Assembly: GCA_026396675.1 (NCBI GenBank)
Contig: JAPLWI010000013.1
Span: 1,218-65,217 of the forward strand
DNA length: 64,000 bases
Direction: 5' to 3'
DNA from: Candidatus Kaiserbacteria bacterium
Lineage (GTDB): Bacteria; Patescibacteriota; Minisyncoccia; Phycocordibacterales; Phycocordibacteraceae
Part shown: piece by piece, positions 1 to 64,000 of the stretch
Layout of the letters: each line of letters opens with the position of its first letter
How positions within the stretch are numbered: the first letter of the stretch is position 1
Made by a program: the position numbers and the translations under genes
The notes under the pieces: model-generated
What the model was told of the DNA's origin: nothing
Database searches by the model: none
Seen by the model: only the letters and a program-made list of their open reading frames with translations

Positions 1-247
1 TGCAGCAGACCAAGCATTTCCTCTATTGTCTCGGTCTTCGCCCACAACAGAAGCCATTCGTACCAATTTCTAATTGGCCGAATCTCTCTCGTTAACAATG
101 TGTGAATTACTTCTCCTTGGCCATCTTTTTTCAATGTACTTGTACTCATTATCCACTACCTCCTTATTTGGGTTATGCCCTGCGCTGTGGCAGGACTTGT
201 GCTTCTGCGCTGAATCTACTCCTATTATTTAAATTGTCAATATTTTG

Positions 248-319
248 TAGCCCTACGGAGAGTCGGACTCCGATTATCGGCTTGAAAAGCCGGCGTCCTA
301 ACCGTTAGACGATAGGGCC
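248..319 (-). tRNA. tRNA-Glu (anticodon TTC), T-loop non-canonical (TCCGACT)
   Basis: Cloverleaf read by eye on the minus strand. Acceptor GGCCCTA/TAGGGCT, anticodon loop TTTTCAA, T-stem CGGAG/CTCCG. One mismatch in the anticodon stem. Confidence 0.5.
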
Positions 320-368
320 ATGTTAAAACCTTATCATTTTCGCCACGAAATGCTAGGATAGGAGCCAC

Positions 369-458
369 GGAGAGGTGGCAGAGTGGTCGAACGCGCTGGT
401 TTCGAAAACCAGTAAGGGCGAAAGCTCTTCGTGGGTTCAAATCCCACCCTCTCCGCCA
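369..458 (+). tRNA. tRNA-Ser (anticodon CGA), long variable arm, CCA encoded
   Basis: GGAGAGG...CCTCTCC acceptor, anticodon stem CTGGT/ACCAG with loop TTCGAAA, T-loop TTCAAAT, ends CGCCA. Confidence 0.85.
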
Positions 459-461
459 AAC

Positions 462-1184
462 ATGGCGAAACAGAAACCGAAAGTGATCGTGGTGCTGCCG
501 GCGTATAACGCGGCGAAGACGTTGGAGAGAACCGTCACGGACATACCGAAGGAGGTTGTTGATGAGATTATTTTAGTTGATGACTGGAGTAGTGACGAGA
601 CGACTCGTGTGGCGGAATCGCTCGGTCTCACGGTTATCGTGCACGAGAAGAATAAGGGTTATGGTGCAAATCAAAAAACTTGTTATCGCGCGGCGCTTGA
701 GCGCGGTGCTGATATTATCGTGATATTGCATCCTGACTATCAATATGACCCAAAACTCATAAAATATTTTGTTGATTTTATCCAAGAAAATTATTTTGAC
801 ATTATGCTCGGTTCGCGGATTAGGAGCCGAAAAGAAACGCTCGCGGGCGGTATGCCGTTCTACAAATATTATGCGAACCGATTCCTCACCTTGGTAGAAA
901 ATCTCGCAACGGGGCAGAACCTTTCAGAATGGCACACGGGCATGCGCGCATACACGCGAAGTGTTTTAGAGCATATTGATTTCCAAAATAATTCCGATGA
1001 TTTTGTATTTGACACTCAAATATTGTTTCAGGCGATTGAAAAGAAATATCGCATCGGAGAATTACCAGTGCCGGTGCGATATTTCCCCGAGGCGTCGAGC
1101 ATTAATTTTTCTCGCAGTATGAAATACGGTTTACAAACACTCGGTGTCGCTCTACGCTACTGGTTTTCACGGATGTTCATGTAA
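462..1184 (+). CDS. Family 2 glycosyltransferase (polyprenol-phosphate sugar synthase, DPM1/GtrB-like)
   Basis: [18 protein letters not shown]...VDDWSSDET...KNKGYGAN motifs. The ORF's N-terminal extension overlaps tRNA-Ser, so the start is set at ATG 462. Confidence 0.8.
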
Positions 1185-1195
1185 TATAGACGGCA

Positions 1196-2791
1196 ATGTT
1201 GCATAAATTGACTGATAATGTTTTCCGCGGATATTGGCCCTATGTGATTATTTGCACGGTTGGTGTACTTCTCTACGCAAAATCATTTGCATTCGGATTT
1301 ACTTATCTGGACGACCATGTGCTTATTTTGAATAATGTCGCTACGCTTGAGAATTTTTGGTATATCTTCGGCGCCTTTGTGCATGGCGTGTTCCCAGCGG
1401 CACAAGACACATCGCTCTACTACCGACCGCTTCTCACCATATCATTTATGCCGGAGGCGATGATTGGCGGGACAATACCATCTTTCTATCACTTCATAAA
1501 TGTTGTGTTGCACTTAATCTCGGCGTGCTTGGTTTACCTTTTCTTTATCAAACTAAAATACTCAAAAAGGATTTCACTTCTGGCCGGACTCATCTTTGTA
1601 ACGCATCCGGTTTTTGTGCAGGCGGTTGCGTGGATTCCTGGAAGAAATGATCCTCTTCTAGCCATTTTTGTGCTTCTATCTTTCATTTATTTTCTCGACT
1701 TTATCGAGGAAGAAAAACGAAAATCGGTAGTGTATTCAGTATTCTTTTTCGCTTTCGCGCTCTTTACTAAAGAGACATCTGTCGTCTTGCCAGCATTATG
1801 TCTCTTGTATCTTTGGGCGCGCAAAGCACTTAAAAAATCAACGCTTCTGCAATTTTCCGTCGGATGGTTGTCCGCTATTGTTGTGTGGTTTCCAATCCGT
1901 TCTTTCGTTATGAGCGACCAAACGCAGACACCATTCCTCGGTATGATTTCCTCCTTTGTGACGAATGTTCCAGGTACGGTACAAATGGTGGGAAAAATAT
2001 TTTTTCCTTTGAATCTTTCAGTTCTTCCGGTTCTACGGGACACAACCTATCTATGGGGGTATATCGCCATCGCAATCATTGTTGGTTTAGTCGTGTGGCA
2101 ACTGAAGGACAAAAAAGCGTTCATACACAGTTATCGTATGATGCTTTTTGGCGCTGGGTGGTTTCTGTTATTCCTCTGGCCATCATTCATCATTTCCGAT
2201 CCGTCCGGCTCGACCTATTTTCTCGAGCATCGGCTCTATGTGCCGCTCATCGGATTGTTCATCCTCGTTGCCGAGAGTAGTGCGGGCCGCTCTCTAAATG
2301 TAATGTCTCGGAAGCTATTTGTATCTCTGTCGCTTCTCGTTTTGATCCTATTTTCTTGCATTACCTTTGTACACGAAGATGTCTTTTCAAATCGATTAAT
2401 GTTTTGGCAAAGTGCGGCAGTTCATTCTCCTCATTCGTCGTTGGCGAATAAAAATCTCGGTGCGATGTATTATCTCGATCAGAATTATCCGTTGGCTGAA
2501 ATCTATACGCAAAAAGCGCTCGCACTTAATCCGGAAGAACCGATGGCACATAATAATCTCGGTCTTATCGACGCAGCGCGCGGCAAGTTCGATGATGCGA
2601 AAAAAGAATATTTTAAAGAACTCTCCATTAATCTTTTTTATGATAGTGCGCATTACAATCTAGGCCTGCTGTATTACCAGATGGGCGATTTCAGAAATGC
2701 ACGGAAACAGTGGGAACAAACATTGATGATCAATCCGAACTACGACGGCGCACCGCAGGCACTGCAGGAATTAAATCGGGAAGGGAAGTGA
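1196..2791 (+). CDS. Polytopic membrane protein with C-terminal TPR repeats (PMT/ArnT-like GT-C glycosyltransferase candidate)
   Basis: Multi-TM N-terminal domain, then TPR-like repeats (AMYYLDQNYPLAEIYTQKALALNPEE..., NLGLLYYQMGDFRNARKQWEQTL). It sits next to a GT2 polyprenol-P sugar synthase. Confidence 0.55.
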   Translation: MLHKLTDNVFRGYWPYVIICTVGVLLYAKSFAFGFTYLDDHVLILNNVATLENFWYIFGAFVHGVFPAAQDTSLYYRPLLTISFMPEAMIGGTIPSFYHFINVVLHLISACLVYLFFIKLKYSKRISLLAGLIFVTHPVFVQAVAWIPGRNDPLLAIFVLLSFIYFLDFIEEEKRKSVVYSVFFFAFALFTKETSVVLPALCLLYLWARKALKKSTLLQFSVGWLSAIVVWFPIRSFVMSDQTQTPFLGMISSFVTNVPGTVQMVGKIFFPLNLSVLPVLRDTTYLWGYIAIAIIVGLVVWQLKDKKAFIHSYRMMLFGAGWFLLFLWPSFIISDPSGSTYFLEHRLYVPLIGLFILVAESSAGRSLNVMSRKLFVSLSLLVLILFSCITFVHEDVFSNRLMFWQSAAVHSPHSSLANKNLGAMYYLDQNYPLAEIYTQKALALNPEEPMAHNNLGLIDAARGKFDDAKKEYFKELSINLFYDSAHYNLGLLYYQMGDFRNARKQWEQTLMINPNYDGAPQALQELNREGK

Positions 2792-3514
2792 TTACCGAAT
2801 CGGCGTCCAATCGTCCGCAATTGCTTTATTAAAAAGTGTGACACTGACAGTATTGCTAATCCATATCCACCAAAGGCGCGCCCAGCCGACAGCATGTGGG
2901 CGCCGTGCACCGTGATAAATCAGTAGGGAAGAATCATAAACTGTGCGGCCAACTCTGGAAAGACGGCAGAAAAAGTCGCCATCTTCGCGAGTGACGAGAT
3001 CCTCACGGAATCCACCAATTTTTTTAAACGCATCATGCCGCACCAGCATAAATTTTCCCGATGCTTCTCCACGATGCAATACATTGTTTTGGAAACGAAG
3101 CATGATGTTGAGAAAACCATATGAGAGTCGATCTGCCACCGTTTCTAATCCTGGAGTGGCGCGTTGCGGACCGGTGACACCTACCACGTCCGGATTATTT
3201 CTAAAATGGGCAAGTGCGCGTTCAAAAAATTCATGCGGATTAGGAATTTCAACGCCAGCGTCAACGAATGCGAGATAGTCGCCAGTGGCGGCCTTCGCGC
3301 CGTCATTACGTCCAATACCGGCCGTGTGTTTCGTGCCATCAAAAACGACAGTGATATGAGCAAACTGTCGCGCAATCTCAACCGTACGATCTTTGCTTCG
3401 TGCATCCGAGACAATTGTCTCGTGCGGAATTCTGAGATTGTCGCGAAATTGCATAATCGTTTGCCCAATCGTTCTTTCTTCTTCGCGCGCCGGAATAATA
3501 ATAGAGAGCAACAT
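2792..3514 (-). CDS. Family 2 glycosyltransferase
   Basis: LSIIIPAREEERTIGQTI...VSDARSKDRT...FVDAG GT-A motifs. Confidence 0.7.
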   Translation of the reverse strand: MLLSIIIPAREEERTIGQTIMQFRDNLRIPHETIVSDARSKDRTVEIARQFAHITVVFDGTKHTAGIGRNDGAKAATGDYLAFVDAGVEIPNPHEFFERALAHFRNNPDVVGVTGPQRATPGLETVADRLSYGFLNIMLRFQNNVLHRGEASGKFMLVRHDAFKKIGGFREDLVTREDGDFFCRLSRVGRTVYDSSLLIYHGARRPHAVGWARLWWIWISNTVSVTLFNKAIADDWTPIR

Positions 3515-3515
3515 A

Positions 3516-4139
3516 TTACCAATCTATCGTCGCTAATTTTCGACTCACTGTACGAATTCCGAAGAAGAATAGAACCGGTATCATAAGTGCGAGCGCGATC
3601 TGGAAATTTCCTGGGATGTACTGCAATATATTGCCAAAATAGTAGCCGACACACATTAAGAGAGATATCCACACAACGCCGCCAAGCACATTGATGGTGA
3701 CGTAGCGCAAAAATGGTACTCGCAACATACCAGCAACGATTAAAATAGGCACAGCAAATCCGAACCCCATCGTGAGTTTTGATACAACAAGAATCTTGGC
3801 GTGATAGCGATTGAATCGCTTTTCCACCTTCTCAATAATCTGCGGAGTTACTCGCATAAAATGGCCCCAGCGCATAAAGAACGACCGTGCGGCGCAACGA
3901 CCGATGAGATACCACATAATATCGGAGCAAAAATCGGCGGCTAAGAGAGTGCCGAATGCAGGCCAAAAAGAAACAACACCAAGGTGCCATAGAAAACCTG
4001 TCGTCATCATCGCCGCTGATCCTTCGAAATAACAGCCAATGAAAACGAGAACGTATTTTGATTGCTCTAAAAATGCGAGCAGGGCGGGTAAAAATCCCAA
4101 CATTACTTCCAGTGAATCACGAATTGAGCTACTTGACAA
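3516..4139 (-). CDS. DedA/SNARE-associated family membrane protein
   Basis: Size and TM pattern, plus a ...KYVLVFIGCYFEGSAAMMTTGFL... region typical of DedA. Confidence 0.65.
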   Translation of the reverse strand: MSSSSIRDSLEVMLGFLPALLAFLEQSKYVLVFIGCYFEGSAAMMTTGFLWHLGVVSFWPAFGTLLAADFCSDIMWYLIGRCAARSFFMRWGHFMRVTPQIIEKVEKRFNRYHAKILVVSKLTMGFGFAVPILIVAGMLRVPFLRYVTINVLGGVVWISLLMCVGYYFGNILQYIPGNFQIALALMIPVLFFFGIRTVSRKLATIDW

Positions 4140-4196
4140 GTGTAAACAGAGGTGTATATTGTCTGCAGATAAAAATAAACCTTATGGAGGTGTTTT

Positions 4197-4784
4197 ATGT
4201 TCTTTGGATGGTTAATTGCTCTAGAAACAGAAGTGGCGTTAATGGGATTGTTTGCGTGGAGTGGTAATCTCTTCACTGAAAAACAGATGTTGAAACACCA
4301 CGGACCACAAGGGCTTGTATTCATTTACCACGGTGGGATATGGGGAGACGTCATCATCATTTCGCCGCTCGTTGCTGCTATCGTAGAGTGTTGCGGATCA
4401 GAATGGTTGTTGCGACAAAAGATCACAGCTCTTATTGTAGGGTTCGTAGCAAGTGTAGCGATGCACCAAATGTATACGAAAATTCCATGGCCCGACGCTC
4501 TCATGAATACCAAAGCGTGGATAATACACATGCTATACACGGCTCTCGCAATCGCAGCATTCTTTCTTTATTTTATTTGGGCACCCTTCACACCGTGGAT
4601 GTGGTTAGTGTCTGGTTTCATCGTCATACACGTTGCCGTTGGGAATCATGCAGTACTTGGCCTTCTACACATATCGCGTTATCCGGGGAAGCCATTCACA
4701 GATTCGTTCTTCTGGATCCAGATATCTGGTGTCGCGGTACTTACCTTTGGAGTTACTACTTGCCGGGCGTTGAAATTCTGGTAG
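4197..4784 (+). CDS. Hypothetical polytopic membrane protein
   Basis: Long ORF with 5-6 hydrophobic segments. No recognisable motif. Confidence 0.45.
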   Translation: MFFGWLIALETEVALMGLFAWSGNLFTEKQMLKHHGPQGLVFIYHGGIWGDVIIISPLVAAIVECCGSEWLLRQKITALIVGFVASVAMHQMYTKIPWPDALMNTKAWIIHMLYTALAIAAFFLYFIWAPFTPWMWLVSGFIVIHVAVGNHAVLGLLHISRYPGKPFTDSFFWIQISGVAVLTFGVTTCRALKFW

Positions 4785-4859
4785 CCAACAGGAACCGTAC
4801 AGGCGTTATACGCTTGCACGGTTCTTTCATTTTATATATCGGCGTGTCATTATTAGCAT

Positions 4860-5609
4860 ATGCGAATCAGTTTTGTAATTCCCGCTTACAATGAGGAACA
4901 GCGCCTGCCGAGTTGCTTGTCTTCAGTTGAACGCGAACTCGCACGCACTTCATGTGATGCGGAAGTCATTGTGGTAAATAATGCGAGCACTGATTGTACT
5001 GGCGAAGTCGCAAGATCATTTAATTGGGTAAAGGTCGTTAACGAACCAAACAAAGGGCTCGTACGCGCGCGCCACGCCGGATTTACCGTATCAACAGGAG
5101 ACATCATCGCGAACATTGATTCCGATACGATAATGCCGGAAGGATGGCTTGAAACCGTGATAAATGAGTTTAAACACGACGAGCATCTCGCGGCGCTTAG
5201 CGGACCATACATTTATTACGACCTTTCAATATTGCATCGTTTTTTAACAAAGTTTTTTTATTTTTTAGGGTATATATCTCATTTGATAAATCACCACATT
5301 CTGCATTCAGGCGCGATGCTTCAGGGAGGAAATTTTATCGTGCGTCGTTCACATCTTGAACAGATTGGCGGATTTGATACCTCTATTGAATTTTATGGTG
5401 AAGATACCGATATTGCACGACGCATCAGTAAAGTTGGGAGGGTGAAGTGGACATTCAAATTACCTATGTACACATCTGGTAGACGGCTCGCGAAAGAGGG
5501 AACTATGAGAATGGGACTGCGCTATGCGGCAAATTATTTCCACACGCTAATCCTCGGCAAGCCACTTACGGTTGAATACACAGACATACGCGACACCGCC
5601 AAGTATTGA
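4860..5609 (+). CDS. Family 2 glycosyltransferase
   Basis: ISFVIPAYNEEQRLPSCL...VVNNASTDCT...IDSDT motifs. Confidence 0.75.
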   Translation: MRISFVIPAYNEEQRLPSCLSSVERELARTSCDAEVIVVNNASTDCTGEVARSFNWVKVVNEPNKGLVRARHAGFTVSTGDIIANIDSDTIMPEGWLETVINEFKHDEHLAALSGPYIYYDLSILHRFLTKFFYFLGYISHLINHHILHSGAMLQGGNFIVRRSHLEQIGGFDTSIEFYGEDTDIARRISKVGRVKWTFKLPMYTSGRRLAKEGTMRMGLRYAANYFHTLILGKPLTVEYTDIRDTAKY

Positions 5610-5613
5610 TGTT

Positions 5614-6552
5614 TTATTGTTTCTTAATCCACAAATAAATATCTTCAAGCGCCTTAACACCGTCGCCGGCAGCGATATTATTCTGATGATAGAGCTCGTC
5701 TGTGCAGTCGCCGGCGGCCCAAATTCCTTCAATGCTCGTGCGTTGATTGTGTGCGTCCGTTTTTATACGCTTTAAATCGTCAACAGCAACAAGTCCTTCA
5801 GCGAATCCTGTATTCGGAACTACACCAATTTCTACAAAAATACCGGACACGTTACATTCTTTTATTTCCTCTGAATCATTATCTTTATATTTAAAACCAG
5901 TAACGAATCCGCCAGCTGGCGGATCGCCCAGAATCTCAGTCGGTTCGGCATTCGAAATCACGTGCATATTCGGATGTGCGCAGGCCTTAGCAACAGTTAT
6001 CGGATCCGCCTTGAACTCTTTGTTTTTATGGACGAGCGTGACTGACTTCGCGTATGCAAGAAGTTGAAGCGCTGTCTCAAAACCAGCATTGCCGCCACCG
6101 ATGACCGCAACGTCTTGGCCTGAAAACATGGGGCCGTCGCATGAAGCGCAGTAAGTAACACCTTTATTCTCAAATTTCTCCGCGCCGGGGATATCAAGTT
6201 TTCTGCGGCTTGCTCCCGAAGCTACTAAAATTGCTTTCGCAGAAAATTCTTTTCCAGTTTTTGTTTTTGAAATGAATCCAACGTTAATTTTTTCAAGTGA
6301 TTCAACACGTTCGCCTAGTTCAAGCGTTACAAAATCATTTTTTACGGCATCAAGATGCGCACCGAGCGACTTAGCCAAGTCAGCTCCGCTTATCTTCGGT
6401 GTGCCGACCCAATTTTCAATGCCATCTGAAACAACTGATTGCCCACCGATTTCTTCAGCGATGAGAATTGTTTTTAAATGTTTGCGCGCCGCATAAATAC
6501 CCGCGGCAGCGCCTGCCGGCCCCCCGCCGATAATTATTAAGTCATTCATCAC
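5614..6552 (-). CDS. trxB: Thioredoxin-disulfide reductase
   Basis: IIIGGGPAGAAAGIYAAR FAD motif, CASCD redox-active CxxC, GGGNAG NADPH motif, AAGDC. Confidence 0.9.
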   Translation of the reverse strand: MMNDLIIIGGGPAGAAAGIYAARKHLKTILIAEEIGGQSVVSDGIENWVGTPKISGADLAKSLGAHLDAVKNDFVTLELGERVESLEKINVGFISKTKTGKEFSAKAILVASGASRRKLDIPGAEKFENKGVTYCASCDGPMFSGQDVAVIGGGNAGFETALQLLAYAKSVTLVHKNKEFKADPITVAKACAHPNMHVISNAEPTEILGDPPAGGFVTGFKYKDNDSEEIKECNVSGIFVEIGVVPNTGFAEGLVAVDDLKRIKTDAHNQRTSIEGIWAAGDCTDELYHQNNIAAGDGVKALEDIYLWIKKQ

Positions 6553-6709
6553 ACTATCTTACCTCAAATTATTTTTTGTGTATTTATAAAGATGACCTTT
6601 GACACCTTTAATAGATATTGTTACATTCTAGGCAGAAATAGTTCTGGGTAGCGGCAAAGAGCCGTTCTCCTATTGAAAATCAACAAATAAAAATGAAAGG
6701 AGTTGGAAA

Positions 6710-7444
6710 ATGAAGAAATTAAATGTTAAAGATCTTCCAGTCGCAGGGAATGTCTGCGCACAGGTGTTACGCGAGGTAGAAAGATGGTCCACATGGTCAA
6801 TGGCTCACGTAATAATGAACCCGATGGCAGAATCTCTTCCTCACAACCATCAACAGATGGTCGAGATTTATGTCATAACGAAAGGGTACGGTGAATTGGT
6901 AATGGATGTTGGACCAACCACAGCATATTGCAAAGTGACCGGAGGGAATGCATATGGAATTCCGATGGGTCTTACACATATGCTTCGCAACAGAAGTAGT
7001 GGGCACTTGGAACATCTTGTGTTCGCCTTACCTCCATTTGATCCTTCCGATATTCTTCTGGTAAAGAAGGAAGATTTTGCCCAGAGAATATTCAACCTCG
7101 ATATATTCTTGCCTGAAGTGCAAGAATGTTTTGATGGGGCGAAAATACTCCCGTATAGTTTTCCTGCACTCGACCTAAGCATCACCTTCGGTTGGGTTAT
7201 CAACAATCCTGCCAGGCACAAGCAACCTCACTATCACAAAGAAATAACCGAATTTATCTATGTGGTAGAGGGTGAAGGATTCATTGAGATGGACTTTGTT
7301 CGTCGATCAATACAACCAGGCGATTGGATTCGCATCGATCCAGAGATAGAACACGCTCTACGCAACGAATCGCCTGAAGATATGGTTGTCGTATGCGTAT
7401 GTTCACCGGCATTTAAAATGGACGATGTTCATTACCATGTCTGA
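6710..7444 (+). CDS. Bicupin-domain protein
   Basis: Two cupin-like modules (HNHQQMVEIYVITKGYGEL ... HYHKEITEFIYVVEGEGFIE). Confidence 0.55.
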   Translation: MKKLNVKDLPVAGNVCAQVLREVERWSTWSMAHVIMNPMAESLPHNHQQMVEIYVITKGYGELVMDVGPTTAYCKVTGGNAYGIPMGLTHMLRNRSSGHLEHLVFALPPFDPSDILLVKKEDFAQRIFNLDIFLPEVQECFDGAKILPYSFPALDLSITFGWVINNPARHKQPHYHKEITEFIYVVEGEGFIEMDFVRRSIQPGDWIRIDPEIEHALRNESPEDMVVVCVCSPAFKMDDVHYHV

Positions 7445-7453
7445 TGAGAATTA

Positions 7454-7497
7454 AAAGAGCCCTGCGAATTCGTGCCAGGGCTCTTTATTGTTTTTTT
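7454..7497. terminator. Bidirectional rho-independent terminator between the bicupin gene and ftsZ
   Basis: AAAGAGCCCTG-loop-CAGGGCTCTTT 10-11 bp stem followed by TTATTGTTTTTTT. Confidence 0.6.
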
Positions 7498-7505
7498 ATC
7501 CGAGT

Positions 7506-8762
7506 TTATTTTTTGTGTCTGCGTAGGAATGCCGGAATTGCACCCCATGCTTCATCATCTTCTGGAACCACTGGCGCCTCTTCGCGTTTATGCGGCAATG
7601 CAGTTACGATTGGTTCGTCTTTTTGACTCATAACGGTACCTTCCGGATTTAGTTCCTGATTTTTTACCTTTGCCGATTTTTCGGGTTCGGATTTTTCATC
7701 GCGTTTTAGAATCTCATGATAAATACGTCCTCTTTCCTCCTCGTGCTTTTCAGCAGGTAGTGAGAAGAGAGATCGTTCAAGGATAGTGTGCGAAGCAGTT
7801 ACTGCATCTGGGAATCCAGTTGCGATAACGATAATACGGATCTGTCCTTTTTTAAGTTTCTCGTCACGCATAATTCCGAAAATAACCTTCGCACTCTTAT
7901 CAATGGACTCACTGATAACCTTCGCCGCCTCCTGTACTTCCATGATCCCGAGATCATCAGAGCCGGCGACGACAAAGAGAATGCCGCGCGCACCACTGAT
8001 GGAAACATCGAGAAGTGGAGAATTGACTGCCTGGCGAGCAGCTTCTCTAGCACGCTCATCGCCTTCGGCGATGCCGATGCCCATAAGCGCCGGTCCAGCG
8101 CCTTCCATAATCGCCTTAATGTCATTAAAGTCAGTGTTGATGTCTCCTGGAGTCGTGATGATGTCTGAAACACCCTCAACCGCCTGACGCAAGATTTCAT
8201 CGCACATCGCAAAGGCATTTTTCGCCGAAGTGTTGGTGTCAACAATAGAAAGCAACTTATCGTTTGGAATAACGATGAATGCGTCAACTTCTTTTTTTAA
8301 TTCAGTTAATCCTCTCTCAGCAATATCGCGTCGCTGAGCTCCTTCAAAAGAAAATGGCTTTGTCACAACAGCGATAACCAGCGCGCCAACTTCTTTCGCT
8401 ATTTTTGCAATGATAGCGGAGGCGCCCGTTCCAGTTCCGCCACCCATTCCGCAGGTGATGAACACCATATCGCTTCCTGAGAGCGCTTCTTGAATTTCTT
8501 GTCGCGTCTCCTCGGCAGCACGCTTGCCGAGTTCGGGATTCATACCGGTGCCGAGGCCTCGCGTGAGATTCTTCCCGATGTGAATTTTGCGTTTAGAAAG
8601 CGAACGATGAAGATCCTGCGCATCAGAGTTAACGGCAATAAATTCAACGCCGCGAACCTTCGATTCAATCATGTGATTTATCGCGTTCTTACCTGAACCG
8701 CCTACTCCAACTACACGAATCCGTGCGAATGTCTCAATCTCTGGTTCAATGCGTTTTGACAT
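7506..8762 (-). CDS. ftsZ: Cell division GTPase FtsZ
   Basis: VVGVGGSGKNAINHM, GGGTGTGAS tubulin signature, C-terminal disordered tail. Confidence 0.95.
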   Translation of the reverse strand: MSKRIEPEIETFARIRVVGVGGSGKNAINHMIESKVRGVEFIAVNSDAQDLHRSLSKRKIHIGKNLTRGLGTGMNPELGKRAAEETRQEIQEALSGSDMVFITCGMGGGTGTGASAIIAKIAKEVGALVIAVVTKPFSFEGAQRRDIAERGLTELKKEVDAFIVIPNDKLLSIVDTNTSAKNAFAMCDEILRQAVEGVSDIITTPGDINTDFNDIKAIMEGAGPALMGIGIAEGDERAREAARQAVNSPLLDVSISGARGILFVVAGSDDLGIMEVQEAAKVISESIDKSAKVIFGIMRDEKLKKGQIRIIVIATGFPDAVTASHTILERSLFSLPAEKHEEERGRIYHEILKRDEKSEPEKSAKVKNQELNPEGTVMSQKDEPIVTALPHKREEAPVVPEDDEAWGAIPAFLRRHKK

Positions 8763-8839
8763 AAGAATATAAATAATGTGTTTCCGCTATGATAGCAGAA
8801 CCACGCCATATGCAAATATTGACAATGTAGGGATATAAG

Positions 8840-9340
8840 ATGTTAAAATTAACTAGAATGGAACAAAAGATTGATATAGAAAGAGCTATACGCGACCATC
8901 ACAAACTTATAGAAATTTCGCGGAAGTTATACGATGCAACCCCAGAAATTCTTTGTCCTTATTTCAAATCAAATGTCTCGCTTACTTCTGACGGTTTCAA
9001 TCACCTATTACATAAACCGAATAGACAGCCGAGAAATATCCAAGAGCAGAAACTGAAACTCAGATTGTTAAAGCACGGCCTCGCTATCATTAGTAACACA
9101 GGTACGCTTCAGGAATATAGAACCACTCTTGAGAAATATGGAACACCAGGAAGAGATGGATTCAGTAAAACGAAACAAGTTGAATATTGGGGTTTCCATA
9201 ACATTGTTGGTAAAGAACCGATGATTCTAATTCGCATAATTATAAGAAGAATCGGCGATGGGAAATTACATTTTTGGAGTGTGATGCCAATTGGGAAAAT
9301 AGGAAAGCAAAAACTGTATAGAAATGATGTGGAAGAATAG
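8840..9340 (+). CDS. Uncharacterised ~160-aa protein, copy A of a duplicated module (paralog at 62317-62796)
   Basis: Clear paralogy to the minus-strand ORF at 62317-62850 (GFNH, V.YWG, IGDG.LHFWS..P, K.Y blocks). The conserved start is probably ATG 8858 (MEQK...). Confidence 0.7.
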   Translation: MLKLTRMEQKIDIERAIRDHHKLIEISRKLYDATPEILCPYFKSNVSLTSDGFNHLLHKPNRQPRNIQEQKLKLRLLKHGLAIISNTGTLQEYRTTLEKYGTPGRDGFSKTKQVEYWGFHNIVGKEPMILIRIIIRRIGDGKLHFWSVMPIGKIGKQKLYRNDVEE

Positions 9341-9377
9341 TAAACAGAAAAGCCGCCCAACGGGCGGCTGCTCTGTC

Positions 9378-9443
9378 GTGCCTGCCTTCAGCTTAGGTAA
9401 TCCTTAGCCGATAAGGGGCTTACGCCCACAGGCACGGACTCAT
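9378..9443 (+). ncRNA. Conserved structured element (predicted three-way junction), copy A; preceded by hairpin 9352-9368
   Basis: Outer stem GTGCCTG...CAGGCAC encloses two hairpins (GCTTAGG/CCTTAGC and GGGC-TTAC-GCCC). About 85% identical to the reverse complement of 62221-62283. Confidence 0.5.
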
Positions 9444-9486
9444 TATACACTATGACCACAGCTCGGCAACATTTTCCACAAGCTCC

Positions 9487-9684
9487 TCATTTTGCAAGGT
9501 CCATGGAAATTTTGTAGCCCAGATACAAAACACAAAGAAAAGATGTGACTATATATCCATTCATAAAACCGAATCGCCCATCATTTTCTGGGGCGTAGCC
9601 AAGAAGAAAAGTTGCGGCTGCAAAAATCAAAACGAAATAAAGAAAGTTCTTCCAGAAAATTTTATCTTGCAAAGGAAGTTTCAT
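9487..9684 (-). CDS. Small 2-TM membrane protein, translationally coupled to ftsA (start 5 nt after the ftsA stop)
   Basis: Internal Met of ORF 9487-9801. TGAGTAAAATG coupling arrangement, two hydrophobic helices. Confidence 0.4.
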   Translation of the reverse strand: MKLPLQDKIFWKNFLYFVLIFAAATFLLGYAPENDGRFGFMNGYIVTSFLCVLYLGYKISMDLAK

Positions 9685-9689
9685 TTTAC

Positions 9690-10850
9690 TCAAGGCAAAA
9701 ATTGACGCATAAATTTCCCTAAATGCGCACCGATACTCTTCTTCGGAGCGTTTGTGTCGCCAGTTAGACCCCAGAGCGCGAGACCATATGCAACTGCCCA
9801 TGTCGCATCACGAATTTTTGTATCCGAAGAAATGCGAAATTCAGCAAGCCGTGCAGGAAGTTTTAACGAACCCTTCGCAATGTCGCTTATACTTCCAATG
9901 CCAGCACCACCACCAGAAATGATAATACCAGCCGGTAAAGGACCACGACGACCGAGTGATTTTAAATGCTTATCAATAAGCGCGAACATTGCTACAAGAC
10001 GACTTCCGATAAGATCATCGACTTTTTTACGTGGATACATTTGTCCTGAGAGCCGACCAATTTTTACACGTTCCGCTTCTTCAAGCGAGATACGAAGTCC
10101 CAAAGCGATGTCGTCTGTAATATGACTTGAGCCCATCGGGAATACCTTTACGGATACTGGAATGCCCTCATCGTAGACAACGATAGAAATTGTCTCAGCA
10201 CCGATATTAGCTAGCACACAACCCTTCATTTTCTGGTCGCCTTCGAGGAGTACGTATGAGCCAGCGAGTGGGGAAGCCATTTGGTCGATGATTTCAATAT
10301 CTGCATCTTCGACTGCTTTCGCGAGAGCGTCTTCATGTTGCGCTAGGCAAGTTACGAAAAGATAATCAACTTCAAGCCGAACGCCTTTCATGCCGAATGG
10401 ATCACCAAGCACTTTTGCGCCATCAATACGATATTCAAGTGGGATGCTGTGCAGAACGTGTCGATTAAGAAACCCTGGTGCCGCCACTTCGCGAGCCGCC
10501 TTTCCTGCCTTCTCAAGGTCGAGAGATGTTATTTCTTGGTCGGCTCGCGAGATAATCGCCGAGCCAGTTGCGCGCGATTCGTCGAGCGAAATTCCACCAA
10601 CTGCAAGGAATCCAGAACGAATCGGAATGCGCGCCGACGCCTCTGCTTGTCTCTTTGCTTTCACGATGCAAGCAGAAACCTCTTCTTTATTTACGATGTA
10701 ACCGTGCCGTAGGCCTTTTGATTCGGCGAGGCCAGTACCAAGAATCCGCAATTGACGCAGACCACTGCGTTTGTCCGAGATTTCTTCGACGGTGACTATC
10801 TTTATCTGATAGGTACCGATATCAATGCCGGTCGCTACGCGTCGTGACAT
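9690..10850 (-). CDS. ftsA: Cell division protein FtsA
   Basis: Actin-fold motifs (GIDIGTYQIKIV, ISGGGAGIGSISD). Confidence 0.9.
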   Translation of the reverse strand: MSRRVATGIDIGTYQIKIVTVEEISDKRSGLRQLRILGTGLAESKGLRHGYIVNKEEVSACIVKAKRQAEASARIPIRSGFLAVGGISLDESRATGSAIISRADQEITSLDLEKAGKAAREVAAPGFLNRHVLHSIPLEYRIDGAKVLGDPFGMKGVRLEVDYLFVTCLAQHEDALAKAVEDADIEIIDQMASPLAGSYVLLEGDQKMKGCVLANIGAETISIVVYDEGIPVSVKVFPMGSSHITDDIALGLRISLEEAERVKIGRLSGQMYPRKKVDDLIGSRLVAMFALIDKHLKSLGRRGPLPAGIIISGGGAGIGSISDIAKGSLKLPARLAEFRISSDTKIRDATWAVAYGLALWGLTGDTNAPKKSIGAHLGKFMRQFLP

Positions 10851-11253
10851 ATGTCGCTAGGAGCTTTCGTTCGCATCTCTCCATCGTAGCACCATGCGCC
10901 CATCCTTTTATATGCAGCGCACCGTGGATAAACAGGAGCAGTATGTAGTCGGTAGTCGATAGTCGGTAACTTGAAGCTTGCCGCACTGCGGCAGTCGGGC
11001 AGATGAAAATCTCACCACTTTTCTTGCCAACGATATATGAAAGGACTTGTGGCGTGTAGTCCTTGTTTCGTAATTGTTTATTCAATTCGCGCGCTTTCGC
11101 TTGACTGATGAAAACAAGAGAGATGTCCCAATCAGGTAATACTTCATTTGCAATCGCAGAAAATACGGCACGCGATCCTACAGAAGCCCGCGTAAGATTT
11201 CTAATGGCAACGCCAGCCACTCGTTTAATGTTTCTTACCTTTGCCACGTGCAT
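10822..11253 (-). CDS. ybeY: Endoribonuclease YbeY
   Basis: HGALHIKGWAH zinc-binding H3xH5xH motif. Exact start uncertain; it overlaps the ftsA start. Confidence 0.7.
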   Translation of the reverse strand: MHVAKVRNIKRVAGVAIRNLTRASVGSRAVFSAIANEVLPDWDISLVFISQAKARELNKQLRNKDYTPQVLSYIVGKKSGEIFICPTAAVRQASSYRLSTTDYILLLFIHGALHIKGWAHGATMERCERKLLATYVTTRSDRH

Positions 11254-11500
11254 TCTTCCTTGCGGCCGGATCTATTTTGCCGAGTTTGACGAGTTCGTTG
11301 TAATTCTCGCGGCGGACCTTATTGATAAGGGCGCGTTTATGACCGACATTCTTTGACTTAGTACGATGCCAATAGCGGCGATCGCGCATCTCGCGCACGA
11401 GACCGAGCCCCTGCGTGCGGCGGGTAAAGCGGCGAATAAGCGCGGTTGAACTCTCGTTCTTTCCGCGTAGGACTTCAACTCGTGTTCCAACAGCTGCCAT
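11225..11500 (-). CDS. rpsU: 30S ribosomal protein S21
   Basis: VEVLRGKNESSTALIRRFTRRTQ...HKRALINKVRRE. Confidence 0.8.
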   Translation of the reverse strand: MAAVGTRVEVLRGKNESSTALIRRFTRRTQGLGLVREMRDRRYWHRTKSKNVGHKRALINKVRRENYNELVKLGKIDPAARKNARGKGKKH

Positions 11501-11536
11501 GATGAAAGGACTCTAGCATATCGAGGCTATTATTGT

Positions 11537-12682
11537 CTATGCGAATGATTTCAGGCGCTCGATGATGCCGACGAGGGGTAGGACGGTTTCTTCTTGCGTG
11601 GCGCGATTGCGGAGAATGGCGGAATTCTCGAGCGCCTCTTTACGCCCCATAATTAGAAGATAAGGACTGTTCTGTCGTTCGGCAAGGTAAAGCTGTTCAG
11701 TGAGCGATTCAATGCCTATATGTTGTGTGAGTGGAACATGTGCCTTTCGGAATTCTTCAGCGAGGCGAATTGAAAGCCGTTTCGCTTCATCGCCGATATG
11801 TACGAAAGAGAACCGAAGTCGCGGAACGGATATTTTTTTAATTATTTTTCCTTCGCTCGCTATCTGAAACACCGCACCAATTGCTGGGAATGATGCCGAA
11901 GGGAAGAAATGGCGCGTAAGATCGGTATAGCGCGAACCCCAAGCAACGCGACGACCGCCAACATTAATCTCGAAACAAATATCGCTCCAGATATTGCCGC
12001 GACTGATAAGATGGCGCGCGAGCTCGTATGGAGTTTCTGTCATCTCCAGATACTCGAGAAGATCTTCAAAGCGTTTTCTACTCGCATCCGATAGATGTTC
12101 AGTTGGAGAAGGTAAGTCGTTTGTATATCCAAGTGCAATAGCGCTTTCGGCGGCTCGAAACACATCGTCTTTTGCAAGAATAGCGCATTCTTCTGGAAGT
12201 ACAGTCGCGCGCTTTTTGAAAAAGATGCCGAGCTCGCGCGCGTAGCGCGCGCGGGTCTCTTTATCACCCATTGAATTAATGCGCACGGACGGTTCTTCGT
12301 GGAAAAGATCGCGAGAGAGCGCAGTCAGTGCTCGTATGACAACTGCGTCTGCAATCGCACGATCAGTTCCGAGCGCGTGGAATTGCAGAATCGCTTTTTT
12401 CTGTGCCGGACGACCTGGAGTAACATTCGTATGCCAAATAAAAAGCGGCCGGCGCGTAGATGGTAAGCACTCGATGTTCTGACATTGTTTTAAAAAGCTT
12501 ATGACCGTCTCAGCGACAGGATCTTCTTCTGGATTTGGAAACGTACTTTGAGTATTGGTCTTTGCATGCGCCGCTCCGCGCTTCTTAGCGGTAAATAGTG
12601 AGAGCGGAGTAAATCCATAGTACTGACCAATCGCATGTGCTTTGTGAAGAAATTCTTCTCCCGGAATACAATCACGCATCAT
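11537..12682 (-). CDS. hisS: Histidyl-tRNA synthetase (or HisZ-like paralog)
   Basis: N-terminal RD..PGEE motif, GGRRVAWGSRYTDL (GGRYD-like motif 3), C-terminal class II anticodon-binding-like domain. Confidence 0.6.
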   Translation of the reverse strand: MMRDCIPGEEFLHKAHAIGQYYGFTPLSLFTAKKRGAAHAKTNTQSTFPNPEEDPVAETVISFLKQCQNIECLPSTRRPLFIWHTNVTPGRPAQKKAILQFHALGTDRAIADAVVIRALTALSRDLFHEEPSVRINSMGDKETRARYARELGIFFKKRATVLPEECAILAKDDVFRAAESAIALGYTNDLPSPTEHLSDASRKRFEDLLEYLEMTETPYELARHLISRGNIWSDICFEINVGGRRVAWGSRYTDLTRHFFPSASFPAIGAVFQIASEGKIIKKISVPRLRFSFVHIGDEAKRLSIRLAEEFRKAHVPLTQHIGIESLTEQLYLAERQNSPYLLIMGRKEALENSAILRNRATQEETVLPLVGIIERLKSFA

Positions 12683-13275
12683 AGTGTTTTAGATTGTGTC
12701 GATGAAGAAATAAGAAGCGGATATGTCGTCGCACCTGGGAAGAAACCGCTTTTCTTTATAGGAAGGAGCCGCAGATCAACGCGACCGACGATATTCTTTC
12801 TCGGTAATGGCCCCCAAACGCGACTATCAGAACTGTTGGGGCGGTTATCACCCATAACGAAGTATCCTTCTGAATTAAGAGAGACATCTTTTGTATAAGT
12901 TGCATCTTCACTCACCATGTACGGTTCCTCGAGAGTTATATTTTGTCCATCAACGGTAGTAATGGTAACAACTCCACGATTGATGGAGACCGTTTCACCG
13001 GGAAGACCGATAATTCGCTTGATAAAGAAAAGAGAAGGATTGTCAGGGTAGCGGAAGACAATAACATCACCTCGTGCAGGCGTCTTGAAATAATAAAGAA
13101 GCTCATCAACGATGAGATAATTGAGATTTTCGAACGTCGGATGCATCGATTCGCCATCAACAATAAACGGCGAAATCACGAACATACGAATCGGAATGAC
13201 CACGACAACAATAAGTAACGCGAGCGTGAAAAGATCCTTCAATAAACCCTTCCAAGTATCTTTCATCTCGTGCAT
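12679..13275 (-). CDS. lepB: Signal peptidase I
   Basis: DGESMHPTF (Ser box), VFRYP..., GDNRPNSSDSRVWGP. Start taken at the internal Met (MHEMKD). Confidence 0.8.
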   Translation of the reverse strand: MHEMKDTWKGLLKDLFTLALLIVVVVIPIRMFVISPFIVDGESMHPTFENLNYLIVDELLYYFKTPARGDVIVFRYPDNPSLFFIKRIIGLPGETVSINRGVVTITTVDGQNITLEEPYMVSEDATYTKDVSLNSEGYFVMGDNRPNSSDSRVWGPLPRKNIVGRVDLRLLPIKKSGFFPGATTYPLLISSSTQSKTL

Positions 13276-13322
13276 TGTACTCGCGCGTTCGCACTGTGCA
13301 AGTTTTCTGCTACCATAAGCAC

Positions 13323-13919
13323 ATGGCACTCGTTATTGTTGGTCTCGGGAATCCGGGGAAGGAGTACGAAAAAACGCGGCACAATGCCGGCAGAAATGCC
13401 GTGATGGTTGTTGCTAAGAATGAAGGATTTGATGAGTTTGTTTTCAATGCAAAAAGTAAAGCGCTCATTACAAAAGGCAACATCGGCAAAGAGAGCGCAG
13501 TTCTCGTCCTGCCAGAAACGATGATGAACAATTCCGGCAAAGCTGTCAGCGCGTTCGTAAAATCACCAAAAGCGGCAAAAAATCTTCTCATTATTCACGA
13601 CGACATCGACCTGCCACTTGGGACGATAAAAATGGTATTTGGCCGCGGAAGCGGTGGGCACAAAGGCGTTGAGAGCATTATGCGCGCTATTAAAACAGAA
13701 AAATTTGCACGCATTCGCATCGGTGTTTCTGCTGTTGGTAAAAAGAATCAAGCGAAAAAGGTTTCTGGAGAAGAAAAAGTCATTAAGTATGTAATAGGGA
13801 AGTGGAAGCCCAGTGAAGAAACTGCCTTCAAGAAGGTTTTGAAAAAAGTCGCCGAATCCGCGCGCCTTTACGCAACCGAAGGCATCGCTCCTGCCACCCA
13901 ATTCGCCAATACTCGTTAG
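13323..13919 (+). CDS. pth: Peptidyl-tRNA hydrolase
   Basis: MALVIVGLGNPGKEYEKTRHNAG... Start at the internal Met of ORF 13275. Confidence 0.85.
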   Translation: MALVIVGLGNPGKEYEKTRHNAGRNAVMVVAKNEGFDEFVFNAKSKALITKGNIGKESAVLVLPETMMNNSGKAVSAFVKSPKAAKNLLIIHDDIDLPLGTIKMVFGRGSGGHKGVESIMRAIKTEKFARIRIGVSAVGKKNQAKKVSGEEKVIKYVIGKWKPSEETAFKKVLKKVAESARLYATEGIAPATQFANTR

Positions 13920-13923
13920 AAAT

Positions 13924-13954
13924 AAAAACACTTCCATATATGGAAGTGTTTTTA
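13924..13954. terminator. Bidirectional terminator between pth and rpsA
   Basis: Perfect palindrome AAAAACACTTCCATATATGGAAGTGTTTTT. Confidence 0.7.
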
Positions 13955-13978
13955 CTACTGACTTACGATGTCCAGAAT

Positions 13979-15052
13979 TTATTTCTTCTTTCCAGCGTAG
14001 GTGAGTGTCATTCGCTGTTCCTTCGGCTCAAAGAGGGAAATGGTGAAAGGATAGGTTTTGCCGAGTTCCAATGTCTCGCGGAGCGCAGCCGGTGACTCAA
14101 ATTCGCTTACATGCACGAGTCCGGCAACGCCTTCTTCTATCGAGGCAAGCGCGCCATGCTTGTTGTATTTAATAACAACTCCCGGCACCTCCATTCCTTT
14201 CTTGTACCGTTCGACAGCCGCGTGCCAAGGGTTTTCCTTTAATGCCTTAATTGAAAGAGAAATCTTACCCTCTTTTATTTCAATAATTTTTACCTTAACT
14301 CGATCGCCGACAGTGAAGAGCGTGTGAGGATCTTCAACAAGACCCCAATCAAGTTCGCTGATGTGTGCAAGGCCTTCGAGTCCTTGTTCAAGCTTCACGA
14401 ATACACCGAAGTCAACGATGCCAGTTACCTCGCCTTCTGCAGTATCGCCAACTTGGTATTTATCAATAAGAGATGCCTTTTCTTCCGCTTCATTTCCAGT
14501 GCGTTCTGAGAAAATAAGTTTTCCTTCTTTCGCATCAGCGGTGATGATATGCACCGACAGGGGATGACCGACAAAGGCCATCAGTTCACTGAGAATCTTA
14601 TCTTTATCTCCTTCCGGTACGCGCGGATAATGTTCTTTTGAAAGTTGTGACGCTGGAAGAAATCCAGGAATGCCCTGCCACGAGAGAATAAGCCCACCTT
14701 TATTCGCTTCTTCTACTGTGAGAGTGTATGGCGTTTCCGCAATGATGGCGGTCTCTGCTTCGCCCCAAATTGCTGCTTGGCGCGCTTCCTTCAGCGACAG
14801 TTCGATATAACCATCACGACCTGCTGGATCAATAACTTTTGCACTGATGATGTCGCCAGGATTCGCTTTTCGCAGAACATCGGCGGCATTCAGATATTCA
14901 CGACCATAGATAACGCCGGTGCCGAATGGCGGCAGATCAACATATACGCGGCCGCGGTTAATTGCGATGATCGTACCCTCGACCAAATCGCCCGCCACAG
15001 GCGGCATCGGGATAGTATCAAGCAAAGACAGCATCACATTTTCTTCAGACAT
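13979..15052 (-). CDS. rpsA: Ribosomal protein S1-like (four S1 domains)
   Basis: Repeated S1 OB-fold modules (GD.V.G.V..I...G.FV.L). Confidence 0.8.
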   Translation of the reverse strand: MSEENVMLSLLDTIPMPPVAGDLVEGTIIAINRGRVYVDLPPFGTGVIYGREYLNAADVLRKANPGDIISAKVIDPAGRDGYIELSLKEARQAAIWGEAETAIIAETPYTLTVEEANKGGLILSWQGIPGFLPASQLSKEHYPRVPEGDKDKILSELMAFVGHPLSVHIITADAKEGKLIFSERTGNEAEEKASLIDKYQVGDTAEGEVTGIVDFGVFVKLEQGLEGLAHISELDWGLVEDPHTLFTVGDRVKVKIIEIKEGKISLSIKALKENPWHAAVERYKKGMEVPGVVIKYNKHGALASIEEGVAGLVHVSEFESPAALRETLELGKTYPFTISLFEPKEQRMTLTYAGKKK

Positions 15053-15169
15053 ATATATAAAGCTGCACAGGATTTTTTGGACCAGTACTCGAACCTTTCG
15101 GCTCGAGGGTTAGCTGACCCATACTTCTCCTGCACACAACGGGTGGACTATAGCACAATGCTTGGAAAA

Positions 15170-15205
15170 TAAAAAGGGCCCGCCATGCGCATGGCGGGCC
15201 CTCCC
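15170..15205 (-). terminator. Rho-independent terminator downstream of the IS200-like tnpA (minus strand)
   Basis: GGGCCCGCCATGCGCATGGCGGGCCC hairpin followed on the minus strand by TTTTTATTTT. Confidence 0.6.
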
Positions 15206-15357
15206 TGTACGGCTGGATGCTTCGAACCGAATGTTTGTGCTACTCGCCAGGGCTCAGGTTCCGAATACCTGTCCTAGCGAGAGCCAAAAACGATTCATCT
15301 TGATCATAATCAGCCCTCCTTCCATTCAAGAATATACCAAAAACCTTTCTGATTTGC

Positions 15358-16130
15358 AATAACTAGTGAAGTCAGACTTCGCTAGTCATACGATTCGAGC
15401 AGGAGATGAGAATATTTATCGTCGTGATGTTGCAGGTGAAGCATTAGCATTTCGCGCGCCTCTTTCTTGAATGTTTTTCTGTCAGGATAAAGTTCCAAGA
15501 GAAATTCTTTCTCAATAATCGGAGAATCTATGCCTAATGCATATGTAGAGATACTTGAATGGGAGTAGCGGAGTGCCCACTTCCACGCTTTTTCAAAATC
15601 ATTAACCGTTTTCCCTAATCCTCCAGGATACATATCAAAAACATTTTTCACTTGAATATAAAAAGCAAGATAACGCAGATACGAATCATCATCTACGGTT
15701 TTGCTTTTGTAGGAACCTTGAAAAATACTTCCGGTCTCTGAATATTTTGCATTAAATGCCGCCGACATACTGCCACACAGCCGTTGCATAAATTTCGCAG
15801 TGCCATTTTCTCGTGTTTCTTCAAGCAGTAGATGAAAATGATTTGGCAAAAGCGTCCACGCAAGTATGTGAACCAATGGCTCTCGTTCAGGCCAGTGTTC
15901 AGGTCGTTCAAATGGCTTACAAAATTTTAGGTTCTCAATCCAATTTGGATCTGAAAACGAATCATTTAGATAGAAAAGTGATATATTGAATCGTTGTCGA
16001 TCGTACTCATCTCTCACAATATCCATGCCGCGGGTTCCTCGTTTTATTACATGAAGCACAGAACCTACACCATGTGGTTCGACGCGCATATATCCACATT
16101 CTAACACTAGCGAAGTCTGACTTCGCTTAT
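15358..16130 (-). mobile_element. IS200/IS605-family (Y1 HUH, RAYT-like) element: transposase flanked by near-identical palindromic hairpins
   Basis: Hairpins ACTAGTGAAGTCAGACTTCGCTAGT (15363-15385) and ACTAGCGAAGTCTGACTTCGCT (16106-16127) bracket the tnpA CDS. Confidence 0.7.
15382..16089 (-). CDS. tnpA: IS200-like tyrosine (Y1) transposase
   Basis: N-terminal HV.KRG block, HuH motif NHFHLLL, C-terminal GSIFQGSYKSK...YLRYLAFYIQVKNV. Confidence 0.75.
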   Translation of the reverse strand: MRVEPHGVGSVLHVIKRGTRGMDIVRDEYDRQRFNISLFYLNDSFSDPNWIENLKFCKPFERPEHWPEREPLVHILAWTLLPNHFHLLLEETRENGTAKFMQRLCGSMSAAFNAKYSETGSIFQGSYKSKTVDDDSYLRYLAFYIQVKNVFDMYPGGLGKTVNDFEKAWKWALRYSHSSISTYALGIDSPIIEKEFLLELYPDRKTFKKEAREMLMLHLQHHDDKYSHLLLESYD

Positions 16131-16197
16131 CAATAAAAAGATGAAGCGCTCGCCGAGACGAGCGCTTGCCCTTGGTGTTCTGATTTCTGTCTGCGAT

Positions 16198-16317
16198 TTA
16201 ACTTTTTCTGACTTCCTCGGACTCTCTGCCGATGGTGTCATAGTTCTTCACATTCGTGGCCCAGTTGTGAATGGGAGAACTTGCCGTTGCCTCTTCCTGA
16301 AAATAAAACCTTTTCAT
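16198..16317 (-). CDS. Possible 39-aa small protein
   Basis: AGGAGG Shine-Dalgarno 8 nt upstream of the ATG. Followed on the minus strand by hairpin AAGCGCTCG..CGAGCGCTT plus a T-run. Confidence 0.3.
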   Translation of the reverse strand: MKRFYFQEEATASSPIHNWATNVKNYDTIGRESEEVRKS

Positions 16318-16503
16318 AGAAATTCCTATCCTCCTTTTAATTAGCAACAAGACACTAAAGAACGTGTCCATTTATAAGCGTACCAAAATCAATTTTATTC
16401 GCAATGAGCTGGCACGGCTTTTGTTGATAACAAGCTAGTTCTATTTTGCCTCACGATTCGCTATCATTATTGCGCGTTTTATGATAAAATAAAGACATAA
16501 TCT

Positions 16504-17056
16504 ATGGTTATTACTCACCACGGCGGACAGTGTTTTAAGGTCACTTTTGGCGATCTGACACTTGTTTTTGACCCAATAGCCAAAGGAGCGAGTATACCGC
16601 CAGTGCGTTTTGGAGCAGACATCGCGCTCGTCTCGCGCGATCATCCAGATATGAACGGCATTGAGGAAGTGTCGTACGGCGATAAAAAGCCGTTCGCCAT
16701 TACCGGTCCCGGCGAATACGAACGGCAGGGAGTTGTCATTCAAGGATTCCTTTCAGAGTCGAAATATCCTACTTCGCACAAGGCTACGCAGGACGACAAT
16801 TCCTACATAAACACGATTTATTCAGTAGAGTTAGAGGACATGACTCTTGTACACATTGGACGAACTCGCAGTATCACTTGAGCCGAAAATTATCATTCCG
16901 ATGCATTGGAGTTCGCAAGCTGACGGAGATAAATCAAAAGCGCTTGAAGCATTTCTCAAAGAAGCAGGAAATGGGAGCGAAAAAGTTGATAAATTTACGC
17001 TTAAGAAAAAAGACCTTATTGGTCGCGACGGGAGTATACTGGTCATAACGCAATAA
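16504..17056 (+). pseudogene. MBL-fold metal-dependent hydrolase split by a +1 frameshift near 16860 (or a sequencing error)
   Basis: ORFs 16504-16881 and 16847-17056 are the N- and C-halves of one beta-lactamase-fold protein (HHGGQC..SRDHPD.. / ..IIIPMHW..) in adjacent frames. Confidence 0.55.
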
Positions 17057-17143
17057 TTCGTATGAATCCCGTTAGAAATCTCGTATATAATGGTCTAATA
17101 CAGACGATGGCGAAAGTCGCTGTTAACTCTAATTTCTAACGGG

Positions 17144-17494
17144 ATGAAAACACTTTTTGAACACATTGAATACGCTAAGGGCAAACCGCATCACATTCGC
17201 AAGCGAATCGCTTTTACTGCAGCAGCGACCGGCGCTGGGCTCGTCGCGCTCGTATGGCTTTTCGGTTCTCTTTCGTCAGGCGTTTTTGCTCTAAAAGGAA
17301 ATTCTTTTGCCGAGAATGCAAGTGGTGTAAACGAGTCCGGGTCTATAGTCGACACAAATTCTAATTCGGAAGGTATCGCTGGTGTCGCCGCGGTCCTTTC
17401 GTCTGACCAGACACCGGCTCATATTGAAATTGTTGACACATCAATTTTGACCTCCTCGGGTAAGCAGGCCGAAGAGAAAATAATTCCGTTTTAA
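17144..17494 (+). CDS. Hypothetical membrane-anchored protein
   Basis: ORF with one N-terminal TM segment, immediately upstream of gyrA. Confidence 0.45.
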
Positions 17495-17495
17495 A

Positions 17496-19961
17496 ATGTC
17501 CCCGAAAGATAAAAGTCACGAGGTGCCTGCTGTAATGGTGAATGTCATCAATCAGCCGATTGTTGCCGAGATGCGGACCTCGTATCTCGATTATGCGATG
17601 TCGGTCATTACATCTCGTGCTCTACCGGATGTGCGTGACGGATTGAAACCAGTGCATCGCCGCATTCTCTATGCAATGAAGGATATGGGCCTTATGCCTG
17701 GCGGAAAGTTCCGGAAGAGCGCGACCGTGGTCGGCGAAGTACTTGGTAAATATCACCCGCATGGCGACGTTGCGGTCTACGACTCCATGGCGAAGATGGC
17801 ACAGGAATTCTCCTATCGCTATCCGCTCGTACTCGGACAGGGCAACTTCGGTTCAATTGACGGCGATTCGCCGGCGGCGATGCGCTATACCGAAGCGAAA
17901 ATGTCGCGCATCGGAGAAGCATTGCTCGCAGACCTCGAGAAAGAGACCGTTGCATGGAATCCGAACTACGATGCGACACGTAACGAGCCAAATGTGCTCC
18001 CTTCGGCTTTGCCGAATTTGCTTTTGAACGGCACACTCGGAATCGCGGTCGGTATGGCGACCAATATTCCACCGCACAATCTCCGAGAGGTTGTCGCTGC
18101 GGCAATTTATTTTATTGAAAATCCAGATGCAACGACTGACGATCTTCTACAATTCGTGAAAGGTCCAGATTTTCCACTCGGCGGTGTCGCTTTTAATCAG
18201 ATGGACATCAAACACGCATACAGTTCTGGGAAAGGACCGGTAGTGGTGCGCGGCGAAGCAGAAATAGTTGATGATGGGAAGAAAGATACTTCTATCATTA
18301 TTTCTTCAATTCCGTATCGCGTGAATAAAAGCGAACTTATCTCGCGAATTGCCGATTTAGTGCAGGAGAAAAAACTCGAAGGCATTCGCGATCTACGCGA
18401 TGAATCAACATCAGACATCCGTATTGTTGTTGAGCTAAAGGGCACAGCGCATCCACAGGCGGTCTTGAACGCGTTATACAAGCACACCGAACTAGAAAGC
18501 ACTTTCCACTACAACATGCTCGCGCTCGTCGACGGCGTGCCAGAAATGCTTTCTCTCTCCGGAATGATTGAGCACTTCGTACAGCATCGGCAGGAAGTTA
18601 TAAAGCGACGTACCGAATTCGATTTGCGTAAGGCAGAAGAGCGAGAACATATTCTCTTTGGACTTTGTAAAGCGCTTGATCATATTGACGAAGTCATCGC
18701 GACTATTAAAAAAGCAGCGGATATTCCTGCAGCATCGCTCGCTCTCCAGAAAAAGTTCGGTTTTTCCGAGCGACAGGCCGCTGCAATTCTCGAAATGCGT
18801 CTCTCTAAGCTCGCCGGTCTCGAGCGTAAAAAACTTGAAGACGAACTAGCCGAAGTGCAGACGCTCATAAAAAAATTGAAAGAAATTCTTTCTTCGTCAA
18901 AAAAGATTCTCGCGGTGGTAAAAACAGAACTTGAAGAGCTCTCAGAAAAATATGGAGATGATCGTCGCACGAAAATAATCAAAGGCGGCGTACAAAATAT
19001 TTCAGCCGAAGATCTCGTGCCGGATGAAGAGTCAATGCTCGTGTTAACTCAAGGTGGTTATGTGAAACGGACAAATCCGAGCGAATATAAAAAACAGAAA
19101 CGCGGCGGTGTCGGTGTCGTAGATATCGCGACGAAAGAAGAAGATATCGTGACGCATTTCCTCGTCGCAAATGCGCACAGTGATCTTTTATTCTTTACCG
19201 ATTTCGGCAAGGTCTATCAGCTCAAGATGTACGAGATCCCAGAAGGAAAACGCGCGACAAAAGGGAAAAGCATTATGAATTTCCTCGCGCTCGCCGGCGA
19301 TGAGAAAGTAACTTCCATTCTGCCGGTGCCGAAGGGTGCGGCACTTGATGCGTCATCTGTCGTATTCGTGACCGAAGAGGGCGTTGTAAAGCGCGTAGCT
19401 GCGAAGTCGTTCTCGGATGTACGTCGCTCTGGAATTATCGCGATTAATTTGAAGAAGGGCGATCGTCTCGTTTCGGCGAATCATGCGGCAGATGGCGACA
19501 CCGTCTCTATCGTGACTGCAAAAGGGCAGAGTATTCGTTTTGAAGCCGAAGATGTTCGCGAAATGGGGCGCACGGCTGGTGGTGTGCGCGGAATGAGCGT
19601 GAAGAAAGGTGACAAAGTGGTCTCAGCCGAAGTAATTTCCGTTGCAGCCAAGGAGGCGTCACTTCTCGTGATCATGAGTAAGGGCTACGGTAAACGTACG
19701 AAGATGTCTGAATATAAAGTGCAGGGTCGAGGCGGTTCGGGAATCAAGACCGCGGCGGTAACACCGAAGACGGGCGAAATTATCGGTGCAAAAATTGTCG
19801 TAGGTGATTTGAAAGAAGAAGAACTCGTCGTCATTTCTAAAAAAGGGCAGGTGATTCGCACCTCTGTCGCTGAAATCCCTTCACTTTCTCGCGCGACGCA
19901 AGGCGTCCGCGTGATGCGCCTCTACCCGGGCGACTCTATTGCATCAATGGTCGCGTTGTGA
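17496..19961 (+). CDS. gyrA: DNA gyrase subunit A
   Basis: [11 protein letters not shown] active-site Tyr region, QRD loop, C-terminal beta-pinwheel repeats. Confidence 0.95.
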
Positions 19962-20167
19962 TAGTTTCTTGTCAGAGTAATGATCTGCAACCAAACCCTG
20001 CCTTTTCTTCCCGGGGAGGAATCGTAGGGGTAACGCGAGAACGTTGTCGGTGGGGTATACTGCCAGAGTACCCTTAAACACCAAAACGACATACGTTCCC
20101 GCGTTTTCTATTTTAGTACTTGTTGATTGCGCGGCCCGCTGCGGGCCGCGCATGGTATTTTATAGGT

Positions 20168-20704
20168 ATGACATCCTCGTTCAGCGAGCCAAGAGAGAAT
20201 GTGTTGCAGTTAGGTTTGCGCGAAGGAATGAAGGTCGCCGACTTCGGTGCTGGTTCCGGTCACTATGCGCGCGCGGCGGCGGCAGTTGTGGGGCAGGAAG
20301 GAAAGGTTTATGCGATTGATATACAAGAGAATGTTCTAAAACACTTAAAGATTAATACACACTTAGCGCATCGCGGCACCATTGATACTATCTGGGGCAA
20401 TATTGAAAAGCCAGGCGGTACACATTTACGCGACGCGTCGCTTGATGCTGTTATTCTAGCCAATACGCTTTTCCAAATTGATAACCATTCCGAATTGCTT
20501 GGTGAGATACGGCGCGTTCTGAAGCCGGGCGGCAAGTTGATGATCATTGACTGGGCTGGAAGTTACGGCGGTATAGGTCCTGTTCCTGAAAAAGTAGTGA
20601 CCGAGCATGAGGCCGAAGCACTTTTTATCAATGGCGGCTTTCATAAGGTGAAATCATTCCGCGCCGGGCCGCACCATTACGGGATTTTATTCACAGCACC
20701 CTAA
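20168..20704 (+). CDS. Class I SAM-dependent methyltransferase
   Basis: VADFGAGSGHY motif I, LKPGGKLMIIDW. Start at the internal Met (MTSSF). Confidence 0.75.
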   Translation: MTSSFSEPRENVLQLGLREGMKVADFGAGSGHYARAAAAVVGQEGKVYAIDIQENVLKHLKINTHLAHRGTIDTIWGNIEKPGGTHLRDASLDAVILANTLFQIDNHSELLGEIRRVLKPGGKLMIIDWAGSYGGIGPVPEKVVTEHEAEALFINGGFHKVKSFRAGPHHYGILFTAP

Positions 20705-20707
20705 TCT

Positions 20708-22009
20708 ATGAAAATTTCTCTCTTCCAAGGTATTTTGTTCGGCGTATTCGGTCTCGCCGCACTCATCGGTCTTTTTGTTTTCGCGACTTATACAGGTAAG
20801 AGCAGTAGCAGCAGCGGGATCGGAACGGTTGTAATCTGGGGCACGTTGCCGAAAGATTCCATGAACACTATGTTCACTAACCTCGCACAAAAAGACACGA
20901 CTCTGAAGAGCGTTTCGTATGTGCAAAAGGACTCAGCGACACTTCCGAATGATCTCGCTTCCGCGATAGCGACCGGCTCCGCGCCGGATCTCGTTCTGGA
21001 CTCGCAGGAAAATCTGTTCGCACTCGCGAAGTTCATCACACCAATATCGTCGGCAACACTTCCAGCGTCCACATTTACGAGTTCATTTATAGAGGAAGGA
21101 AATCTTTTCGCGTCGTCTGGCGGCTACTACGGGATACCATTTTTGGTTGATCCGCTAGTACTATTTTCAAATCGTTCGATTCTATCTTCTGCCGGCATCG
21201 CGAAACCACCAGCAACATGGGAAGCATTGATTGGTCTAGTTCCGAATGTCGCCGTTCTCTCGACTTCACGACAAATTACGCGCGGACTTATCGCACTCGG
21301 CACCTACAGCAATGTTCACAATGCGCGCGGGATTCTCTCCGCACTCTTCCTCCAAACTAAGCTGCCCATTTCCGCTTATTCTTCAGGCGGCGTTTTTACT
21401 GCTAATCTCGGATCGAATTCTTCGAACAGCGGGCAGCCAGGTAAAGCGGTTGTCGGCTTCTATACACAATTCGCCGATTCTTCAAAGGTCTCGTATACCT
21501 GGAATGCCTCGCTAAATGATTCTCAACAAGCGTTTCTCTCCGGAGATCTCGCGCTCTATCTCGGTTATGCGTCTGAAGCGAGATATTTCACAGCAGCGAA
21601 TCCGAATCTTAACTTTAGTGTTACGCCTCTCCCACAACCGGCAACGGCCACGACGAAGAGCACTTATGGTCTCGTTTACGCATTTATGATTCCGAACGGA
21701 GCGAAGAATGCATCAGGGGCATATCAGGCAGCTGCACTTCTTACTAATTCAGCTGAACAGACCGTCGCGGCATCTGCGACAGGACTCGCACCATCCGCCC
21801 TGAATAATCTTTCCGTCGTCCCTTCTGGTTCTACTGCCGCAGTCGCGTATGCCGAAGCACTCTACGCGAAAGGTTGGCTGTCCCCAGCACCCGCCGCAGT
21901 GGACTCAATTTTCTCTAGTATGATTAACAGCGTGACCAGTGGCCGCTCTACAATTGACACAGCACTTGTTTCCGCCGAAAGCTCGTTGAGTCAACTTCTG
22001 CAACAATGA
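20708..22009 (+). CDS. Membrane-anchored extracellular solute-binding-protein-like protein (SBP family 1-like)
   Basis: N-terminal TM, VVIWGTLPKDSM..., AIATGSAPDLVLDSQ, ATWEALIG - resembles ABC sugar SBPs. No cognate permease is adjacent. Confidence 0.5.
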   Translation: MKISLFQGILFGVFGLAALIGLFVFATYTGKSSSSSGIGTVVIWGTLPKDSMNTMFTNLAQKDTTLKSVSYVQKDSATLPNDLASAIATGSAPDLVLDSQENLFALAKFITPISSATLPASTFTSSFIEEGNLFASSGGYYGIPFLVDPLVLFSNRSILSSAGIAKPPATWEALIGLVPNVAVLSTSRQITRGLIALGTYSNVHNARGILSALFLQTKLPISAYSSGGVFTANLGSNSSNSGQPGKAVVGFYTQFADSSKVSYTWNASLNDSQQAFLSGDLALYLGYASEARYFTAANPNLNFSVTPLPQPATATTKSTYGLVYAFMIPNGAKNASGAYQAAALLTNSAEQTVAASATGLAPSALNNLSVVPSGSTAAVAYAEALYAKGWLSPAPAAVDSIFSSMINSVTSGRSTIDTALVSAESSLSQLLQQ

Positions 22010-23112
22010 AAACGCACTTTTTCGTCATCGCTTTCTTTGCGCTTTTCGTATTTGCGCCGGCGGCGTTCGCTGCAGGCAGTCCAAACGGTAGCGCCTGTTC
22101 ATCTTCTTCGGAATGCTCTGGGGGATTTTGTAACTCGGACACTTCTAATCCAAACAGTATGTATGGAGTATGTGCTTCTAGTGCCGCAAAGACCCAGACG
22201 ACTGGTGTTGATACTTCTAAAACACAAACGACCGGTGTCGATACAACCGGTCAGAATGTTACGCTCATCAATCCTCTCGGTGCGGGAACCAATATTGAAA
22301 CCCTCATCAATCAAATTTTGGCGTTTGTCGTGCGCATTGGCGCCATCATCGTTATTCTGATGTTGGTCTATGTTGGTTTCCTATTCGTTACTGCAAAAGG
22401 AAATGAATCAAAAATTATTGAAGCGCGTCAAGCGCTTCTCTGGACCATCATTGGCGCGCTTATTCTACTTGGTGCGCAGGTAATATCTCTCGGTATTCAG
22501 GCAACAGTACAGGCGCTCTCAACTGGCAATGCCAGCACCAATTCAACTATTCCGAGTGCTGGTAGTTTAACTTTCCCTGGTGCCAGTAGTTTCAGTGGCG
22601 GCACCGTAACAACAGCAACGCAGCAGACCTATGCAAACGCAATAAATCAAGCGCAGAATGCATTCAATACCGCTTGTTCGCAATATGGTAATACAAGCAA
22701 CGAGTGCAAGTCAGCAGGAGCGACTCTCCAACAAGTGGTGCAGAACTTAAGTAATGCAAGCGGGGGCACTTTAGGAGGAGCACTTGGAACAGTAACTTCT
22801 GCCATTAAATCAGTAACATCAGGGACAGGATCGCTAAACACAATAAACTCGGCTGTCGGCTCGTTAACTTCAAAAGCCAAAGCATTGTTTGGCGGGAGCG
22901 GTAGTGAATTTGACGACCCGAAGAATGGTGTTGATTATGCAGCACCCCCAGACACTAGTTCCTACGATAATAATACTGATTACACAGCTCCTGACACCAG
23001 TGCCTACGATAATAGTACTGATTACACAGCTCCTGACACCAGTGGCGACAACCAAAGCAGTTATGAGGCACCTACTGACACTACTGACACTAGCAACGAC
23101 TACTATTATTAA
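22006..23112 (+). CDS. Secreted Cys-rich protein carrying the conserved double-TM (pilin-like) module plus a C-terminal YxxTDYTAPDTS repeat tail
   Basis: Signal peptide, CSSSSECSGGFC, central module LINQILAFVV...LLWTIIGALILLG, then 36-bp tandem DNA repeats at about 22960-23045. Confidence 0.6.
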   Translation: MKTHFFVIAFFALFVFAPAAFAAGSPNGSACSSSSECSGGFCNSDTSNPNSMYGVCASSAAKTQTTGVDTSKTQTTGVDTTGQNVTLINPLGAGTNIETLINQILAFVVRIGAIIVILMLVYVGFLFVTAKGNESKIIEARQALLWTIIGALILLGAQVISLGIQATVQALSTGNASTNSTIPSAGSLTFPGASSFSGGTVTTATQQTYANAINQAQNAFNTACSQYGNTSNECKSAGATLQQVVQNLSNASGGTLGGALGTVTSAIKSVTSGTGSLNTINSAVGSLTSKAKALFGGSGSEFDDPKNGVDYAAPPDTSSYDNNTDYTAPDTSAYDNSTDYTAPDTSGDNQSSYEAPTDTTDTSNDYYY

Positions 23113-23114
23113 TT

Positions 23115-23384
23115 ATGACCTTCGCCCAATTCGTCGGCAGTAGTACCACGGGAATCATCGGCATTTTAAACACGGTTGTTATCCCGATTATCCTCGCGTT
23201 CGCCTTTTTCGCTTTCGTCTGGGGAGTTCTGAATTATTTCTTTTTCAGCAATCGCGGCGATGAAGAAAAATTGAAAGAAGGTCGCCAATTTATCTTTTGG
23301 GGCATTCTCGGAATAGTTGTGCTTTTCTCAATCTGGGGATTCTTGAATCTTTTGTTATCCACGCTCGGTATCACGCCCACCTAA
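23115..23384 (+). CDS. Double-TM pilin-like small protein (paralog family)
   Basis: VVIPIILAFAFFAFVWG ... EEKLKEGRQFIFWGILGIVVLFSIWGFLN. Confidence 0.65.
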   Translation: MTFAQFVGSSTTGIIGILNTVVIPIILAFAFFAFVWGVLNYFFFSNRGDEEKLKEGRQFIFWGILGIVVLFSIWGFLNLLLSTLGITPT

Positions 23385-23406
23385 TAACGTGTCATACTGC
23401 TAACAT

Positions 23407-23865
23407 ATGAGAATAAAACCAATCGTCTACAGTGTTCTCCTCGCGTCTGCGATGCTCTTCGCGCCAGCGTTTGTTTCCGCCGACTCAGTTGTCGGTGGTG
23501 TTTCAAATTCCGGCGGCTTTTTAGGCGTTTCTGGATCAAGTGGTTTCTTCGGTATTTCAATCGGTAGTGGCACCGGATGCATGGGTTCTATCTGCGCACT
23601 CGGGAATACGATTCTCTATCTTATAAATTATGTCTTAGTGCCGGTTCTTTTCGCTCTCGCTTTTATCGCATTTCTCTACGGCATCGCAAGAGCGTACATA
23701 TTCTCCAATGGAGAGCCAGAAGAAGTGAAAAAGGGCCATAGGCTCGTACTCTGGGGCATTGTTGGCTTCGTCGTGATGATTTCACTTTGGGGATTGGTGA
23801 ATGTCGCTGCGAGTACATTTGGTCTCGGCGGCTACGGCGCACCGATGTTGCCGATGTCTTATTAA
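23407..23865 (+). CDS. Double-TM pilin-like protein with Gly/Ser-rich N-terminal region (paralog family)
   Basis: Signal peptide, then LVPVLFALAFIAFLYG...EEVKKGHRLVLWGIVGFVVMISLWGLVN. Confidence 0.65.
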   Translation: MRIKPIVYSVLLASAMLFAPAFVSADSVVGGVSNSGGFLGVSGSSGFFGISIGSGTGCMGSICALGNTILYLINYVLVPVLFALAFIAFLYGIARAYIFSNGEPEEVKKGHRLVLWGIVGFVVMISLWGLVNVAASTFGLGGYGAPMLPMSY

Positions 23866-23874
23866 AATATATTT

Positions 23875-24807
23875 ATGAATGGAATCAATCCAACCTATAT
23901 TCAGGGCTACGCTAGTAGTATCACCGGCATAATTAACGGCATTCTCGTGCCCGTATTAATCTCCATAGCGTTTATTGTCTTTCTTTGGGGTATTTATAAT
24001 TATTTCATCAAAGGCGCTGACAATGAAGAGGCGCGTAAGACGGGTAAAACCTTTGCGCTCTACGGCATCATTGGTTTCGTCGTTTTGTTTTCGGTCTGGG
24101 GCATCGTGCAGATTTTTATGGGAACACTCGGACTCACTGCTGGAAATGTTCCTGCATTCCCATTGATTGGCACAGGCAGTGGCTCATCGGTAAATCCGGC
24201 GTACGGCACTACCGGCTCCGGAACGACTTTCCCCGGAGCTGGTACTTCTGGAGGAACCACAGGCACAGTCATTAAGGGCGGTTCGTGTACATCTGACAGT
24301 AGCTGTTCTGCAAATCTCGTTTGTACAAGCGGCACCTGCGTTCTTCCGATTGGCTCGAATGGATGCGCAGCAGGTTCAACTATTGGTGACTACGGCGGTT
24401 GTGTTCCTGTGAGTTCTAACAGCGTCTCTAGAGGCGGGTCATGTGCAACCAACAGTGATTGCTCTGCAAATCTCGTTTGTACCAATAACGCTTGCGTCTT
24501 GCCAACCGAATCTAATGGATGTGCGGTAGGTTCAACGCTAGACGATTATGGTGGTTGTGTCCCAGTTAGTTCAAACAGTGTCTCCCAAGGTGGTTCCTGT
24601 GCTTCAGACAGTGATTGCTCCGGTGGTCTTACTTGCAGCCAAAACACTTGTGTCATGACCACTGGCTCGAACGGGTGTGCAACTGGTTATGTCCTGGATG
24701 ACTACGGCGGATGTGTTCCAAATGATAACCAAAGTAATTACGAAGTGCCTCCCGATAACTACAATCCTGATAACCAAAGTAATTACGAAGTGCCTTCCGA
24801 TAACTAA
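23875..24807 (+). CDS. Double-TM pilin-like module fused to three ~52-aa Cys-rich repeats (adhesin-like)
   Basis: ILVPVLISIAFIVFLWG...GKTFALYGIIGFVVLFSVWGIV, then 3 x (GGSC.SDSDCS.NLVCT...SNGCA.GST.DDYGGCVPV), then NQSNYEVP repeats. Confidence 0.65.
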   Translation: MNGINPTYIQGYASSITGIINGILVPVLISIAFIVFLWGIYNYFIKGADNEEARKTGKTFALYGIIGFVVLFSVWGIVQIFMGTLGLTAGNVPAFPLIGTGSGSSVNPAYGTTGSGTTFPGAGTSGGTTGTVIKGGSCTSDSSCSANLVCTSGTCVLPIGSNGCAAGSTIGDYGGCVPVSSNSVSRGGSCATNSDCSANLVCTNNACVLPTESNGCAVGSTLDDYGGCVPVSSNSVSQGGSCASDSDCSGGLTCSQNTCVMTTGSNGCATGYVLDDYGGCVPNDNQSNYEVPPDNYNPDNQSNYEVPSDN

Positions 24808-24933
24808 TCAAGACACTACCGACTGCAACAGCAACGATGTTGGATTTTAAAAGATTATCCACAAACCTTCCGAAAACGCATTGACCGTTCCAACAGAAAC
24901 GCTACAATTATCTTGTTATTCATTATATATATT

Positions 24934-25302
24934 ATGAAAAAAGCCCTTATCATTTCTTCGCTCGCACTCGCTTTGCCGCTAGTTTCATTTGCCGCCATCA
25001 GCAATATCTCTGACGCCGGTTCATTCATTATCAATACCATAAATAATATTCTCGTTCCGGTTCTTTTCGCCATCGCGTTCATCGTATTCCTTTGGGGTGC
25101 GTTCCAGGCATTCATCCTTGGCGCCAACAGCGATGAAGTAAAAACAAAAGGTAAGAACCTTATGCTCTGGGGACTCATCGGCTTCGTCGTGATGCTTTCG
25201 GTCTGGGGTCTGGTGAATATCTTGACTGGCACTTTAAGTTTCGGCAATTCTTCAGGACCGACCGGCGGAGTGCCGCAAGCGGGAGTCCAAGTTGGCGGAT
25301 AA
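24934..25302 (+). CDS. Double-TM pilin-like small protein (paralog family)
   Basis: Signal peptide, then ILVPVLFAIAFIVFLWG...KGKNLMLWGLIGFVVMLSVWGLVN. Confidence 0.65.
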   Translation: MKKALIISSLALALPLVSFAAISNISDAGSFIINTINNILVPVLFAIAFIVFLWGAFQAFILGANSDEVKTKGKNLMLWGLIGFVVMLSVWGLVNILTGTLSFGNSSGPTGGVPQAGVQVGG

Positions 25303-25305
25303 ACA

Positions 25306-25566
25306 ATGTCCGTTTTGAACGCATTCCTCTCGAAGGTTGTCATACAGATTGTCAATCCGATAATTCTGCTCCTGTCTTCGGGCGCCTTTATTGTCTTCAT
25401 TTGGGGTATCTTTGAATTTATTGCGCATGCTGGAGATGCGAAGAAGCGTGAAGAGGGTCGCAAGGCAATTTTCTGGGGTCTGATTGGCCTCGTTATCATA
25501 TTCGGCGCATATGGAATCATTAATGTCGCGCTCGGTACTTTCAATCTCACACAAATAACAAAATAA
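25306..25566 (+). CDS. Double-TM pilin-like small protein (paralog family)
   Basis: IVNPIILLLSSGAFIVFIWG...EEGRKAIFWGLIGLVIIFGAYGIIN. Confidence 0.6.
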   Translation: MSVLNAFLSKVVIQIVNPIILLLSSGAFIVFIWGIFEFIAHAGDAKKREEGRKAIFWGLIGLVIIFGAYGIINVALGTFNLTQITK

Positions 25567-25574
25567 AATAATAA

Positions 25575-25605
25575 AGGCCTGCACAACCGTGCAGGCCTTT
25601 TGTTA
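25575..25605. terminator. Bidirectional terminator
   Basis: AAAGGCCTGCAC-AACC-GTGCAGGCCTTTTGTT. Confidence 0.65.
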
Positions 25606-25612
25606 ACAAAGA

Positions 25613-26314
25613 TCATTTCTTTACTCGTGCATACGAGACGATAATTTCTTTTTCCGTCTCATTATGCACGTACACCTCCAACATAGGCCCATCACCACAT
25701 GGATTCGTAGTGGAACCCACTATTCCCTCCGGTCGGCCATCTCTGTAGACACAGTGAGTGGTGAACCCGTCGCCGGTGAATATTACATTGTGGCCGGGTT
25801 GCGAATTGATTCGCGCATTACCACCCGCTGGGACTTTTAACGTCCCACTGTTGTCATGCGACGAAATCCCAGAATGCGAACTTATGTGCGAGCTGGATGG
25901 GGTATTGACCCATCCTATAAAGCCGAACCAAGCAGGGAAGCCGATGAAGATCATAAGTAGCGCCCCCACCAGCAACCAGTTGAGAATCTTCGTCGCTTTC
26001 CCCAACGTTTGCGCGTTGAGCGCGACGATTGTGAAGAGTATTCCGAAGAACACTCCGAGCGAGACCCAATGATCCCAGCTCCAGCCGCCAATCTTCGCGA
26101 GTTGCAGCCCAGGAGCGTAAAGTTTCCAGAAGAAAAGTATCGCGCCGAAGAGTGCGAGCGCTATGCTCCACTCGATTTTCGACCTCTTCATCCAACCGAA
26201 CCTGCCGTTTCCGTTCGTGTTTGTTGGGACGGCTGTTGTTCCTGTTGGTGTCTTTCCCATTCGCCTATCTATCTCTTCTTGTTTTTTTTCTTTTGCTTTT
26301 GATATCAATGTCAT
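25613..26314 (-). CDS. Hypothetical membrane protein with extracellular C-terminal domain
   Basis: Three TM helices, then a Ser/His-rich linker and a Cys-containing domain. Confidence 0.45.
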   Translation of the reverse strand: MTLISKAKEKKQEEIDRRMGKTPTGTTAVPTNTNGNGRFGWMKRSKIEWSIALALFGAILFFWKLYAPGLQLAKIGGWSWDHWVSLGVFFGILFTIVALNAQTLGKATKILNWLLVGALLMIFIGFPAWFGFIGWVNTPSSSHISSHSGISSHDNSGTLKVPAGGNARINSQPGHNVIFTGDGFTTHCVYRDGRPEGIVGSTTNPCGDGPMLEVYVHNETEKEIIVSYARVKK

Positions 26315-27594
26315 TTTTCGTCACCCCCTTCCGTTAGTTTTCCCAACGCCTTTGCAACAATAGGAATAAGTGGGTTATTTGCCCAAATGACCGTGTTGCC
26401 AGCGCCCTTTGACGCCTCTTGCATTGCATCGAGTTGAGCGAGCAATTCTCCAGAAGGACTCTTTTCGATGATCGCGAGTCGCGCCGCTAAAGCTGCAGCT
26501 TCTTTTTTCCCGATCATTTCAATTACATCGGCTTTTGCTTGGCCAATAGTGCGCTCTGCTTCCGCATCTTGTTCTGCAGCATACAATCTTGTAGCTGCCG
26601 CTTGGTTCTTTCTTTTTTCTTCATCGTCGCCTGAAAGATCCATTGTTTGTAGGTCAGCGGTGCGTATTTCTACCCCGTACCTACCTTTCAGACCAGAAGG
26701 AGGGATTAATTTTTTGGAAGAATCCTTCTTATCATCTGGCAACTCAGAATTGAGTTCGATGATAGGTTCAGAAAACTTTCTCCAATAGCTCTCGACAGTA
26801 TCTTCATCTTCCGGCTCATTCCCATTCCCGATCTTCTTTTTGGGAGAGATAAGGTCCTGGTAATCGTGGCTTCCGATGAATGTCCTTACGTGCCTGTTGA
26901 TTGCAGCAGTTATTCGCTGCATCCAATCCTCGCCAGAGAATAACGCGCGATATGGGTTACGCACGGCGATTGTTATCTGTGTGAGTACATCAACAGGGAG
27001 ACGGTCTCTTGTCTCAGCTCCAATGGTTCTGATGGCGTAGATGAAGTCAGCGACATAGATAAAATCGGTTGCTTCTGCTCTTGGCAGAAGTACGATATCG
27101 CCATTTTTATTCGTTTGTGTTTCATTCCATTCGAAGCCATAAACATAAACATTTTTATTAGTCCATGGCCAGCCGACCCAGAAGAGGCCGAGTTTCTTGA
27201 AGAATTTCGAACGATCGTCGTAGGAACTATCTCGGTGATCATCGAATCCTTTTTTGTTATCCTTGCCATGATAGACAATTTCCCAGTCGGGAAGTTTTGT
27301 TACTTCCTTTTCTTCTTCCTCTGTTAGGATTTTCCCCTCTTCTATCACTCTGCCGTCTTTGTCGAGACGGGAATGATACCATTTCTTTCTTGGGTCGTTT
27401 AAGTGATATCCCTCGAAGCTAATGATGAAGTGATCGAAGGAACTGCCTCTCATGATTCCCTTCGAGGTCCCTTCCTTGTCTGTGGTGGCCAAGATACTTT
27501 CTTTAGCGAGCCACATCAGAAAGAGTGGCAGAGCAACTTTGTAAACAACCACTAACGCTATTACCACAATTACTACCACTAACAGATACTCCAT
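26311..27594 (-). CDS. SPFH/band-7 (stomatin/flotillin-like) membrane protein
   Basis: N-terminal TM, central SPFH-like core, C-terminal coiled coil (AAEQDAEAERTIGQAKADVIEM...AAALAARLAII). Confidence 0.6.
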   Translation of the reverse strand: MEYLLVVVIVVIALVVVYKVALPLFLMWLAKESILATTDKEGTSKGIMRGSSFDHFIISFEGYHLNDPRKKWYHSRLDKDGRVIEEGKILTEEEEKEVTKLPDWEIVYHGKDNKKGFDDHRDSSYDDRSKFFKKLGLFWVGWPWTNKNVYVYGFEWNETQTNKNGDIVLLPRAEATDFIYVADFIYAIRTIGAETRDRLPVDVLTQITIAVRNPYRALFSGEDWMQRITAAINRHVRTFIGSHDYQDLISPKKKIGNGNEPEDEDTVESYWRKFSEPIIELNSELPDDKKDSSKKLIPPSGLKGRYGVEIRTADLQTMDLSGDDEEKRKNQAAATRLYAAEQDAEAERTIGQAKADVIEMIGKKEAAALAARLAIIEKSPSGELLAQLDAMQEASKGAGNTVIWANNPLIPIVAKALGKLTEGGDEK

Positions 27595-27708
27595 AACTAC
27601 CTCCTATCCCTTTCGGGAATCTCTTTATTTTCGGTCATTTCAAGGACCTTATTTCTGATGACTATAATACACGAGACGGTGAAAAAGTCAAGGTCTTTGT
27701 AAATGCAG

Positions 27709-27790
27709 TGGGCGAGGAGGGACTTGAACCCTCACCTCTTGCGAGACATGGTCCTAAGCCATGCGCCTATACCAATTCGGCTACTCGCCC
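27709..27790 (-). tRNA. tRNA-Leu (anticodon TAG), CCA encoded
   Basis: Long variable arm, anticodon loop CTTAGGA, T-loop TTCAAGT, acceptor GGGCGAG/CTCGCCC. Confidence 0.8.
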
Positions 27791-27919
27791 AGATATTTCC
27801 GCACCTTTCAAATATACTATGATTTGCTATATTCTAAAGAGGCGCCCATATGTAGGCATATGAGCGCTTCGCTCGACGAGAATAAAATCAAGTGAACTTG
27901 TTTTATTCTGCCTCATTCA

Positions 27920-27992
27920 GCGCCCATAGCTCAGTTGGTAGAGCAGATCCCTCTTAAGGATAAGGTCCCAGGTTCGAGCCCTGGTGGGCGCA
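27920..27992 (+). tRNA. tRNA-Lys (anticodon CTT)
   Basis: GCGCCCA acceptor, D-arm GCTCAGTTGGTAGAGC, anticodon loop CTCTTAA, T-loop TTCGAGC. Confidence 0.8.
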
Positions 27993-28130
27993 CAAATGAG
28001 TCGCATCTACGACATCGCGAATTGGGAAGTCGGTCCAATCACCGCATCGTTACAAAAGAAATATAAAGAAGTCCTTCACGGTGTCGATTCTTATTACAAG
28101 CACCTATTGACGATTCTCAAATAATTTTTG

Positions 28131-28218
28131 TACCGAGGGTGGGACTTGAACCCACACAGGCCGATTTAAGGCCTACAACGTTTTAAGCGTCGCGTGTCTA
28201 CCATTCCACCACCCCGGC
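28131..28218 (-). tRNA. tRNA-Leu (anticodon TAA)
   Basis: Long variable arm, anticodon stem CGACG/CGTTG with loop CTTAAAA, T-loop TTCAAGT. Confidence 0.7.
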
Positions 28219-28259
28219 GCGCTCCCTTATTTGTACCACATCCTTATACCTTTTGTAGG

Positions 28260-28331
28260 AGGCCAGAGCGGGAATTGAACCCGCGCATAGCGCTTTTGCA
28301 GAGCGCCGTGTTACCACTTCACCACCTGGCC
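28260..28331 (-). tRNA. tRNA-Cys (anticodon GCA)
   Basis: Anticodon stem GCGCT/AGCGC with loop CTGCAAA, T-loop TTCAATT. Confidence 0.75.
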
Positions 28332-28345
28332 GTTTGTTAATGATA

Positions 28346-28678
28346 CTACTGCACGCTACCTTCGGGAAGAGATTGTTCGCCATTATCAAGAAGAAAATCA
28401 ACACGCGGAAGAGGAGAGAGGCGCGTATGATTTTTCAAATAATTTGAAAGTGCCTCGCGTTGCCGTTCAAGGAAGGCGAGCGCCGCGTGGGATTTCTCAA
28501 TAGGGAAGACACTTACAAAGACAGTTACTCGCTCGCCGTGTGCGAAGGGTACTGCGCGAATGACTGTGATGAGTGACTCGATACCGGCTTCTCGCGCAAT
28601 AAACTGCGCGGTCTCATGCGCGATAACTTCGACGACACGTTCGCTATGATGTGAAGCTGATTTTCTATCAAGCATCAT
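28346..28678 (-). CDS. rbfA: Ribosome-binding factor A (probable)
   Basis: About 110 aa, immediately downstream of infB, KH-like composition. Weak sequence support. Confidence 0.5.
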   Translation of the reverse strand: MMLDRKSASHHSERVVEVIAHETAQFIAREAGIESLITVIRAVPFAHGERVTVFVSVFPIEKSHAALAFLERQREALSNYLKNHTRLSPLPRVDFLLDNGEQSLPEGSVQ

Positions 28679-30156
28679 GATTCAACAGGAATAAAAGAAA
28701 TAAGTTCGTCGCCATGAGCTGCATCACCGCGCGTTTCAATTTCAATACCAAATTCACCATCGGTTTTTATCTCTTTTACATTTGAACGTGCCTGTTGAAG
28801 GTTCAATATCTTTCCTCGCGCAATTTCTGTATCGCGTCGCACTATTTTTATGTGATTACCAACAGTAAAAATTCCGGATACAGAGCGTACACCAAGCACT
28901 TGTTTTTTTGCACTGGAAGAAAATATCTTCAGCACAGTCGCTCGTCCTAATTCCTTCTCAATTGTAATCGCTGGTACACGCGCTTCCAGGAGTTCGGCTA
29001 CTTTTTCTGAAAGTTCATAGATGATTGAAAAGGGAAGGATAACAACCGCATCGCGTTCAGCGAGCTCATTAGCGATTGTGTCTGTTCCCACATGGAACGC
29101 GATAATGACACCGCCAGAAGCATGAGCGACCTTCACATCGTTTTCAGAAACACTGCCAACTCCGGAAGCAACGACGCGGACCACACCGCGCTCGTGGGTA
29201 ATTTTTGTCAGTTCGTGGAGAATCGCGTCAATTGAACCGGCGACATCTGCTTTCACTACAATAGGCAATTCGGTAATTCCTTCTGTCGCTGCACCGCGTT
29301 CATTTGTCGTTGTAAATTCTTTCGCTCCGCCAGCTGGCGGATGTTTCGCGAGAGCTTCCGCTCCTTTTTTATTTTCCACGATGCTGAAAAGTGATCCGGA
29401 AGGCGGCAAGGTGTTGAACCCTGAAATGCGTGCCGGTTCCGAAGGACCTACTTCTTCAACTCGTTTACCGAGAAAGTTTTCAATAAAACGGATAGGCGCG
29501 TATGCGTTGCCGGCCACAACAAAACCATCCTTCGTGAGAGTGCCATCTTTTATAATCAGCGTCGCCGAGCTTCCGCGTTTCGGGTCCTGCATTGATTCTA
29601 GTACGAACCCCTCGGCTGACGCCTCGGGATCGGCGGTGATTTCTAAGAGGTCTGTCGCGAGAAGCACGAGATCAAGAAGTTCCGGTATTCCTTCGCCGGT
29701 TTTTGACGAGATCTGTGTGTATGCAACATCGCCACCGATTCCTTCAAGAAATATTTCATGTTCAAGAAGCGAGGTCTTCGTATGTTCAATGTCTGCATTA
29801 TTTTTATCAATTTTCGTGATGGCGACAATAAAGGGAATTCCCGCATCTTTAATCGCGGCGAGTGCGTCTAGCGTTTGTGGCATCACACCTTCATCTGCCG
29901 CGACGACAAGAATCGCGATATCAGCGGCGGCTGCACCGCGCGCGCGAATTGATTTAAAGGCCTCGTGACCTGGGGTATCAAGAAAAGTAATTGGTCGACC
30001 ATTGTGGAGTGCAATGTAGGCGGAGACATGTTGCGTAATGCCACCTGCCTCGCCAGCAACAACATTCGCTTTTCGAATGTAGTCCAAGAGCGACGATTTG
30101 CCGTGGTCTATATGACCCATCACCGCGATGATGGGCGGTCGTGCGATTCTCGCCAT
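28675..30156 (-). CDS. infB: Translation initiation factor IF-2, lacking N-terminal domains (493 aa)
   Basis: GHIDHGKSSLLD (G1), DTPGHEAF (G3), NKID (G4). The protein begins directly at the G domain. Confidence 0.9.
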   Translation of the reverse strand: MARIARPPIIAVMGHIDHGKSSLLDYIRKANVVAGEAGGITQHVSAYIALHNGRPITFLDTPGHEAFKSIRARGAAAADIAILVVAADEGVMPQTLDALAAIKDAGIPFIVAITKIDKNNADIEHTKTSLLEHEIFLEGIGGDVAYTQISSKTGEGIPELLDLVLLATDLLEITADPEASAEGFVLESMQDPKRGSSATLIIKDGTLTKDGFVVAGNAYAPIRFIENFLGKRVEEVGPSEPARISGFNTLPPSGSLFSIVENKKGAEALAKHPPAGGAKEFTTTNERGAATEGITELPIVVKADVAGSIDAILHELTKITHERGVVRVVASGVGSVSENDVKVAHASGGVIIAFHVGTDTIANELAERDAVVILPFSIIYELSEKVAELLEARVPAITIEKELGRATVLKIFSSSAKKQVLGVRSVSGIFTVGNHIKIVRRDTEIARGKILNLQQARSNVKEIKTDGEFGIEIETRGDAAHGDELISFIPVES

Positions 30157-30217
30157 AATGTGGTTATTTCATCACAAAAACTGCTCAATTGCAATCGTAC
30201 TCAAAAAATAAAAACAC

Positions 30218-30250
30218 CCACTGAGGAGTGAATCTTATCCTCAGTGGGCA
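30218..30250 (-). terminator. Rho-independent terminator downstream of ldh (minus strand)
   Basis: CCCACTGAGGA...TCCTCAGTGGG hairpin followed on the minus strand by TGTTTTTATTTTTTG. Confidence 0.65.
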
Positions 30251-30338
30251 GTGCGTTCCCACCACAACAGTGGGCTACTCTTGGTATCATAAATCTTTTC
30301 ATATTCTCACCTCCTTTCTGTTTAATAGAATATCACAA

Positions 30339-31256
30339 TTACGACAAATAACCCTTTAATATTTCCGCTGACTTTTGAAGTTTTTCTATTTCAGAAGGTT
30401 CCAATTCAATATTCCATAATTCTTTAACTCCGCTTCTGTTTATGACCGACGGTACGCCCATGCAAATATCATTGACGCCGTTCCAATTATCTACCAGTGT
30501 GGATACGGCAATAATTTTATTTTCATCAAGCAATATCGTTTGGACCAAATCAGCGACCACCGACGCTATGCCGTAGAAAGTCGCGCCTTTTTTAGAAATG
30601 ATGTTGTAGGCCTCTTGTTTTACATCGTTTTCTATCTTTTCAAATATTGCTGGGTCTGTGACTACTTTTTTGATATCAGAACCGCCGACCTTCACCGTGC
30701 TCCACGCGATGAAACCACTGTCGCCATGCTCTCCGAGAACGAAGCCCTCTACATCCGAAGCGTTTACATTCAGCATTTCACTCAATTCACTTTTTAGCCG
30801 CGCCGTATCGAGGCCAGTGCCTGTTCCGAGTACTTGGTTTTTTGCCAATCCAGAAACCTCTTGTGCGAGAAAAGTCATCACGTCGACAGGGTTCGTTACC
30901 ATTATTATAATCGCCGATTCTTTTATCTGAGTTATTTGGGCGAAGATGGATTGGACGATGTCTTTATTCTTTTTTGTAAGATCAAGTCGCGTTTCTCCTG
31001 ATTTTTGGGGGAGGCCGGCCGTGATTATGATGATATCGGCATCCGACGCATCTTTAAAATCACCTCTCTTTATCTCTCCGGTCTCAACGAAAGGCAGTGC
31101 GTCATGCATATCCATCACTTCTCCTTCTTCGCGCGTCTCGTTTACGTCTATCAAAACGATTTCGGAAGCGAGGTTCTTTAAGAGAAGGGTATAGGCAACC
31201 GTTGATCCGACCGAACCAGCTCCGATAACGGCTATTTTTTCAGCATGCGTATTCAT
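30339..31256 (-). CDS. L-lactate/malate dehydrogenase
   Basis: IAVIGAGSVGSTVAY Rossmann motif, ITAGLPQKSGETRLDL, catalytic His region GEHGDS. Confidence 0.85.
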   Translation of the reverse strand: MNTHAEKIAVIGAGSVGSTVAYTLLLKNLASEIVLIDVNETREEGEVMDMHDALPFVETGEIKRGDFKDASDADIIIITAGLPQKSGETRLDLTKKNKDIVQSIFAQITQIKESAIIIMVTNPVDVMTFLAQEVSGLAKNQVLGTGTGLDTARLKSELSEMLNVNASDVEGFVLGEHGDSGFIAWSTVKVGGSDIKKVVTDPAIFEKIENDVKQEAYNIISKKGATFYGIASVVADLVQTILLDENKIIAVSTLVDNWNGVNDICMGVPSVINRSGVKELWNIELEPSEIEKLQKSAEILKGYLS

Positions 31257-31265
31257 GTAGGTATT

Positions 31266-32567
31266 TTACACGGTTTCAGCTTCGCGTTCGATGGCGAGCA
31301 GACGTTCATATTTCACTATACGTTCACGCTGGCCGAATCCGCCGGCTTTAAGGCCGTGGGCGCCGATGCCGTAGGCGAAGTCCGCGATGAAAGTGTCCAT
31401 CGTCTCTCCCGAGCGATGCGAAGCGACGGCCTTAAAGCCGGCGGTATAAGTCGCTTGCACCGCTTCAAGCGCTTCTTTCACAGTACCGATTTGATTCGGT
31501 TTTATGAGCACCGCATTTATTTCTTTATTTTTTGCTGCGTCTTTAATGCGCGCCGGGCTTGTAACCGTGAGATCGTCGCCGATAATGAGAATGTTGTTGT
31601 CGAGAGATGCGGTTAGTCGTGCAAAATCATCGCCGGCATTTTCAGTAAACGGATCTTCAATACTATGAATGGGGAATTGCGAAGCGAGGCCTTGATACAC
31701 ATTTGTAAGCTCGTCGGGCGAGTATGATTTTCCGAGCAATTCGTATGCGCCGTTTTTGAATAATTCACTCGCGGCGGCATCAATCGCAATCTTTACATTC
31801 GGGAATTCTTTTATGAGTTCGGTAAGAATTTCAAACGGTTGTTCAAGCGTCTCAAATATCGGTGCATAGCCGCCTTCGTCGCCCATCGGCGTGCCGTCTC
31901 CAAGTCGCTCTCCAAGCTTTGCGAATAATTCTTGTGCGATAGGAAAGGCAGCGCTTGTTTTTCCTTCAACAACCAAAAGATATTCTTGAAAAGGAAGTTT
32001 GAAATCAGCGTGCCCAGACACCAAATTTGGCATTGTCCCTTCGGGACGCGCTTCGCGCGATGCCAAAATTGGTGTATGGGCGTGTGCGCCGCCATTCATA
32101 ACGTTGACGAATAATCGCGGTGCAGACGACGTCGTTCCCGCGCGCTTCGCGATAGATTTCCAGGGCGGAATATCTTCAAGCATCGCGGAAAGCCGCATCG
32201 CGGCGATAGAGACCGAGAGAATTGCGTTGGCGCCAAGCCGTGACTTATCAGGCGTACCGTCAAGATTGATAAGAAATGAATCAAGTTCATCAAGCGAATT
32301 GAAATCGTGGTCTATAAGTGCATTCGCAATCTCGCCATTTACATTTTCGATTGCGCGCGCAACACTGCCGTCAGAGTCGCGCAATTCGCACGCTTCATAC
32401 GAGCCCGTACTTTTACCCGATGGTACAGATGCCGTAGCGCGCAACAAGGTTCGACCTTGAGGATTCGGATTTAAGGTCGAACCTTGTTGCGCGTCGAGTG
32501 TCGTTTCTACCGTCGGTTTCCCGCGTGTGTCCAGAATTGATCGTGCCTCTATGTGGTCAATGCGCAT
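31266..32567 (-). CDS. eno: Enolase
   Basis: ARSILDTRGKPTVE, SHRSGETMDTFIADFAYG, GANAILSVS. Start at the internal Met (MRIDHIEA). Confidence 0.9.
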   Translation of the reverse strand: MRIDHIEARSILDTRGKPTVETTLDAQQGSTLNPNPQGRTLLRATASVPSGKSTGSYEACELRDSDGSVARAIENVNGEIANALIDHDFNSLDELDSFLINLDGTPDKSRLGANAILSVSIAAMRLSAMLEDIPPWKSIAKRAGTTSSAPRLFVNVMNGGAHAHTPILASREARPEGTMPNLVSGHADFKLPFQEYLLVVEGKTSAAFPIAQELFAKLGERLGDGTPMGDEGGYAPIFETLEQPFEILTELIKEFPNVKIAIDAAASELFKNGAYELLGKSYSPDELTNVYQGLASQFPIHSIEDPFTENAGDDFARLTASLDNNILIIGDDLTVTSPARIKDAAKNKEINAVLIKPNQIGTVKEALEAVQATYTAGFKAVASHRSGETMDTFIADFAYGIGAHGLKAGGFGQRERIVKYERLLAIEREAETV

Positions 32568-32571
32568 ATTT

Positions 32572-34959
32572 CTATTTGCCGAGCCTTTCCTCAACCTCGG
32601 CGATATTTTCGAGCGTTTTCACTACCGAATCAGGATTGAGCGACATGCTCGGAATACCTTCCTTGACGAGAAATTCTGCGAAATCAGGAAGATCAGAAGG
32701 TCCTTGTCCGCAAATACCAAGATATTTTCCGCGCGCCGTGCACTTCCGAATAATCATACTAATCAGCGCACGCACTGACTCGTCATTTTCATTTCCGATA
32801 TGCGTTACGATACCGGAATCACGATCAAGCCCGAGTGTGAGTTGTGTGAGGTCATTACTCCCGATAGACATACCGTCAAAGAGATCCAAAAATTCTTCGG
32901 CGAGAATAACGTTGGACGGTATTTCACACATCATGTAAATCGGTTTTTTGATGCCGTTCTTTTTCATAATGCCGAGCACCTGTTCCGCTTCTGCCACTGT
33001 GCGACAGAAAGGAACCATAGGGATAACATTATTTAGTCCCATTTCTTCCCTGACTTTTACGAGTGCGCGGCATTCAAGCACAAAAGCATCTTTAAACTTT
33101 GGATCGTAATATCGAGACGCGCCTCGCCACCCAATCATCGGATTTTCTTCTTTTGGCTCGTATGCCTCGCCACCGAGCAGTGTCGCATACTCATTTGTCT
33201 TGAAGTCGGAAAAGCGCACAATCACAGGTCGCGGTGCAAATGCTGCAGCAATCTTCGCGATGCCGTAGGCAAGATTATCAATATAGAAGTCAACAGGATT
33301 ATTCCATCCTGTAATTTTTTTCTGGATAGCAGTGCGCAGTTTCGGCGCAAGTTTTTTGAAATGGAGAATCGCGAGCGGATGAATGCCGATGGCAGACGCG
33401 ATGATAAACTCCTCACGTGCGAGCCCGACGCCTTTTACTGGCAGAAATGAATTTTCAAAGGCGATGTCAGGCGAGGCGATATTCACCATAATTTTCGTCT
33501 TGGTCTTCGGTAGGGTACCGATGTCGTGTTCTCGCGTAGTTATTTTCGCTTTACCTGCCGTAATGATGCCGACACTTCCCGTCGTGTCCACAGTGACGAC
33601 CGTTCCCGTTTTTAATACCTTTGTCGCATTGCCAGTTCCGACAACCGCCGGCAGTCCGAATTCGCGCGAGACAATAGCTGCATGGCTCGTGCGCCCTCCG
33701 TGATCTGTAATGATTGCGGACGCCATTTTCATAATCTGTTCCCAATCGGGATCGGTCATTGTCGTCACCAATATTTCGCCCTCTTTAAATTCTTTTATCT
33801 GCTTTGGGCTCATGATTATGCGTGTTGTCCCTGTTGTAACCTTCGAGCCGACCGATATTCCCTGTACAAGCGTCTTCCCTTGACCTGTCACTTTATATTC
33901 AACGAGCTTCGAGAAGTCGCGTACGGCCTGCACCGTCTCGGGCCGCGCCTGCACGATGTAGAGTTCATTCGTCTTACCGTCGCGCGCCCATTCCATATCC
34001 ATCGGCATCCACGCCTTCGCTCGTTCGGAATAATGCTTTTCAATAAGCGCGCCCCAGCGTGCGAGCTCCACAACTTCTTCTTCAGAAAGGACGAAACGAT
34101 TTTGTTCTGTTGTGCTCGTTTTTACCACCTTGGTTTGTATGACGCCCATTTTCCCATGTGCATAGAGCATTTTCTTATTCTTCACGCCGAGTGTTTTGCT
34201 GATAATCGGATTTTTCGCTGTGCCGATTTTTGATTTCATCACGAGATGTTCATCGGGAGTCACATGACCTTGTACAATCATTTCGCCAAGACCCCACACG
34301 GAATTAATAATTACCAAATCGCGGAATCCGCTTTCAGTATCAACGGTAAACATAATGCCCGATGCACCGAGGTCGCTACGCACCATTTTCTGCACGCCGA
34401 CCGAAAGGGCAACCTTCGTGTGGGCGAATCCTTTATCGGTACGATATGAGATAGCGCGGTCGGTGAAGAGTGATGCCATTGCCCACGTCACTGCTCGAGA
34501 GACATCCCTTGTTCCGCGAATATTCAAATAGGTCTCGTGCTCACCGGCAAAAGAGGCGCCGGCGAGATCTTCGGTGGTCGCGCTCGAACGCACGGCGACA
34601 TCGACATTCTTTCCATACTGCTTCTCCATCTGTGCATATGCTCTCGCAATTTCTTTTCCCAAATCGGCTGGAAACGCGGCGGTGCGGATGGCATCGCGTA
34701 TTAATTTCGCGCGGCGCGAGAGCTCTGGTAAGTTTTTCGTATTCAATCCATCAAGCGTTTTAGAAATAAACGAATCAAGGCCGGTTTGTTTTAAAAAGTA
34801 GTAATAAGCTGCGGCAGTGACACAAAACCCATCGGGTACGCGCACTCCCTGCGGCACCACAGAACGAATCATCTCCCCGAGCGATGCATTCTTTCCGCCG
34901 ACCTGCGGGACATCATCCATACCGATGTCGTGCATCCAAAGAATGTAAGGGGAAGTCAT
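32572..34959 (-). CDS. ppsA: Phosphoenolpyruvate synthase (pyruvate, water dikinase)
   Basis: VGGKNASLGEM N-terminus, phosphohistidine region GGRTSHAAIVSREFGLPAVVG, C-terminal PEP-utilising domain. Confidence 0.85.
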   Translation of the reverse strand: MTSPYILWMHDIGMDDVPQVGGKNASLGEMIRSVVPQGVRVPDGFCVTAAAYYYFLKQTGLDSFISKTLDGLNTKNLPELSRRAKLIRDAIRTAAFPADLGKEIARAYAQMEKQYGKNVDVAVRSSATTEDLAGASFAGEHETYLNIRGTRDVSRAVTWAMASLFTDRAISYRTDKGFAHTKVALSVGVQKMVRSDLGASGIMFTVDTESGFRDLVIINSVWGLGEMIVQGHVTPDEHLVMKSKIGTAKNPIISKTLGVKNKKMLYAHGKMGVIQTKVVKTSTTEQNRFVLSEEEVVELARWGALIEKHYSERAKAWMPMDMEWARDGKTNELYIVQARPETVQAVRDFSKLVEYKVTGQGKTLVQGISVGSKVTTGTTRIIMSPKQIKEFKEGEILVTTMTDPDWEQIMKMASAIITDHGGRTSHAAIVSREFGLPAVVGTGNATKVLKTGTVVTVDTTGSVGIITAGKAKITTREHDIGTLPKTKTKIMVNIASPDIAFENSFLPVKGVGLAREEFIIASAIGIHPLAILHFKKLAPKLRTAIQKKITGWNNPVDFYIDNLAYGIAKIAAAFAPRPVIVRFSDFKTNEYATLLGGEAYEPKEENPMIGWRGASRYYDPKFKDAFVLECRALVKVREEMGLNNVIPMVPFCRTVAEAEQVLGIMKKNGIKKPIYMMCEIPSNVILAEEFLDLFDGMSIGSNDLTQLTLGLDRDSGIVTHIGNENDESVRALISMIIRKCTARGKYLGICGQGPSDLPDFAEFLVKEGIPSMSLNPDSVVKTLENIAEVEERLGK

Positions 34960-34967
34960 AAATAAAA

Positions 34968-36290
34968 TTATTTTTTAAGCGCAATAATAAGATCAGACAC
35001 GTTGGATCCAGTATAACCTGTTATGAGTGCATCGCCGGTTTTAGAGAAAAAATCATACGAACGGTGCGCATCAAGATATTCTTTTACCGAAAGTTTGTGT
35101 ATATCGGCATGAGCGCGCGAGACGATATCTCCAATTGCTCCCGCATGATCAGTATTGTCGTGTCCGTCAGAGGCGAATGGCAAAATAAGTTCATCGTCGC
35201 GAATGTCTGAAAGGGTAGCGAGTGCCATTTCCTGATTCCTTCCACCAATTCCTTGGCTTTCGTTAAGTGTGACAGTGCTTTCGCCAGCGTAAAGCAAAGC
35301 AGTTTTCGGTTGCGCATCATGAAGCTTTTCAATAATGTTGCGACCAACATCACGCGCTTCGCCAGAAAAATGGTCATCCGTAATTTCTGCCTGATAGCCA
35401 CGTTTCGCCGCTTCATTCTGCATAGCGACGAGCGCGTCAGAGCTTGATAGAAAAAGAATATTGGTGACACGTTCAAAATAAGTTACCTCTTTTGGGGTTT
35501 CAATAAGTGAAATATTTTCTGCAGAAGCGATGTCGTATTTCTTAAGAATTTCTTTCGCGTCGGCGACAGTTGAATTGTCTAATATGGTCGGACCGGAAGA
35601 AATAAACTCAATGTCATTTCCCGGGACATCAGAAATGATTAATGAAATAACTTCGGCTGGGTATGCGGCGCGCGCAAGGCCGCCGCCGCGCGCGCTGGAA
35701 ATGTGTTTCCGCACGATATTCATGTCTTGTATCGGCGCGCCACGCGAAGTCAGTTCTTTAAATAAGGCGCTTTCACCCAGCACCAAATCAGATTTGGTAC
35801 TGGGCTCATCCGCGTATGTCATCGGTGATTCTGGAAGACAGAGTAGGGTAGAGCCGCCGCCTGAAATAACCATAATGACCAAATCGTCTTCGCGGCGGTC
35901 TGAAAGAAATTCAATAATGCGTTTTGTCGCTTCTACATTTTTCTCACTCGGCAATGGATGTGAACCGATGATCGCCTCGATTTTTTTCAATTTCTGTTCA
36001 TGAGATGAGACATCAAGCGCAATGCCGCCCGCGAGAGAGTCGCCAAAGATTTTTTCAATTTCTTCTGCCGCAACAAGAGCGCACTTGCCGACACCGACGA
36101 AAAACACTCGTCGTCCCGCAAGGCGACACCTTGCTGGATCTAATATAAGCTCATCGTTTTCGATACGGAGTTTGTTTCGCAATGCATTGCCAACATTGAT
36201 TGCCTCATATCCCGCTTCGGCTATCGCGAGCGCGTCGCGACGCAAACTATTTTCCGCAAGCGTGTCAAAGTTCTGTATGACTCGTCCCAT
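34968..36290 (-). CDS. Glycerate kinase (MOFRL family)
   Basis: MOFRL-family architecture: VISGGGSTLL, GIGGRNQEMALA, C-terminal GDALITGYTGSNVSD. Confidence 0.75.
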   Translation of the reverse strand: MGRVIQNFDTLAENSLRRDALAIAEAGYEAINVGNALRNKLRIENDELILDPARCRLAGRRVFFVGVGKCALVAAEEIEKIFGDSLAGGIALDVSSHEQKLKKIEAIIGSHPLPSEKNVEATKRIIEFLSDRREDDLVIMVISGGGSTLLCLPESPMTYADEPSTKSDLVLGESALFKELTSRGAPIQDMNIVRKHISSARGGGLARAAYPAEVISLIISDVPGNDIEFISSGPTILDNSTVADAKEILKKYDIASAENISLIETPKEVTYFERVTNILFLSSSDALVAMQNEAAKRGYQAEITDDHFSGEARDVGRNIIEKLHDAQPKTALLYAGESTVTLNESQGIGGRNQEMALATLSDIRDDELILPFASDGHDNTDHAGAIGDIVSRAHADIHKLSVKEYLDAHRSYDFFSKTGDALITGYTGSNVSDLIIALKK

Positions 36291-36351
36291 GCGTGTCAGT
36301 ATAACAAAGAGATTGTCTGATAGGGGTGCGTTTGGTACTGTTTCTGTATTC

Positions 36352-36426
36352 GCCGGTGTAGTTCAAGAGTTAGAACGAGGGACTCATAAACCCTAGACGG
36401 TGGCGCGACTCCACCCGCCGGCACCA
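36352..36426 (+). tRNA. tRNA-Met-like (anticodon CAT), non-canonical T-loop CGCGACT, CCA encoded
   Basis: Acceptor GCCGGTG/CGCCGGC, D-arm GTTC-AAGAGTTA-GAAC, anticodon loop CTCATAA with GGG/CCC stem and A.A closing pair, T-stem GGTGG/CCACC. Confidence 0.5.
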
Positions 36427-36489
36427 AGACATTTTTAGGAAATTTTGGTAGGATTAATGTACGTCAGAGAAAGAAACTTGACAAATAAT

Positions 36490-36563
36490 GCGGCTGTAGC
36501 TCAACGGTAGAGCGCCACCCTGTCACGGTGGAGGTCGTGGGCCCAACACCCATCAGCCGCGCA
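36490..36563 (+). tRNA. tRNA-Asp (anticodon GTC), non-canonical T-loop CCCAACA
   Basis: Acceptor GCGGCTG/CAGCCGC, D-arm GCTC-AACGGTA-GAGC, anticodon stem CCACC/GGTGG with loop CTGTCAC. Confidence 0.6.
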
Positions 36564-36666
36564 ACACTTGCATTTTTTGGAGAGGTGTGCTATAGTCAAA
36601 ACAGGCGGTATTTGGGTAGCCAAATGCCTTAGTTCTTTCCGCCAAATAAAATAAAGGAGGTGCCAG

Positions 36667-37257
36667 ATGGCGCTCAACACAACGAATCACCCGATTCGCT
36701 GGAAAGAGCGAATCGGCATCATTGCAACAGGACATGCAGCGAAATTGACCGAGAGCTTGCTCTTCGATCATTTCCTGTATGGTGTGGTCGTCAATTATCT
36801 GACGATCACATACGGGTGGATGTGGGGAGCAGTCGCTTCTTTCTTGGTGATGTCTCCCATATCCGCCCTCGAATGTCGTGGTCTTATCCTTTTGTATGAC
36901 TGGGCAAAGAAAGATTTCTTCGGCTTCGAGAAAGCGAAGGAATTCTGCGACGAACTCTCGAAAGGTGGAAAGTGGAAGAGATTTCTCAATTCACTTATCC
37001 GCTTGAGTGATGTTCTAGCATTCTTTATTCTCTCAACGATATATCCAGGAGCCGATCCATTTTTGGCAACTATATATCTACGAAAGGGAGCAGAGGAGTA
37101 CAACGGAATGACGAAGCGGGACTGGAAGATCTTCTGGGCAGCGGTTGTTGTAGCGAATGGCTACTGGACACTACGATGGACAGTGTTCGTGGCACTCTTC
37201 TGGATTTTTTTATGGCCAGTGCTTATCAAACCTATGGTTCACTGGCTAGGTTTCTAA
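36667..37257 (+). CDS. Hypothetical polytopic membrane protein
   Basis: ORF with about 5 hydrophobic segments. Confidence 0.45.
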   Translation: MALNTTNHPIRWKERIGIIATGHAAKLTESLLFDHFLYGVVVNYLTITYGWMWGAVASFLVMSPISALECRGLILLYDWAKKDFFGFEKAKEFCDELSKGGKWKRFLNSLIRLSDVLAFFILSTIYPGADPFLATIYLRKGAEEYNGMTKRDWKIFWAAVVVANGYWTLRWTVFVALFWIFLWPVLIKPMVHWLGF

Positions 37258-37323
37258 CCCGGCGGCTTTGCACACGCATTGCCGCCGGTTTTTCTTTTTG
37301 CACTTGCGTGGTATAAGTAAAGT

Positions 37324-37698
37324 ATGGATGTAGAAACAAAACAACCGATTCCTTGGATTCTCTGGATCTTGCTTGCCTCGGTGCTCATTATCCTCGGGCA
37401 GAGTATGTACAAAAACTATATTGCGAAGAACTACCCATTTTTTATAGAAGCGTCGTGTGACACAGCGACGAATGAATGTTATGTGCGCAGTTGTGATGTC
37501 GACGGGGACTGCCCGCCGGACAATCTCACCGTATACCGCGTTTTCCAACTTCCTGCCTTTGAATTTAAAAATTGTTCTGATAATTCTTGTTTGAATATTT
37601 GTCCATCCGAGGCACATTCTTGTGAAGAAATAATGTGCTCAACCCAGAGCGACATTTCGTGCGATGGACCAATAGAAGGAACAGCAACTAGTTTATGA
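37324..37698 (+). CDS. Small membrane-anchored Cys-rich extracellular protein
   Basis: N-terminal TM, 12 Cys in about 90 residues. Confidence 0.45.
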   Translation: MDVETKQPIPWILWILLASVLIILGQSMYKNYIAKNYPFFIEASCDTATNECYVRSCDVDGDCPPDNLTVYRVFQLPAFEFKNCSDNSCLNICPSEAHSCEEIMCSTQSDISCDGPIEGTATSL

Positions 37699-38537
37699 CC
37701 AAAGCAAAAGAGTCGGTGCATATTCCGCGTCTTGTACGCCGTTCTATGAATGGTGTGATGCAATTTGACGCGTTCAGTAATCTGTATACAGAACCGCGTA
37801 TCGCGCTCTGGGAATTGAATCAGCGAAGAAAGGATAACGCGCTTAAAAAGGCGGTGCGAGAGAATCTCGGTTCATCTGCGGAAAATTTTCTCAAGAAGTT
37901 TAACCAGCCGCGTGCAGTACTCTTCCGTCAAGTCGCGACTCCAACACACGAAATCATCCGTTTTCTTAAAATCGCCAATAAAATGAATCTTAAACCGCTC
38001 ATTCTCGAGTATCATGATGACAAATTCGTGAGCGCCGAGAATCGCTTTAAGCGATCGCTTGGCAAGATGCCGATTTACCAATACACCGGTTCGGATGGAC
38101 GGGAAATGGTGGAATACGAAACAATATGCAATTTTAATACCTCAACCGGTAAAAAATTTAAGAATATAATCTGTCTTAATGGTGAAAAATTGATTCCTTT
38201 TCATCATCGCTTATTTAGAACGCTTACAGGATTAAATCCAAAAACATATACGGTTGACGGTTCTGACTGGTTCTCGTCGGCGGGGAAGAAAGCAGAATTG
38301 TATTATGAGCAATTCCTCTCATTCTTCATACGAGATGGCATCTTATTTGAGAATTTTATGCCGTTCCGATCAGAAGGCGCTTTTACAAAGACCATAATTT
38401 CACCTGCGTTTGAAAATCTTGAAAAAAAGTACGGAGTAAAACCGCTCATTGTGCGCCTCGCTCCCGAAAAAGAAGAAATGCGTCAATTCTGGGACGCGTA
38501 TCCTAAAAAGATTAAAAAGCATTTGAAGATTGTTTGA
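37695..38537 (+). CDS. Hypothetical protein
   Basis: 280-aa ORF with consistent codon usage and no recognised motif. Confidence 0.45.
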   Translation: MTKAKESVHIPRLVRRSMNGVMQFDAFSNLYTEPRIALWELNQRRKDNALKKAVRENLGSSAENFLKKFNQPRAVLFRQVATPTHEIIRFLKIANKMNLKPLILEYHDDKFVSAENRFKRSLGKMPIYQYTGSDGREMVEYETICNFNTSTGKKFKNIICLNGEKLIPFHHRLFRTLTGLNPKTYTVDGSDWFSSAGKKAELYYEQFLSFFIRDGILFENFMPFRSEGAFTKTIISPAFENLEKKYGVKPLIVRLAPEKEEMRQFWDAYPKKIKKHLKIV

Positions 38538-39108
38538 TATGGCGCATAAACTCGAAGAAGAAATAAAACTTGCGGTGCAGGATATACCCGCGATGCTTTC
38601 AAAAATTCGTTCCGTTGCAAAATATGTGAGGATTGAGTATCTACGTGATGTCATTTATGGGGCGAGCGGAGAGAAAAAGAAGATTCGCTTACGAATTCAA
38701 GACAATTTCGAATTTCGTCTTGTAGATGCTACCTATAAATATCGTGTGGCGGTAGAGGAAGGCGTCAAAAAAGAAATAGAAGAGACCCTATATAAAGGCA
38801 ATTCTTGTGAGGACGCATTGAAAATCATTTCTTCGCAGGGACTTATAGAAGAAAATTCGTATGAAAAGACACGAGTTATTTTCGCTGGTCCACACGATAC
38901 TGAAATTACGCTGGATATCTATCCTTATGGCGCATGGGTGGAAATTGAGGGTGAATCATCCAAAATTCACGAAGTCGCGAAACAGCTCGGTTTCAGTCAA
39001 AAAGAGTACATTGAAACAGGGGCAGACGATCTTTATCTGGAATGGATTAAAAAACATAATCTTCCTGAAATGTGGGATGTGCGATTCGGCCTGAACGGTA
39101 ATAAATAA
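38530..39108 (+). CDS. CYTH-domain protein (class IV adenylyl cyclase / triphosphatase-like)
   Basis: N-terminal EEEIKL (ExExK) and alternating acidic beta-strand pattern typical of CYTH. Confidence 0.5.
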   Translation: MFDMAHKLEEEIKLAVQDIPAMLSKIRSVAKYVRIEYLRDVIYGASGEKKKIRLRIQDNFEFRLVDATYKYRVAVEEGVKKEIEETLYKGNSCEDALKIISSQGLIEENSYEKTRVIFAGPHDTEITLDIYPYGAWVEIEGESSKIHEVAKQLGFSQKEYIETGADDLYLEWIKKHNLPEMWDVRFGLNGNK

Positions 39109-39124
39109 TCGATACAGTTTTTTT

Positions 39125-39934
39125 GTGCTACTTATAATCGGTGGTATAATCCATTTTATGGACTTACAATTATTTATATCTAATGAATTGGCGATTCATT
39201 TTTATTATTCGAGAGATAGTGTTGAAGGAGACATCTTCCATGTAAAAAATCTGTGTTTAGTGTTTCCGGGATTGCCCAACACGATAGATAAGAGTTATTT
39301 CTCAGATAGAGTCAGTAGAGATACTGCATTTCTCTCCGTTTCTTACTACGGTACATGGATGAGTGGTGGAAATTTTAATCCACAAAGCGTAAAACAAACA
39401 ATTCAAGACGCCATTTCATTTGCAAAATCTAAAGAAGGCGTTAAAGCTTTTGACAATGAGAAAATGTGCTGGGAATATGAGAATCTGTTCGTGGTTGGGT
39501 ACAGCTTCGCTGGGAATTTTGTCCTTAACTCGGTTTTGGATAAAGACAGTATAACCTCTATTATACTATGTGCACCTTTGATTTATGTAGACAAACAAAT
39601 TGTCGAAACGGTGTTGGGGAATGACGCAAGTGATTTCTTTGACTCCAATATGTTTTTTCTACAGTTTTTACAGCGCGGTTATCCGTATGTTTTACGGGGT
39701 ATTGAAGATCATTCTTGGGCAAGCTATTTTGATGGATCATACGATCTAAGTAAAATATCGATTCCAGAAAATTATCCGCCAATTCATGTCATTCACGGAA
39801 CTGAAGATACTCAAGTGAATTTCAAATTTTCTGAGTATTTTAATAGTCAGTACCCAACAATCTCCACTCTTGAACTGCAGAAAGGAGTCGGGCATACAAA
39901 AGAGATGTTTCAAAGTAGACACCTACGTGTATGA
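39125..39934 (+). CDS. Alpha/beta-hydrolase fold protein
   Basis: GYSFAG nucleophile elbow (GxSxG), C-terminal His (GVGHT). Confidence 0.55.
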   Translation: MLLIIGGIIHFMDLQLFISNELAIHFYYSRDSVEGDIFHVKNLCLVFPGLPNTIDKSYFSDRVSRDTAFLSVSYYGTWMSGGNFNPQSVKQTIQDAISFAKSKEGVKAFDNEKMCWEYENLFVVGYSFAGNFVLNSVLDKDSITSIILCAPLIYVDKQIVETVLGNDASDFFDSNMFFLQFLQRGYPYVLRGIEDHSWASYFDGSYDLSKISIPENYPPIHVIHGTEDTQVNFKFSEYFNSQYPTISTLELQKGVGHTKEMFQSRHLRV

Positions 39935-40686
39935 GTAGAAAACTGGTTTGCATAACAGATTGTGTTGATGTTGCATATAACGAATTGCGCGGAGTGGTTT
40001 ATTCAGAATTACAAAAACTTGGCACGGTTTCTGACTTAATAATCGAACCAGTCGTTCCGGTCGAGGCCTTTTCTGTCATAAACGGCAATTTCATCCTACG
40101 CCTCATGGGAGAGGTATATCCTGATGGCACTGTTTTCTTAGTAATTTTAAACCCATTAAAAGAAAGACCTGCTCGCTTAGTTGGGAAAACAAAAAAGAAG
40201 GGGTTTTATTTTGTTGGGGCAAACACGGGTGTGTTTGATTGGTTCACTAAAGATTTCGGAATAGAAGAACTTTATGAATTGCACGATCCTGGATTCGTTC
40301 CATTTGGAGGGAAATATGTACATGCTCCTTCTGCGGTCAAGATAGCGTGTGGAGTAAATCTGGCGACTCTTGGCAAACCTTTTGATAAACAAAATCTATT
40401 GCAATTAGACGTGCAAGATGGCACTATCGTGCACATAGATAATTTCGGGCTGATAAAATTTACCGGTATCCTACCTGAATTAAAAGAGAACACTCAATTA
40501 AAGATTGATATCAACGGGCAGTTTATTTCAGCGGTCTATGCACAAAGAATGATGAGCAGGGAAACAGGCGAATGGGTCTTATATCCTGGCAGTTCTTTGG
40601 GGCTACCTGAGGTAGGAAAAGTAAGATGCAATGGAGCGGAAGAAATACGGGCACGTGTCGGAGAAGTTATTAAAATATCGATTTAA
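39931..40686 (+). CDS. SAM hydroxide adenosyltransferase (DUF62, fluorinase/chlorinase-like)
   Basis: VCITDCVD N-terminus, TIVHIDNFGLIKF C-terminal barrel motif, DPGFVPFGGKYVHAPS. Confidence 0.6.
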   Translation: MSRKLVCITDCVDVAYNELRGVVYSELQKLGTVSDLIIEPVVPVEAFSVINGNFILRLMGEVYPDGTVFLVILNPLKERPARLVGKTKKKGFYFVGANTGVFDWFTKDFGIEELYELHDPGFVPFGGKYVHAPSAVKIACGVNLATLGKPFDKQNLLQLDVQDGTIVHIDNFGLIKFTGILPELKENTQLKIDINGQFISAVYAQRMMSRETGEWVLYPGSSLGLPEVGKVRCNGAEEIRARVGEVIKISI

Positions 40687-40739
40687 AAATTGAAACGGCT
40701 TGTATCTTCTGCAGATACAAGCCGTGACAGCTTTGTTTC

Positions 40740-41876
40740 TCAAATTCCACTTCCGAACTTTTTAAGAAAGAATTCGGTACCGAATCCGCTGGTGATAAGG
40801 CGTTCTCTTTTGCTCTGTAGCAATTTCTTCGTCCAGTCACAAGATCCTCCACCGGCCAGCGAATATCTATCACCCGTGGTTTTCTGAGCAGTTATCTTGT
40901 AACAGATGCCTGAGTAATATCCTATACCCGAGCATCTTTCCAGATCAAAGTAGAAACGCACTTCCGGGTACTTATTCCTGAGTAAATCCACCATCTCCCT
41001 CTCCGCATTTTCCATCTCTCTGATGCAACTCTCAAGAGCTGGGTAGGTAATTGGTATGTCGCTTGCATGTGCAATTTCACTCGGAAGCTTAATTGAATAG
41101 GTTGTAAAGGGTTTAAAGGAACTGTCTTTTGTCCTTCGTACAACTTCATCTTGATCAATCTGACCTGTTGATATCAAATGTTTCAGAATTCTTATGTCTG
41201 AAATCGCCACTGAAACATTTTTAACATCAAAGCCGTGGTCGGATGACCATTTCAAGAATTCCAACCATGTGGCTATGTGCAGATATAGAGATGAAAGTTC
41301 AAACTTATTAAACCCAGCAACATCTCTTGCAGCTGATGCAAGTGCGAATGCCCTGAAATGTGAAGTCAGACCGCCTTGTTTTGGAATATCCTGGATCCTT
41401 AATAGGCGATGACTTGCCGCTAAGTGGGTCTCGTCGCTTTCTTTTGTTATCCGTGCAGTTTTTCTTCTGTGGGCACACTCAATTCCAAGAGCCATACCAG
41501 AATCGCCAAGAACCTCCACGTTTCTTATCGTTGAGAGAGAAACCTTCGGATCAAGCGCTGTGAGAGCGGCATTTGCTCCCAAAGTACTTACTGGCGCCAA
41601 TTCAACGGCTGAGAAGATTCGCGGTAATTTGTCATACAGCGCCCTGTCTAATTCGAGCAAATCTCTAGGATCCACTTCGGCAATTACACTAAGTCGATTG
41701 TTCTCATAATTTCGCATTATGTCAACAGGTGTAATTTTGCTGGCCTTTACCTCAAAGATATACAGAAGCAAAGTCTGTAATTCGCCCCAGCTAATTGCAT
41801 TTGAAGACAAAATCTCAACAACGTTTCCTAGTCCAAGTGACGCTAATAACTTATCTAATGCTGATTTCACACTCAT
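40740..41876 (-). CDS. Uncharacterised protein with class II aaRS-like motifs (HFRAF..., GGGSCDW...GFGTEFF)
   Basis: Motif-2/3-like strings only. Divergent from the SET/rSAM operon. Confidence 0.3.
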   Translation of the reverse strand: MSVKSALDKLLASLGLGNVVEILSSNAISWGELQTLLLYIFEVKASKITPVDIMRNYENNRLSVIAEVDPRDLLELDRALYDKLPRIFSAVELAPVSTLGANAALTALDPKVSLSTIRNVEVLGDSGMALGIECAHRRKTARITKESDETHLAASHRLLRIQDIPKQGGLTSHFRAFALASAARDVAGFNKFELSSLYLHIATWLEFLKWSSDHGFDVKNVSVAISDIRILKHLISTGQIDQDEVVRRTKDSSFKPFTTYSIKLPSEIAHASDIPITYPALESCIREMENAEREMVDLLRNKYPEVRFYFDLERCSGIGYYSGICYKITAQKTTGDRYSLAGGGSCDWTKKLLQSKRERLITSGFGTEFFLKKFGSGI

Positions 41877-42096
41877 AATTCACCTCGCTCCTCGGGATTT
41901 TTTAATCTCAATGTACAAATCTAATACAAGAGTGCCATAATTATCTTAAATGCGCAAGGTTTAAATAACATGAATTATTTGCTAATACTTTTATGCTAAA
42001 ATATACCAACATATATGCTCACCATTCTCGCTTCTGCCAAGCCAAGTCCGATCCATGGGGTAGGGCTTTTTGCCGATGAGTTTATTCTGGGGAAAT

Positions 42097-42693
42097 ATGA
42101 AAAATAAAAAGCTTGTCATAAAGCAGACCCGTAAGTACGGCAAGGGAGTTTTTGCCGGAGAAGATATTAAAAAAGGCAAAGTAGTTCGCGAACTTTCTGG
42201 AGAAAGAATGACAATTGACGATTTTATAAGAAAAGTGAATTCCGGAAAAGAAAATATCAATGATCCCTTACAGATAGGACGAAGAACTTACATAGATTAT
42301 GATGAGTTATCTCGCACCATAAACCATAGTTGCGATCCGAATTGCGGTATTAGAAAGGTAAAAGAACTTTTTGCGTTGAGAGATATAAAAAAGGGGGAGC
42401 AGATAACCTATGACTATTCTTCAATAATCGCGCCAACCGTGTGGCAAATGAAATGCAAATGCGGTTCGAAGAATTGTCGAAAAATTATAAAAGATGTCTT
42501 ATCCTTGCCGAAAAAACAACGTGAAAAATATCAAAAGCTCGGCGCATTTCAGACATATATGAAAGTATTGCTCAAGGAAGTTGATGCTGGCACTTACAAA
42601 ACGCCGAAATATGAGATTCGCTTGTTGGAGAGTTTAAACAAGAGATATGAAGGGGATACGAAAATAAATAAAAGGAGTAGATTGTCAAGTTGA
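42097..42693 (+). CDS. SET-domain protein (putative protein lysine methyltransferase)
   Basis: GKGVFAGEDIKKGKVV, NHSCDPNC, ITYDY, post-SET Cys cluster CKCGSKNC. Confidence 0.7.
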   Translation: MKNKKLVIKQTRKYGKGVFAGEDIKKGKVVRELSGERMTIDDFIRKVNSGKENINDPLQIGRRTYIDYDELSRTINHSCDPNCGIRKVKELFALRDIKKGEQITYDYSSIIAPTVWQMKCKCGSKNCRKIIKDVLSLPKKQREKYQKLGAFQTYMKVLLKEVDAGTYKTPKYEIRLLESLNKRYEGDTKINKRSRLSS

Positions 42694-42778
42694 CAGAATT
42701 TCGGAAACATATATCATATAAGTAGATGCTCTTTGACTGCTAAAGAGTAAAATCTCAAAAAAAGAAAGGAGATGTGTT

Positions 42779-43819
42779 ATGAACATTCCGAAAGTTGCTT
42801 GGCTCACGGTCAATAGGGCATGCAATTTGCGCTGTCAATGGTGCTACGGTACCTCGCTCGGTTTTGCCAGCGAATCCGAAATGGATTATGAAACCGCAAA
42901 GAATATCGTCCTATTGCTAAAGGATGTTGGCGTCGAATCAATCGTACTGATTGGTGGAGAGCCGACTCTCTGGAAAGATTTATTCAGGTTTAATGACTTT
43001 TGCAACAGTTTGCCGATCAAGACAAATATAGTAACGAACTGTTACAAATTTCATTCCGAACACTTCTGGCTTCAGTACCAACAACATCCCAATTCTCGCA
43101 TAGAACCTTCTTTGAAGGCGTTTGATGAGCGTAGCAGTTTGCTAATAACAAAAAGCAGAGAATTCGAAAAGGTAAGGGTAGGTATGCGACGCGCTGCTGG
43201 GGAATCTAAAACGATGATAAATGTTGTTTACTCCACTCTTATCGAGGGTAATCTGCTGGAAATGGTGTCGGCGGCTGTTGATTTGGGCGCCTACTCAGTG
43301 CGAATTGGTGTTTGCAAGCCAATGTCCATCGGTGGCAAGTTCGCTGCACCATTTACCGTTCCATTCGGTAGAATGGCTTCAGAAATAACGAGCAACTATG
43401 CGAAAATGGTTGATATTACAAAAGGAAGATTGTCGTTCGCGTTAAGTACACCGTTCTGTGTGTGGCCGGCTGACTTCATTCAAGACGGTATTGCACACAA
43501 GAGAATTGGTGTCGGGGGATGCCAATTCCAAAAACATTCAGGTGTAGTTTTTGACACAGACGGCACAGTGGTCTTGTGCAACACAATGTTTGAATGTCCC
43601 GTTGGTAAATACGGCGTTGATTTTAACGACAGCTTGTCATTTCTCGCCATGATAAACGGCGAGAAAGTCAACAGTATTTACAGACACATTAGCTCTTATC
43701 CATCAGAAGAATGCATTGGTTGCGATTTTTTCCAAGAATGCCAAGGGGGTTGCCCAATAATGTGGACAGTGTATAATCCAAATGGAATCGTTCATTCCAT
43801 AAAAAAAGGAGGTGAGTAA
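42779..43819 (+). CDS. Radical SAM enzyme with C-terminal SPASM/twitch domain (peptide maturase)
   Basis: CNLRCQWCY (CxxxCxxC), LIGGEPTL, C-terminal Cys cluster CIGCDFFQECQGGCP. Confidence 0.8.
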   Translation: MNIPKVAWLTVNRACNLRCQWCYGTSLGFASESEMDYETAKNIVLLLKDVGVESIVLIGGEPTLWKDLFRFNDFCNSLPIKTNIVTNCYKFHSEHFWLQYQQHPNSRIEPSLKAFDERSSLLITKSREFEKVRVGMRRAAGESKTMINVVYSTLIEGNLLEMVSAAVDLGAYSVRIGVCKPMSIGGKFAAPFTVPFGRMASEITSNYAKMVDITKGRLSFALSTPFCVWPADFIQDGIAHKRIGVGGCQFQKHSGVVFDTDGTVVLCNTMFECPVGKYGVDFNDSLSFLAMINGEKVNSIYRHISSYPSEECIGCDFFQECQGGCPIMWTVYNPNGIVHSIKKGGE

Positions 43820-43820
43820 A

Positions 43821-43973
43821 ATGGACGCATTCTTAAAGCAGTTTCAGGTTTCTGGGATCGAATCCCCACAGTTCGTCCAGACCAGTTCAACTGGCAACAG
43901 TCAGACGAACTTTGAGACCGATGGTTGCGGCGGAGACGGTTGCGGCAATGGCTGCGATCCGGATCCGGGCTAG
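43821..43973 (+). CDS. 50-aa Cys-rich precursor peptide (MDAFLKQFQVSGIESPQFVQTSSTGNSQTNFETDGCGGDGCGNGCDPDPG); absent from the ORF track
   Basis: AAGGAGGTG Shine-Dalgarno 8 nt upstream. Starts 2 nt after the rSAM stop. Followed by a strong terminator. Confidence 0.6.
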   Translation: MDAFLKQFQVSGIESPQFVQTSSTGNSQTNFETDGCGGDGCGNGCDPDPG

Positions 43974-43984
43974 GCGGTCTCAGC

Positions 43985-44030
43985 ACAAAAGGTGCCACTA
44001 TTGTATTAGTGGCACCTTTACTTTTTCTGT
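43985..44030 (+). terminator. Rho-independent terminator after the precursor peptide gene
   Basis: AAAGGTGCCACTA-TTGTAT-TAGTGGCACCTTT followed by ACTTTTTCT. Confidence 0.75.
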
Positions 44031-44053
44031 AATCAAGACAATATTGTATATAT

Positions 44054-46087
44054 ATGAAAATGCCACGAACAAAAAAGGAAGATATTGTTGATGAAATACA
44101 TGGCATTCTCGTTTCCGATCCGTATCGCTGGTTGGAGAGTGGCGACGATGAAGATGTTAAGAAGTGGGTTGCCGAACAGAACCACTATACAGATTCATTT
44201 TTAAAAAACAAATATCAAAAGAAGTTCTCGGATGAACTTGTCAAGGATTTTAATGCCGTTGAGTTTTCTAATCTTCTTCCGGTCAAAGGGCGTTATTTCT
44301 TTACCGAGCGACGACTGGGTGAAGATCAAAAGGTTTTATATGTTAAAGACGGTCTAAATGGTATCCCAACAAAATTGGTTGACCCAAATGAACTGCACAA
44401 AGATCACTCGATCTCTCTTGATTATTGGAAACCTGGGTGGACAGGTAACTATGTCGCCTATGGTTTGTCCGAAGGTGGAGATGAGATGTCTACATTATAC
44501 ATAATAGATGTTGACAAAAAAGAAAATTTGCAAGAAAAAATCGTTAACTGCAGTTACCCATCTATTCAATGGCTGCCTGACGACTCGGGATTTTTCTATA
44601 CACGGAATCCGCGTTCTGGCACAGTTCCTAAAGGCGAAGATCGCCTTCATGTAAAAGTATATTTTCACGAGCTTGGGAGCAATCTTGATGACGACCCATT
44701 GATCTTCGGCGCTGGGCGACCAAAGGATGACAAAATAAACCTCACATCATCAATTGACGGGAGGTATGTCGCCATTCATGTTTCCAGCGGGTGGACTGAG
44801 AATGAGATATATATCTACGACAGAGAACAAGTCAAAGTTATGCCTATGATTGTTGGCATATCGGCAAAATTCAAACTTATATTTCTAAGCGACAAGGCAC
44901 TTCTCTTTACGAATTATAAGGCGAATAATTATAAGGTACTTTCAACCGGTCTTGAGAATTTGTTTAAGCCCGTTGATGAATGGAAGGAGTTCTTTCCAGA
45001 AAAAGAAAATCTTCTGGCAAGCGTGGTTGCCTCAGAAGATCGGGTTCTGCTTGAATATCAGGTGAATGCCTGCTCTGGAATAATCATGCTCGATTACTCC
45101 GGTAGAGAAATTGAGAAGGTGCCATTACCCGACTATTCGCATGTGACCGCTATCACCGCGTCGAGAACCGAGAAAGAATTCTTCTACAGTATAGTATCGT
45201 TCACTTCTCCGAGAATTACCTACCGTTTTAATCCTGAGAATCAAAAATTTGAAACATATAGAACAGCAGATAATCCGATAGACCCAGAACAGTACATAAC
45301 CAAACAAGAATGGTATGCGTCAAAAGACGGGACTAAGATTCCGATGTTTATCGTGCACAAAAAGAATGTGCTTCTGAATGGCACAAATCCAACCATACTT
45401 TACGGGTACGGAGGTTTTGGTTCGAGCGAGACCTCAGATTTCAATCGGGGTCTCGTGCCGTGGCTAGAGCGCGGTGGAATCTATGCTGTTGCCAATATCC
45501 GCGGAGGAGGTGAATTCGGCAAAGAGTGGCATAAAGGCGGAATAAAAGAGAATAAACAAAACAGTTTTGATGATTTTATCGCCGCTACTGAGTATCTCAT
45601 CAATCAGAAATATACGGATATCAATCATCTGGGCATTCTCGGGGCTAGTAATGGCGGCCTGCTTGTCTCGGCCGTCGCGGTGCAACGGCCTGATTTATTC
45701 AAGGCAGTTTGTGCCAGAGTACCGCTCACGGATATGGTTCGATTTCAGAAATTCGGCATGGCTGTCCGATGGGTACACGAATATGGAAATCCTGACATAA
45801 AAGAAGGTTTGGAGCGGATTTTAAAATGGAGCCCCTATCATAATGTGAAAGAAGGCGTGGAATATCCAAATATGCTGTTTATTACCGCGGACAAAGATAC
45901 GAGAGTGGATCCGATGCATTCCAGAAAAATAACAGCATTACTTCAGTCGGTGAATAAGGAGAACAAGATTTTGCTCTTTACTGAGACCGAAGCAGGTCAT
46001 GGGGCGGGAAAGCCAGTGTCAAAAATCATTGAATCGCAATCATTTGTTTTGACCTTTTTTGCCAGAGAACTTGATTTGAATGTCTGA
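44054..46087 (+). CDS. Prolyl oligopeptidase family (S9A) serine peptidase
   Basis: N-terminal beta-propeller, GASNGGLL (GxSxGG), catalytic Asp/His region (TADKDTRVDP, GHGAG). Confidence 0.85.
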   Translation: MKMPRTKKEDIVDEIHGILVSDPYRWLESGDDEDVKKWVAEQNHYTDSFLKNKYQKKFSDELVKDFNAVEFSNLLPVKGRYFFTERRLGEDQKVLYVKDGLNGIPTKLVDPNELHKDHSISLDYWKPGWTGNYVAYGLSEGGDEMSTLYIIDVDKKENLQEKIVNCSYPSIQWLPDDSGFFYTRNPRSGTVPKGEDRLHVKVYFHELGSNLDDDPLIFGAGRPKDDKINLTSSIDGRYVAIHVSSGWTENEIYIYDREQVKVMPMIVGISAKFKLIFLSDKALLFTNYKANNYKVLSTGLENLFKPVDEWKEFFPEKENLLASVVASEDRVLLEYQVNACSGIIMLDYSGREIEKVPLPDYSHVTAITASRTEKEFFYSIVSFTSPRITYRFNPENQKFETYRTADNPIDPEQYITKQEWYASKDGTKIPMFIVHKKNVLLNGTNPTILYGYGGFGSSETSDFNRGLVPWLERGGIYAVANIRGGGEFGKEWHKGGIKENKQNSFDDFIAATEYLINQKYTDINHLGILGASNGGLLVSAVAVQRPDLFKAVCARVPLTDMVRFQKFGMAVRWVHEYGNPDIKEGLERILKWSPYHNVKEGVEYPNMLFITADKDTRVDPMHSRKITALLQSVNKENKILLFTETEAGHGAGKPVSKIIESQSFVLTFFARELDLNV

Positions 46088-46122
46088 CGGTTTTTTTATG
46101 CTAGAATTATCGGCAACAACCT

Positions 46123-47718
46123 ATGGACCTAAACACTTGCTTTGCGACGATAGGTGATTTACGGAGTTTGGCGCTCTATGCTAATTTCGTTCCTGCGGCT
46201 GCCAGTATTATTCTTGGTGGTTTCGTAGTATGGAAGGCGAACAACAGACAAAAAGCCATCGCATTTGCGAGTTTCGTTGGGGTATTTTCTCTCTGGTTGA
46301 TCGCGAACGGAATTATCTGGACTTCCAATAATTACTATCTAGTAGCTGGGCTTTGGTCTCCGATCAGCTATTTCGAACTTCTTTTCTTCTTGCTTCTTTT
46401 CCGCTTCTTCTATCTCGATGTTTTCGATTCGATTCCGCGTTGGCTCAATATCCCTGTGACACTGGCTGCAGTGGGCTCTTTCGTTATTAATGTTCTCGGT
46501 CAATCAGTGTCTGGATTTGACTTGTCATGGTGCAATATGAATGACAGTGAACTTCTTGCTTCAAATAATTTATACATAGAAATCGCCATATTGCTCGTGG
46601 TACTTGGGCTTGGTATTTATAAATTCATTAAGTTAAAAGGGAACAAAAATGAGCGTGTGCGATTAAGCATCATCACGATTTCGATCGTACTCTTTATGGG
46701 CATTTTTTCGGGTTCGGAGTATATCGCAAATAATCTCGGTGGCAATTACACATATGAACTATACGCACTGTTCGCAATGCCGATCTTTATTTTGCTCATA
46801 ACCGTCGCTATTACGAGCTACGGTACTTTCCGGCTCGGGGACACAGTCGCAAAGGCGCTCTTCTACATCTTTATTGTATTTTCTGGCGCGCAGTTCTTCT
46901 TTGTTACAACAACAGCGAGCGTGATACTTATAACGGTCGCATTCCTCATAACCTTATGTTTCGGCGCTCTTCTCTTACAAAGTTATGAAAGAGAAACCCG
47001 TATTCGTGCAGAACTTGAAATCTCGAACAGAGGGCAGGAAAATCTTATTCACATCATTAATCATCAGATTAAGGGATACCTTGGCACAGCGAGAAATGTC
47101 TTCGCTGAATTGTTGGAAGGTACTGATTATGGCCAGATGCCAGAAGCGTCCAAACCGCTTTTGTCAAAAGGTCTTGAAGAGATGGCGGCAGGAGTTGATT
47201 ATGTTCAGGGAATATTGAAGGGAAGTAATGCCCATAGCGGCAAGTTGCCATACGATATGAAGCCAGTAGACCTGAAGTCAGTGGTTTCTGGTCTCGCAAT
47301 CAAACAAAAAGAAGTCGCAGAAAAAGCCGGATTGTCATTTGAGTCAAACATCACTGATGGCGAATACACTATTACCGGCGATGCCACAATGCTTGAAGAG
47401 GCATTTAAAAATCTCATTACGAATGCGATTAAATATAACAATCCGAATGGAAGCATAGCGGTTTCATTGTCACGCTCCGGTCAAAAGATTCTTTTTAGCG
47501 TGAAGGACACCGGAATGGGCATTTCAAAAGAGGATGAGCCGAAATTATTCAAGCCAGGCGGCGTAGGGAAGGACTCCATAAAATACAATGTTGAATCGTC
47601 CGGCTTCGGCCTCGCTTTCGTAAAGCCGGTTGTTGAAAAGCACCAAGGCAGGGTGTGGTTCAAATCAAACAGCCCAGAACAAGGTACGGCATTCTTCGTA
47701 GAGTTGCCGGTTAAATAG
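46123..47718 (+). CDS. Sensor histidine kinase with N-terminal multi-TM sensor domain
   Basis: H-box NHQIKGYLG, N-box LITNAIKYN, G-boxes DTGMGI / GFGLAFV. Confidence 0.8.
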   Translation: MDLNTCFATIGDLRSLALYANFVPAAASIILGGFVVWKANNRQKAIAFASFVGVFSLWLIANGIIWTSNNYYLVAGLWSPISYFELLFFLLLFRFFYLDVFDSIPRWLNIPVTLAAVGSFVINVLGQSVSGFDLSWCNMNDSELLASNNLYIEIAILLVVLGLGIYKFIKLKGNKNERVRLSIITISIVLFMGIFSGSEYIANNLGGNYTYELYALFAMPIFILLITVAITSYGTFRLGDTVAKALFYIFIVFSGAQFFFVTTTASVILITVAFLITLCFGALLLQSYERETRIRAELEISNRGQENLIHIINHQIKGYLGTARNVFAELLEGTDYGQMPEASKPLLSKGLEEMAAGVDYVQGILKGSNAHSGKLPYDMKPVDLKSVVSGLAIKQKEVAEKAGLSFESNITDGEYTITGDATMLEEAFKNLITNAIKYNNPNGSIAVSLSRSGQKILFSVKDTGMGISKEDEPKLFKPGGVGKDSIKYNVESSGFGLAFVKPVVEKHQGRVWFKSNSPEQGTAFFVELPVK

Positions 47719-47836
47719 TTCTCAACAGCGCAGTCATTGTAAGATTGGCGTGGCGCGGTAGCATATACTCTGGCTTCTAGTTCATTATTTTTGGTTTTTA
47801 GGCATAGTTTTCTCAAAATCACCAAGGGGGTGAAGG

Positions 47837-48037
47837 ATGAGAGCGATAGAAGAGTTGTACAAAGATGGATTTCGTCCCGCGTATTACATTGCAAATGAAA
47901 TTTGGGAAGCCCTTGAACTCGAAGAGATGGAGGATCTCACGATCGAGAATCTGGATTTAAAAATTTCCGAAAAGGATGCAAAAGGGGAAATAGCAATCTT
48001 TGAAGGCGAAGAACATGTTATATTTCTCGCAAGATAA
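47837..48037 (+). CDS. Small acidic hypothetical protein
   Basis: GGGGGTGA RBS. Followed by terminator AAACCCCGCAC..GTGCGGGGTTTATT. Confidence 0.5.
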   Translation: MRAIEELYKDGFRPAYYIANEIWEALELEEMEDLTIENLDLKISEKDAKGEIAIFEGEEHVIFLAR

Positions 48038-48085
48038 AACCCCGCACAATATACCGTGCGGGGTTTATTATGTAATTAAAATAAT

Positions 48086-48439
48086 TTACGCACGGCCGTA
48101 CTGGTCTTCAAGGCGTTTTTCATCTTCTTCATCAAAGTCGCCAAAAGATATTTCTAGAAAAGAGAGTCCTTCAGAATCGCTAAGTGCGCGGTGCGCTGTG
48201 CATCGCGGAATGAAAAAAGTATCGCCTTCGCGCACACTAATTTCTTTTTCTCCTACGTGAACGGTACCGGAACCCTTGATAACCCGCCCGAATTCATCGC
48301 GGTGTTCGTGGGTCTGCAAACTAAGCTCCTCGCCGGCATTGAGCGTTAAGATTTTTACCGTTGTCTGTTCGTTGAGTGTAAAGCGTTCAAAGTTTCCCCA
48401 AGGGCGTTCTACTTTTCCATAATTAGCGAGACCTTCCAT
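48086..48439 (-). CDS. Cupin-domain protein (mannose-6-phosphate isomerase type II-like)
   Basis: ERPWGNFE, LSLQTHEHRDE..GSGTV. Start chosen at the internal Met. Confidence 0.5.
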   Translation of the reverse strand: MEGLANYGKVERPWGNFERFTLNEQTTVKILTLNAGEELSLQTHEHRDEFGRVIKGSGTVHVGEKEISVREGDTFFIPRCTAHRALSDSEGLSFLEISFGDFDEEDEKRLEDQYGRA

Positions 48440-48463
48440 GCTATAAAGTATACAATACTTCTT

Positions 48464-48796
48464 ATGTCCATTGGCTTTCACCATATGCGTGCGCGGGCGC
48501 GTCTCACGAAAGGACTTGAACCGTTCCCGGCCATTGGCTCGTGGAAACGCTTTCTTGACTATCTTATGTACGGCGTCGGCATTATCGCGCCTATCGCGCT
48601 CGTGCCGCAAATTCTCCAGATTTATACGACTCGCAGTGCCGCTGGCGTCTCGCTCCTAACATGGATCCTTATCGCTATCTTCAACGCACTTTGGGCACTC
48701 TATGGCGCGGTGCATAAAGACAGACAGCTCTTTTTCGCAAACGCTTTTGTCGTTCTGTTTGACCTTATTATCGTCGTTGGGATTTTGATGTATTGA
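48464..48796 (+). CDS. PQ-loop/SemiSWEET-like small membrane protein
   Basis: Three TM helices, PQ motif (LVPQILQIY). Confidence 0.5.
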   Translation: MSIGFHHMRARARLTKGLEPFPAIGSWKRFLDYLMYGVGIIAPIALVPQILQIYTTRSAAGVSLLTWILIAIFNALWALYGAVHKDRQLFFANAFVVLFDLIIVVGILMY

Positions 48797-48949
48797 AAAG
48801 AGTAGGGAAATAGAGTACGCTCGAAAAGTGCGATAGAGGAATACAGACCAGCCGCGATAAACTTGTTTCTCGATGACTCGAAAAAGTTTTCCTCGGCTCG
48901 TTCGGATAACAAAAATGAATGCAGACATTCATTTTTGTTTCCTCACTTC

Positions 48950-49022
48950 GCCGAGATAGCTCAGTTGGTAGAGCAGCTCCATGGTAAGGAGCAGGTCGTC
49001 GGTTCAATCCCGACTCTCGGCT
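48950..49022 (+). tRNA. tRNA-Thr (anticodon GGT)
   Basis: GCCGAGA acceptor, anticodon stem GCTCC/GGAGC with loop ATGGTAA, T-loop TTCAATC. Confidence 0.8.
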
Positions 49023-49156
49023 CAGAGAAAAAGGTGTTGAAAAATCGATTGACAAAATAAGTGTTTTTTGCTACTTCTAATCGCAGAACGATTGTTCTTT
49101 GCTGTAATCACAGTTATTGAACTGAACAAAAATACAAACGAGCGAAGGAGGTTAAT

Positions 49157-49834
49157 ATGAAGAAACTTTGGTTAATCTTATTGTTGGTATTTTCTGTCGG
49201 TATTTTCTTTTCGATCACTCACGCTGGCGGGAAGGATCCGCCGAAACAGGCATCACAGAAAGCTACTCCGCAAAAACAGGCACCAAGTGTTGCTCCACAA
49301 AGACAGGCACCGAGACAGGCGCCGAAGGCCGTTCCACAAAGACAGGCACCGAGGCAACAGCAGGCATCAAAAACTCTCCACCAGCAGAGCCACAACCCGG
49401 CACCTCGTTCAGGAGTGAGCTACCACGGGCATGGAGGTGTAAGCCATGGCGAAAGACACGATTTCCGCGGGCACAATTACCATCATTTCTCCGTTCATCA
49501 GCGCGAGATCTGGCACAGTGGAAGTTGGCGTCACGATCACTATCGTGGAATGTACGGATGGTGGTGGGTAGTCGGTGGTATGTGGTACTTTTATCCATCG
49601 CCGATATATCCTTATCCACAGGTAATTCCTGAAGTTGTGTTTGAGGCTCCGCCAGTAGTAGTGGTTGAATCGCCTGTGATGGCTGTACCTATCGAAAGAC
49701 CATTGCTGGTTGTTCAACCACAGCAACAATTCTCTTATTGGTGCGATAATCCAGAAGGGTATGCACCATATGTAGAAAAGTGTAATTCGGAATGGCGCAG
49801 AGTATCGTTGCAAATTGCGTCGCCATCACGATAA
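49157..49834 (+). CDS. Secreted Gln/Pro-rich repeat protein
   Basis: Signal peptide, (Q)APRQAP repeats, His-rich region. Confidence 0.5.
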   Translation: MKKLWLILLLVFSVGIFFSITHAGGKDPPKQASQKATPQKQAPSVAPQRQAPRQAPKAVPQRQAPRQQQASKTLHQQSHNPAPRSGVSYHGHGGVSHGERHDFRGHNYHHFSVHQREIWHSGSWRHDHYRGMYGWWWVVGGMWYFYPSPIYPYPQVIPEVVFEAPPVVVVESPVMAVPIERPLLVVQPQQQFSYWCDNPEGYAPYVEKCNSEWRRVSLQIASPSR

Positions 49835-49863
49835 CAAAAAAAGAAAAAAGGGAGGAAAGTATT

Positions 49864-50316
49864 ATGAAGATCATGAAAGTTTTTGCTCTAATCGCAATAG
49901 TGTCTTTGTTTGTTCTCACAGGGTGTGTCACAGCTCCTATTGGACCACTTTCTATAACTATGCCCGCACCTGGCAAGCCGTTGCAGATGTTTCAGGCGGA
50001 AGATAAGGAATGCCGAGAGTGGGCGCTCCAGCAAATAGGAGGCCAGGATGCGGTTGATGCGGCGAACCAAAGGTCCGCTGGTCACGCAATTGTCGGAACC
50101 CTTATCGGAGTTGCTGTTGGTGCCTTGATCGGCGGAGGAGTTGGCGATGCAGGTGCCGGTGCAGCGATCGGGGCCGGAGCCGGCCTGGCTGGAGGTTCTG
50201 CCTCTGGCGCAAATTCGGCTGCGTATTCAAGTTCGACGCTTCAGCGTTTGTATGATAACGCGTACCTGCAGTGCATGTACTCAAAAGGGAACCAAGTCCC
50301 GGGGCAGCTCCGCTGA
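49864..50316 (+). CDS. Lipoprotein with glycine-zipper domain
   Basis: Lipobox LTGC, GVAVGALIGGGVGDAGAGAAIGAGAGLAGG. Confidence 0.6.
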   Translation: MKIMKVFALIAIVSLFVLTGCVTAPIGPLSITMPAPGKPLQMFQAEDKECREWALQQIGGQDAVDAANQRSAGHAIVGTLIGVAVGALIGGGVGDAGAGAAIGAGAGLAGGSASGANSAAYSSSTLQRLYDNAYLQCMYSKGNQVPGQLR

Positions 50317-50351
50317 TTCAGATGCTCTTTAGTTTTTCGTAAGGCGCTCGA

Positions 50352-50386
50352 AGATGAGCGCCTTATTTTTTTGTGTGAGGTATGAA
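50352..50386 (+). terminator. Rho-independent terminator
   Basis: AAGGCGCTC-GAAGAT-GAGCGCCTT-ATTTTTTTG. Confidence 0.75.
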
Positions 50387-50436
50387 AGATTTCTCATCAC
50401 TATTTTATAGAGGATTTTATGCGCTAAAATATATCT

Positions 50437-50997
50437 ATGCCACCAGAAGAAAATTCTGTTCCTGAACCGGCTCCTGCTCCTGTAGAAGCGACTCCAGCTC
50501 CGGATTCGACAAGCTCACCGCAGGCCGAAACGGATCCCGCCATCGCTGAAGCTATGGCGGGCACGCAACCTGCAACCACAACGGGTCAAATACCACCAAA
50601 TGACCCGTTGCCTCCGGTATCTGACCCGATTCCGTCTGCTCAACCCGCTCCCGAGCCGCCGTCCTCGGCGGCTCCAGCACAAACCGGCATTCTGCACACA
50701 GCCCCCTCCGTCGCTAAAGCTATGGAGGGCACGCGCGATCTGCTCGTGAAAGCCCGCGTAAGTATTCAAGACCGGAAACGAAAGAAGCGAGACAAGATTA
50801 TGGAAGCACTGACGAAGAAAAACCCTACTTCGCTAAAGCTACGAAGGGCAGGCGAAATCACCAACGACGAAGTGGAAAAACTTTTGCATGTCTCTGATGC
50901 AACAGCGGAAAGGTATCTCGCAACACTCGTGAAAGAAGGCAAAATTAAACAAGACAGAAGAACCGGAGCGGGCGTAAGTTATTCAAGAGCGCCCTGA
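50437..50997 (+). CDS. Pro-rich protein with C-terminal winged-helix-like domain
   Basis: Low-complexity PAPE-rich N-terminal half. The C-terminal ~60 aa resembles a DNA-binding wHTH. Confidence 0.4.
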   Translation: MPPEENSVPEPAPAPVEATPAPDSTSSPQAETDPAIAEAMAGTQPATTTGQIPPNDPLPPVSDPIPSAQPAPEPPSSAAPAQTGILHTAPSVAKAMEGTRDLLVKARVSIQDRKRKKRDKIMEALTKKNPTSLKLRRAGEITNDEVEKLLHVSDATAERYLATLVKEGKIKQDRRTGAGVSYSRAP

Positions 50998-51015
50998 GCG
51001 CCCTAGAAAGTTTTT

Positions 51016-51087
51016 GCCCTCGTAAGCTAACGGATAAACTGCCTCGATTCTAGCGAGGACTTGGGAGTTCGAATCTTCCCGAGGGCT
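51016..51087 (+). tRNA. tRNA-Arg (anticodon TCT)
   Basis: Acceptor GCCCTCG/CGAGGGC, anticodon stem CCTCG/CGAGG with loop ATTCTAG, T-loop TTCGAAT. One D-stem mismatch. Confidence 0.6.
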
Positions 51088-51149
51088 GGATTTCTTATGC
51101 AATGGACAAGCTAATCTAGCGGAAAAATAGCCAGAGACCGCTGTGCATT

Positions 51150-51303
51150 GAACGGGTCATTTCCTCCTATATGATCCGTTCCTCGGAGGAAATGACCCGT
51201 TCCCCGAGCCCTGCCGCTCCATTCCTTTTCAAAAAATCCTCCCCCGCCAAAAAAACAAAGCATAGAGAGCGGCAGGGCTCGGGGCCGCGCGTAATCGCGC
51301 GGC
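51150..51303. repeat. Stacked perfect inverted repeats: 18-bp IR with 17-nt loop, 18-bp IR with 47-nt spacer, 8-bp GC hairpin
   Basis: GAACGGGTCATTTCCTCC/GGAGGAAATGACCCGTTC; CCCCGAGCCCTGCCGCTC/GAGCGGCAGGGCTCGGGG; CCGCGCG-TAAT-CGCGCGG. Confidence 0.7.
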
Positions 51304-51442
51304 GAGCGCCGAGTCCGCGAGGCGCGAGAAGGTGTGTTAGTTTGTTGGATTTTGTGTAAAATAGGTTCTAGCGTGCTTTAATAGAGACTCCAGAATCAGT
51401 TATCAACATACGACCAATTTTCAAATAGAAATTGGTCTGCAT

Positions 51443-51910
51443 TTGCAATATCATATATGCATGAACCCGAAAAAACTGCGGACAAAGTGTCTTATGTGCG
51501 GCAAAGAACCTGCCAGAACTGGTTACAAATATTGTAGCAACACATGTCAGCACGAATATCAGTATTATGCTTACATAAAACGCTGGAAAGAAGGCAAAGA
51601 AATTGGCTTAATTAACATTGGAGTAGTGTCTGGGCATGTTAAAAGATATTTGCGAGAAAAATTTGGGAATAGATGTTGTTTGTGTGATTGGTCTAAGATA
51701 AATTCAAAAACGGGGAAGGTGCCACTTGTCGCAGATCATATTGATGGGAACTGGAAGAATAACTCTGAGAAGAATCTTCGTCTTATTTGTCCTAACTGTG
51801 ACTCGCTTACATCGACATATGCTGCTCTGAATAAAGGAAATGGACGAACAGGACGAGCGCTTAGTAGAAGAGTTCTTTCTGCGCGATTATTTAAATCCGG
51901 AAGAATATGA
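51443..51910 (+). CDS. HNH endonuclease with N-terminal zinc ribbon
   Basis: CLMCG...C..C N-terminus; VADHIDGNWKNNSEKNLRLICPNCD HNH motif. Confidence 0.7.
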   Translation: MQYHICMNPKKLRTKCLMCGKEPARTGYKYCSNTCQHEYQYYAYIKRWKEGKEIGLINIGVVSGHVKRYLREKFGNRCCLCDWSKINSKTGKVPLVADHIDGNWKNNSEKNLRLICPNCDSLTSTYAALNKGNGRTGRALSRRVLSARLFKSGRI

Positions 51911-51930
51911 TATGTTTCTCAATATCATTT

Positions 51931-52003
51931 GCCGGGGTAGCTCAGTTGGTAGAGCAATGGTATCGTAAACCATAGGTCGCGAGTCCGAATCTCGCCCCCG
52001 GCT
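51931..52003 (+). tRNA. tRNA-Thr (anticodon CGT)
   Basis: GCCGGGG acceptor, anticodon stem ATGGT/ACCAT with loop ATCGTAA, T-loop TCCGAAT. Followed by a bidirectional terminator hairpin. Confidence 0.8.
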
Positions 52004-52054
52004 CAATAAAAAAGTAAAGGCCGCTGGTGTTTTAATTCCAGCGGCCCATGGCAA

Positions 52055-52492
52055 CTAAGCAAATACTCCTTCGGCCTCACAAACGAGGTCGCGGTGTTTT
52101 TCGAGAAGCCCACGCATTGTCGAGACCTGCATCCGCTTGAAAACCTCGGTTTTCATCGGTTCCCCATTTTCGTCAGCGATTGGAAGTCGTGTATCGAGCT
52201 TTTCTTCCGACACACGGGCTAGGAACAAAAATGGGTGATACTTTCCAAGTGCACATTCTTTTTGTTCCGCAGAGATGAGTTCCATTTCTGCTTCGAGAAT
52301 CTTAATACCTGTTTCCTCTTCCGCTTCCCTAATCGCGGCGGTTGTGGCGTCTTCGTCGCCCGTCTCTATTGATCCTCCCGGAAGCTTCCAAAATGCATCT
52401 TCGAAGGAAGGATCCTTCACTAACAACATTCTGGCCGGAGAAACAATGCATATCATCACCGTCCCCAATTTTGGTCTACCTTTTCCTTTCAT
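52055..52492 (-). CDS. Nudix hydrolase
   Basis: Nudix box GGSIETGDEDATTAAIREAEEETGI. Confidence 0.8.
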   Translation of the reverse strand: MKGKGRPKLGTVMICIVSPARMLLVKDPSFEDAFWKLPGGSIETGDEDATTAAIREAEEETGIKILEAEMELISAEQKECALGKYHPFLFLARVSEEKLDTRLPIADENGEPMKTEVFKRMQVSTMRGLLEKHRDLVCEAEGVFA

Positions 52493-52548
52493 TCCGAACC
52501 TCCCTCATGAATTTATTTTCTGCTTCTATTATACACACTGCTGTTATC

Positions 52549-52579
52549 TTGTCAAGTACAGCACAAAATTTGGTATAAT
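52549..52579 (+). promoter_or_regulatory. Sigma70-like promoter (TTGTCA, extended -10 TGgTATAAT) placed for a leaderless prfB transcript
   Basis: The -10 box ends 6 nt before the ATG at 52586. No Shine-Dalgarno sequence. Confidence 0.45.
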
Positions 52580-52585
52580 CAGCCA

Positions 52586-53455
52586 ATGATAGAGCGGAAA
52601 CAACGAATTGAAGAAATTGAGGCGATGATGGCATCGCCGGATTTTTGGTTGGATAAAGAAAAGGCGCAACAGCTCGTGCAGGAATATCAGATGCTGAAAG
52701 AAGGCGGCGGAGGCGACCCTCATGACTACGGAAATGCAACGCTCGCGATTCTCGCGGGTGCCGGCGGCGACGACGCCGAGGATTTCGCACGCATGCTCCG
52801 TCGGATGTACGAGGGCTACGCAACGCAAAAGGGTTGGCGCACTCACGAACTCCACGCCAACGAAAATGACCAAGGCGGATACCGGAATGTAATGCTTGAA
52901 ATTACTGGTTCAGGTGTTTATGGCCGATTGAAGCACGAAGCGGGAGTGCATCGTCTCGTGCGTCAGTCGCCATTCAACGCGAATGCGAAGCGTCAGACGA
53001 GTTTTGCGCTTGTTGAAGTACTGCCGACTCTCGTTGCGAGCGACAAAGTTGAATTAAAGCCAGATGACATCGAAATACAATTCGCACGGAGCGGCGGCGC
53101 TGGCGGGCAGAATGTGAATAAACGCGAGACAGCGGTGCGCATCCTCCACAAGCCGACCAATCTTTCGGTGCATGTTTCAAGCGAGCGAAGCCAGCAGGCG
53201 AATCGCGAGAAGGCGATGGAACTTTTGAAAGCAAAAATATTTACAAAAGAAGAGGCGGAGCGGGATGCGGCGGCAAAAGGTCGTAGTATCGCCGCAACGA
53301 CCGCGAACGAATGGGGAAGTCAGATCCGTTCGTATGTTCTGCACCCCTACAAAATGGTCAAAGATCACCGCACTAATTTCGAGTCCTCAAATCCCGATAA
53401 AGTCCTCGCCGGCGACCTCGACGATTTCATCGATGCCGCCGCGCAACAACCGTAA
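52586..53455 (+). CDS. prfB: Peptide chain release factor 2 (no programmed frameshift)
   Basis: SPF tripeptide (RQSPFNAN) and GGQ ([10 protein letters not shown]). The ORF is continuous from its ATG. Confidence 0.85.
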
Positions 53456-53482
53456 GGTGTCACCTTACGGTTTTTGTTTTTA
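53450..53482 (+). terminator. Rho-independent terminator overlapping the prfB stop
   Basis: CCGTAAGGTG-TC-ACCTTACGG followed by TTTTTGTTTTTA. Confidence 0.7.
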
Positions 53483-53542
53483 TGCCAGTTATCCACTTTC
53501 TGGACTCGCATCGTGTGAGTAAGGTACAATAACACCCGACGC

Positions 53543-54220
53543 ATGATTTATTTTGACCAGGTGACCAAGCGATATGGGAACACCACAGCACTCGAGGGAA
53601 TTACGCTCTCCATCGCCCCCAAAGAATTCGTTACAATCGTTGGCCATTCTGGCGCAGGGAAGACAACACTATTGAAATTACTTCTCGCGGAAGAGTCGCC
53701 CACAGAAGGCAGTGTCTTCTTTCAGTCAATGAATGTGAACGACCTACCGAATTCGGCTCTCCACCATTACCGCCGCAAGATAGGCATGGTCTTTCAGGAT
53801 TTCCGGCTTATTCCGAATAAGACAGCGTATGAGAATATCGCCTTCGCAATGGAGGCCGCTGGCCGTACTGACTCTGAAATCGCGAGCGATGTGCCGCACA
53901 TTCTTGCGCTTGTGAATCTTACCGACAAAGCAGTGCATTTCCCAGACCAACTTTCCGGCGGCGAGAAACAGCGTGTAGCGATTGGACGCGCAATTATCAA
54001 TCAGCCGGAGCTTATTATCGCTGACGAACCGACCGGCAATCTCGATCCGATTAACACATACGAGGTGGTTGAAATTTTGAAAAAAATCAACGAGCTCGGT
54101 ACCACAATCGTTATCGCCACTCACAATAAGGGGGTTGTTGATGCGATTGACAAGCGTGTTATTACCATGGATCGCGGGAAGCTGGTGCGCGATGATGCAG
54201 AAGGTAAGTATGTCCTATGA
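53543..54220 (+). CDS. ftsE: Cell division ATP-binding protein FtsE
   Basis: Walker A GHSGAGKTT, LSGGEKQR signature, Walker B IIADEPTGNLD. Confidence 0.85.
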   Translation: MIYFDQVTKRYGNTTALEGITLSIAPKEFVTIVGHSGAGKTTLLKLLLAEESPTEGSVFFQSMNVNDLPNSALHHYRRKIGMVFQDFRLIPNKTAYENIAFAMEAAGRTDSEIASDVPHILALVNLTDKAVHFPDQLSGGEKQRVAIGRAIINQPELIIADEPTGNLDPINTYEVVEILKKINELGTTIVIATHNKGVVDAIDKRVITMDRGKLVRDDAEGKYVL

Positions 54221-54299
54221 AAACAACGAGCGTAGCGACTATGTTTTCAAGGATGCCGCAATTTCTGCAAGAAATTGCGGCGCCTGATATAATAAAAGT

Positions 54300-55226
54300 A
54301 TGAACTGGATGGAAATAAAACGAATGATAATAGGCGGTATGAAAAATTTTATGCGCGGTGGCGCGGTTTCGGTCGCGACCGTAATTATCATGACCGTAAC
54401 GCTCGCGATTATCGGTTCTTTGATTTTTCTTTCCGCGCTTCTCTCATTCACACTGAACGCTATAAAAGATAAGGTTAATGTATCGGTTTACTTCGTTACC
54501 ACGGCGAGTGAAAGTGATATTTTTTCTGTGAAGGATCAACTTGAGAAATTACCGCAGGTGGAAAACATCACATACACTTCTTCCGACGATGCCCTTGCGA
54601 ACTTCCGTGCACGGCATGCAAGCGATCAACTAACACTTCAGGCACTCGACGAACTTGGCGGCAATCCGCTTGATGCCTCGCTTGAAGTGCGGGCGAAAGA
54701 TCCTTCAGAATATGACAGCATCGTGAGTTTCCTGGAGGCCTCGCCCGCTTTGTCTACCGGTAACTCTTCCATAATTGATCGTATTAATTACACGCAAAAT
54801 AAAGATGTTATTGATCGTCTTTCACTCGCAATAAAAGCGACGCGTGAAGTCGGTTTTGCCGTTGTTATTCTCTTCGCAATCGCATCAATTCTCATCGCGT
54901 TCGCGACGATTCGTCTCGTGATCTACACGGCTAAGGACGAAATTGCCGTTATGCGGCTCGTCGGAGCCAGCAATATCCATATTCAAGGACCGTTTGTTGT
55001 AACTGGTGTTATTACAGGTATCGTCGCGGCTGTTCTCGTATTGCTTCTCCTCTGGCCGGCAACCTGGTATGTAGGAACAAAGACCTCAGAATGGTTCGGC
55101 GGTTTTAATGTGGCGAGTTATTACAGCGGCAACTTCACTTTTATCTTCTGCATACTGATGCTCTCCGGCATCATGCTCGGCGCTGTTGCGTCCGTGCTCG
55201 CAATTCGTAAATATTTGAAGGTTTAA
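54300..55226 (+). CDS. ftsX: Cell division permease FtsX
   Basis: N-terminal TM, large periplasmic domain, three C-terminal TM helices. Follows ftsE. Confidence 0.8.
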   Translation: MNWMEIKRMIIGGMKNFMRGGAVSVATVIIMTVTLAIIGSLIFLSALLSFTLNAIKDKVNVSVYFVTTASESDIFSVKDQLEKLPQVENITYTSSDDALANFRARHASDQLTLQALDELGGNPLDASLEVRAKDPSEYDSIVSFLEASPALSTGNSSIIDRINYTQNKDVIDRLSLAIKATREVGFAVVILFAIASILIAFATIRLVIYTAKDEIAVMRLVGASNIHIQGPFVVTGVITGIVAAVLVLLLLWPATWYVGTKTSEWFGGFNVASYYSGNFTFIFCILMLSGIMLGAVASVLAIRKYLKV

Positions 55227-55227
55227 C

Positions 55228-56889
55228 ATGGCAAAGGAAGGTCACAAATATATATTCGTTTTAGGCGGCGTAATGAGTGGCGTAGGCAAGGGAATCGTGA
55301 GCAGTTCGATGGCTCTTCTCCTCCAACAAAAAGGATATCCGGTTAATCTCGTAAAAATTGATCCGTACCTGAATGTGGATGCCGGCACAATGAATCCGAC
55401 TGAACATGGCGAAGTATTCGTACTCCGAAGTGGGCTGGAGACCGACCAAGATATGGGGAATTACGAACGATTTCTCGGCCGTGACCTTACCAACGATGAC
55501 TATATGACAAGTGGTATGGTGTATCAGTCGGTCATCGCTCGTGAGAGAGCCCTTGAATACGGCGGGAAATGCGTCGAGACCATTCCGCATGTCCGCGATG
55601 AGATTTTAAATAGATTTGAGTCCTCGGCCGCATATAACGGCAGTCGCGTTTCCGTAATAGAAATCGGCGGCACTGTGGGCGATTTTCAAAATGCGCTTTT
55701 CATAGAAGCAGCTCGCGTCATCAAGATGAAATATCCGGAAGATGTGCTATTCGTGATGGTGTCATACCTCCCGGTGCCGGGGACGCTTGGCGAAATGAAG
55801 ACCAAGCCGACGCAATCAGCGGTGCGCGCTTTAAATTCATATGGGGTGCAACCGGATTTCATCGTTGCGCGTTCGACACATAGTATTGATGAAAAAAGAA
55901 AAGAGAAATTGGCGATTTCATGCAGTGTCCGAGCCGACCGAGTGATTTCTGCTCCCGATATCAAGAGCATTTATGAAGTGCCCTTAAATCTTGAGAAGGA
56001 TCATCTCGGGGACATTCTTCTAGAGGCACTTCATTTACCAGAGAAACGCACCACATCACTCTCCGCGTGGAAGAAATTCACGCTTGCGGCTACAAACACA
56101 AAAGCTCCAGAGATATCTATCGCAATCGTCGGCAAATATTTTGACACGGGCGATTTCGTTCTTTCCGATGCGTATCTCTCGGTTATTGAAGCGATTAAAT
56201 TTTCTGCCAGCAAACTCGGAAGAAGGGCAAAAATTACATGGATAAATGCAAAGGAGATTGAAAAGGCAAGTTCTGCTGGGACGGCCGCCATGCTGTCGGG
56301 ATATCAAGGCATCATCGTCCCCGGAGGTTTCGGCGAGACAGGCATTGAAGGAAAAATAAAAGCAATAAAATTCGCGCGCGAAAAGAAAATTCCATATTTT
56401 GGTCTCTGTTACGGAATGCAACTTATGGTGATTGAATACGCGCGCCACGTGCTCGGACTTAAAGACGCGCACACGACAGAAATTAATAAAAAAACAACAG
56501 CGCCTGTTGTTGATGTGATGTTAGAGCAGAAGAAACATCTCGCTGACAATAAATATGGCGGCACGATGCGCCTCGGTGCATATCCCTGCTACTTAAAGAA
56601 GGGCACAATGGCGCGCGCCGCGTATAAAAAAGAATTAGTAGAAGAACGACATCGCCATCGTTACGAAATCAATCCGAAATACATAAAACAGCTTGAAGAC
56701 GCCGGTCTCGTTTTCTCCGGCACATCGCCCGATTCTGTCCTTATGGAGATTGCTGAACTTCCTCGTTCAGTGCATCCGTTTATGCTCGGAACACAATTTC
56801 ATCCGGAGTTCCAAGCGCGTCCGCTCTCGCCGCACCCGCTCTTCACCGAATTTCTCAAAGCCGCCATCGCTCGGAAGAAAAAGAAATAA
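55228..56889 (+). CDS. pyrG: CTP synthase
   Basis: GGVMSGVGKGI, glutamine amidotransferase GLCYGMQL (Cys), HRHRYE. Confidence 0.95.
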   Translation: MAKEGHKYIFVLGGVMSGVGKGIVSSSMALLLQQKGYPVNLVKIDPYLNVDAGTMNPTEHGEVFVLRSGLETDQDMGNYERFLGRDLTNDDYMTSGMVYQSVIARERALEYGGKCVETIPHVRDEILNRFESSAAYNGSRVSVIEIGGTVGDFQNALFIEAARVIKMKYPEDVLFVMVSYLPVPGTLGEMKTKPTQSAVRALNSYGVQPDFIVARSTHSIDEKRKEKLAISCSVRADRVISAPDIKSIYEVPLNLEKDHLGDILLEALHLPEKRTTSLSAWKKFTLAATNTKAPEISIAIVGKYFDTGDFVLSDAYLSVIEAIKFSASKLGRRAKITWINAKEIEKASSAGTAAMLSGYQGIIVPGGFGETGIEGKIKAIKFAREKKIPYFGLCYGMQLMVIEYARHVLGLKDAHTTEINKKTTAPVVDVMLEQKKHLADNKYGGTMRLGAYPCYLKKGTMARAAYKKELVEERHRHRYEINPKYIKQLEDAGLVFSGTSPDSVLMEIAELPRSVHPFMLGTQFHPEFQARPLSPHPLFTEFLKAAIARKKKK

Positions 56890-56890
56890 A

Positions 56891-57697
56891 ATGACCAACA
56901 TTATTGAAGTCAAAAATCTCACCAAGAAATTTGATGATTTTGTCGCTGTAAAAGATGTTTCGTTTTCAGTTGAAGAGGGAAATATTTTCGCATTTCTCGG
57001 CCCGAACGGCGCAGGGAAGTCCACTACGATAAAAATGCTCACAACCCTTCTGCATCCGACATCTGGCTCTCTGAGTATCAACGGTTTTGATCCGATGAAA
57101 GAACCGGACAAAGTCAGGCATTCTTTCGGTATCGTCTTTCAAGACCCGTCGCTTGATGAAGATCTCACTGCACTCGAAAATTTGCAATTGCACGGCGTGC
57201 TTTATCATGTGCCGAAGAATATCCTCAAGAAACGCATTGACGAAATGCTTGCACTCGTTGAACTTTTAGATCGTCGTAATGACTTCGTTCGTGATTTTTC
57301 AGGTGGTATGAAACGCCGTTTGGAAATCGCACGCGGGCTTCTTCATCATCCGAAAATTATGTTCCTCGACGAACCGACCTTGGGTCTAGACCCGCAAACG
57401 CGCAATCATCTCTGGAGTTATGTGCAGAAATTAAATTCCGATGAGGGCATAACAGTTTTCTTCACCACCCATTATATGGAAGAGGCCGACCGCATTGCGA
57501 AGAACATAGCGATTATCGATCATGGAGTCATAATCGCGCAAGGAAGCAGTGAAGAATTGCAGAAGCAGACAAGTACAACGACGCTTGAAGAAGCGTTTTT
57601 AAAACTAACTGGAAGCGCGATTCGCGATGAACTAGGTAGCTCGACCGATCGAATGCGGTCTCATTATCATATGAGACACGGCGGCGGTCGTCGTTAA
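56891..57697 (+). CDS. ABC transporter ATP-binding protein (ABC-2 type)
   Basis: GPNGAGKST, FSGGMKRRLEIA, FLDEPTLGLD. Start at the internal Met (MTNIIEV), 2 nt after the pyrG stop. Confidence 0.85.
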   Translation: MTNIIEVKNLTKKFDDFVAVKDVSFSVEEGNIFAFLGPNGAGKSTTIKMLTTLLHPTSGSLSINGFDPMKEPDKVRHSFGIVFQDPSLDEDLTALENLQLHGVLYHVPKNILKKRIDEMLALVELLDRRNDFVRDFSGGMKRRLEIARGLLHHPKIMFLDEPTLGLDPQTRNHLWSYVQKLNSDEGITVFFTTHYMEEADRIAKNIAIIDHGVIIAQGSSEELQKQTSTTTLEEAFLKLTGSAIRDELGSSTDRMRSHYHMRHGGGRR

Positions 57698-57704
57698 TTT
57701 AATT

Positions 57705-58451
57705 ATGCAAACCATCTACATTATGTGGTTGCGAGAAGTGAAGCGGTTTATCCGCTCCAAGAGCCGCTTGGTCGGTGCGCTTGGTCAGCCGCTTCTTTTC
57801 CTAATTGCACTCGGCTACGGACTCGGACCCGTGTTCGCAAAGGCAGGGCAGGGAAATTATTTGGAATTCATCGCGCCGGGCATTATCGGCATGACGATTA
57901 TTTTCACCGCTATTTTCAACGGCATGCAAGTCATTTGGGATCGGCAATTCGGATTTTTGAAAGAAACAATGGTCGCTCCGGTTTCTCGACTTTCAATTAT
58001 GTTCGGCAGAACGCTTGGCGGCGCGACAGTAGCGGCCACACAGGGCACACTAGTGCTCATTATTGCGATGCTCGCTGGATTCCATCCAATCTCATTAATT
58101 GGCATCATTCCTGCGATTCTAATTATGTTCATTATTGCCCTGCTCTTTAGTGCTCTCGGCATTATGGTCGCTTCGCTTTTGAAAGATATGCAGGGCTTCC
58201 AACTCATTATGAACTTTCTCGTGATGCCGCTTTTCTTTCTATCCGGTGCACTATTTCCGTTGAATACAGTACCGTCCGCTTTGCTTCTTGTTGCGCGTTT
58301 TGACCCGCTCTCGTACGGCGTTGATGCGTTGCGCTATTTCCTCATTGGCGTCGCGACTTTTCCGCTCACTCTCGACATCAGTGTGCTCATCGGCGTGACC
58401 GCAATCTTTCTCGCTCTCGGTTCGTATTTCTTCTCGCGAATTGAAGTTTGA
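57705..58451 (+). CDS. ABC-2 family transporter permease
   Basis: Six TM helices. Follows the ATPase gene. Confidence 0.75.
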   Translation: MQTIYIMWLREVKRFIRSKSRLVGALGQPLLFLIALGYGLGPVFAKAGQGNYLEFIAPGIIGMTIIFTAIFNGMQVIWDRQFGFLKETMVAPVSRLSIMFGRTLGGATVAATQGTLVLIIAMLAGFHPISLIGIIPAILIMFIIALLFSALGIMVASLLKDMQGFQLIMNFLVMPLFFLSGALFPLNTVPSALLLVARFDPLSYGVDALRYFLIGVATFPLTLDISVLIGVTAIFLALGSYFFSRIEV

Positions 58452-58527
58452 GTTTCGACCTAGGAATGTAGGGACTTACGATATCCCTAAATTCAGAATG
58501 CATGTTTGGATATCGTAAGTCCTAAAT

Positions 58528-59277
58528 TCAGGATACGGTGCGAATTATTTCCGTAAGATAATCAACTTCTTTGAAAAATCGTTCTGTGCGCGTGTCGCGC
58601 GGGCGCGTGAGATTTATTGAAATCGTTTCTCGAACACTACCGGGGCGCGTACCCATCACGATGATCTGGTCCGACAGTTCAATCGCATCAGGAATGAGAT
58701 GGTTCACCATGAAAATCGTCATGCCGTATGAACGCCAGATTTTTAGCAGATCAGCTTTCAGTGATTCAACGGTAATAGTATCCAGATTAGAAAACGGTTC
58801 GTCCATGATCAAAAAATCAGGAGAAATCGCGAGCGCGCGCGCGAGACCAACGCGCTGGCGCTGGCCGCCAGATAGCGCAGAAGGATAATGATTTTCAAAA
58901 TGTTCAAGACCAACTTCCTTTAATTTCTCGCGTGCGATACGTTTACGTTCTCTTCGCGACATTCCCGCCATTCGTAGACCAAACGCTACATTATCAATCG
59001 CAGAGAGCCAAGGGAAAAGCGCATAATTTTGAAATACCATCGCCGGCCGAGAAAAATTGCGTACGATGGTGCCGCTCGTATGGTTCATCAAACCGAGAAT
59101 AACGCGCATCAAAGTTGATTTGCCGGCGCCAGACGGTCCGATAATCGAGACGAATCCGCCGGTGGGGATAGAGAGCGAAACATCCTTTAAAACCAGTGTA
59201 TTTTTTGTTTCTTCGTCCTTAAATTGCGCGGAGACGCGCGCGAGGACGAGTGCCATGTCGTGTTTATTATTCTGCAT
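58528..59277 (-). CDS. ABC transporter ATP-binding protein (NitT/TauT-like)
   Basis: GPSGAGKST, LSGGQRQRVGLARAL, IMDEPFSNLD. Confidence 0.85.
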   Translation of the reverse strand: MQNNKHDMALVLARVSAQFKDEETKNTLVLKDVSLSIPTGGFVSIIGPSGAGKSTLMRVILGLMNHTSGTIVRNFSRPAMVFQNYALFPWLSAIDNVAFGLRMAGMSRRERKRIAREKLKEVGLEHFENHYPSALSGGQRQRVGLARALAISPDFLIMDEPFSNLDTITVESLKADLLKIWRSYGMTIFMVNHLIPDAIELSDQIIVMGTRPGSVRETISINLTRPRDTRTERFFKEVDYLTEIIRTVS

Positions 59278-59590
59278 ACCGAGTAGGACAACTTTGGATT
59301 GCGCCTCCTGCTACATGATCTCGCAAACGCTTAGCGAGAAAGCGGCGGCCTCCGGTCGTTTTGAGATAACCTTCGCGACGTTTCGTATCACTGTACGAAC
59401 GACCAGCTTCATAATAAATGAGTACAAATGGCCGCCGCGGAGCAGTTGAAAAACTTTTACCAGCTTGATGTTCTTGGAATCGTCGGCGCAGATCATTGGT
59501 CATACCAACATAGCGTTTCCCATCAGTCATACTTTGCAGTATATAGACATAATAAAATTTATTCTTATCCAAAGTTGTACTACTCGGCAT
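59267..59590 (-). CDS. GIY-YIG nuclease-domain protein (YhbQ/UPF0213-like)
   Basis: FYYVYILQS...KRYVGMTNDLRRRFQEHQ. Confidence 0.7.
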   Translation of the reverse strand: MPSSTTLDKNKFYYVYILQSMTDGKRYVGMTNDLRRRFQEHQAGKSFSTAPRRPFVLIYYEAGRSYSDTKRREGYLKTTGGRRFLAKRLRDHVAGGAIQSCPTRYAE

Positions 59591-60329
59591 AGCGTTTACT
59601 GCTTTCAGCGAGAAGCGGCGTCCAGATCATCCTATTTATCACGAAGACAATGATAAGGATGACAAACATGCCAGCAATCGCGGCTTGATTAATCCCAGAT
59701 GCGCTCGCGGTCTTTATGAACGCGCCAAAACCGGAAATGTTCGCGATGATTTCAGCGCCAATGACCGACTCCCAACCAATGGCGATTCCGACGATTGAGC
59801 CGGTAAGGATCGCAGGTAAGGAAAGCGGTGCGAGATAGAAGGGAATACGTCGAAGTCCACGCGCGCCGAAAATTGTTGCCGCATCGCCTAAGTCCTTGTG
59901 TGCATTTTTAATCGCGGCCAATATAGCGAAAAGAATTGGCCAGATGATGGAACTCACTGCGAAGAAAATAATCATCTGGTCGGTGTAGCCGAGGAAATAG
60001 ATGAAAAAAGGAATAAGTGCAAACGACGGAATATTTTGTAAAACATCAAATACAGGGAAGAATGTGTCAGCGAACGGACTCCATCCTACTAATAACGCAA
60101 TAGACACGCCGAGAATAAGCGCGATGCCATACGCGAGTGCGAGACGATAGGTGGTATGGAAGACAGCGTTACAAAGAGTTGTCCACGAAACCGTTCCAAA
60201 GTAGCCGAGAGCCATGAGAATAATCGCAGCGCCAATAACGCCCGCCATAATCACCCACGCCCTTCGATGTCGCGCTTTATGTGCGCGTCGCCACGCGCCG
60301 GTCTGCTGATGTGCAACACTCCGAATCAT
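59580..60329 (-). CDS. ABC transporter permease (TauC/SsuC-like)
   Basis: Six-TM BPD-transporter inner-membrane component with an EAA-like loop. Confidence 0.75.
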   Translation of the reverse strand: MIRSVAHQQTGAWRRAHKARHRRAWVIMAGVIGAAIILMALGYFGTVSWTTLCNAVFHTTYRLALAYGIALILGVSIALLVGWSPFADTFFPVFDVLQNIPSFALIPFFIYFLGYTDQMIIFFAVSSIIWPILFAILAAIKNAHKDLGDAATIFGARGLRRIPFYLAPLSLPAILTGSIVGIAIGWESVIGAEIIANISGFGAFIKTASASGINQAAIAGMFVILIIVFVINRMIWTPLLAESSKRYAE

Positions 60330-60441
60330 GTATTAATCGCGAATCATACGTTCATCATAGCGCGTTCTTGACCGGTATATAAGTAGTATAATATCCCTTG
60401 GATAGGAAGCGGGTATTTATCAATTTAAAGATACATTATTT

Positions 60442-61119
60442 ATGCGTGTACTTCGAACTATAGGAGTGATAGGAAGCGCTACGGCTCTTCTTCTATCGGC
60501 AACCGTTGTGTTTGCCGAGGGACAGGTAACAAGTACTTCTCGCGTGGAAGCCACTAGTGATTATCGTGCAATAGCCGCGTCAACAACCGCGCGCATGCAA
60601 GTCGTGCGCATAGAAGCACAGGATCGGATGCAGACACAGCGCGAGAAAGTAACACAGCGCATGATGGACATTCAGGACAAAGCGAAACAGCAGATGGCAC
60701 AAAATCTTGCTGTGCAGTTCGACAATCTTAATTCAACATGGACTGATCATTTTATGAATCTTCTTGATCACTATGATTCTATTGTGCAGAAGATTCAGGA
60801 TAGAGCAACTATCTCTGGAAATGCAGGGAAGGATATTGCGAGTACCACGGTAGCCATTAAATCGGCGCATGATGTGATAGCAAGTGCCCGAACGGCGGTA
60901 ATCGCACAGGCGGAAAAGACGTACACGCTTGACCCATCGACTATTTCTAAGACGGCGACCACCACATCAAGCGGTCAAGAAAAAATTATGAAAGGTCTTC
61001 GGACTTCGTTCCAGAAACTCCACACCACGCTGTTCAAGGATCTCTTCGCTTTGCGCGACGGTGCAATGAAGGATGCGCGCAAGTCGGTTCAGAACGCACT
61101 TCAGACGCTAGACAAATAA
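60442..61119 (+). CDS. Secreted hypothetical protein
   Basis: Signal peptide, alpha-helical Q/K-rich composition. Confidence 0.45.
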   Translation: MRVLRTIGVIGSATALLLSATVVFAEGQVTSTSRVEATSDYRAIAASTTARMQVVRIEAQDRMQTQREKVTQRMMDIQDKAKQQMAQNLAVQFDNLNSTWTDHFMNLLDHYDSIVQKIQDRATISGNAGKDIASTTVAIKSAHDVIASARTAVIAQAEKTYTLDPSTISKTATTTSSGQEKIMKGLRTSFQKLHTTLFKDLFALRDGAMKDARKSVQNALQTLDK

Positions 61120-61130
61120 TTAAAACTACT

Positions 61131-61379
61131 ATGAACGACCAACAAATGGATCAGGGTTTATCAAGCAAAATGTGGTACATCATCGGCGCAGTCGTTGTAA
61201 TTGCGCTTGCATTCTGGTACTTTTCCGCATCTCCGGTGAAGGCACCGACTGCAAATACGCAGACACCGAGCGACAATACCACTGCGGCTATTTCAGCTGA
61301 TCTGAATCAAACTTCAGACGGTTCCGCTGAACTCGATCAGGCCGCGGCCGCTTCGGCCCAAGCAGTGCAGGGATTTTGA
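61131..61379 (+). CDS. Small membrane-anchored hypothetical protein
   Basis: One TM segment followed by a low-complexity tail. Terminator-like hairpin at 61430-61450. Confidence 0.4.
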   Translation: MNDQQMDQGLSSKMWYIIGAVVVIALAFWYFSASPVKAPTANTQTPSDNTTAAISADLNQTSDGSAELDQAAAASAQAVQGF

Positions 61380-61453
61380 GGAGTAACTACGTTGAATAAA
61401 GCAAGTTTTTAAAGTATCGTGCATGAAGTGCGCGACGCTTCGCGTCGCGCCAT

Positions 61454-61524
61454 TGCGGGATCATCTAATGGTAGGATGCGACTCTCTGAAAGTCGTTATT
61501 TTGGTTCGAATCCAAATCCCGCAG
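61454..61524 (+). tRNA. tRNA-Gln (anticodon CTG), begins with U1-A72 pair
   Basis: Acceptor TGCGGGA/TCCCGCA, D-arm ATCT-AATGGTA-GGAT, anticodon stem CGACT/AGTCG with loop CTCTGAA, T-loop TTCGAAT. Confidence 0.65.
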
Positions 61525-61637
61525 CTCGACGAACGAAGGTGAGGAAGACACTGAGGTCAGTAGACCGAAGTGAAGTATTTATTTGGCGACGAGGGATGCC
61601 TTAAGGCACTGAGAAGTCCTCGACGAGGGGCGGTATT

Positions 61638-61904
61638 ATGTATGGAATGCATTTCGTCTACATCCTCGAATGCGTCGATAAATCTCTTTATGTCGGATGT
61701 ACTAATAATCTCGAGAAACGCCTCAAACAACATAACGATTCAAAATGGGGTGCGCACTATACAAAAATCCGTAGGCCAGTAATTCTGAAATATTCAGAAA
61801 CATTTCCAACTCTTAAAGAAGCTCGTAAACGAGAATCCGAAATCAAAAGTTGGCGACGAGAAAAGAAATTAAGTTTGATACAATACAAGTTATGCAAAAA
61901 ATAG
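61638..61904 (+). CDS. GIY-YIG nuclease-domain protein (YhbQ/UPF0213-like)
   Basis: HFVYILEC...SLYVGCTNNLEKRLKQHN. Confidence 0.7.
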   Translation: MYGMHFVYILECVDKSLYVGCTNNLEKRLKQHNDSKWGAHYTKIRRPVILKYSETFPTLKEARKRESEIKSWRREKKLSLIQYKLCKK

Positions 61905-62164
61905 AAAAGAAGATTTGGCCGGAATATTTTCAGCAGGTTCTTGATAACAAGAAAATATTTGAGCTTCGTCTGAATGATTTTGAAATTGAAGAGGGCGACA
62001 CGCTTGTACTGAAAGAATGGGATCCAGAGACAAAGGAGTACACAGGTCGGGAAGTAGAGAAACAGGTTGGCTATGTCGGCAAATGGAAAATTGAAGAACT
62101 AGAAAAGTTCTGGCCAAAAGAAGATATAGACAGTAAGGGACTTCAGGTTATTTCAATAAAATAG
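61892..62164 (+). CDS. ASCH/DUF3850-like small protein
   Basis: KKIWPEYFQQVLDNKKIFELRLNDFEIEEGDTLVLKEW pattern. Start at the internal Met. Confidence 0.4.
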   Translation: MQKIEKKIWPEYFQQVLDNKKIFELRLNDFEIEEGDTLVLKEWDPETKEYTGREVEKQVGYVGKWKIEELEKFWPKEDIDSKGLQVISIK

Positions 62165-62220
62165 TTGGAAACAGCGTTACCCACACCCTCATTGATTCCT
62201 CACTTCCTATCCTGTATAGT

Positions 62221-62283
62221 ATGAGTGTGCCTGTGGGGCGTCAGCCCTATTCCGGCTAATCGTAAGCCGAAGGCAGGCATATC
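62221..62283 (-). ncRNA. Conserved structured element (predicted three-way junction), copy B; preceded on the minus strand by hairpin 62284-62316
   Basis: The reverse complement reads ATGCCTGCCTTCGGCTTACGATTAGCCGGAATAGGGCTGACGCCCCACAGGCACACTCAT, homologous to 9378-9443. Confidence 0.5.
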
Positions 62284-62316
62284 AAAATCACCGACCTCGC
62301 GTCGGTGTTTTTGATT

Positions 62317-62796
62317 TTAGTCCTCCTCGGGATTACCCTTCATTGTGCTGTAGAGCTTTATGTCGCGGTATTTGTTCGTCGTCCACGCTGGCACAATGCT
62401 CCAGAAATGGAGTTGGCCATTATCGCCGATTTTTCGCAGGATGACTTTTATCTTGCGTCCATCAATAATCGCTATGATGCCCCAGTACTTTACAGACCTG
62501 CTTCTCTGAACCTTTTTCTTATAGCTCTTCACTTCAAATTCTTTGAGCGTTTCTTCATATTCCTGATAAGTCGTTGAGAGTTCTACGAGCTTTACGGCTT
62601 TCGGCAATAACTTAAATCGCAGGATTTGTGATGGACGCTCGCGCTCGCTCCGTGAGCCCTTAAAGATGATGTGATTGAAGCCCTCGGCGGTAAAATAAAC
62701 ATACTCACCAAGCGCGGGAGATTGGATAGGACGTATACTCGCGTAGAACTTCTGCGCGTCCTCACAGAGTTTTTCGTAGTTAGATACATCTTCCAT
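62317..62796 (-). CDS. Uncharacterised ~160-aa protein, copy B of the duplicated module (paralog of 8840-9340)
   Basis: Aligns end-to-end with copy A. The ORF track extends it to a TTG at 62850; the conserved ATG (MEDVS...) is at 62796. Confidence 0.7.
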   Translation of the reverse strand: MEDVSNYEKLCEDAQKFYASIRPIQSPALGEYVYFTAEGFNHIIFKGSRSERERPSQILRFKLLPKAVKLVELSTTYQEYEETLKEFEVKSYKKKVQRSRSVKYWGIIAIIDGRKIKVILRKIGDNGQLHFWSIVPAWTTNKYRDIKLYSTMKGNPEED

Positions 62797-62941
62797 TGAG
62801 AATAGTTTACACCGTTGCAAGCAAATCTGGTATAAATATCTTATATGCAAACTGTGATTTACCAGTCAGAAGTACGGTTCTGACTTCATCCAAGTCCCGC
62901 AGCCGGCGCTTTTTACTTGGAATTATGCTATACATTTAACT

Positions 62942-63673
62942 ATGGAAAAAGAAACTGTAAAAAAGATTGTTAAAGATAAATATAAAGAGATAGCGACACA
63001 AGGTACCTCTTGTTGTTCATGCAATAAATCAAAAAATATTTCAAAAAGTATTGGGTATTCTGAAGAGGAATTGAAAATTGTGGGCGAGGCAAATTTAGGC
63101 CTTGGTTGCGGTAATCCGTTAGCATTTGGAAAAATAAAAGAAGGAGATGTAGTATTGGATTTAGGTTCTGGGGCTGGAATAGATTCCATTTTGGCTGCTC
63201 AAAAAGTTGGAAGCGAAGGAAAAGTCATAGGTGTAGATATGACTGAAGAAATGATAAACAAGGCAAGAGAGAACGCTAAAAAATACAATATAACAAACGT
63301 GGAGTTTCTTTTGGGAGAAATTGAAAACTTGCCGTTGAAAGATAATTCAGTTGATACAATAATTACGAATTGCGTTATCAATTTAACACCAGATAAAGCC
63401 AAAACATTTAGTGAAGCGTATAGAGTTCTAAAACCAGGTGGAAAAATTTATCTTTCAGACATTGTTTTATTAAAGGAACTTTCAGAAGAACAACGAAACA
63501 ATAAAGACCTATTGTCTGGATGTGTCGCAGGAGCTCTTCTGAAAGAAGATTATCTTAATAAGATAACTGATGCAGGATTTAAAGTGAGAATCTTACATGA
63601 GAATAAGGAAATTAGTAAAGAACAATATAACGGTATTGCGCTCGAAAGCTTAATGGTTGAATTGATAAAGTAA
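62942..63673 (+). CDS. Class I SAM-dependent methyltransferase (ArsM/UbiE-like) with N-terminal CCSC motif
   Basis: [11 protein letters not shown] motif [13 protein letters not shown]. Confidence 0.7.
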
Positions 63674-63795
63674 GGCAATTTTATTGAAAAAAGGTTCCCA
63701 CTTCGTACCAGACGACAAGATTGTTATAATATATTTATGTCAAAAACCTTATATTCATACACGAGGTTCGACCTCGTGCATTCACGTCTTCTAAC

Positions 63796-64000
63796 ATGAA
63801 GTTCATTCTTCATGGAGGGTACACGCGCAGAGATAACGAATCAAATTGTGCGTTCTATGATGAATTTGTGCGCGATATTTCCGATGGCGGAATGGCATTG
63901 CTTGTATACTTCGCAACCCGAGATGAGAGTCATATTCTCGAAAGTTTCGATGACTTGTCAGCAAAATTTAAGGCGCACGCAGGCGAGAAGAATATCAATT
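63796..64000 (+). CDS. Peptidase S51-like (dipeptidase E/cyanophycinase family), 3'-truncated by the window edge
   Basis: MKFILHGGY...GGMALLVYFATRDES N-terminal pattern. Confidence 0.45.
   Translation, partial: MKFILHGGYTRRDNESNCAFYDEFVRDISDGGMALLVYFATRDESHILESFDDLSAKFKAHAGEKNIN

Follow-up and report, generated by a model that had tools for sequence, protein, structure and literature searches.

Between ftsA and ftsZ of this Candidatus Kaiserbacteria contig lie the gene for a 160-aa protein and, convergent with it, the gene for a conserved structured small RNA. Their linkage recurs across about 150 loci and is near-obligate in every orientation: most pairs converge, and a few are tandem or divergent. 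Together they form an accessory cassette, an insertion that separates the end of ftsA from the promoter that ftsZ has retained. We tentatively propose that the protein and the convergent ~95-nt RNA act as a ribonucleoprotein in which the RNA neutralises or controls its partner. The protein belongs to a large, unannotated family found mostly in CPR/Patescibacteria and, on the same tentative interpretation, distantly related to the LPD3 domain. The window, by which we mean the whole 64,000-nucleotide stretch of DNA that was analysed, carries a second cassette of this type.

Pfam identifies the genes on either side of the gap as ftsZ (7506-8762) and ftsA (9690-10850), both on the minus strand and 927 bp apart, in agreement with a preliminary description of the sequence. 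That description placed a single plus-strand unit in the gap, consisting of an ORF (8840-9340), a hairpin (9352-9368) and a conserved structured element (9378-9443). The ORF and its end at 9340 stand, but the start does not; it is most likely the ATG at 8858 (160 aa), because nearly all homologues are about 160 aa long and align from that methionine. The hairpin was also confirmed, with a stem at 9351-9369 that extends to a terminator at 9344-9376. The third component is indeed structured (9378-9435), but rather than being part of a plus-strand unit it belongs to a separate, convergent small-RNA gene on the minus strand (Table 1). The cassette as a unit spans both strands, with the protein on the plus strand and the small RNA on the minus strand.

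About 64 bp upstream of ftsZ are kept in all relatives, including the empty-site loci described below (L081 and L082), and this promoter block (8763-8826) marks the right-hand boundary of the insertion. Because the conserved promoter of ftsZ remains downstream of the insert, ftsZ expression should be unaffected, and for the same reason the ftsA-ftsZ junction in Kaiserbacteria appears to be a tolerated insertion hot spot. The gap also contains a 65-aa minus-strand ORF (9487-9684) that is absent from the preliminary description; a family match was sought for this ORF and none was found. L006 and L007, two relatives with the cassette at this site, show no conservation of the region 9451-9689 and have other genes in its place. 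This ORF is outside the cassette and may be no real gene.

Table 1. Features of the ftsA-ftsZ gap and of the second cassette (positions in the window)
Feature	Position	Strand	Details and basis
Resident ftsZ promoter block	8763-8826	-	TTTGCA, 16 nt, TATCAT at 8816-8789; site found by promoter scan
Putative protein-gene promoter	8819-8849	+	TTGACA 8819-8824, 19-nt spacer, TAAAAT 8844-8849; read from sequence
LPD3-like protein gene, copy 1, 160 aa	8858-9340	+	ORF list, 159 homologues, alignment, AlphaFold2
Small-RNA gene, copy 1, ~95 nt	9341-9435	-	Covariance-model hit 79 bits, covariation, strand assignment, fold
Bidirectional intrinsic terminator, copy 1	9344-9376	both	Stem 9351-9369, A-tract and T-tract flanks; inverted repeat
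Three-way-junction core, copy 1, 58 nt	9378-9435	-	P1 GUGCCUG/CAGGCAC; P2 GGGC-GUAA-GCCC; P3 11-bp stem with A·A mismatch
Sigma-70-type small-RNA promoter, copy 1	9442-9469	-	-35 TTGCCG 9469-9464, 16-nt spacer, -10 TATAAT 9447-9442; scan, 10/12 matches
DnaA-box-like 9-mer, copy 1, immediately upstream of -35	9472-9480		TTTTCCACA, one mismatch to TTATCCACA
65-aa hydrophobic ORF, rest of inserted segment	9487-9684	-	ORF list
DnaA-box-like 9-mer, copy 2, upstream of -35	62177-62185		TTACCCACA, one mismatch
Small-RNA promoter, copy 2	62192-62220	+	TTGATT, 17 nt, TATAGT; promoter scan
Small-RNA gene, copy 2	62227-62316	+	Covariance-model hit 52 bits; fold z = -5.9
Bidirectional terminator, copy 2	62283-62314	both	Stem 62289-62307; scan calls both strands
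Paralogous protein gene, copy 2, 159 aa	62317-62796	-	tblastn E = 2.7e-22, ORF list, alignment

The minimum-free-energy fold of the copy 1 RNA is the consensus structure, with a short A/C-rich linker and then the terminator on the 3' side of the core. Base pairing is preserved at 96.1% and 96.7% in this structure, and compensatory pairs number 10 and 9, respectively; none of 500 shuffles matches it. This pairing and covariation, the folding z-scores of the two copies (-7.4 for copy 1 and -5.9 for copy 2) and the recurrent protein-RNA linkage (~150 loci) exclude chance. G·U pairs number 62 on the RNA strand versus 16 on the opposite strand, pairing of P1 and P2 reaches 100% on the RNA strand only (minus at copy 1), and 67 of 70 sequences cap P2 with a GNRA tetraloop. 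That the minus strand is the RNA strand is indicated by the G·U asymmetry, by this loop, and by a promoter and a terminator fixed in position. Among 71 loci, 67-68 have the T, A and final T of the -10 box, which occupies -12 to -7, and the TTG of the -35 box lies at -35 to -33, both boxes being fixed in position; transcription is predicted to start at about 9435. The terminator is common to the protein mRNA and the small RNA. It is called on the minus strand by the terminator scan, with the tail TTTCTGTTTA, and its layout of A-tract, hairpin and U-tract recurs in about 70 loci.

A second copy of the protein and the element elsewhere in the window, also claimed from the sequence alone, was located at 62213-62850, and the second cassette as a whole is placed at 62177-62796. 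Between the two copies the proteins are 32% identical and the RNA elements 76% identical; in the RNA core of copy 2 (62227-62280) the loop of P2 is GUCA and P3 is shorter. The promoter and terminator of both RNA copies were called independently by the scan tool. Across the family, mean column identity is 74% for the RNA versus 28% for the protein, and the junction nucleotides are invariant, being kept across phyla. Such conservation is atypical for RNA antitoxins and suggests contact with something universally conserved or with a ligand. A search of the window against Rfam 15, at gathering and permissive thresholds, returned tRNAs only, and the matches within 8700-9750 were at chance level (E = 0.9-4, far below gathering scores). 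Hammerhead and other self-cleaving ribozymes, tRNA-like RNAs, SRP RNA, 5S RNA and tmRNA were considered and none fits (junction order, Rfam, ARAGORN). Literature searches for a described CPR small RNA found nothing relevant.

The 159 homologues of the protein are mostly about 160 aa long, and the family comprises at least 1237 clusters at 50% identity. The AlphaFold2 model (pLDDT 87.5) predicts a globular alpha/beta protein. The family alignment shows the motifs picked out in the preliminary description (GFNH, YWG, GDG.LHFWS..P and K.Y) to be conserved or invariant; H49 and R59 are invariant in it, and many other polar residues are conserved. Neither window copy has a match in Pfam, NCBIfam, PADLOC or PHROGs, and a PDB sequence profile search with the window protein found none, consistent with the earlier remark that the conserved blocks could not be assigned to any known family; no housekeeping family emerged from these collections. 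Foldseek with the protein model gave nothing significant against the PDB, and no homologue was found in IMG/VR viral contigs or, by tblastn, in phage and plasmid collections. L006 and L007 have the same promoter layout as that upstream of copy 1; a -10-like box 7-20 nt ahead of the ATG, with no Shine-Dalgarno sequence, is seen in many homologues. The promoter at 8819-8849, which would yield a leaderless or very short-leader mRNA, is tentative because its 19-nt spacer is long and the promoter scan made no call.

The family does resemble LPD3 (PF18798), the "large polyvalent protein-associated domain 3" of polyvalent proteins of phages and conjugative elements, whose "precise functions remain elusive" (Iyer et al. 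2017, PMC5512222). The resemblance consists of weak but consistent sequence matches over the whole profile and of a tentative Foldseek match. LPD3 is matched in 19 of 44 diverse members across the full 114-position profile (best E = 1.3e-5, all sub-threshold), with the best relatives scoring 23.3-23.9 bits, below the curated gathering score of 27 bits; no other family recurs in more than two of the 44. The window protein itself is not matched by the LPD3 profile. Against BFVD, Foldseek returned an LPD3 fragment of phage proteins (probability 0.93, TM-score 0.48, E = 0.12). LPD3 is seen in conflict-related proteins, beside predicted RNase (PBECR) domains, and a literature search on its function found nothing relevant. 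Counting the LPD3 matches, the Foldseek fragment and the invariant H49 and R59 in favour, the protein may have the flavour of a conflict-system component. Other assignments were rejected. Sec66 gave weak Pfam matches in 17 close members but in just one of the 44 diverse members, and we treat these matches as artefacts, compositional or local; a HUH/Y1 transposase (IS200 or RAYT-like) lacks both a HUH motif and a Y1_Tnp match here; and a HEPN Rx4-6H motif is contradicted by a His that varies and by a fold other than all-alpha.

Protein-first searching gave 72 convergent and 2 tandem pairs. Among the pairs from the RNA-first search of metagenomes, 77 were convergent, 5 tandem and 2 divergent; the search also returned 17 RNAs without a detectable protein, several of which show gene remnants or a very divergent homologue. 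The arrangement is convergent in about 94% of pairs; because of the tandem and divergent exceptions, we favour action of the RNA in trans rather than as a cis-antisense. There is no conserved third gene near the cassette. The neighbouring genes vary between loci, a 57%-identical homologue of the protein sits in an unrelated gene context, and many of the flanking genes are ordinary housekeeping genes. On large contigs of Thermoanaerobaculum and Hydrogenedentota the cassette lies beside large serine recombinases, in these two non-CPR loci only.

An empty site, which the preliminary description had proposed to look for in related genomes, exists in L081 and L082 (FtsZ 87-88% identical), where ftsA and ftsZ are separated by 91 bp and 72 bp, respectively, without the cassette. 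At the same junction L079 has a methyltransferase and an NYN-domain gene, and L080 a class IV aminotransferase. The cassette at this site is common to one sub-lineage only (L006 and L007). Because these close relatives (FtsZ 87-92% identical) have an empty site of 72-91 bp or other cargo, we conclude that the cassette is an insertion. The short direct repeats that had been suggested as its flanks are not there, with only chance-level short direct or inverted matches, and none of the marks of an insertion sequence or transposon (transposase, terminal inverted repeats, target-site duplication) was found. The earlier reading, a selfish or self-contained module of unknown function that entered the division operon, is nonetheless supported, as we found neither the same gene at the same position lacking signs of insertion nor membership of a housekeeping family; that the cassette is "selfish" we infer.

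Next to the -35, on its upstream side, about one RNA promoter in three has a DnaA box. When at most one mismatch is allowed, 31 of 71 promoters have a box between -45 and -60, where about 2 would be expected, and a second set gives 27 of 89, again against about 2; perfect boxes number 15 and 11 in the two sets, against about 0.2 expected in each. The two DnaA-like boxes in the window are imperfect, and one-mismatch boxes are common there. It is the enrichment across loci that would carry the case for DnaA, the imperfect box of copy 1 being weak evidence when taken alone.

According to our favoured explanation, the small RNA would be transcribed from its own near-consensus promoter, end at the bidirectional terminator shared with the protein gene, and act in trans, bound to the cognate protein as a ribonucleoprotein. 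The abundant RNA could thereby neutralise or control a potentially harmful protein that targets nucleic acids, and in many copies the DnaA box beside the -35 may couple RNA synthesis to DnaA and replication status. Several observations weigh against this explanation: the single, unusually conserved RNA unit, the lack of matches in PADLOC, PHROGs and the viral, phage and plasmid collections, the sub-threshold LPD3 scores, the imperfect DnaA-like boxes of the window and the many housekeeping neighbours. A more ambitious version, which strikes us as somewhat unlikely, is that the cassettes constitute an undescribed protein-RNA class, in which an LPD3-like stand-alone effector is joined to a single highly conserved three-way-junction RNA with DnaA-gated transcription, the class being widespread in CPR/Patescibacteria and spread horizontally to other phyla. 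The RNA would then be an antitoxin, sensor or specificity subunit tying protein activity to replication status or to DnaA-titrating invading DNA.

Other readings of the same evidence have to be considered. The strong, position-specific enrichment of the DnaA box ahead of the RNA promoter, and the very high conservation of the RNA sequence across phyla, could indicate a housekeeping or regulatory ribonucleoprotein, in which a DnaA-regulated RNA and a dedicated chaperone or processing enzyme control CPR replication or division, with no toxin-antitoxin or selfish module involved. The position of copy 1 between ftsA and ftsZ, shared by L006 and L007, and the many housekeeping genes among the neighbours agree with this. 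We consider it unlikely, however, given that very close relatives do without the cassette at the same locus, that the context varies with no conserved target gene nearby, and that one genome holds paralogous copies only 32% identical; moreover, orphan RNAs adjoin decayed protein genes, the cassette occurs in distant phyla beside serine recombinases, and the box is present at only about a third of promoters. A type I-like, cis-antisense mechanism, in which overlapping complementary 3' ends or antisense read-through would control mRNA stability without protein binding, accords with the ~94% of pairs that are convergent and share one bidirectional terminator a few nt from the stop codon, the layout also of Bacillus type I systems such as bsrG/SR4. 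It is nevertheless quite improbable: seven tandem and two divergent pairs stay linked without any overlap, the terminator being the sole overlap in the convergent case, and the conserved, covarying three-way junction outside any overlap is left unexplained. The protein, with 160 aa and predicted to be globular and soluble, is no small hydrophobic peptide. We also rejected antisense action of the small RNA at the start of the mRNA, since pairing to the mRNA 5' region gave no cognate signal (-17.55 versus -17.51 kcal/mol, p = 0.56).

The compact three-way junction, with junction nucleotides invariant across phyla and a terminator within about 8 nt, is riboswitch-like, and a junction aptamer might sense a ligand and, depending on its occupancy, determine how much transcription ends at the neighbouring hairpin and how much continues antisense into the protein gene. 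Yet P1 and the terminator form together in both the minimum-free-energy and centroid structures, with no alternative anti-terminator pairing apparent, the terminator sequences vary freely, and no Rfam riboswitch family matches. Only 7 loci have the RNA pointing the same way as the protein gene, as expected of a riboswitch or cis-leader, and in the tandem loci the protein gene itself is downstream, which implies the opposite logic; we regard ligand sensing of this type as very unlikely. Finally, the nearby DnaA box and the serine recombinases adjacent in two loci might suggest that the element is no RNA gene but works as DNA, serving in recombination, attachment or replication. This is hardly credible in view of the G·U versus A·C strand asymmetry, the GNRA loop, the pairing-preserving changes and the position-fixed promoter and terminator, all of which argue for a transcribed structured RNA, and of the lack of any recombinase conserved alongside.

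A large part of bacterial diversity belongs to the ultrasmall CPR/Patescibacteria. Their non-coding RNAs, like their toxin-antitoxin and defence repertoire, are to our knowledge almost entirely unexplored. The cassette, compact at about 650 bp, adds a new structured small-RNA family with a clear promoter, terminator and strong covariation that is absent from Rfam; its near-obligate partner is a large protein family absent from Pfam. If the protein is an RNA-neutralised effector, the type III toxin-antitoxin concept would widen to single structured RNAs, and the family would provide a first functional clue to the LPD3 domains in polyvalent proteins of phages and plasmids. Should the association with DnaA boxes prove real, an accessory RNA-protein module would be tied, unusually, to the initiator of replication.

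Among known systems, the type III toxin-antitoxin loci (ToxIN, CptIN and TenpIN; also AvcID) likewise combine a protein with a dedicated non-coding RNA and no protein antitoxin, have a strong RNA promoter and an intrinsic terminator between RNA and protein gene, and are accessory, patchy and multi-copy; in 7 cassette loci the order is the toxIN-like one of RNA, terminator and protein. The cassettes differ in that the RNA is a single ~60-nt three-way junction instead of an array of 34-36-nt repeats (the gap contains no repeat array, and the RNA is not tandemly repeated), its sequence is exceptionally conserved, the genes are usually convergent rather than co-transcribed, and the protein matches no ToxN/AbiQ, CptN, TenpN or AvcD model in Pfam or PADLOC. 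In Bacillus, bsrG/SR4 and txpA/RatA are convergent protein and RNA genes that overlap at their 3' ends via a shared terminator; their toxins are peptides of fewer than 60 aa acting on membranes, with RNAs that work purely by antisense pairing, whereas the cassette combines a soluble 160-aa protein with an RNA whose conserved junction lies outside the overlap. The RNase toxins of the BECR fold (Barnase/EndoU/colicin/RelE-type, with a catalytic acid-base set; e.g., CdiA-CT of Klebsiella pneumoniae 342, PDB 6cp9) are also among the closest systems compared. Compared with LPD3 itself, for which no RNA partner is described, the cassette protein is a stand-alone domain, encoded on the chromosomes of CPR bacteria and paired with a small RNA.

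In the window, which derives from a Candidatus Kaiserbacteria (CPR/Patescibacteria) bacterium, ORF calls and Pfam matches bear out the preliminary description of ftsA and ftsZ as minus-strand genes 927 bp apart. The gap holds a plus-strand ORF, a G+C-rich hairpin, and a sequence element found again, beside a paralogous ORF, at about 62.2-62.8 kb; the two copies of this cassette, the second of which had also been recognized earlier, share 32% identity in the protein (tblastn, E = 2.7e-22) and 76% in the element. The ORF had been given as 8840-9340; its strand and end stand, but its homologues are nearly all ~160 aa and align from the methionine at 8858, which we therefore take as the start.

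Features of the window and of comparison loci from other genomes or metagenomes (L-numbers; R1 is the small-RNA covariance model; percentages are FtsZ identity)
Feature	Position	Strand	Remarks
Thioredoxin-reductase-like gene	5614-6552
Bicupin-like gene	6710-7444	+	Cupin_2, two stretches
ftsZ	7506-8762	-	Pfam Tubulin, FtsZ_C
Resident ftsZ-upstream block	8763-8826		contains TTTGCA-16-TATCAT promoter
Segment with the putative -35 of the protein gene	8819-8826		TTGACA
Insert	~8827-9689
Protein gene, copy 1	8858-9340	+
Small-RNA terminator, copy 1	9369-9351	-	with TTTCTGTTTA
Small RNA, copy 1	9375-9438	-	R1 match, 79 bits
P3 3' strand, copy 1	9386-9391	-	CCUAAG
Small-RNA promoter, copy 1	9469-9442	-	10/12 matches
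DnaA-box-like 9-mer, copy 1	9472-9480		TTTTCCACA, one mismatch
65-aa ORF	9487-9684	-	MKLPLQDKIFWKNFLYFVLIFAAATFLLGY...
ftsA	9690-10850	-	Pfam FtsA
GIY-YIG nuclease-domain gene	61638-61904
DUF3850/ASCH gene	61850-62164
DnaA-box-like 9-mer, copy 2	62177-62185		TTACCCACA, one mismatch
Small RNA, copy 2	62224-62283	+	R1 match, 52 bits
L006 (94%), beside ftsA	5632-6612		326-aa unknown protein; cassette adjoins ftsZ
L007 (86%), beside ftsA	5647-6006		glyoxalase-like gene; cassette adjoins ftsZ
L079 (92%), gap	2001-3368		methyltransferase and opposite-strand NYN-domain (predicted RNase) gene
L080 (90%), gap	2595-3437		class IV aminotransferase
L081 (88%), gap			empty, 91-bp spacer
L081, 3' of ftsZ-trxB block	5829-6273		HicA/HicB pair
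L082 (87%), gap			empty, 72-bp spacer
L058, recombinase	3360-4928		large serine recombinase
L072, recombinase	2839-4401		large serine recombinase

By sequence comparison, the cassette between ftsA and ftsZ is an insertion relative to close relatives, two of which have empty sites, in support of the earlier reading of an inserted, self-contained module. All loci compared conserve the C-terminus of FtsA and a block of ~64 bp 5' of ftsZ; these limits therefore define the insert. Every compared locus retains its own ftsZ promoter, which probably explains why the junction tolerates cargo. In this Kaiserbacteria lineage the ftsA-ftsZ junction is a hot spot for insertions: some relatives carry varied cargo there, others no insert. 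Neither a transposase nor flanking repeats were found, the direct repeats suggested for checking in the preliminary description included. The only ftsA-side cargo in the window is a hydrophobic 65-aa ORF directly 3' of ftsA; it matches no family, is not kept in the nearest relatives, where other genes occupy that spot, and may be spurious or strain-specific. On the other side of ftsZ, an opposite-strand bicupin-like gene separates it from a thioredoxin-reductase-like gene; these two neighbors adjoin in L079-L082, so the bicupin-like gene may be another local insertion. A HicA/HicB toxin-antitoxin pair in an empty-site relative (L081) is further evidence that small accessory modules accumulate in this neighborhood.

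With both window copies as seeds, nhmmer placed the element 40-80 nt past the stop codon for nearly all homologues across 73 GTDB loci. The preliminary description placed a ~65-nt structured element in the plus-strand unit; it is indeed conserved and structured, but when read on the strand opposite the protein gene it forms a coherent predicted gene with promoter, core, and terminator, that is, a separate small-RNA gene convergent with the protein gene. Its promoter (-35 TTG at -35 to -33; -10 TAtaaT at -12 to -7) lies at a fixed distance from where the structure begins, and the -10 T, A, and final T are kept in 67-68 of 71 loci. Within the 58-nt core, the 7-bp P1 is separated by one U from P2 (GGGC-GNRA-GCCC); a brief joiner leads on to P3, which is ~11 bp long and contains an A·A mismatch, and from there 2-3 nt run back to P1. 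An A/C-rich linker of 6-9 nt then leads to a strong hairpin preceded by an A-tract and followed by a U-tract. In A2, an alignment of 70 sequences, 96.1% of cells are paired (100% in P1 and P2) with compensatory changes in 10 of 21 pairs; none of 500 shuffles reached these values, and slid controls dropped to 13-53%. Alignment to R1 of 102 metagenomic copies, for the most part independent of A2, gave 96.7% pairing and nine compensatory pairs. The strand is settled by the asymmetry of G·U pairs (62, versus 16 on the other strand), by P2 loops that read GAAA, GCAA, GUAA, or GAGA in 67 of 70 sequences (UUNC on the other strand), and by independent promoter and terminator calls in both copies, on the plus strand for copy 2. 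Each ~95-nt RNA folds alone to the exact consensus plus terminator (z = -7.4 and -5.9). R1 matches only these two copies in the 64-kb window, and Rfam 15 holds no matching family. The 3' strand of P3 amounts to one half of the classical 11-nt receptor for GAAA tetraloops and faces CUAAGG with an A·A mismatch. A GNAA loop caps P2, and an intramolecular contact between this loop and the receptor across the junction is conceivable.

Protein and RNA are tightly linked. The protein-first loci contain 72 convergent and two tandem pairs (order RNA, terminator, protein). Scanning metagenomes with an 18-nt core pattern returned 120 stretches, 102 with an nhmmer small-RNA match; in this RNA-first set, which shares a few contigs with the other, 77 pairs are convergent, five tandem, and two divergent, three RNAs lie at contig ends, and 17 lack an HMM-detectable protein. 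Several of these 17 adjoin a decayed 3' gene end or a very divergent homologue. Such orphan RNA genes are intact in L110, L155, L171, and L186 (with the neighbor beyond the small-RNA terminator) and in L133 and L175, beside apparent remnants (e.g., ...DGIDDE*) or very divergent or truncated homologues. By eye, some nearby genes in L110, L113, and L172 resemble toxin-antitoxin genes of the RelE/ParE or HicA/HicB type. Clustering the flanking ORFs all against all revealed no third conserved gene; flanking genes are unrelated between loci and often housekeeping. Copy 2 is flanked by GIY-YIG and DUF3850/ASCH genes, the 3' end of the latter overlapping the small-RNA promoter region, and a GIY-YIG gene also precedes the orphan RNA of L159. 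No protein homologues were found in IMG/VR, phage, or plasmid collections. A few cassettes occur in large contigs from other phyla; in two such non-CPR contigs (L058 and L072; Thermoanaerobaculum, Hydrogenedentota) a large serine recombinase with Resolvase, Recombinase, and Zn_ribbon_recom domains is encoded directly 5' of the protein gene, which suggests that an integrative element carries the cassette in these phyla.

A word-indexed search returned 159 close homologues of the 160-aa protein, and an exhaustive search (E <= 1e-3) 1237 clusters at 50% identity; a database entry identical to copy 1 is annotated "hypothetical protein NTU85_02060". The motifs noted earlier are real: close members keep DGFNH, QEYR, YWGF, GDG..FWSV.P, and QKLY with little or no change, and P34, H49, and R59 are invariant across the whole family. 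Neither window protein matches Pfam, NCBIfam, PADLOC, PHROGs, or PDB sequences, in keeping with the initial failure to assign a family. In a confident AlphaFold2 model (pLDDT 87.5), a long helix at the N-terminus is accompanied by a beta-hairpin, two further helices, and an antiparallel sheet of four strands. Sub-threshold matches to LPD3 (PF18798), which belongs to a set of 40 functionally uncharacterized domains from polyvalent proteins of phages and conjugative elements (PMC5512222), span the whole profile in 19 of 44 diverse members (best E = 1.3e-5; 23-24 bits, the cut-off being 27). No other Pfam family is matched repeatedly by more than two members, and Foldseek against viral models retrieves LPD3-containing phage proteins (probability 0.93, TM-score 0.48). 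We therefore call the protein LPD3-like; it is a probable distant and, at best, sub-threshold relative of LPD3 rather than an established member. Its promoter appears weak and leaderless, in contrast to the near-consensus small-RNA promoter. The putative -35 lies inside the resident ftsZ-promoter block (reverse complement ATTGTCAATATTTGCAT), which is present in empty-site genomes too, so the inserted gene may borrow this pre-existing divergent element.

About a third of small-RNA promoters carry a DnaA-box 9-mer (TTATCCACA, either orientation) just 5' of the -35, at -45 to -60. With at most one mismatch it occurs in 31 of 71 GTDB promoters (15 perfect; expected ~1.9 and 0.2) and 27 of 89 metagenomic ones (11 perfect; expected ~2.0 and 0.24), an enrichment of perfect boxes of ~45-65-fold over background in two datasets. 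A box lies ~50 nt 5' of the RNA start in L008, L023, L025, L028, L031, L032, L034, L037, L040, L042, L048, L049, L051, L057, and the second RNA copy of L013; the two one-mismatch boxes of the window are not significant taken alone. DnaA may bind at these sites; the box hints at an alternative, a cell-cycle-linked regulatory ribonucleoprotein, which we consider doubtful.

The cassette is a self-contained accessory module of two genes, one for a protein and one for an RNA. The RNA would work in trans and by means of its fold, the simplest route being to bind the partner protein: the linkage persists across orientations, the conserved part of the RNA lies outside any mRNA overlap, and the RNA shows no cognate complementarity to the mRNA start (-17.55 versus -17.51 kcal/mol, p = 0.56). 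Cis-antisense control via the shared terminator is less likely and, in our view, improbable; a ligand-sensing RNA is more improbable still, and a site acting at the DNA level is very improbable.

It is possible, and we tentatively propose, that an abundant structured RNA restrains a nucleic-acid-targeting protein, as in type III toxin-antitoxin systems. This would fit the patchy, multi-copy, horizontally spread distribution, the orphan RNAs beside decaying protein genes, the disparity between the two promoters, and the conflict-system flavor of the protein family. The main counter-arguments are the extraordinary conservation of the RNA sequence compared with the protein and the absence of the cassette from phage, plasmid, and defense-gene libraries. 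Both the anatomy and the comparative evidence are strong, the DnaA-box link is intriguing, and the function is a proposal. Unlike type III systems, the cassette has neither a ToxN-type toxin nor a repeat array, and its genes are usually convergent. We found no paper describing either family; a protein with a dedicated RNA is a known kind of module, but neither component family has been described, and the mechanism has a fair chance of being new.

Follow-up and report, generated by a model that had tools for sequence, protein, structure and literature searches.

The 64,000-nt stretch of Candidatus Kaiserbacteria DNA analyzed here (hereafter, the window) carries at two places an element of about 65 nt, which a preliminary description predicted to fold as a three-way junction. 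This raises the question of whether the element acts as DNA, for example as a recombination or transposition end of the IS200/IS605 kind, or as RNA, and, in the latter case, from which strand, with which partner and to what effect.

The element itself proved to be real. Both copies (copy A, 9378-9443; copy B, 62221-62283) were found where they had been placed, and each folds on its own as a three-way junction (3WJ). Alignment of the two copies showed identical stems and indels located in the first hairpin, as described; for copy B, the location held and the length did not, the quoted sequence counting 60 nt for an interval of 63 nt, a trivial offset. The fold z-scores amounted to -2.7 and -3.3 on the strand that was read initially and to -3.9 for both copies on the opposite strand. 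The suggested check by covariance model, carried out with 135 homologs, recovered exactly two sites in the window, scoring 71 bits (copy B) and 63 bits (copy A), the third-best site reaching 11.8 bits. The likewise suggested comparison with Rfam 15, performed at gathering and permissive thresholds for both loci, yielded no family matching the element: the threshold was reached solely by tRNAs elsewhere in the window, and the best sub-threshold matches at the two loci were terminator-driven (≤20 bits, E ≥0.17). A hammerhead, already discounted beforehand, or another ribozyme was rejected on the absence of the core motifs and of any Rfam match, and so was a tRNA-like identity, as neither ARAGORN nor Rfam gave a tRNA match and a 7-nt anticodon loop is missing.

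The strand, in turn, had to be reassigned. When base pairs are counted across homologs on the strand opposite to the one read in the preliminary description, G-U cells far outnumber A-C cells, with 278 versus 1 in the alignment of B-type relatives and 138 versus 22 in the A-type alignment. In line with this, the outer stem on the gene-sense strand often reads GCCTG...CAAGC among homologs, so that C faces A on that strand, whereas the opposite one has a G-U pair. Since selection at the DNA level would not generate such an asymmetry, a DNA hairpin is unlikely, and what is under selection is therefore an RNA encoded on the opposite strand. It is also on this strand that -35 and -10 boxes are found upstream of the element and a hairpin with a T-run downstream of it (Table 1). 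The GC-rich hairpin adjoining the element is hence the terminator that it had been suspected to be, and the element, possessing its own promoter and terminator on the other strand, is indeed not the 3' UTR of the upstream gene. The hairpin of copy A lacks a T-run on its gene-sense side; the terminator of copy B scores on the minus strand too and is thus bidirectional.

Table 1. Positions of the features of the two cassettes, given in window coordinates
Feature	Position	Strand	Remarks
Extended -10 element of partner protein gene A	8841..8849	+	TGTTAAAAT; ends 8 nt before ATG 8858
Partner protein gene A (LPD3-like family)	8858..9340	+	160 aa; likely start ATG 8858 as in homologs; longest ORF from 8840
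Intrinsic terminator of sRNA copy A	9341..9369	-	8-bp GC stem, then TTTCTGTTTA; abuts the protein gene stop codon
3WJ core of sRNA copy A (A-type)	9378..9435	-	covariance model (63 bits) and folding
Promoter of sRNA copy A	9442..9469	-	TTGCCG-16 nt-TATAAT, with a preceding TG; 10/12 consensus matches
Promoter of sRNA copy B	62192..62220	+	TTGATT-17 nt-TATAGT
3WJ core of sRNA copy B (B-type)	62227..62280	+	covariance model (71 bits); P2 with GUCA loop, short P3
Terminator of sRNA copy B	62289..62317	+	7-bp stem, then TTTTTGATTT
Partner protein gene B	62317..62796	-	159 aa; homologs start at MEDVSNY (ATG 62796); longest ORF from TTG 62850

The same signals accompany the element in its homologs. 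A -10 box with at least five of six matches is present in 119 of 146 unique loci; its start position is identical in 93 of the 146, with its end approximately 5 nt before the outer stem (P1) and the TTG of the -35 box at 17-nt spacing. By a strict test requiring a stem plus T-run, a hairpin and T-run follow the RNA in 134 of 148 homologs, and the remainder look imperfect rather than absent. The sigma-70 promoter is predicted to fire some 7 nt upstream of P1, the junction begins at about the transcription start, and the predicted transcript, some 93 nt in total, would consist of the 54-58-nt 3WJ, a short A-rich linker and the intrinsic terminator. Four loci are particularly informative on this point (L147, L148, L154 and L157): here the RNA precedes the gene and points in the same direction, in the order promoter, RNA, terminator, gene. 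The RNA changes its orientation with respect to the gene but not with respect to its own signals, which identifies the element as a small RNA (sRNA) gene of approximately 93 nt.

With two copies and identical stems, covariation could not be seen, as had been correctly stated; it was supplied by the homologs. In the alignments built with the covariance model, which comprise 80 and 60 distinct sequences, 99.4% and 95.5% of the cells are paired, compared to 24-47% in slid controls, and double changes occur at six and five pairs, respectively, values which none of 500 shuffles reached. Aligning 20 diverse sequences with MAFFT alone gave a similar picture, with 97.5% of the cells paired (27-49% in slid controls) and compensatory changes in six of seven P1 pairs and two of three P2 pairs, again reached in 0/500 shuffles. 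RNAalifold independently returned the same junction, and so did 13 single-sequence folds. In copy A, P1 is formed by GUGCCUGU and GCAGGCAC, P2 reads GGGC-GUAA-GCCC with a GNRA loop, and P3 is a long hairpin containing a conserved A-A mismatch. Across the family, P1 measures 7-8 bp, the P2 tetraloop is GNRA in A-type and GUCA in B-type RNAs, and conservation extends to the P1-P2 junction (YUGU, then GGG), to the UUC/GAA base of P3 and to the A-A mismatch within P3, the distal part of P3 being variable. The core is nearly invariant in sequence, unpaired junction bases included. Taken together, these results establish a well-supported family of structured RNAs, which is new and absent from Rfam 15.

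Turning to the surroundings, the copy A cassette (approximately 8.8-9.5 kb) is located between ftsZ (7506-8762, minus strand) and ftsA (9690-10850, minus strand) and points the opposite way; it gives the impression of having been inserted between ftsA and ftsZ, which are normally neighbors. A 104-aa ORF overlapping this region (9487-9801, minus strand) is probably spurious. Copy B resides among small accessory genes (GIY-YIG, DUF3850/ASCH, methyltransferase), including two small standalone GIY-YIG ORFs and a DUF3850/ASCH ORF at 59267-59590 (minus), 61638-61904 (plus) and 61850-62164 (plus), with a tRNA at 61454-61524, a neighborhood that has the appearance of a patch of accessory or mobile-looking genes. 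Neither tandem or direct repeats nor flanking terminal repeats were found in or around either cassette. A 42-nt tandem repeat elsewhere in the window (22951-23044; 2.2 copies, 94% matches) is unrelated to the element.

Each copy of the RNA gene faces a gene for a small protein. Proteins A and B share 32% identity, and protein A is 100% identical to a protein from a Ca. Kaiserbacteria metagenome-assembled genome (P0121). At gene B, as at gene A, an extended -10 element (TGTAAACT) ends shortly before the start codon, at a distance of 7-8 nt (window 62796-62811), and a Shine-Dalgarno sequence is not visible at either gene (windows 8841-8860 and 62796-62811). The spacing from the -10 element to the ATG is the same at homologous loci, which suggests that the mRNAs of both protein genes are leaderless. 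Relatives of the protein number in the hundreds and come nearly all from Patescibacteria; a profile search of 1.84 billion representatives gave 1318 clusters at 50% identity (E ≤1e-3), almost all of them standalone proteins of 140-165 aa.

Among Pfam families, LPD3 was the sole recurrent match, obtained for 14 of 66 family members with a best E-value of 1.7e-6. Protein B scored 14 bits, below the 27-bit gathering cut-off, and protein A gave no match; nor was there a match for either protein in PADLOC, NCBIfam or PHROGs, or for the protein in a sequence profile search of the PDB. According to Iyer et al. (2017, PMC5512222), LPD3 (PF18798) is a domain of unknown function in the polyvalent proteins of phages and plasmids; it forms part of inter-genomic conflict systems and is found together with PBECR RNase domains. 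The predicted models are globular alpha/beta folds with helices packed on a four- to five-stranded antiparallel sheet. When these were compared to BFVD with Foldseek, the top matches were phage polyvalent proteins, at E-values of merely 0.01-0.1: ranks 1-2 are annotated as "PolyVal ADP-ribosyltransferase" (probability 0.97-0.99) and ranks 3, 4 and 10 as LPD3 (probability 0.72-0.97), so that similarity to LPD3 domains is also seen at the level of predicted structure. On these grounds we regard the protein as a distant LPD3 relative. The best structural matches of both predicted models were RelE/ParE and BECR-fold RNase toxins; the match is weak, and a BECR/RelE-like fold is the best lead, if a weak one. 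Residues G46, H49, R59 and Q85 are invariant family-wide, and in the family consensus a Glu, not scored as conserved, stands next to the invariant Gln (QE); the invariant His, Arg and Gln would be compatible with a metal-independent RNase site.

To what extent the RNA and the protein belong together was evaluated at 160 loci. These comprised 80 genome loci fetched with a mixed alignment, which are B-type relatives and include three Brevundimonas or Caulobacteraceae loci, and a further 80 metagenome loci fetched with an A-type alignment. The RNA was found beside the gene in 79/80 of the former and 78/80 of the latter (157/160). This recurrence, far more than chance would give, disposes of the concern that further homologs of the element might be lacking. 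Two of the three exceptions are contig ends (L110 and L132). The third, L013 (2501-3200), is the one locus that lacks the RNA in spite of offering space for it; its protein gene is cut short at the C-terminal end and continues in frame into a recombinase-like ORF, which fits either joint loss of both partners or an assembly chimera. The pairing also extends to nine distant subfamily members, in all of which (9/9) a convergent RNA equipped with a promoter was found immediately behind the stop codon; the helix sequences of these nine RNAs are very different, their architecture is alike, and each folds alone into the same junction.

Protein and RNA subtypes match in 148 of 150 loci (B/B in 78, A/A in 70, two odd cases), and the surveyed loci have one 3WJ per gene. 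In two places, an A-type cassette adjoins a second cassette (L051, 2428-3333, where the second is B-type; L084, 1464-2354), and there, too, the type of each RNA matches its own gene. Next to one cassette (L073, 3176-3246), a second, very divergent 3WJ RNA (36 bits, with a long AU-rich P3) is found beside the regular RNA and has no second protein gene. In the all-against-all ORF comparison of the 160 loci, no third gene family recurs beside the pair: after the protein itself (154 loci), the next ORF families occur in at most 13 loci, with examples located inside the protein gene itself, on its complementary strand. As no other gene family recurs, the module therefore has two components. Specifically, no ORF for a protein antitoxin or immunity protein was found beside the gene in these loci, and in the window the intervals up to the flanking genes do not leave enough room for one.

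The layout is convergent in 146 of 150 loci, the remaining four being the tandem loci described above. We are thus highly confident of the following anatomy: each copy is an independent sRNA gene on the opposite strand, with its own sigma-70 promoter and intrinsic terminator, obligately paired with one gene for an LPD3 relative of about 160 aa, usually convergent with it and sharing a common terminator hairpin, and rarely in the order promoter, RNA, terminator, gene. The genes neighboring this module differ from locus to locus, and the module is present in many lineages of the CPR and also in Brevundimonas. In the cultured alphaproteobacterium Brevundimonas sp. BR2-1 (L067, 348-5027), it is found among an XRE-type HTH gene, a non-specific endonuclease gene, DUF1353 and uncharacterized small ORFs, in what may be a prophage or genomic island; the isolate would offer a tractable experimental host. 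Overall, the two divergent copies within 64 kb, the varied neighbors, the patchy spread and the large family resemble the distribution of selfish or defense elements.

The RNA also occurs without the protein, in three phage lineages. The first (L164, 69 bits) carries an A-type RNA under a TTGACT-17-TATAAT promoter of its own, with a large terminase gene at a distance of 3.6 kb. In the second (L186/L188, 44.5 bits), the RNA sits between tRNA-Lys and tRNA-Gly, taking up one position in an array of 18 tRNAs with an adjoining endolysin gene, and it probably matures by tRNA processing. The third (L173/L177, 33 bits, borderline if corrected for the size of IMG/VR) has the RNA just upstream of the terminase genes. 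All these phage RNAs keep P1, P2 and the junction and have a P3 of their own. The family HMM detected no protein homolog in the orphan loci, with positive controls scoring 156-184 bits, and the family protein was found neither in IMG/VR nor, by tblastn, in phage and plasmid collections. Pattern scans of viral contigs with 15-17 specified bases mostly returned chance matches; in one scan, seven of 38 stretches fitted the covariance model (six plus L164). The tRNA array of L186 contains a second unexplained gap of 193 nt (1010-1202), between tRNA-Arg and tRNA-Asp, the tRNAs being spaced by 0-5 nt elsewhere, and this gap may hold another stable RNA that is not a tRNA.

How, then, might the two partners work together? 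The reading that we tentatively favor, at slightly below an even chance, is that the RNA is an antidote, which binds and silences a toxic, probably RNA-cleaving protein by a logic like that of type III toxin-antitoxin (TA) systems, implemented in a different architecture, and of which phages carry decoys. According to this model, the pair would form a two-component toxin/antidote or defense module, in which the invariant P1-P2-junction core of the folded RNA would serve to bind the cognate protein, thereby silencing a toxic, probably RNA-cleaving, activity. A drop in RNA supply, as might follow a phage-induced shut-off of transcription, would leave free protein to arrest the cell, and phages would respond with RNA-only copies serving as decoy antidote. 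Toxicity, RNase activity and RNA-protein binding of the pair are what we infer from comparative sequence data. Complementarity between the RNA and the start region of the mRNA was no better than for shuffled sequences (mean z 0.07), and this, together with the tandem loci, argues that the protein recognizes the folded RNA rather than being under antisense control. Counted against the antidote reading were the single non-repeated RNA, the convergent rather than RNA-first arrangement of 146 of the 150 loci, the lack of a known function for LPD3 and the number of phage orphan lineages, which is three. The reading is further weakened because a stable, non-toxic ribonucleoprotein would give the same co-occurrence and co-variation.

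A more specific version of the antidote reading, which we consider doubtful at present, is that the junction RNA mimics a substrate: with its acceptor-stem-like P1 and approximate tRNA size, it could act as antidote to a new group of LPD3-type RNases targeting tRNA or a similar stable RNA. If this were true, LPD3 would acquire its first function, the pair would constitute a new class of RNA antitoxins (single junction RNA, own promoter, convergent layout) abundant in the reduced genomes of the CPR, and phages would be seen to smuggle the antidote within tRNA arrays as an anti-defense RNA.

The closest competitor, somewhat unlikely in our estimate, is the dedicated ribonucleoprotein just mentioned, devoid of toxin logic, in which the RNA would serve the LPD3-like protein as stable cofactor, scaffold or substrate and both would act jointly on a cellular or invader target. 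The RNA might, for example, be required by an RNA-dependent enzyme or be modified or processed by the protein. Such a particle would account for the strict co-occurrence, the co-variation of subtypes and the lack of other partners; a near-invariant RNA core that includes junction bases and a GNRA loop is what catalytic or ligand-binding RNAs show, and the position of the L186 RNA in a tRNA array resembles that of a housekeeping stable RNA. However, phages were found with the RNA only and in no case with the protein only, which is hard to explain if the RNA works only in a complex, and the multi-copy, patchy and context-free spread is more like that of selfish or defense modules than that of housekeeping ribonucleoproteins.

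Control in cis by antisense, as in type I systems, would have the sRNA pair with the 3' end of the mRNA or with read-through transcripts, or act by transcriptional collision, and thereby lower the amount of protein. It is the convergent layout with one hairpin in common that speaks for this possibility, and at copy A, where the hairpin has no gene-sense T-run, the mRNA may read through into sequence antisense to the RNA. We nevertheless judge it improbable, given that the four loci with an upstream, co-directional RNA have no antisense overlap, that the orphan phage RNAs have no cognate mRNA, that compensatory changes preserve the 3WJ and not simple complementarity, that the translation start shows no complementarity, and that the protein, with 160 aa and soluble, is unlike type I peptides.

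Very improbable, in our view, is an exchange of roles, whereby the RNA would be the harmful or regulatory partner, for instance through tRNA-like mimicry sequestering a cellular factor, and the protein an RNase holding it in check, as in type V or type VIII systems. An RNA serving host takeover would likewise be consistent with the RNA-only phages, in one of which it lies within a tRNA array, and the 7-8-bp P1 resembles an acceptor stem; against this, the host RNAs each have a strong, constitutive-looking promoter and a stable fold, and at the RNA-less locus L013 the protein gene is truncated, which is what a dangerous protein would lead one to expect, albeit in a single case. Finally, a DNA hairpin acting as a recombination or transposition end of the IS200/IS605 type, as initially proposed, or a gene-sense 3' UTR element is barely credible, since the location of the element at the edge of a small cassette in varied contexts, interrupting ftsA-ftsZ in the case of copy A, is set against the G-U/A-C asymmetry indicating RNA-level selection on the other strand, C-A mismatches in the outer stem of most homologs on the gene-sense strand, a promoter and terminator of the element's own, and the absence of TnpA/TnpB or any other recurring transposase in the 160 loci, of a second end and of terminal repeats.

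Regardless of function, the data define an undescribed sRNA family that is specifically and obligately paired with a standalone LPD3-like protein. To our knowledge, RNA-neutralized protein toxins are confined to three type III families, which are related to one another and invariably have RNAs in repeat arrays, and the conflict biology of CPR/Patescibacteria is almost unexplored. Should the antidote reading be correct, a widespread antidote made of a single 3WJ and directed at an unrelated protein fold would widen the known modes of RNA antidotes. It would likewise point to a defense or addiction system in CPR/Patescibacteria and offer a first way into the function of LPD3, the domain of phage polyvalent proteins. 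The RNA-only phage copies, one of them among tRNA genes, suggest that anti-defense small RNAs may be overlooked by ordinary annotation, and the presence of cognate A and B pairs within one genome makes the proposed mechanism testable by toxicity-rescue. Our search of the literature retrieved no LPD3-RNA module and no RNA partner or function for LPD3; one 2026 preprint on the coevolutionary mining of ncRNA-protein systems (10.64898/2026.09.22.753630), for which the search showed no co-mention of LPD3, Patescibacteria or BECR, may overlap with the present findings.

How does this pair compare to known systems? It shares with the type III systems ToxIN, CptIN and TenpIN a small protein and a cis-encoded structured ncRNA of cognate specificity, the absence of an antitoxin protein, a terminator that separates the RNA from the protein gene, with an identical promoter-RNA-terminator-gene order in four loci, and RNA-only copies carried by phages. 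Known type III toxins are endoRNases, and their antitoxins are tandem repeats processed by the toxin. Whereas these antitoxins are arrays of 34-36-nt pseudoknot repeats cut by the toxin and encoded upstream under one promoter, the RNA described here is a single non-repeated 3WJ, usually convergent and on its own promoter, and the protein has no Pfam, NCBIfam or PADLOC match to ToxN/CptN/TenpN (AbiQ-like) and appears, from the predicted models, to adopt another fold.

The orphan RNAs have a possible counterpart in phage PhiTE, which carries pseudo-ToxI, an RNA-only copy of the host module that neutralizes the toxin and allows escape from abortive infection (PMC3475682). By analogy, the three phage lineages with orphan 3WJ RNAs and no protein may play a comparable part; in PhiTE, however, the escape phenotype was observed with the host, whereas the phage RNAs described here, one of them in a tRNA array, are known from their sequences.

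As far as the protein is concerned, the predicted models find their best, and weak, matches among RelE/ParE-BECR toxins (RelE, YoeB, BrnT, colicin E5/D, CdiA-CT); in contrast to type II systems of the RelE/ParE kind, which have an adjacent gene for a protein antitoxin or immunity protein, none is conserved here. LPD3, the sole recurrent sequence-family match, is also among the top BFVD Foldseek matches by annotation, but the window proteins score below the Pfam threshold and are standalone, chromosomal and paired with an RNA.

In the type I systems bsrG/SR4 and txpA/RatA, a convergent antisense sRNA at the 3' end of the toxin gene acts through extended base pairing, and the toxins are short membrane peptides. 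The convergent sRNA gene at the 3' end of the protein gene is the feature in common; in our case, however, the overlap is limited to the common terminator, it is structure and not complementarity that is conserved, and the small hydrophobic peptide is replaced by a protein of 159-160 aa predicted to be globular alpha/beta. Missing the defining features of type III systems (repeats, gene order and a ToxN-like toxin), the peptide toxin of type I and the adjacent protein antitoxin of type II, the pair would, if it is a TA system at all, represent a new variant.

Follow-up and report, generated by a model that had tools for sequence, protein, structure and literature searches.

The window analysed here is 64 kb of chromosomal DNA from a Candidatus Kaiserbacteria bacterium (Paceibacteria, Patescibacteria), one of the ultra-small bacteria of the CPR. 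Six consecutive plus-strand genes (22006-25566) have in common a module of two helices and a charged loop; they are called pilins 1 to 6 below and lie, together with their neighbors, as follows.

20168-20704, plus strand: class I SAM-dependent methyltransferase (MT; Methyltransf_11/31/25, E 5e-17), first gene of the MT-SBP-pilin block
20708-22009, plus strand: membrane-anchored SBP-like protein, sugar/CUT1 type (SBP_bac_8, E 7e-22; SBP_bac_1, E 3e-19)
22006-23112, plus strand: pilin 1, 368 aa; PF18895 34.4 bits; module at residues ~95-165
23115-23384, plus strand: pilin 2, 89 aa; PF18895 32.6 bits; bare two-helix module without signal peptide
23407-23865, plus strand: pilin 3, 152 aa; PF18895 33.6 bits; signal peptide, Gly/Ser-rich N-terminal spacer, module
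23875-24807, plus strand: pilin 4, 310 aa; PF18895 34.3 bits; EB module 30.7 bits
24857-24908, plus strand: predicted internal promoter between pilins 4 and 5; ATCCACA box at 24857-24863, TTGACC-N16-TACAAT at 24881-24908
24934-25302, plus strand: pilin 5, 122 aa; PF18895 41.5 bits; signal peptide and module
25306-25566, plus strand: pilin 6, 86 aa; PF18895 38.1 bits; bare module without signal peptide
25573-25600: GC-rich hairpin, 12-bp stem, T runs flanking both sides
25613-26314, minus strand: membrane protein of 233 aa, evolving fast; has three TM helices and, at the C-terminus, a small beta domain
26311-27594, minus strand: 427-aa membrane protein resembling flotillin/SPFH, overlapping the 233-aa gene's start

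The MT reading frame opens at a TTG at 20120; because the gyrA terminator hairpin occupies 20128-20152, the ATG at 20168 is the more likely start. At the other end, the 25573-25600 hairpin looks like a bidirectional terminator closing both the array and the convergent operon. An earlier note on this DNA had placed a membrane protein and an SPFH protein on the other strand after the array; the former stands, and the SPFH assignment is weak (Band_7 19.3 bits, below the 23.6 cut-off; ortholog profile against flotillin-2, E 0.007). Nothing beyond synteny links this pair to the array.

Coordinates and alignment bear out the six plus-strand paralogs with one module, whose consensus over the six aligned proteins is ..ILVPVL.A.AFIVFLWG...EEK.KEG...LWGIIGFVV..S.WG.VN; an HMM made from the six found no further copies in the 64 kb. 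All six exceed the curated cut-off (26.6 bits) of the Pfam family PF18895 (T4SS_pilin), at 32.6-41.5 bits (E 1e-8 to 1e-10), which supports the VirB2/TrbC-type reading of the earlier note, namely that these genes encode VirB2-like type IV secretion pilins. Further profile and fold comparisons gave the following: i) PF18895 matches all 55 members of such arrays in 11 genomes, with the window's own six among them; ii) PF04956 (TrbC/VirB2) directly matches 18 of these 55 (best E 5.2e-6), but none of the window's six at E <= 0.1; iii) the NCBIfam family NF045849 (the Mycoplasma ICE "pilin-like conjugal transfer protein", Mbov_0395 family) matches all six over nearly full length, at 18-38 bits (E 1e-3 to 7e-10), below its 40-bit equivalog cut-off; iv) profile-profile comparison with seven Agrobacterium-type (MPF-T) VirB2/TrbC sequences was not significant (probability 1.8% and 0.6%); and v) fold searches with the hairpin model brought up nothing but generic helical hairpins, with no conjugative pilin of solved structure among them.

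Hydropathy agrees with the proposed topology, giving two hydrophobic helices in all six proteins and a loop between them with 3-5 Lys/Arg. An extra signal-peptide-like N-terminal helix is present in pilins 1, 3, and 5 (AFA/AG, VSA/DS, and SFA/AI) and absent from the other three, so that the "several" signal peptides of the earlier note number three. AF2 models pilin 5 as a hairpin of two helices, 25-65 and 67-104 (block-mean pLDDT 82-93 across residues 31-100). Two members do carry Cys-rich extensions. Pilin 1, the most divergent paralog, runs from a signal peptide through a 4-Cys N-terminal motif and the module to a previously unmentioned Ser/Thr-rich C-terminal tail of 195 aa with DYTAPDTS repeats (a 42-bp x 2.2 repeat at 22951-23044); in pilin 4 an N-terminal module is followed by a Gly/Thr linker, three repeats of 52 aa with 6 Cys each (56-75% identical), and an acidic Tyr-rich tail. 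The 4-Cys motif of pilin 1 is related to the first half of the pilin 4 repeat. Since the predicted topology has both termini out and the Lys/Arg loop in, both Cys-rich extensions would lie outside the cell, a predicted location that fits the suggestion of a tip adhesin.

Arrays of six genes account for 58 of the 90 that are complete and, among close relatives, for 47 of 49. Across 41 six-gene arrays, 238 of 246 assignments pair a gene with the window paralog at its own position as best match (pilin 1 orthologs occupy position 1 in 41 of 41), and orthologs are 51-76% identical, as against 21-49% for paralogs; each paralog is thus better conserved across genomes than the paralogs are among themselves. 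Median module identity to orthologs is lowest for pilin 4 (51%), 71% for pilin 6, and highest for pilin 5 (76%; orthologs 75-88% identical). Architecture is fixed for each position in 42 six-gene arrays, pilin 2 being bare in all 42, and extensions are confined to positions 1, 4, and sometimes 3, varying between species in length and Cys content (the C-terminal extension of pilin 4 occurs in 10 of 42 genomes and spans 66-371 aa).

These data bear on a proposal that PMC12102498 makes for such arrays in Patescibacteria, with Bartonella and Anaplasma as the parallel: the paralogs would be interchangeable versions of a single pilin, used for antigenic variation or host-strain switching. Paralog identity of merely 21-49% and the species differences in the pilin 1 and 4 extensions would suit such a cassette, but strict positional orthology, conservation across genomes exceeding that between paralogs, the steady copy number among close relatives, the fixed architecture by position, and a pilin 4 (310 aa) that is identical in contigs of five sequencing runs from five samples make it very improbable here, and for the core modules these comparisons disfavour it. 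Because positional orthology is so nearly complete, it argues instead for six fixed, non-redundant subunits.

Only two perfect TTGAC-N17-TANAAT sites occur in the 64 kb, where 0.18 would be expected, and one of them lies in the pilin 4-5 spacer, the array's only long one. A promoter is predicted in this spacer in 33 of 42 arrays (37 under a looser pattern), and the ATCCACA box recurs in 39 of 42 at a constant offset of 24 nt; genes 5 and 6 thus have their own conserved, near-consensus predicted promoter. Since pilin 5 combines such a promoter with the highest conservation, it is our candidate for the major subunit.

Upstream, the MT-SBP-pilin block lies downstream of gyrA in ~140 related contigs. 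MT is directly 5′ of SBP in every related locus of sufficient reach, and of 62 testable metagenome loci, which extend down to 32% SBP identity and reach 54-69% GyrA identity, 59 have a pilin gene immediately 3′ of SBP; insertions are seen between gyrA and MT, but never within MT-SBP-pilins, and in the window the stop codon of SBP and the start codon of pilin 1 overlap (ATGA). The nearest solved structures to the SBP are maltose/sugar SBPs (E 1e-7), but no sugar-type permease is found in the 64 kb, the sole binding-protein-dependent permease (59580-60329) being of the taurine/nitrate type; the earlier note was right that this membrane-anchored protein has no transporter partner in the window. 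So tight a linkage would be expected if the SBP bound a host sugar or glycan and passed ligand or signal to a hairpin oligomer, with no need of VirB4 or else with import running through the pilus lumen, and reviews do speculate on uptake of host molecules by a T4SS or pilus. We nevertheless think this improbable: synteny extends across the whole gyrA-to-IF2 neighborhood, so adjacency of SBP and pilins alone is no proof of function; the T4SS cluster of Southlakia epibionticum has pilins without an SBP; a permease missing from the window could lie elsewhere in the genome; and no SBP-dependent transporter is known to use two-helix hairpins. MT and the SBP-like protein are conserved putative accessory genes that may have a role in the pilin system.

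Of the "surface filament or T4SS-like locus" suggested earlier, the pilin array stands and the T4SS locus does not. The window encodes no VirB4 or VirD4, as had been noted, every ORF tested being housekeeping or unrelated; beyond it, ~140 related contigs show no T4SS machinery gene as far as 8-10 kb from the array. The locus is a stand-alone pilin array only. Of 14 sibling Kaiserbacteria assemblies covered from the published Table S1, 11 are scored there as VirB4-positive, and these 11 include three of the four whose gyrA-linked array we examined.

Arrays of this kind are known. S. epibionticum ML1 has an essential six-gene pilin series, SEML1_0014-0019, inside a likewise essential T4SS cluster (Wang et al. 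2023, PMC10633639); all six match PF18895 and two also match PF04956. Like the Kaiserbacteria array, it consists of six tandem, divergent, small PF18895 genes, some with signal peptides, on a Patescibacteria chromosome, but it sits within a virB4/virB6/prgI cluster near dnaA, whereas the present array stands alone beside gyrA with no machinery gene in the DNA covered, adjoined by SBP-like and methyltransferase genes that the ML1 cluster lacks; essentiality is known for the ML1 series only. Nanosynbacter lyticus TM7x has a related array. A survey of Patescibacteria found 441 arrays of 2-11 divergent VirB2-like pilins, with average identity of about 25% and a maximum of 54%; of 1948 assemblies, 1135 have the pilin gene close to virB4 (Quinonero-Coronel et al. 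2025, PMC12102498); these too are tandem PF18895/PF04956 genes, many of them distant from virB4, but they are most abundant in Microgenomatia and Saccharimonadia, the present one being in Paceibacteria. What is new is therefore not a pilin array in this phylum but the conserved gene order, SBP linkage, positional orthology, and internal promoter.

TrbC/VirB2/TraA conjugative pilins (Agrobacterium T-pilus, F pilus) are likewise small, with two hydrophobic helices, a short basic loop, and in some cases signal peptidase processing, and share the PF04956 signal of the 18 array members; they are, however, single major pilins beside virB3/virB4 in diderm T4SSs, whereas the Kaiserbacteria host has no outer membrane, its six paralogs have a longer and more charged loop, and two bear large extra domains. 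The archaeal Ced/Ted DNA-import pili (CedA1/TedC; PMC9905601), compared here by description, are chromosomal VirB2-like pilins of a domesticated, relaxase-free T4SS with a single-membrane envelope and a function (import) other than conjugation, but the pilin stays beside VirB4-like and VirB6-like genes and lacks six paralogs. NF045849, matched by all six genes, belongs to a conjugative element of monoderms, but is a single gene in a mobile element rather than a chromosomal six-gene array.

Reviews treat a pilus of PF18895-type pilins in Patescibacteria as a possibility, none having been observed in any Patescibacterium, and pili are generally absent from Gram-positive-type T4SSs (PMC12102498, PMC10633639). 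The missing signal peptide in three of the six counts against the pilin explanation that we prefer, and would suit T4SS-associated hairpins that extend no pilus but stay behind, in the cytoplasmic membrane or the cell wall, as parts of the translocation channel, resembling small monoderm T4SS membrane proteins; VirB2 is also reported to be related to the VirB6 N-terminus (PMC9905601). We consider this unlikely, though less so than the other alternatives, since the array family bridges to TrbC/VirB2 pilins, large, presumably extracellular Cys-rich domains on two paralogs are hard to reconcile with buried parts, and six conserved, non-redundant copies with a strong predicted promoter for one suit a polymer.

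On balance we favour, with somewhat better than even confidence, VirB2-like pilins of a Patescibacteria-type (monoderm, MPF-FATA-derived) T4SS, encoded by a stand-alone, vertically inherited chromosomal operon, and working as follows. Each protein would form a helical hairpin in the membrane, its termini outside and its Lys/Arg loop inside, three of the six losing a signal peptide first; a machine driven by VirB4, its genes at another site in the genome, would extract and polymerise them; pilin 5, with pilin 6, may be the bulk subunit under its own strong promoter, in a division of labour among six non-redundant pilins; and the methyltransferase and the orphan SBP-like protein, co-transcribed with the pilins, would be conserved accessories. 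The product may be a short pilus of mixed composition, or a conduit spanning the envelope, where the bacterium touches a host cell; on it pilins 1 and 4 would display their variable disulfide-rich domains as host-recognition modules.

The six plus-strand genes at 22006-25566 (pilins 1 to 6, of 368, 89, 152, 310, 122, and 86 aa) stand in a row and have one module in common, and each exceeds the curated PF18895 (T4SS_pilin) gathering threshold, a whole-protein score of 26.6 bits, with 32.6 to 41.5 bits; by profile score all six are PF18895 members, and the family is likewise matched by 55/55 array members from 11 genomes. All six also match NCBIfam NF045849 (Mycoplasma ICE pilin-like conjugal transfer protein; E 1e-3 to 7e-10), at scores below the 40-bit cut-off of that model, and an HMM built from the six found no further copies in the 64 kb. 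The earlier note had described six consecutive genes sharing one module, had read them as VirB2/TrbC-type T4SS pilins, and had proposed a profile search of the small paralogs; that search returned T4SS_pilin, and the PF18895 match together with published arrays of this type supports the reading. Hydropathy plots give two hydrophobic helices per pilin with 3 to 5 Lys/Arg in the intervening loop; pilins 1, 3, and 5 begin with a further helix that resembles a signal peptide and ends at an AxA-type site; and AlphaFold2 models pilin 5 as a long hairpin of two helices (residues 25-65 and 67-104; block means of pLDDT are 82 to 93 across residues 31-100). By the positive-inside rule both termini are predicted to lie outside, which would make extracellular the two Cys-rich extensions that the earlier note had seen and that we find to be three 52-aa repeats with 6 Cys each in pilin 4 and an N-terminal 4-Cys motif in pilin 1.

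Pilins 1 and 4 also have similar acidic, Tyr-rich ends (23050-23112, ..DNQSSYEAPTDT..; and 24725-24807, ..DNQSNYEVPPDN..), each preceded by a Ser/Thr/Gly-rich linker. Also in the window are genes for a PMT_2-type mannosyltransferase carrying TPR repeats (1196-2791) and for two glycosyltransferases of the GT2 type (2792-3514, minus strand; and 4860-5609). O-glycosylation is possible, as is a common sorting signal.

Arrays of this kind have been published. Quinonero-Coronel et al. 2025 screened 3,035 Patescibacteria genomes using the PF18895, PF04956, and CONJScan profiles and reported 441 arrays of 2 to 11 VirB2-like pilin genes with a mean identity of 25% (PMC12102498). In Southlakia epibionticum the six tandem PF18895 genes SEML1_0014-0019 are all essential, and the requirement for epibiotic growth, established by Tn-seq, is known only from this species (Wang et al. 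2023, PMC10633639). Like the Patescibacteria arrays, the window has at least two tandem divergent PF18895 genes (six, with 21-49% pairwise identity), whereas TrbC/VirB2 pilins sit beside virB3/virB4 and mating-pair-formation genes, neighbors that the window array lacks. The window array is a locus of the published kind, and the phenomenon is already known. As to classical VirB2/TrbC itself, none of the six pilins matches PF04956 at E <= 0.1; of the 55 members of such arrays in 11 genomes, 18 do so at E <= 1 (best E 5.2e-6), and two S. epibionticum array members match both PF18895 and PF04956. Alignments of the pilins compared by hhalign with seven MPF-T (Agrobacterium-type) VirB2/TrbC sequences, all from conjugative plasmids, gave probabilities of 1.8% and 0.6%, not significant; fold searches with the hairpin model returned generic helical hairpins only; and the pilin alignment, run as a profile against solved structures, gave only chance TRP-channel matches (E ~3). 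Homology of the pilins to classical VirB2 is plausible, by way of intermediate sequences.

The window is CPR/Patescibacteria chromosome. Its 821-aa GyrA (17496-19961) is 75-91% identical to GyrAs of MAGs labeled Kaiserbacteria, Paceibacterota, Minisyncoccia, or Parcubacteria; NCBI NTU85_02155, a "hypothetical protein" of Candidatus Kaiserbacteria bacterium, has the same sequence as pilin 5; and the same DNA encodes FtsZ, FtsA, ribosomal protein S1, signal peptidase I, peptidyl-tRNA hydrolase, IF-2, RbfA, lactate/malate dehydrogenase, enolase, PPDK, CTP synthase, FtsE/FtsX, and 12 tRNAs. We rejected a mobile-element origin of the array because it is syntenic amid housekeeping genes in all relatives; a tblastn search of 72,556 plasmids with pilin 5 gave zero matches.

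Other features of the window may be recorded here. An ORF with an IS200-like Y1 transposase domain (15382-16107, minus strand; PF01797, 33.9 bits) lies ~1.4 kb upstream of gyrA in housekeeping surroundings. Between 38000 and 48000 the GC content drops to 0.38-0.43 from ~0.47, and this region may be an acquired island; it contains four ORFs without a Pfam family (for one of them NCBIfam gives a class IV adenylate cyclase match that is weak and below threshold), a SAM hydroxide adenosyltransferase-like gene, and genes for SET-domain, radical SAM, S9 prolyl oligopeptidase, and histidine-kinase ATPase proteins. The ORF at 37324-37698 (plus strand) encodes 124 aa with an N-terminal membrane helix, ~12 Cys, and no family match, and is a further small, disulfide-rich exported protein. 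A weak HNH-endonuclease-like ORF (51443-51910, plus strand; 19.8 bits) lies between tRNA-Arg (51016-51087) and tRNA-Thr (51931-52004). A peptide chain release factor ORF (52586-53455, plus strand; 289 aa) lacks the first ~95 positions of the PCRF domain and has no canonical CTTTGAC prfB frameshift site nearby; either the factor is shortened or its start has been miscalled.

We examined 80 genome loci around gyrA and 80 metagenome loci around homologs of the solute-binding-protein-like gene (SBP, 20708-22009) that, with a class I SAM methyltransferase gene (MT, 20168-20704), lies upstream of pilin 1. Every sufficiently long locus but one has the order gyrA, variable gap, MT, SBP, pilins; the exception, L072 (CAYXYP010000009.1), has a DUF2298 membrane protein and none of MT, SBP, or pilins in the 10 kb downstream of gyrA, which could reflect rearrangement or loss. 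The SBP is followed directly by a pilin in 59/62 testable metagenome loci (in the remaining three, the pilins lie 0.4-1.1 kb further on), and the adjacency persists at SBP identities down to 32% and GyrA identities of 54-69%. The gyrA-MT interval takes insertions of up to ~4 kb and the genes after pilin 6 vary among genomes; inside MT-SBP-pilins no insertion was found in the related loci. In the window the stop codon of SBP and the start codon of pilin 1 overlap, and at the remaining tight junctions the spacing is 2-22 nt. Conservation of the MT-SBP-pilin block is an addition of the present analysis.

Downstream of the array, a membrane protein that evolves fast and has three TM helices plus a beta domain (233 aa; 25613-26314, minus strand) and a flotillin/SPFH-like protein (26311-27594, minus strand) form an overlapping pair of their own, and a putative bidirectional terminator hairpin is common to the pair and the array. 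The earlier note's membrane protein on the other strand stands; its SPFH call is weak, the SPFH domain falling below threshold. An SPFH/flotillin-NfeD operon, considered for 25613-27594, is unsupported, as is an NfeD-type partner with a C-terminal OB-fold. We found no evidence tying this pair to the pilin system.

The earlier note had also suggested checking paralog number and variation, and across relatives the copy number proved to be mostly six, with the paralogs kept by position. Specifically, i) six genes are present in 58/90 complete arrays, and in 47/49 of those from close relatives; ii) in the 41 other six-gene arrays, the pilin at a given position best matches the window paralog of that position in 238/246 cases; iii) module identity has medians of 51-76% between orthologs versus 21-49% between paralogs; and iv) architecture goes with position, with positions 2, 5, and 6 bare in all 42 six-gene arrays, position 1 bearing the N-terminal Cys motif, and position 4, in 10/42 genomes, a Cys-rich extension at the C-terminus (66-371 aa). 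The pattern fits six distinct subunits. The literature has suggested that such arrays are variation cassettes (PMC12102498), antigenic or host-directed, and the outward extensions do differ between species; however, positional orthology, the greater identity of orthologs than of paralogs, the stable number of six, and the fixed architecture at each position all speak against such a cassette, as does the 310-aa pilin 4, identical across contigs of five sequencing runs. Since each paralog is individually conserved, we favor a mixed assembly over a variation cassette, which among the three rivals to the pilus model carries the least weight and is disfavored. This individual conservation of six paralogs amounts to a natural experiment across the lineage, and is new here.

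The only long spacer in the array precedes pilin 5 (126 nt in the window, median 84.5 nt; other junctions 1-19 nt), and it contains the following feature, recognized as a sequence pattern:

24881-24908, plus strand: predicted promoter TTGACC-N16-TACAAT in the pilin 4-5 spacer (24808-24933)

Perfect TTGAC-N17-TANAAT sites occur twice in the window, once before pilin 5, against 0.18 expected. The site is present in 33/42 arrays (37/42 when the pattern is relaxed), most arrays have an ATCC[AC]CA box at a distance of 24 nt on its upstream side, the distance from the -10 element to the pilin 5 ATG is fixed at 26 nt, and conservation of the spacer in the window and the 80 genome loci is far above the neutral expectation. 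Pilin 5 is the most conserved paralog, with orthologs 75-88% identical, near the 75-91% of GyrA. This conserved promoter and highest conservation lead us to infer that transcription of pilins 5 and 6 is probably separate and strong, with pilin 5 a candidate major subunit. The semi-conserved leader before pilin 5 (..GTTATCCACTTATCTA..ATG) repeats the TATCCAC motif, and TATCCACA occurs in 5 copies in the window versus 1.25 expected; the box and leader motif may mark a site for a regulator on either side of the promoter. An Rfam scan of 19900-28500 found tRNAs only, and the conserved leader matches no known RNA family.

ORF profile searches bore out the earlier note's statement that VirB4 and VirD4 are absent from the window, and VirB6, VirB3/PrgI, and TrsD were not found in the 64 kb either; the look beyond the window for VirB4, VirB6, and VirD4 that it had proposed was carried as far as related loci, where the 8-10 kb flanks hold no T4SS genes. 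Large unexplained ORFs near gyrA in the 80 genome loci are DnaE, ThrRS, TopA, PriA-like, DUF2298, or of no family, and none has a Walker A motif. Among the rows of Table S1 of PMC12102498 consulted here, 11/14 Kaiserbacteria assemblies are VirB4-positive, including three of the four genomes in which the same array was seen (L010, L025, and L041; the genome of L032 is negative); pilins lie near virB4 in only 1135/1948 assemblies according to the same survey, and the literature puts virB4 of Paceibacteria near dnaA/dnaN. The mechanism that we consider most likely is that the six proteins would insert into the membrane as hairpins; that a VirB4 machine encoded elsewhere would extract and polymerize them; that the product, located where the host is contacted, would be a mixed pilus or envelope-spanning conduit (a pilus acting as a conduit is raised as a possibility in PMC12857230); and that pilins 5 and 6 would be the bulk subunits, while pilins 1 and 4 would present disulfide-rich binders. 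The rival to which we give most weight is that the six are channel parts resident in the membrane, which form no filament.

Second in weight among the rivals is a unit for uptake or sensing coupled to the SBP, which carries a family-1 domain in addition to its signal-anchor helix (SBP_bac_8/SBP_bac_1, E 7e-22 and 3e-19), with distant maltose/sugar SBPs as its nearest solved structures, and is linked to the pilins throughout the loci described. A family-1 SBP would be expected to share an operon with the two permeases and the ATPase of its transporter; no sugar-type (CUT1) permeases and ATPase lie beside the SBP in the window or in ~140 related loci, in keeping with the earlier note's SBP-like protein without a transporter partner. 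The sole BPD_transp_1 permease of the window (59580-60329) is of taurine/nitrate type, has its own ATPase, and is 37 kb from the SBP. In that ABC locus (58528-61119) the permease and ATPase, of taurine/nitrate/sulfonate type and on the minus strand, adjoin a 225-aa protein without an assigned family (60442-61119), and there is no recognizable binding protein. MT is a generic class I SAM enzyme. We think it improbable that in Kaiserbacteria-related Paceibacteria the array forms a fixed six-subunit VirB2-like pilin heteropolymer that works with a dedicated transporter-less SBP and that the pilus is a conduit for import of host nutrients or signals, not an export needle; on that account the SBP would be a receptor at the pilus base, and pilins 1 and 4 would bind the host surface through their Cys-rich domains.

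The locus leaves knowledge of the family unchanged and provides three usable handles. What is added is i) evidence, drawn from across the lineage, of a fixed set of six subunits; ii) a candidate major pilin which, with its conserved promoter, is a new handle for antibody, tagging, and cryo-ET work; and iii) a conserved orphan SBP, a candidate partner whose physical link to the pilins is testable. If the link to the SBP is mere synteny, the locus is an ordinary case of the published phenomenon; if the import reading is true, it would supply a concrete, testable uptake mechanism for the T4SS of Patescibacteria, a system that is essential yet lacks a functional explanation.
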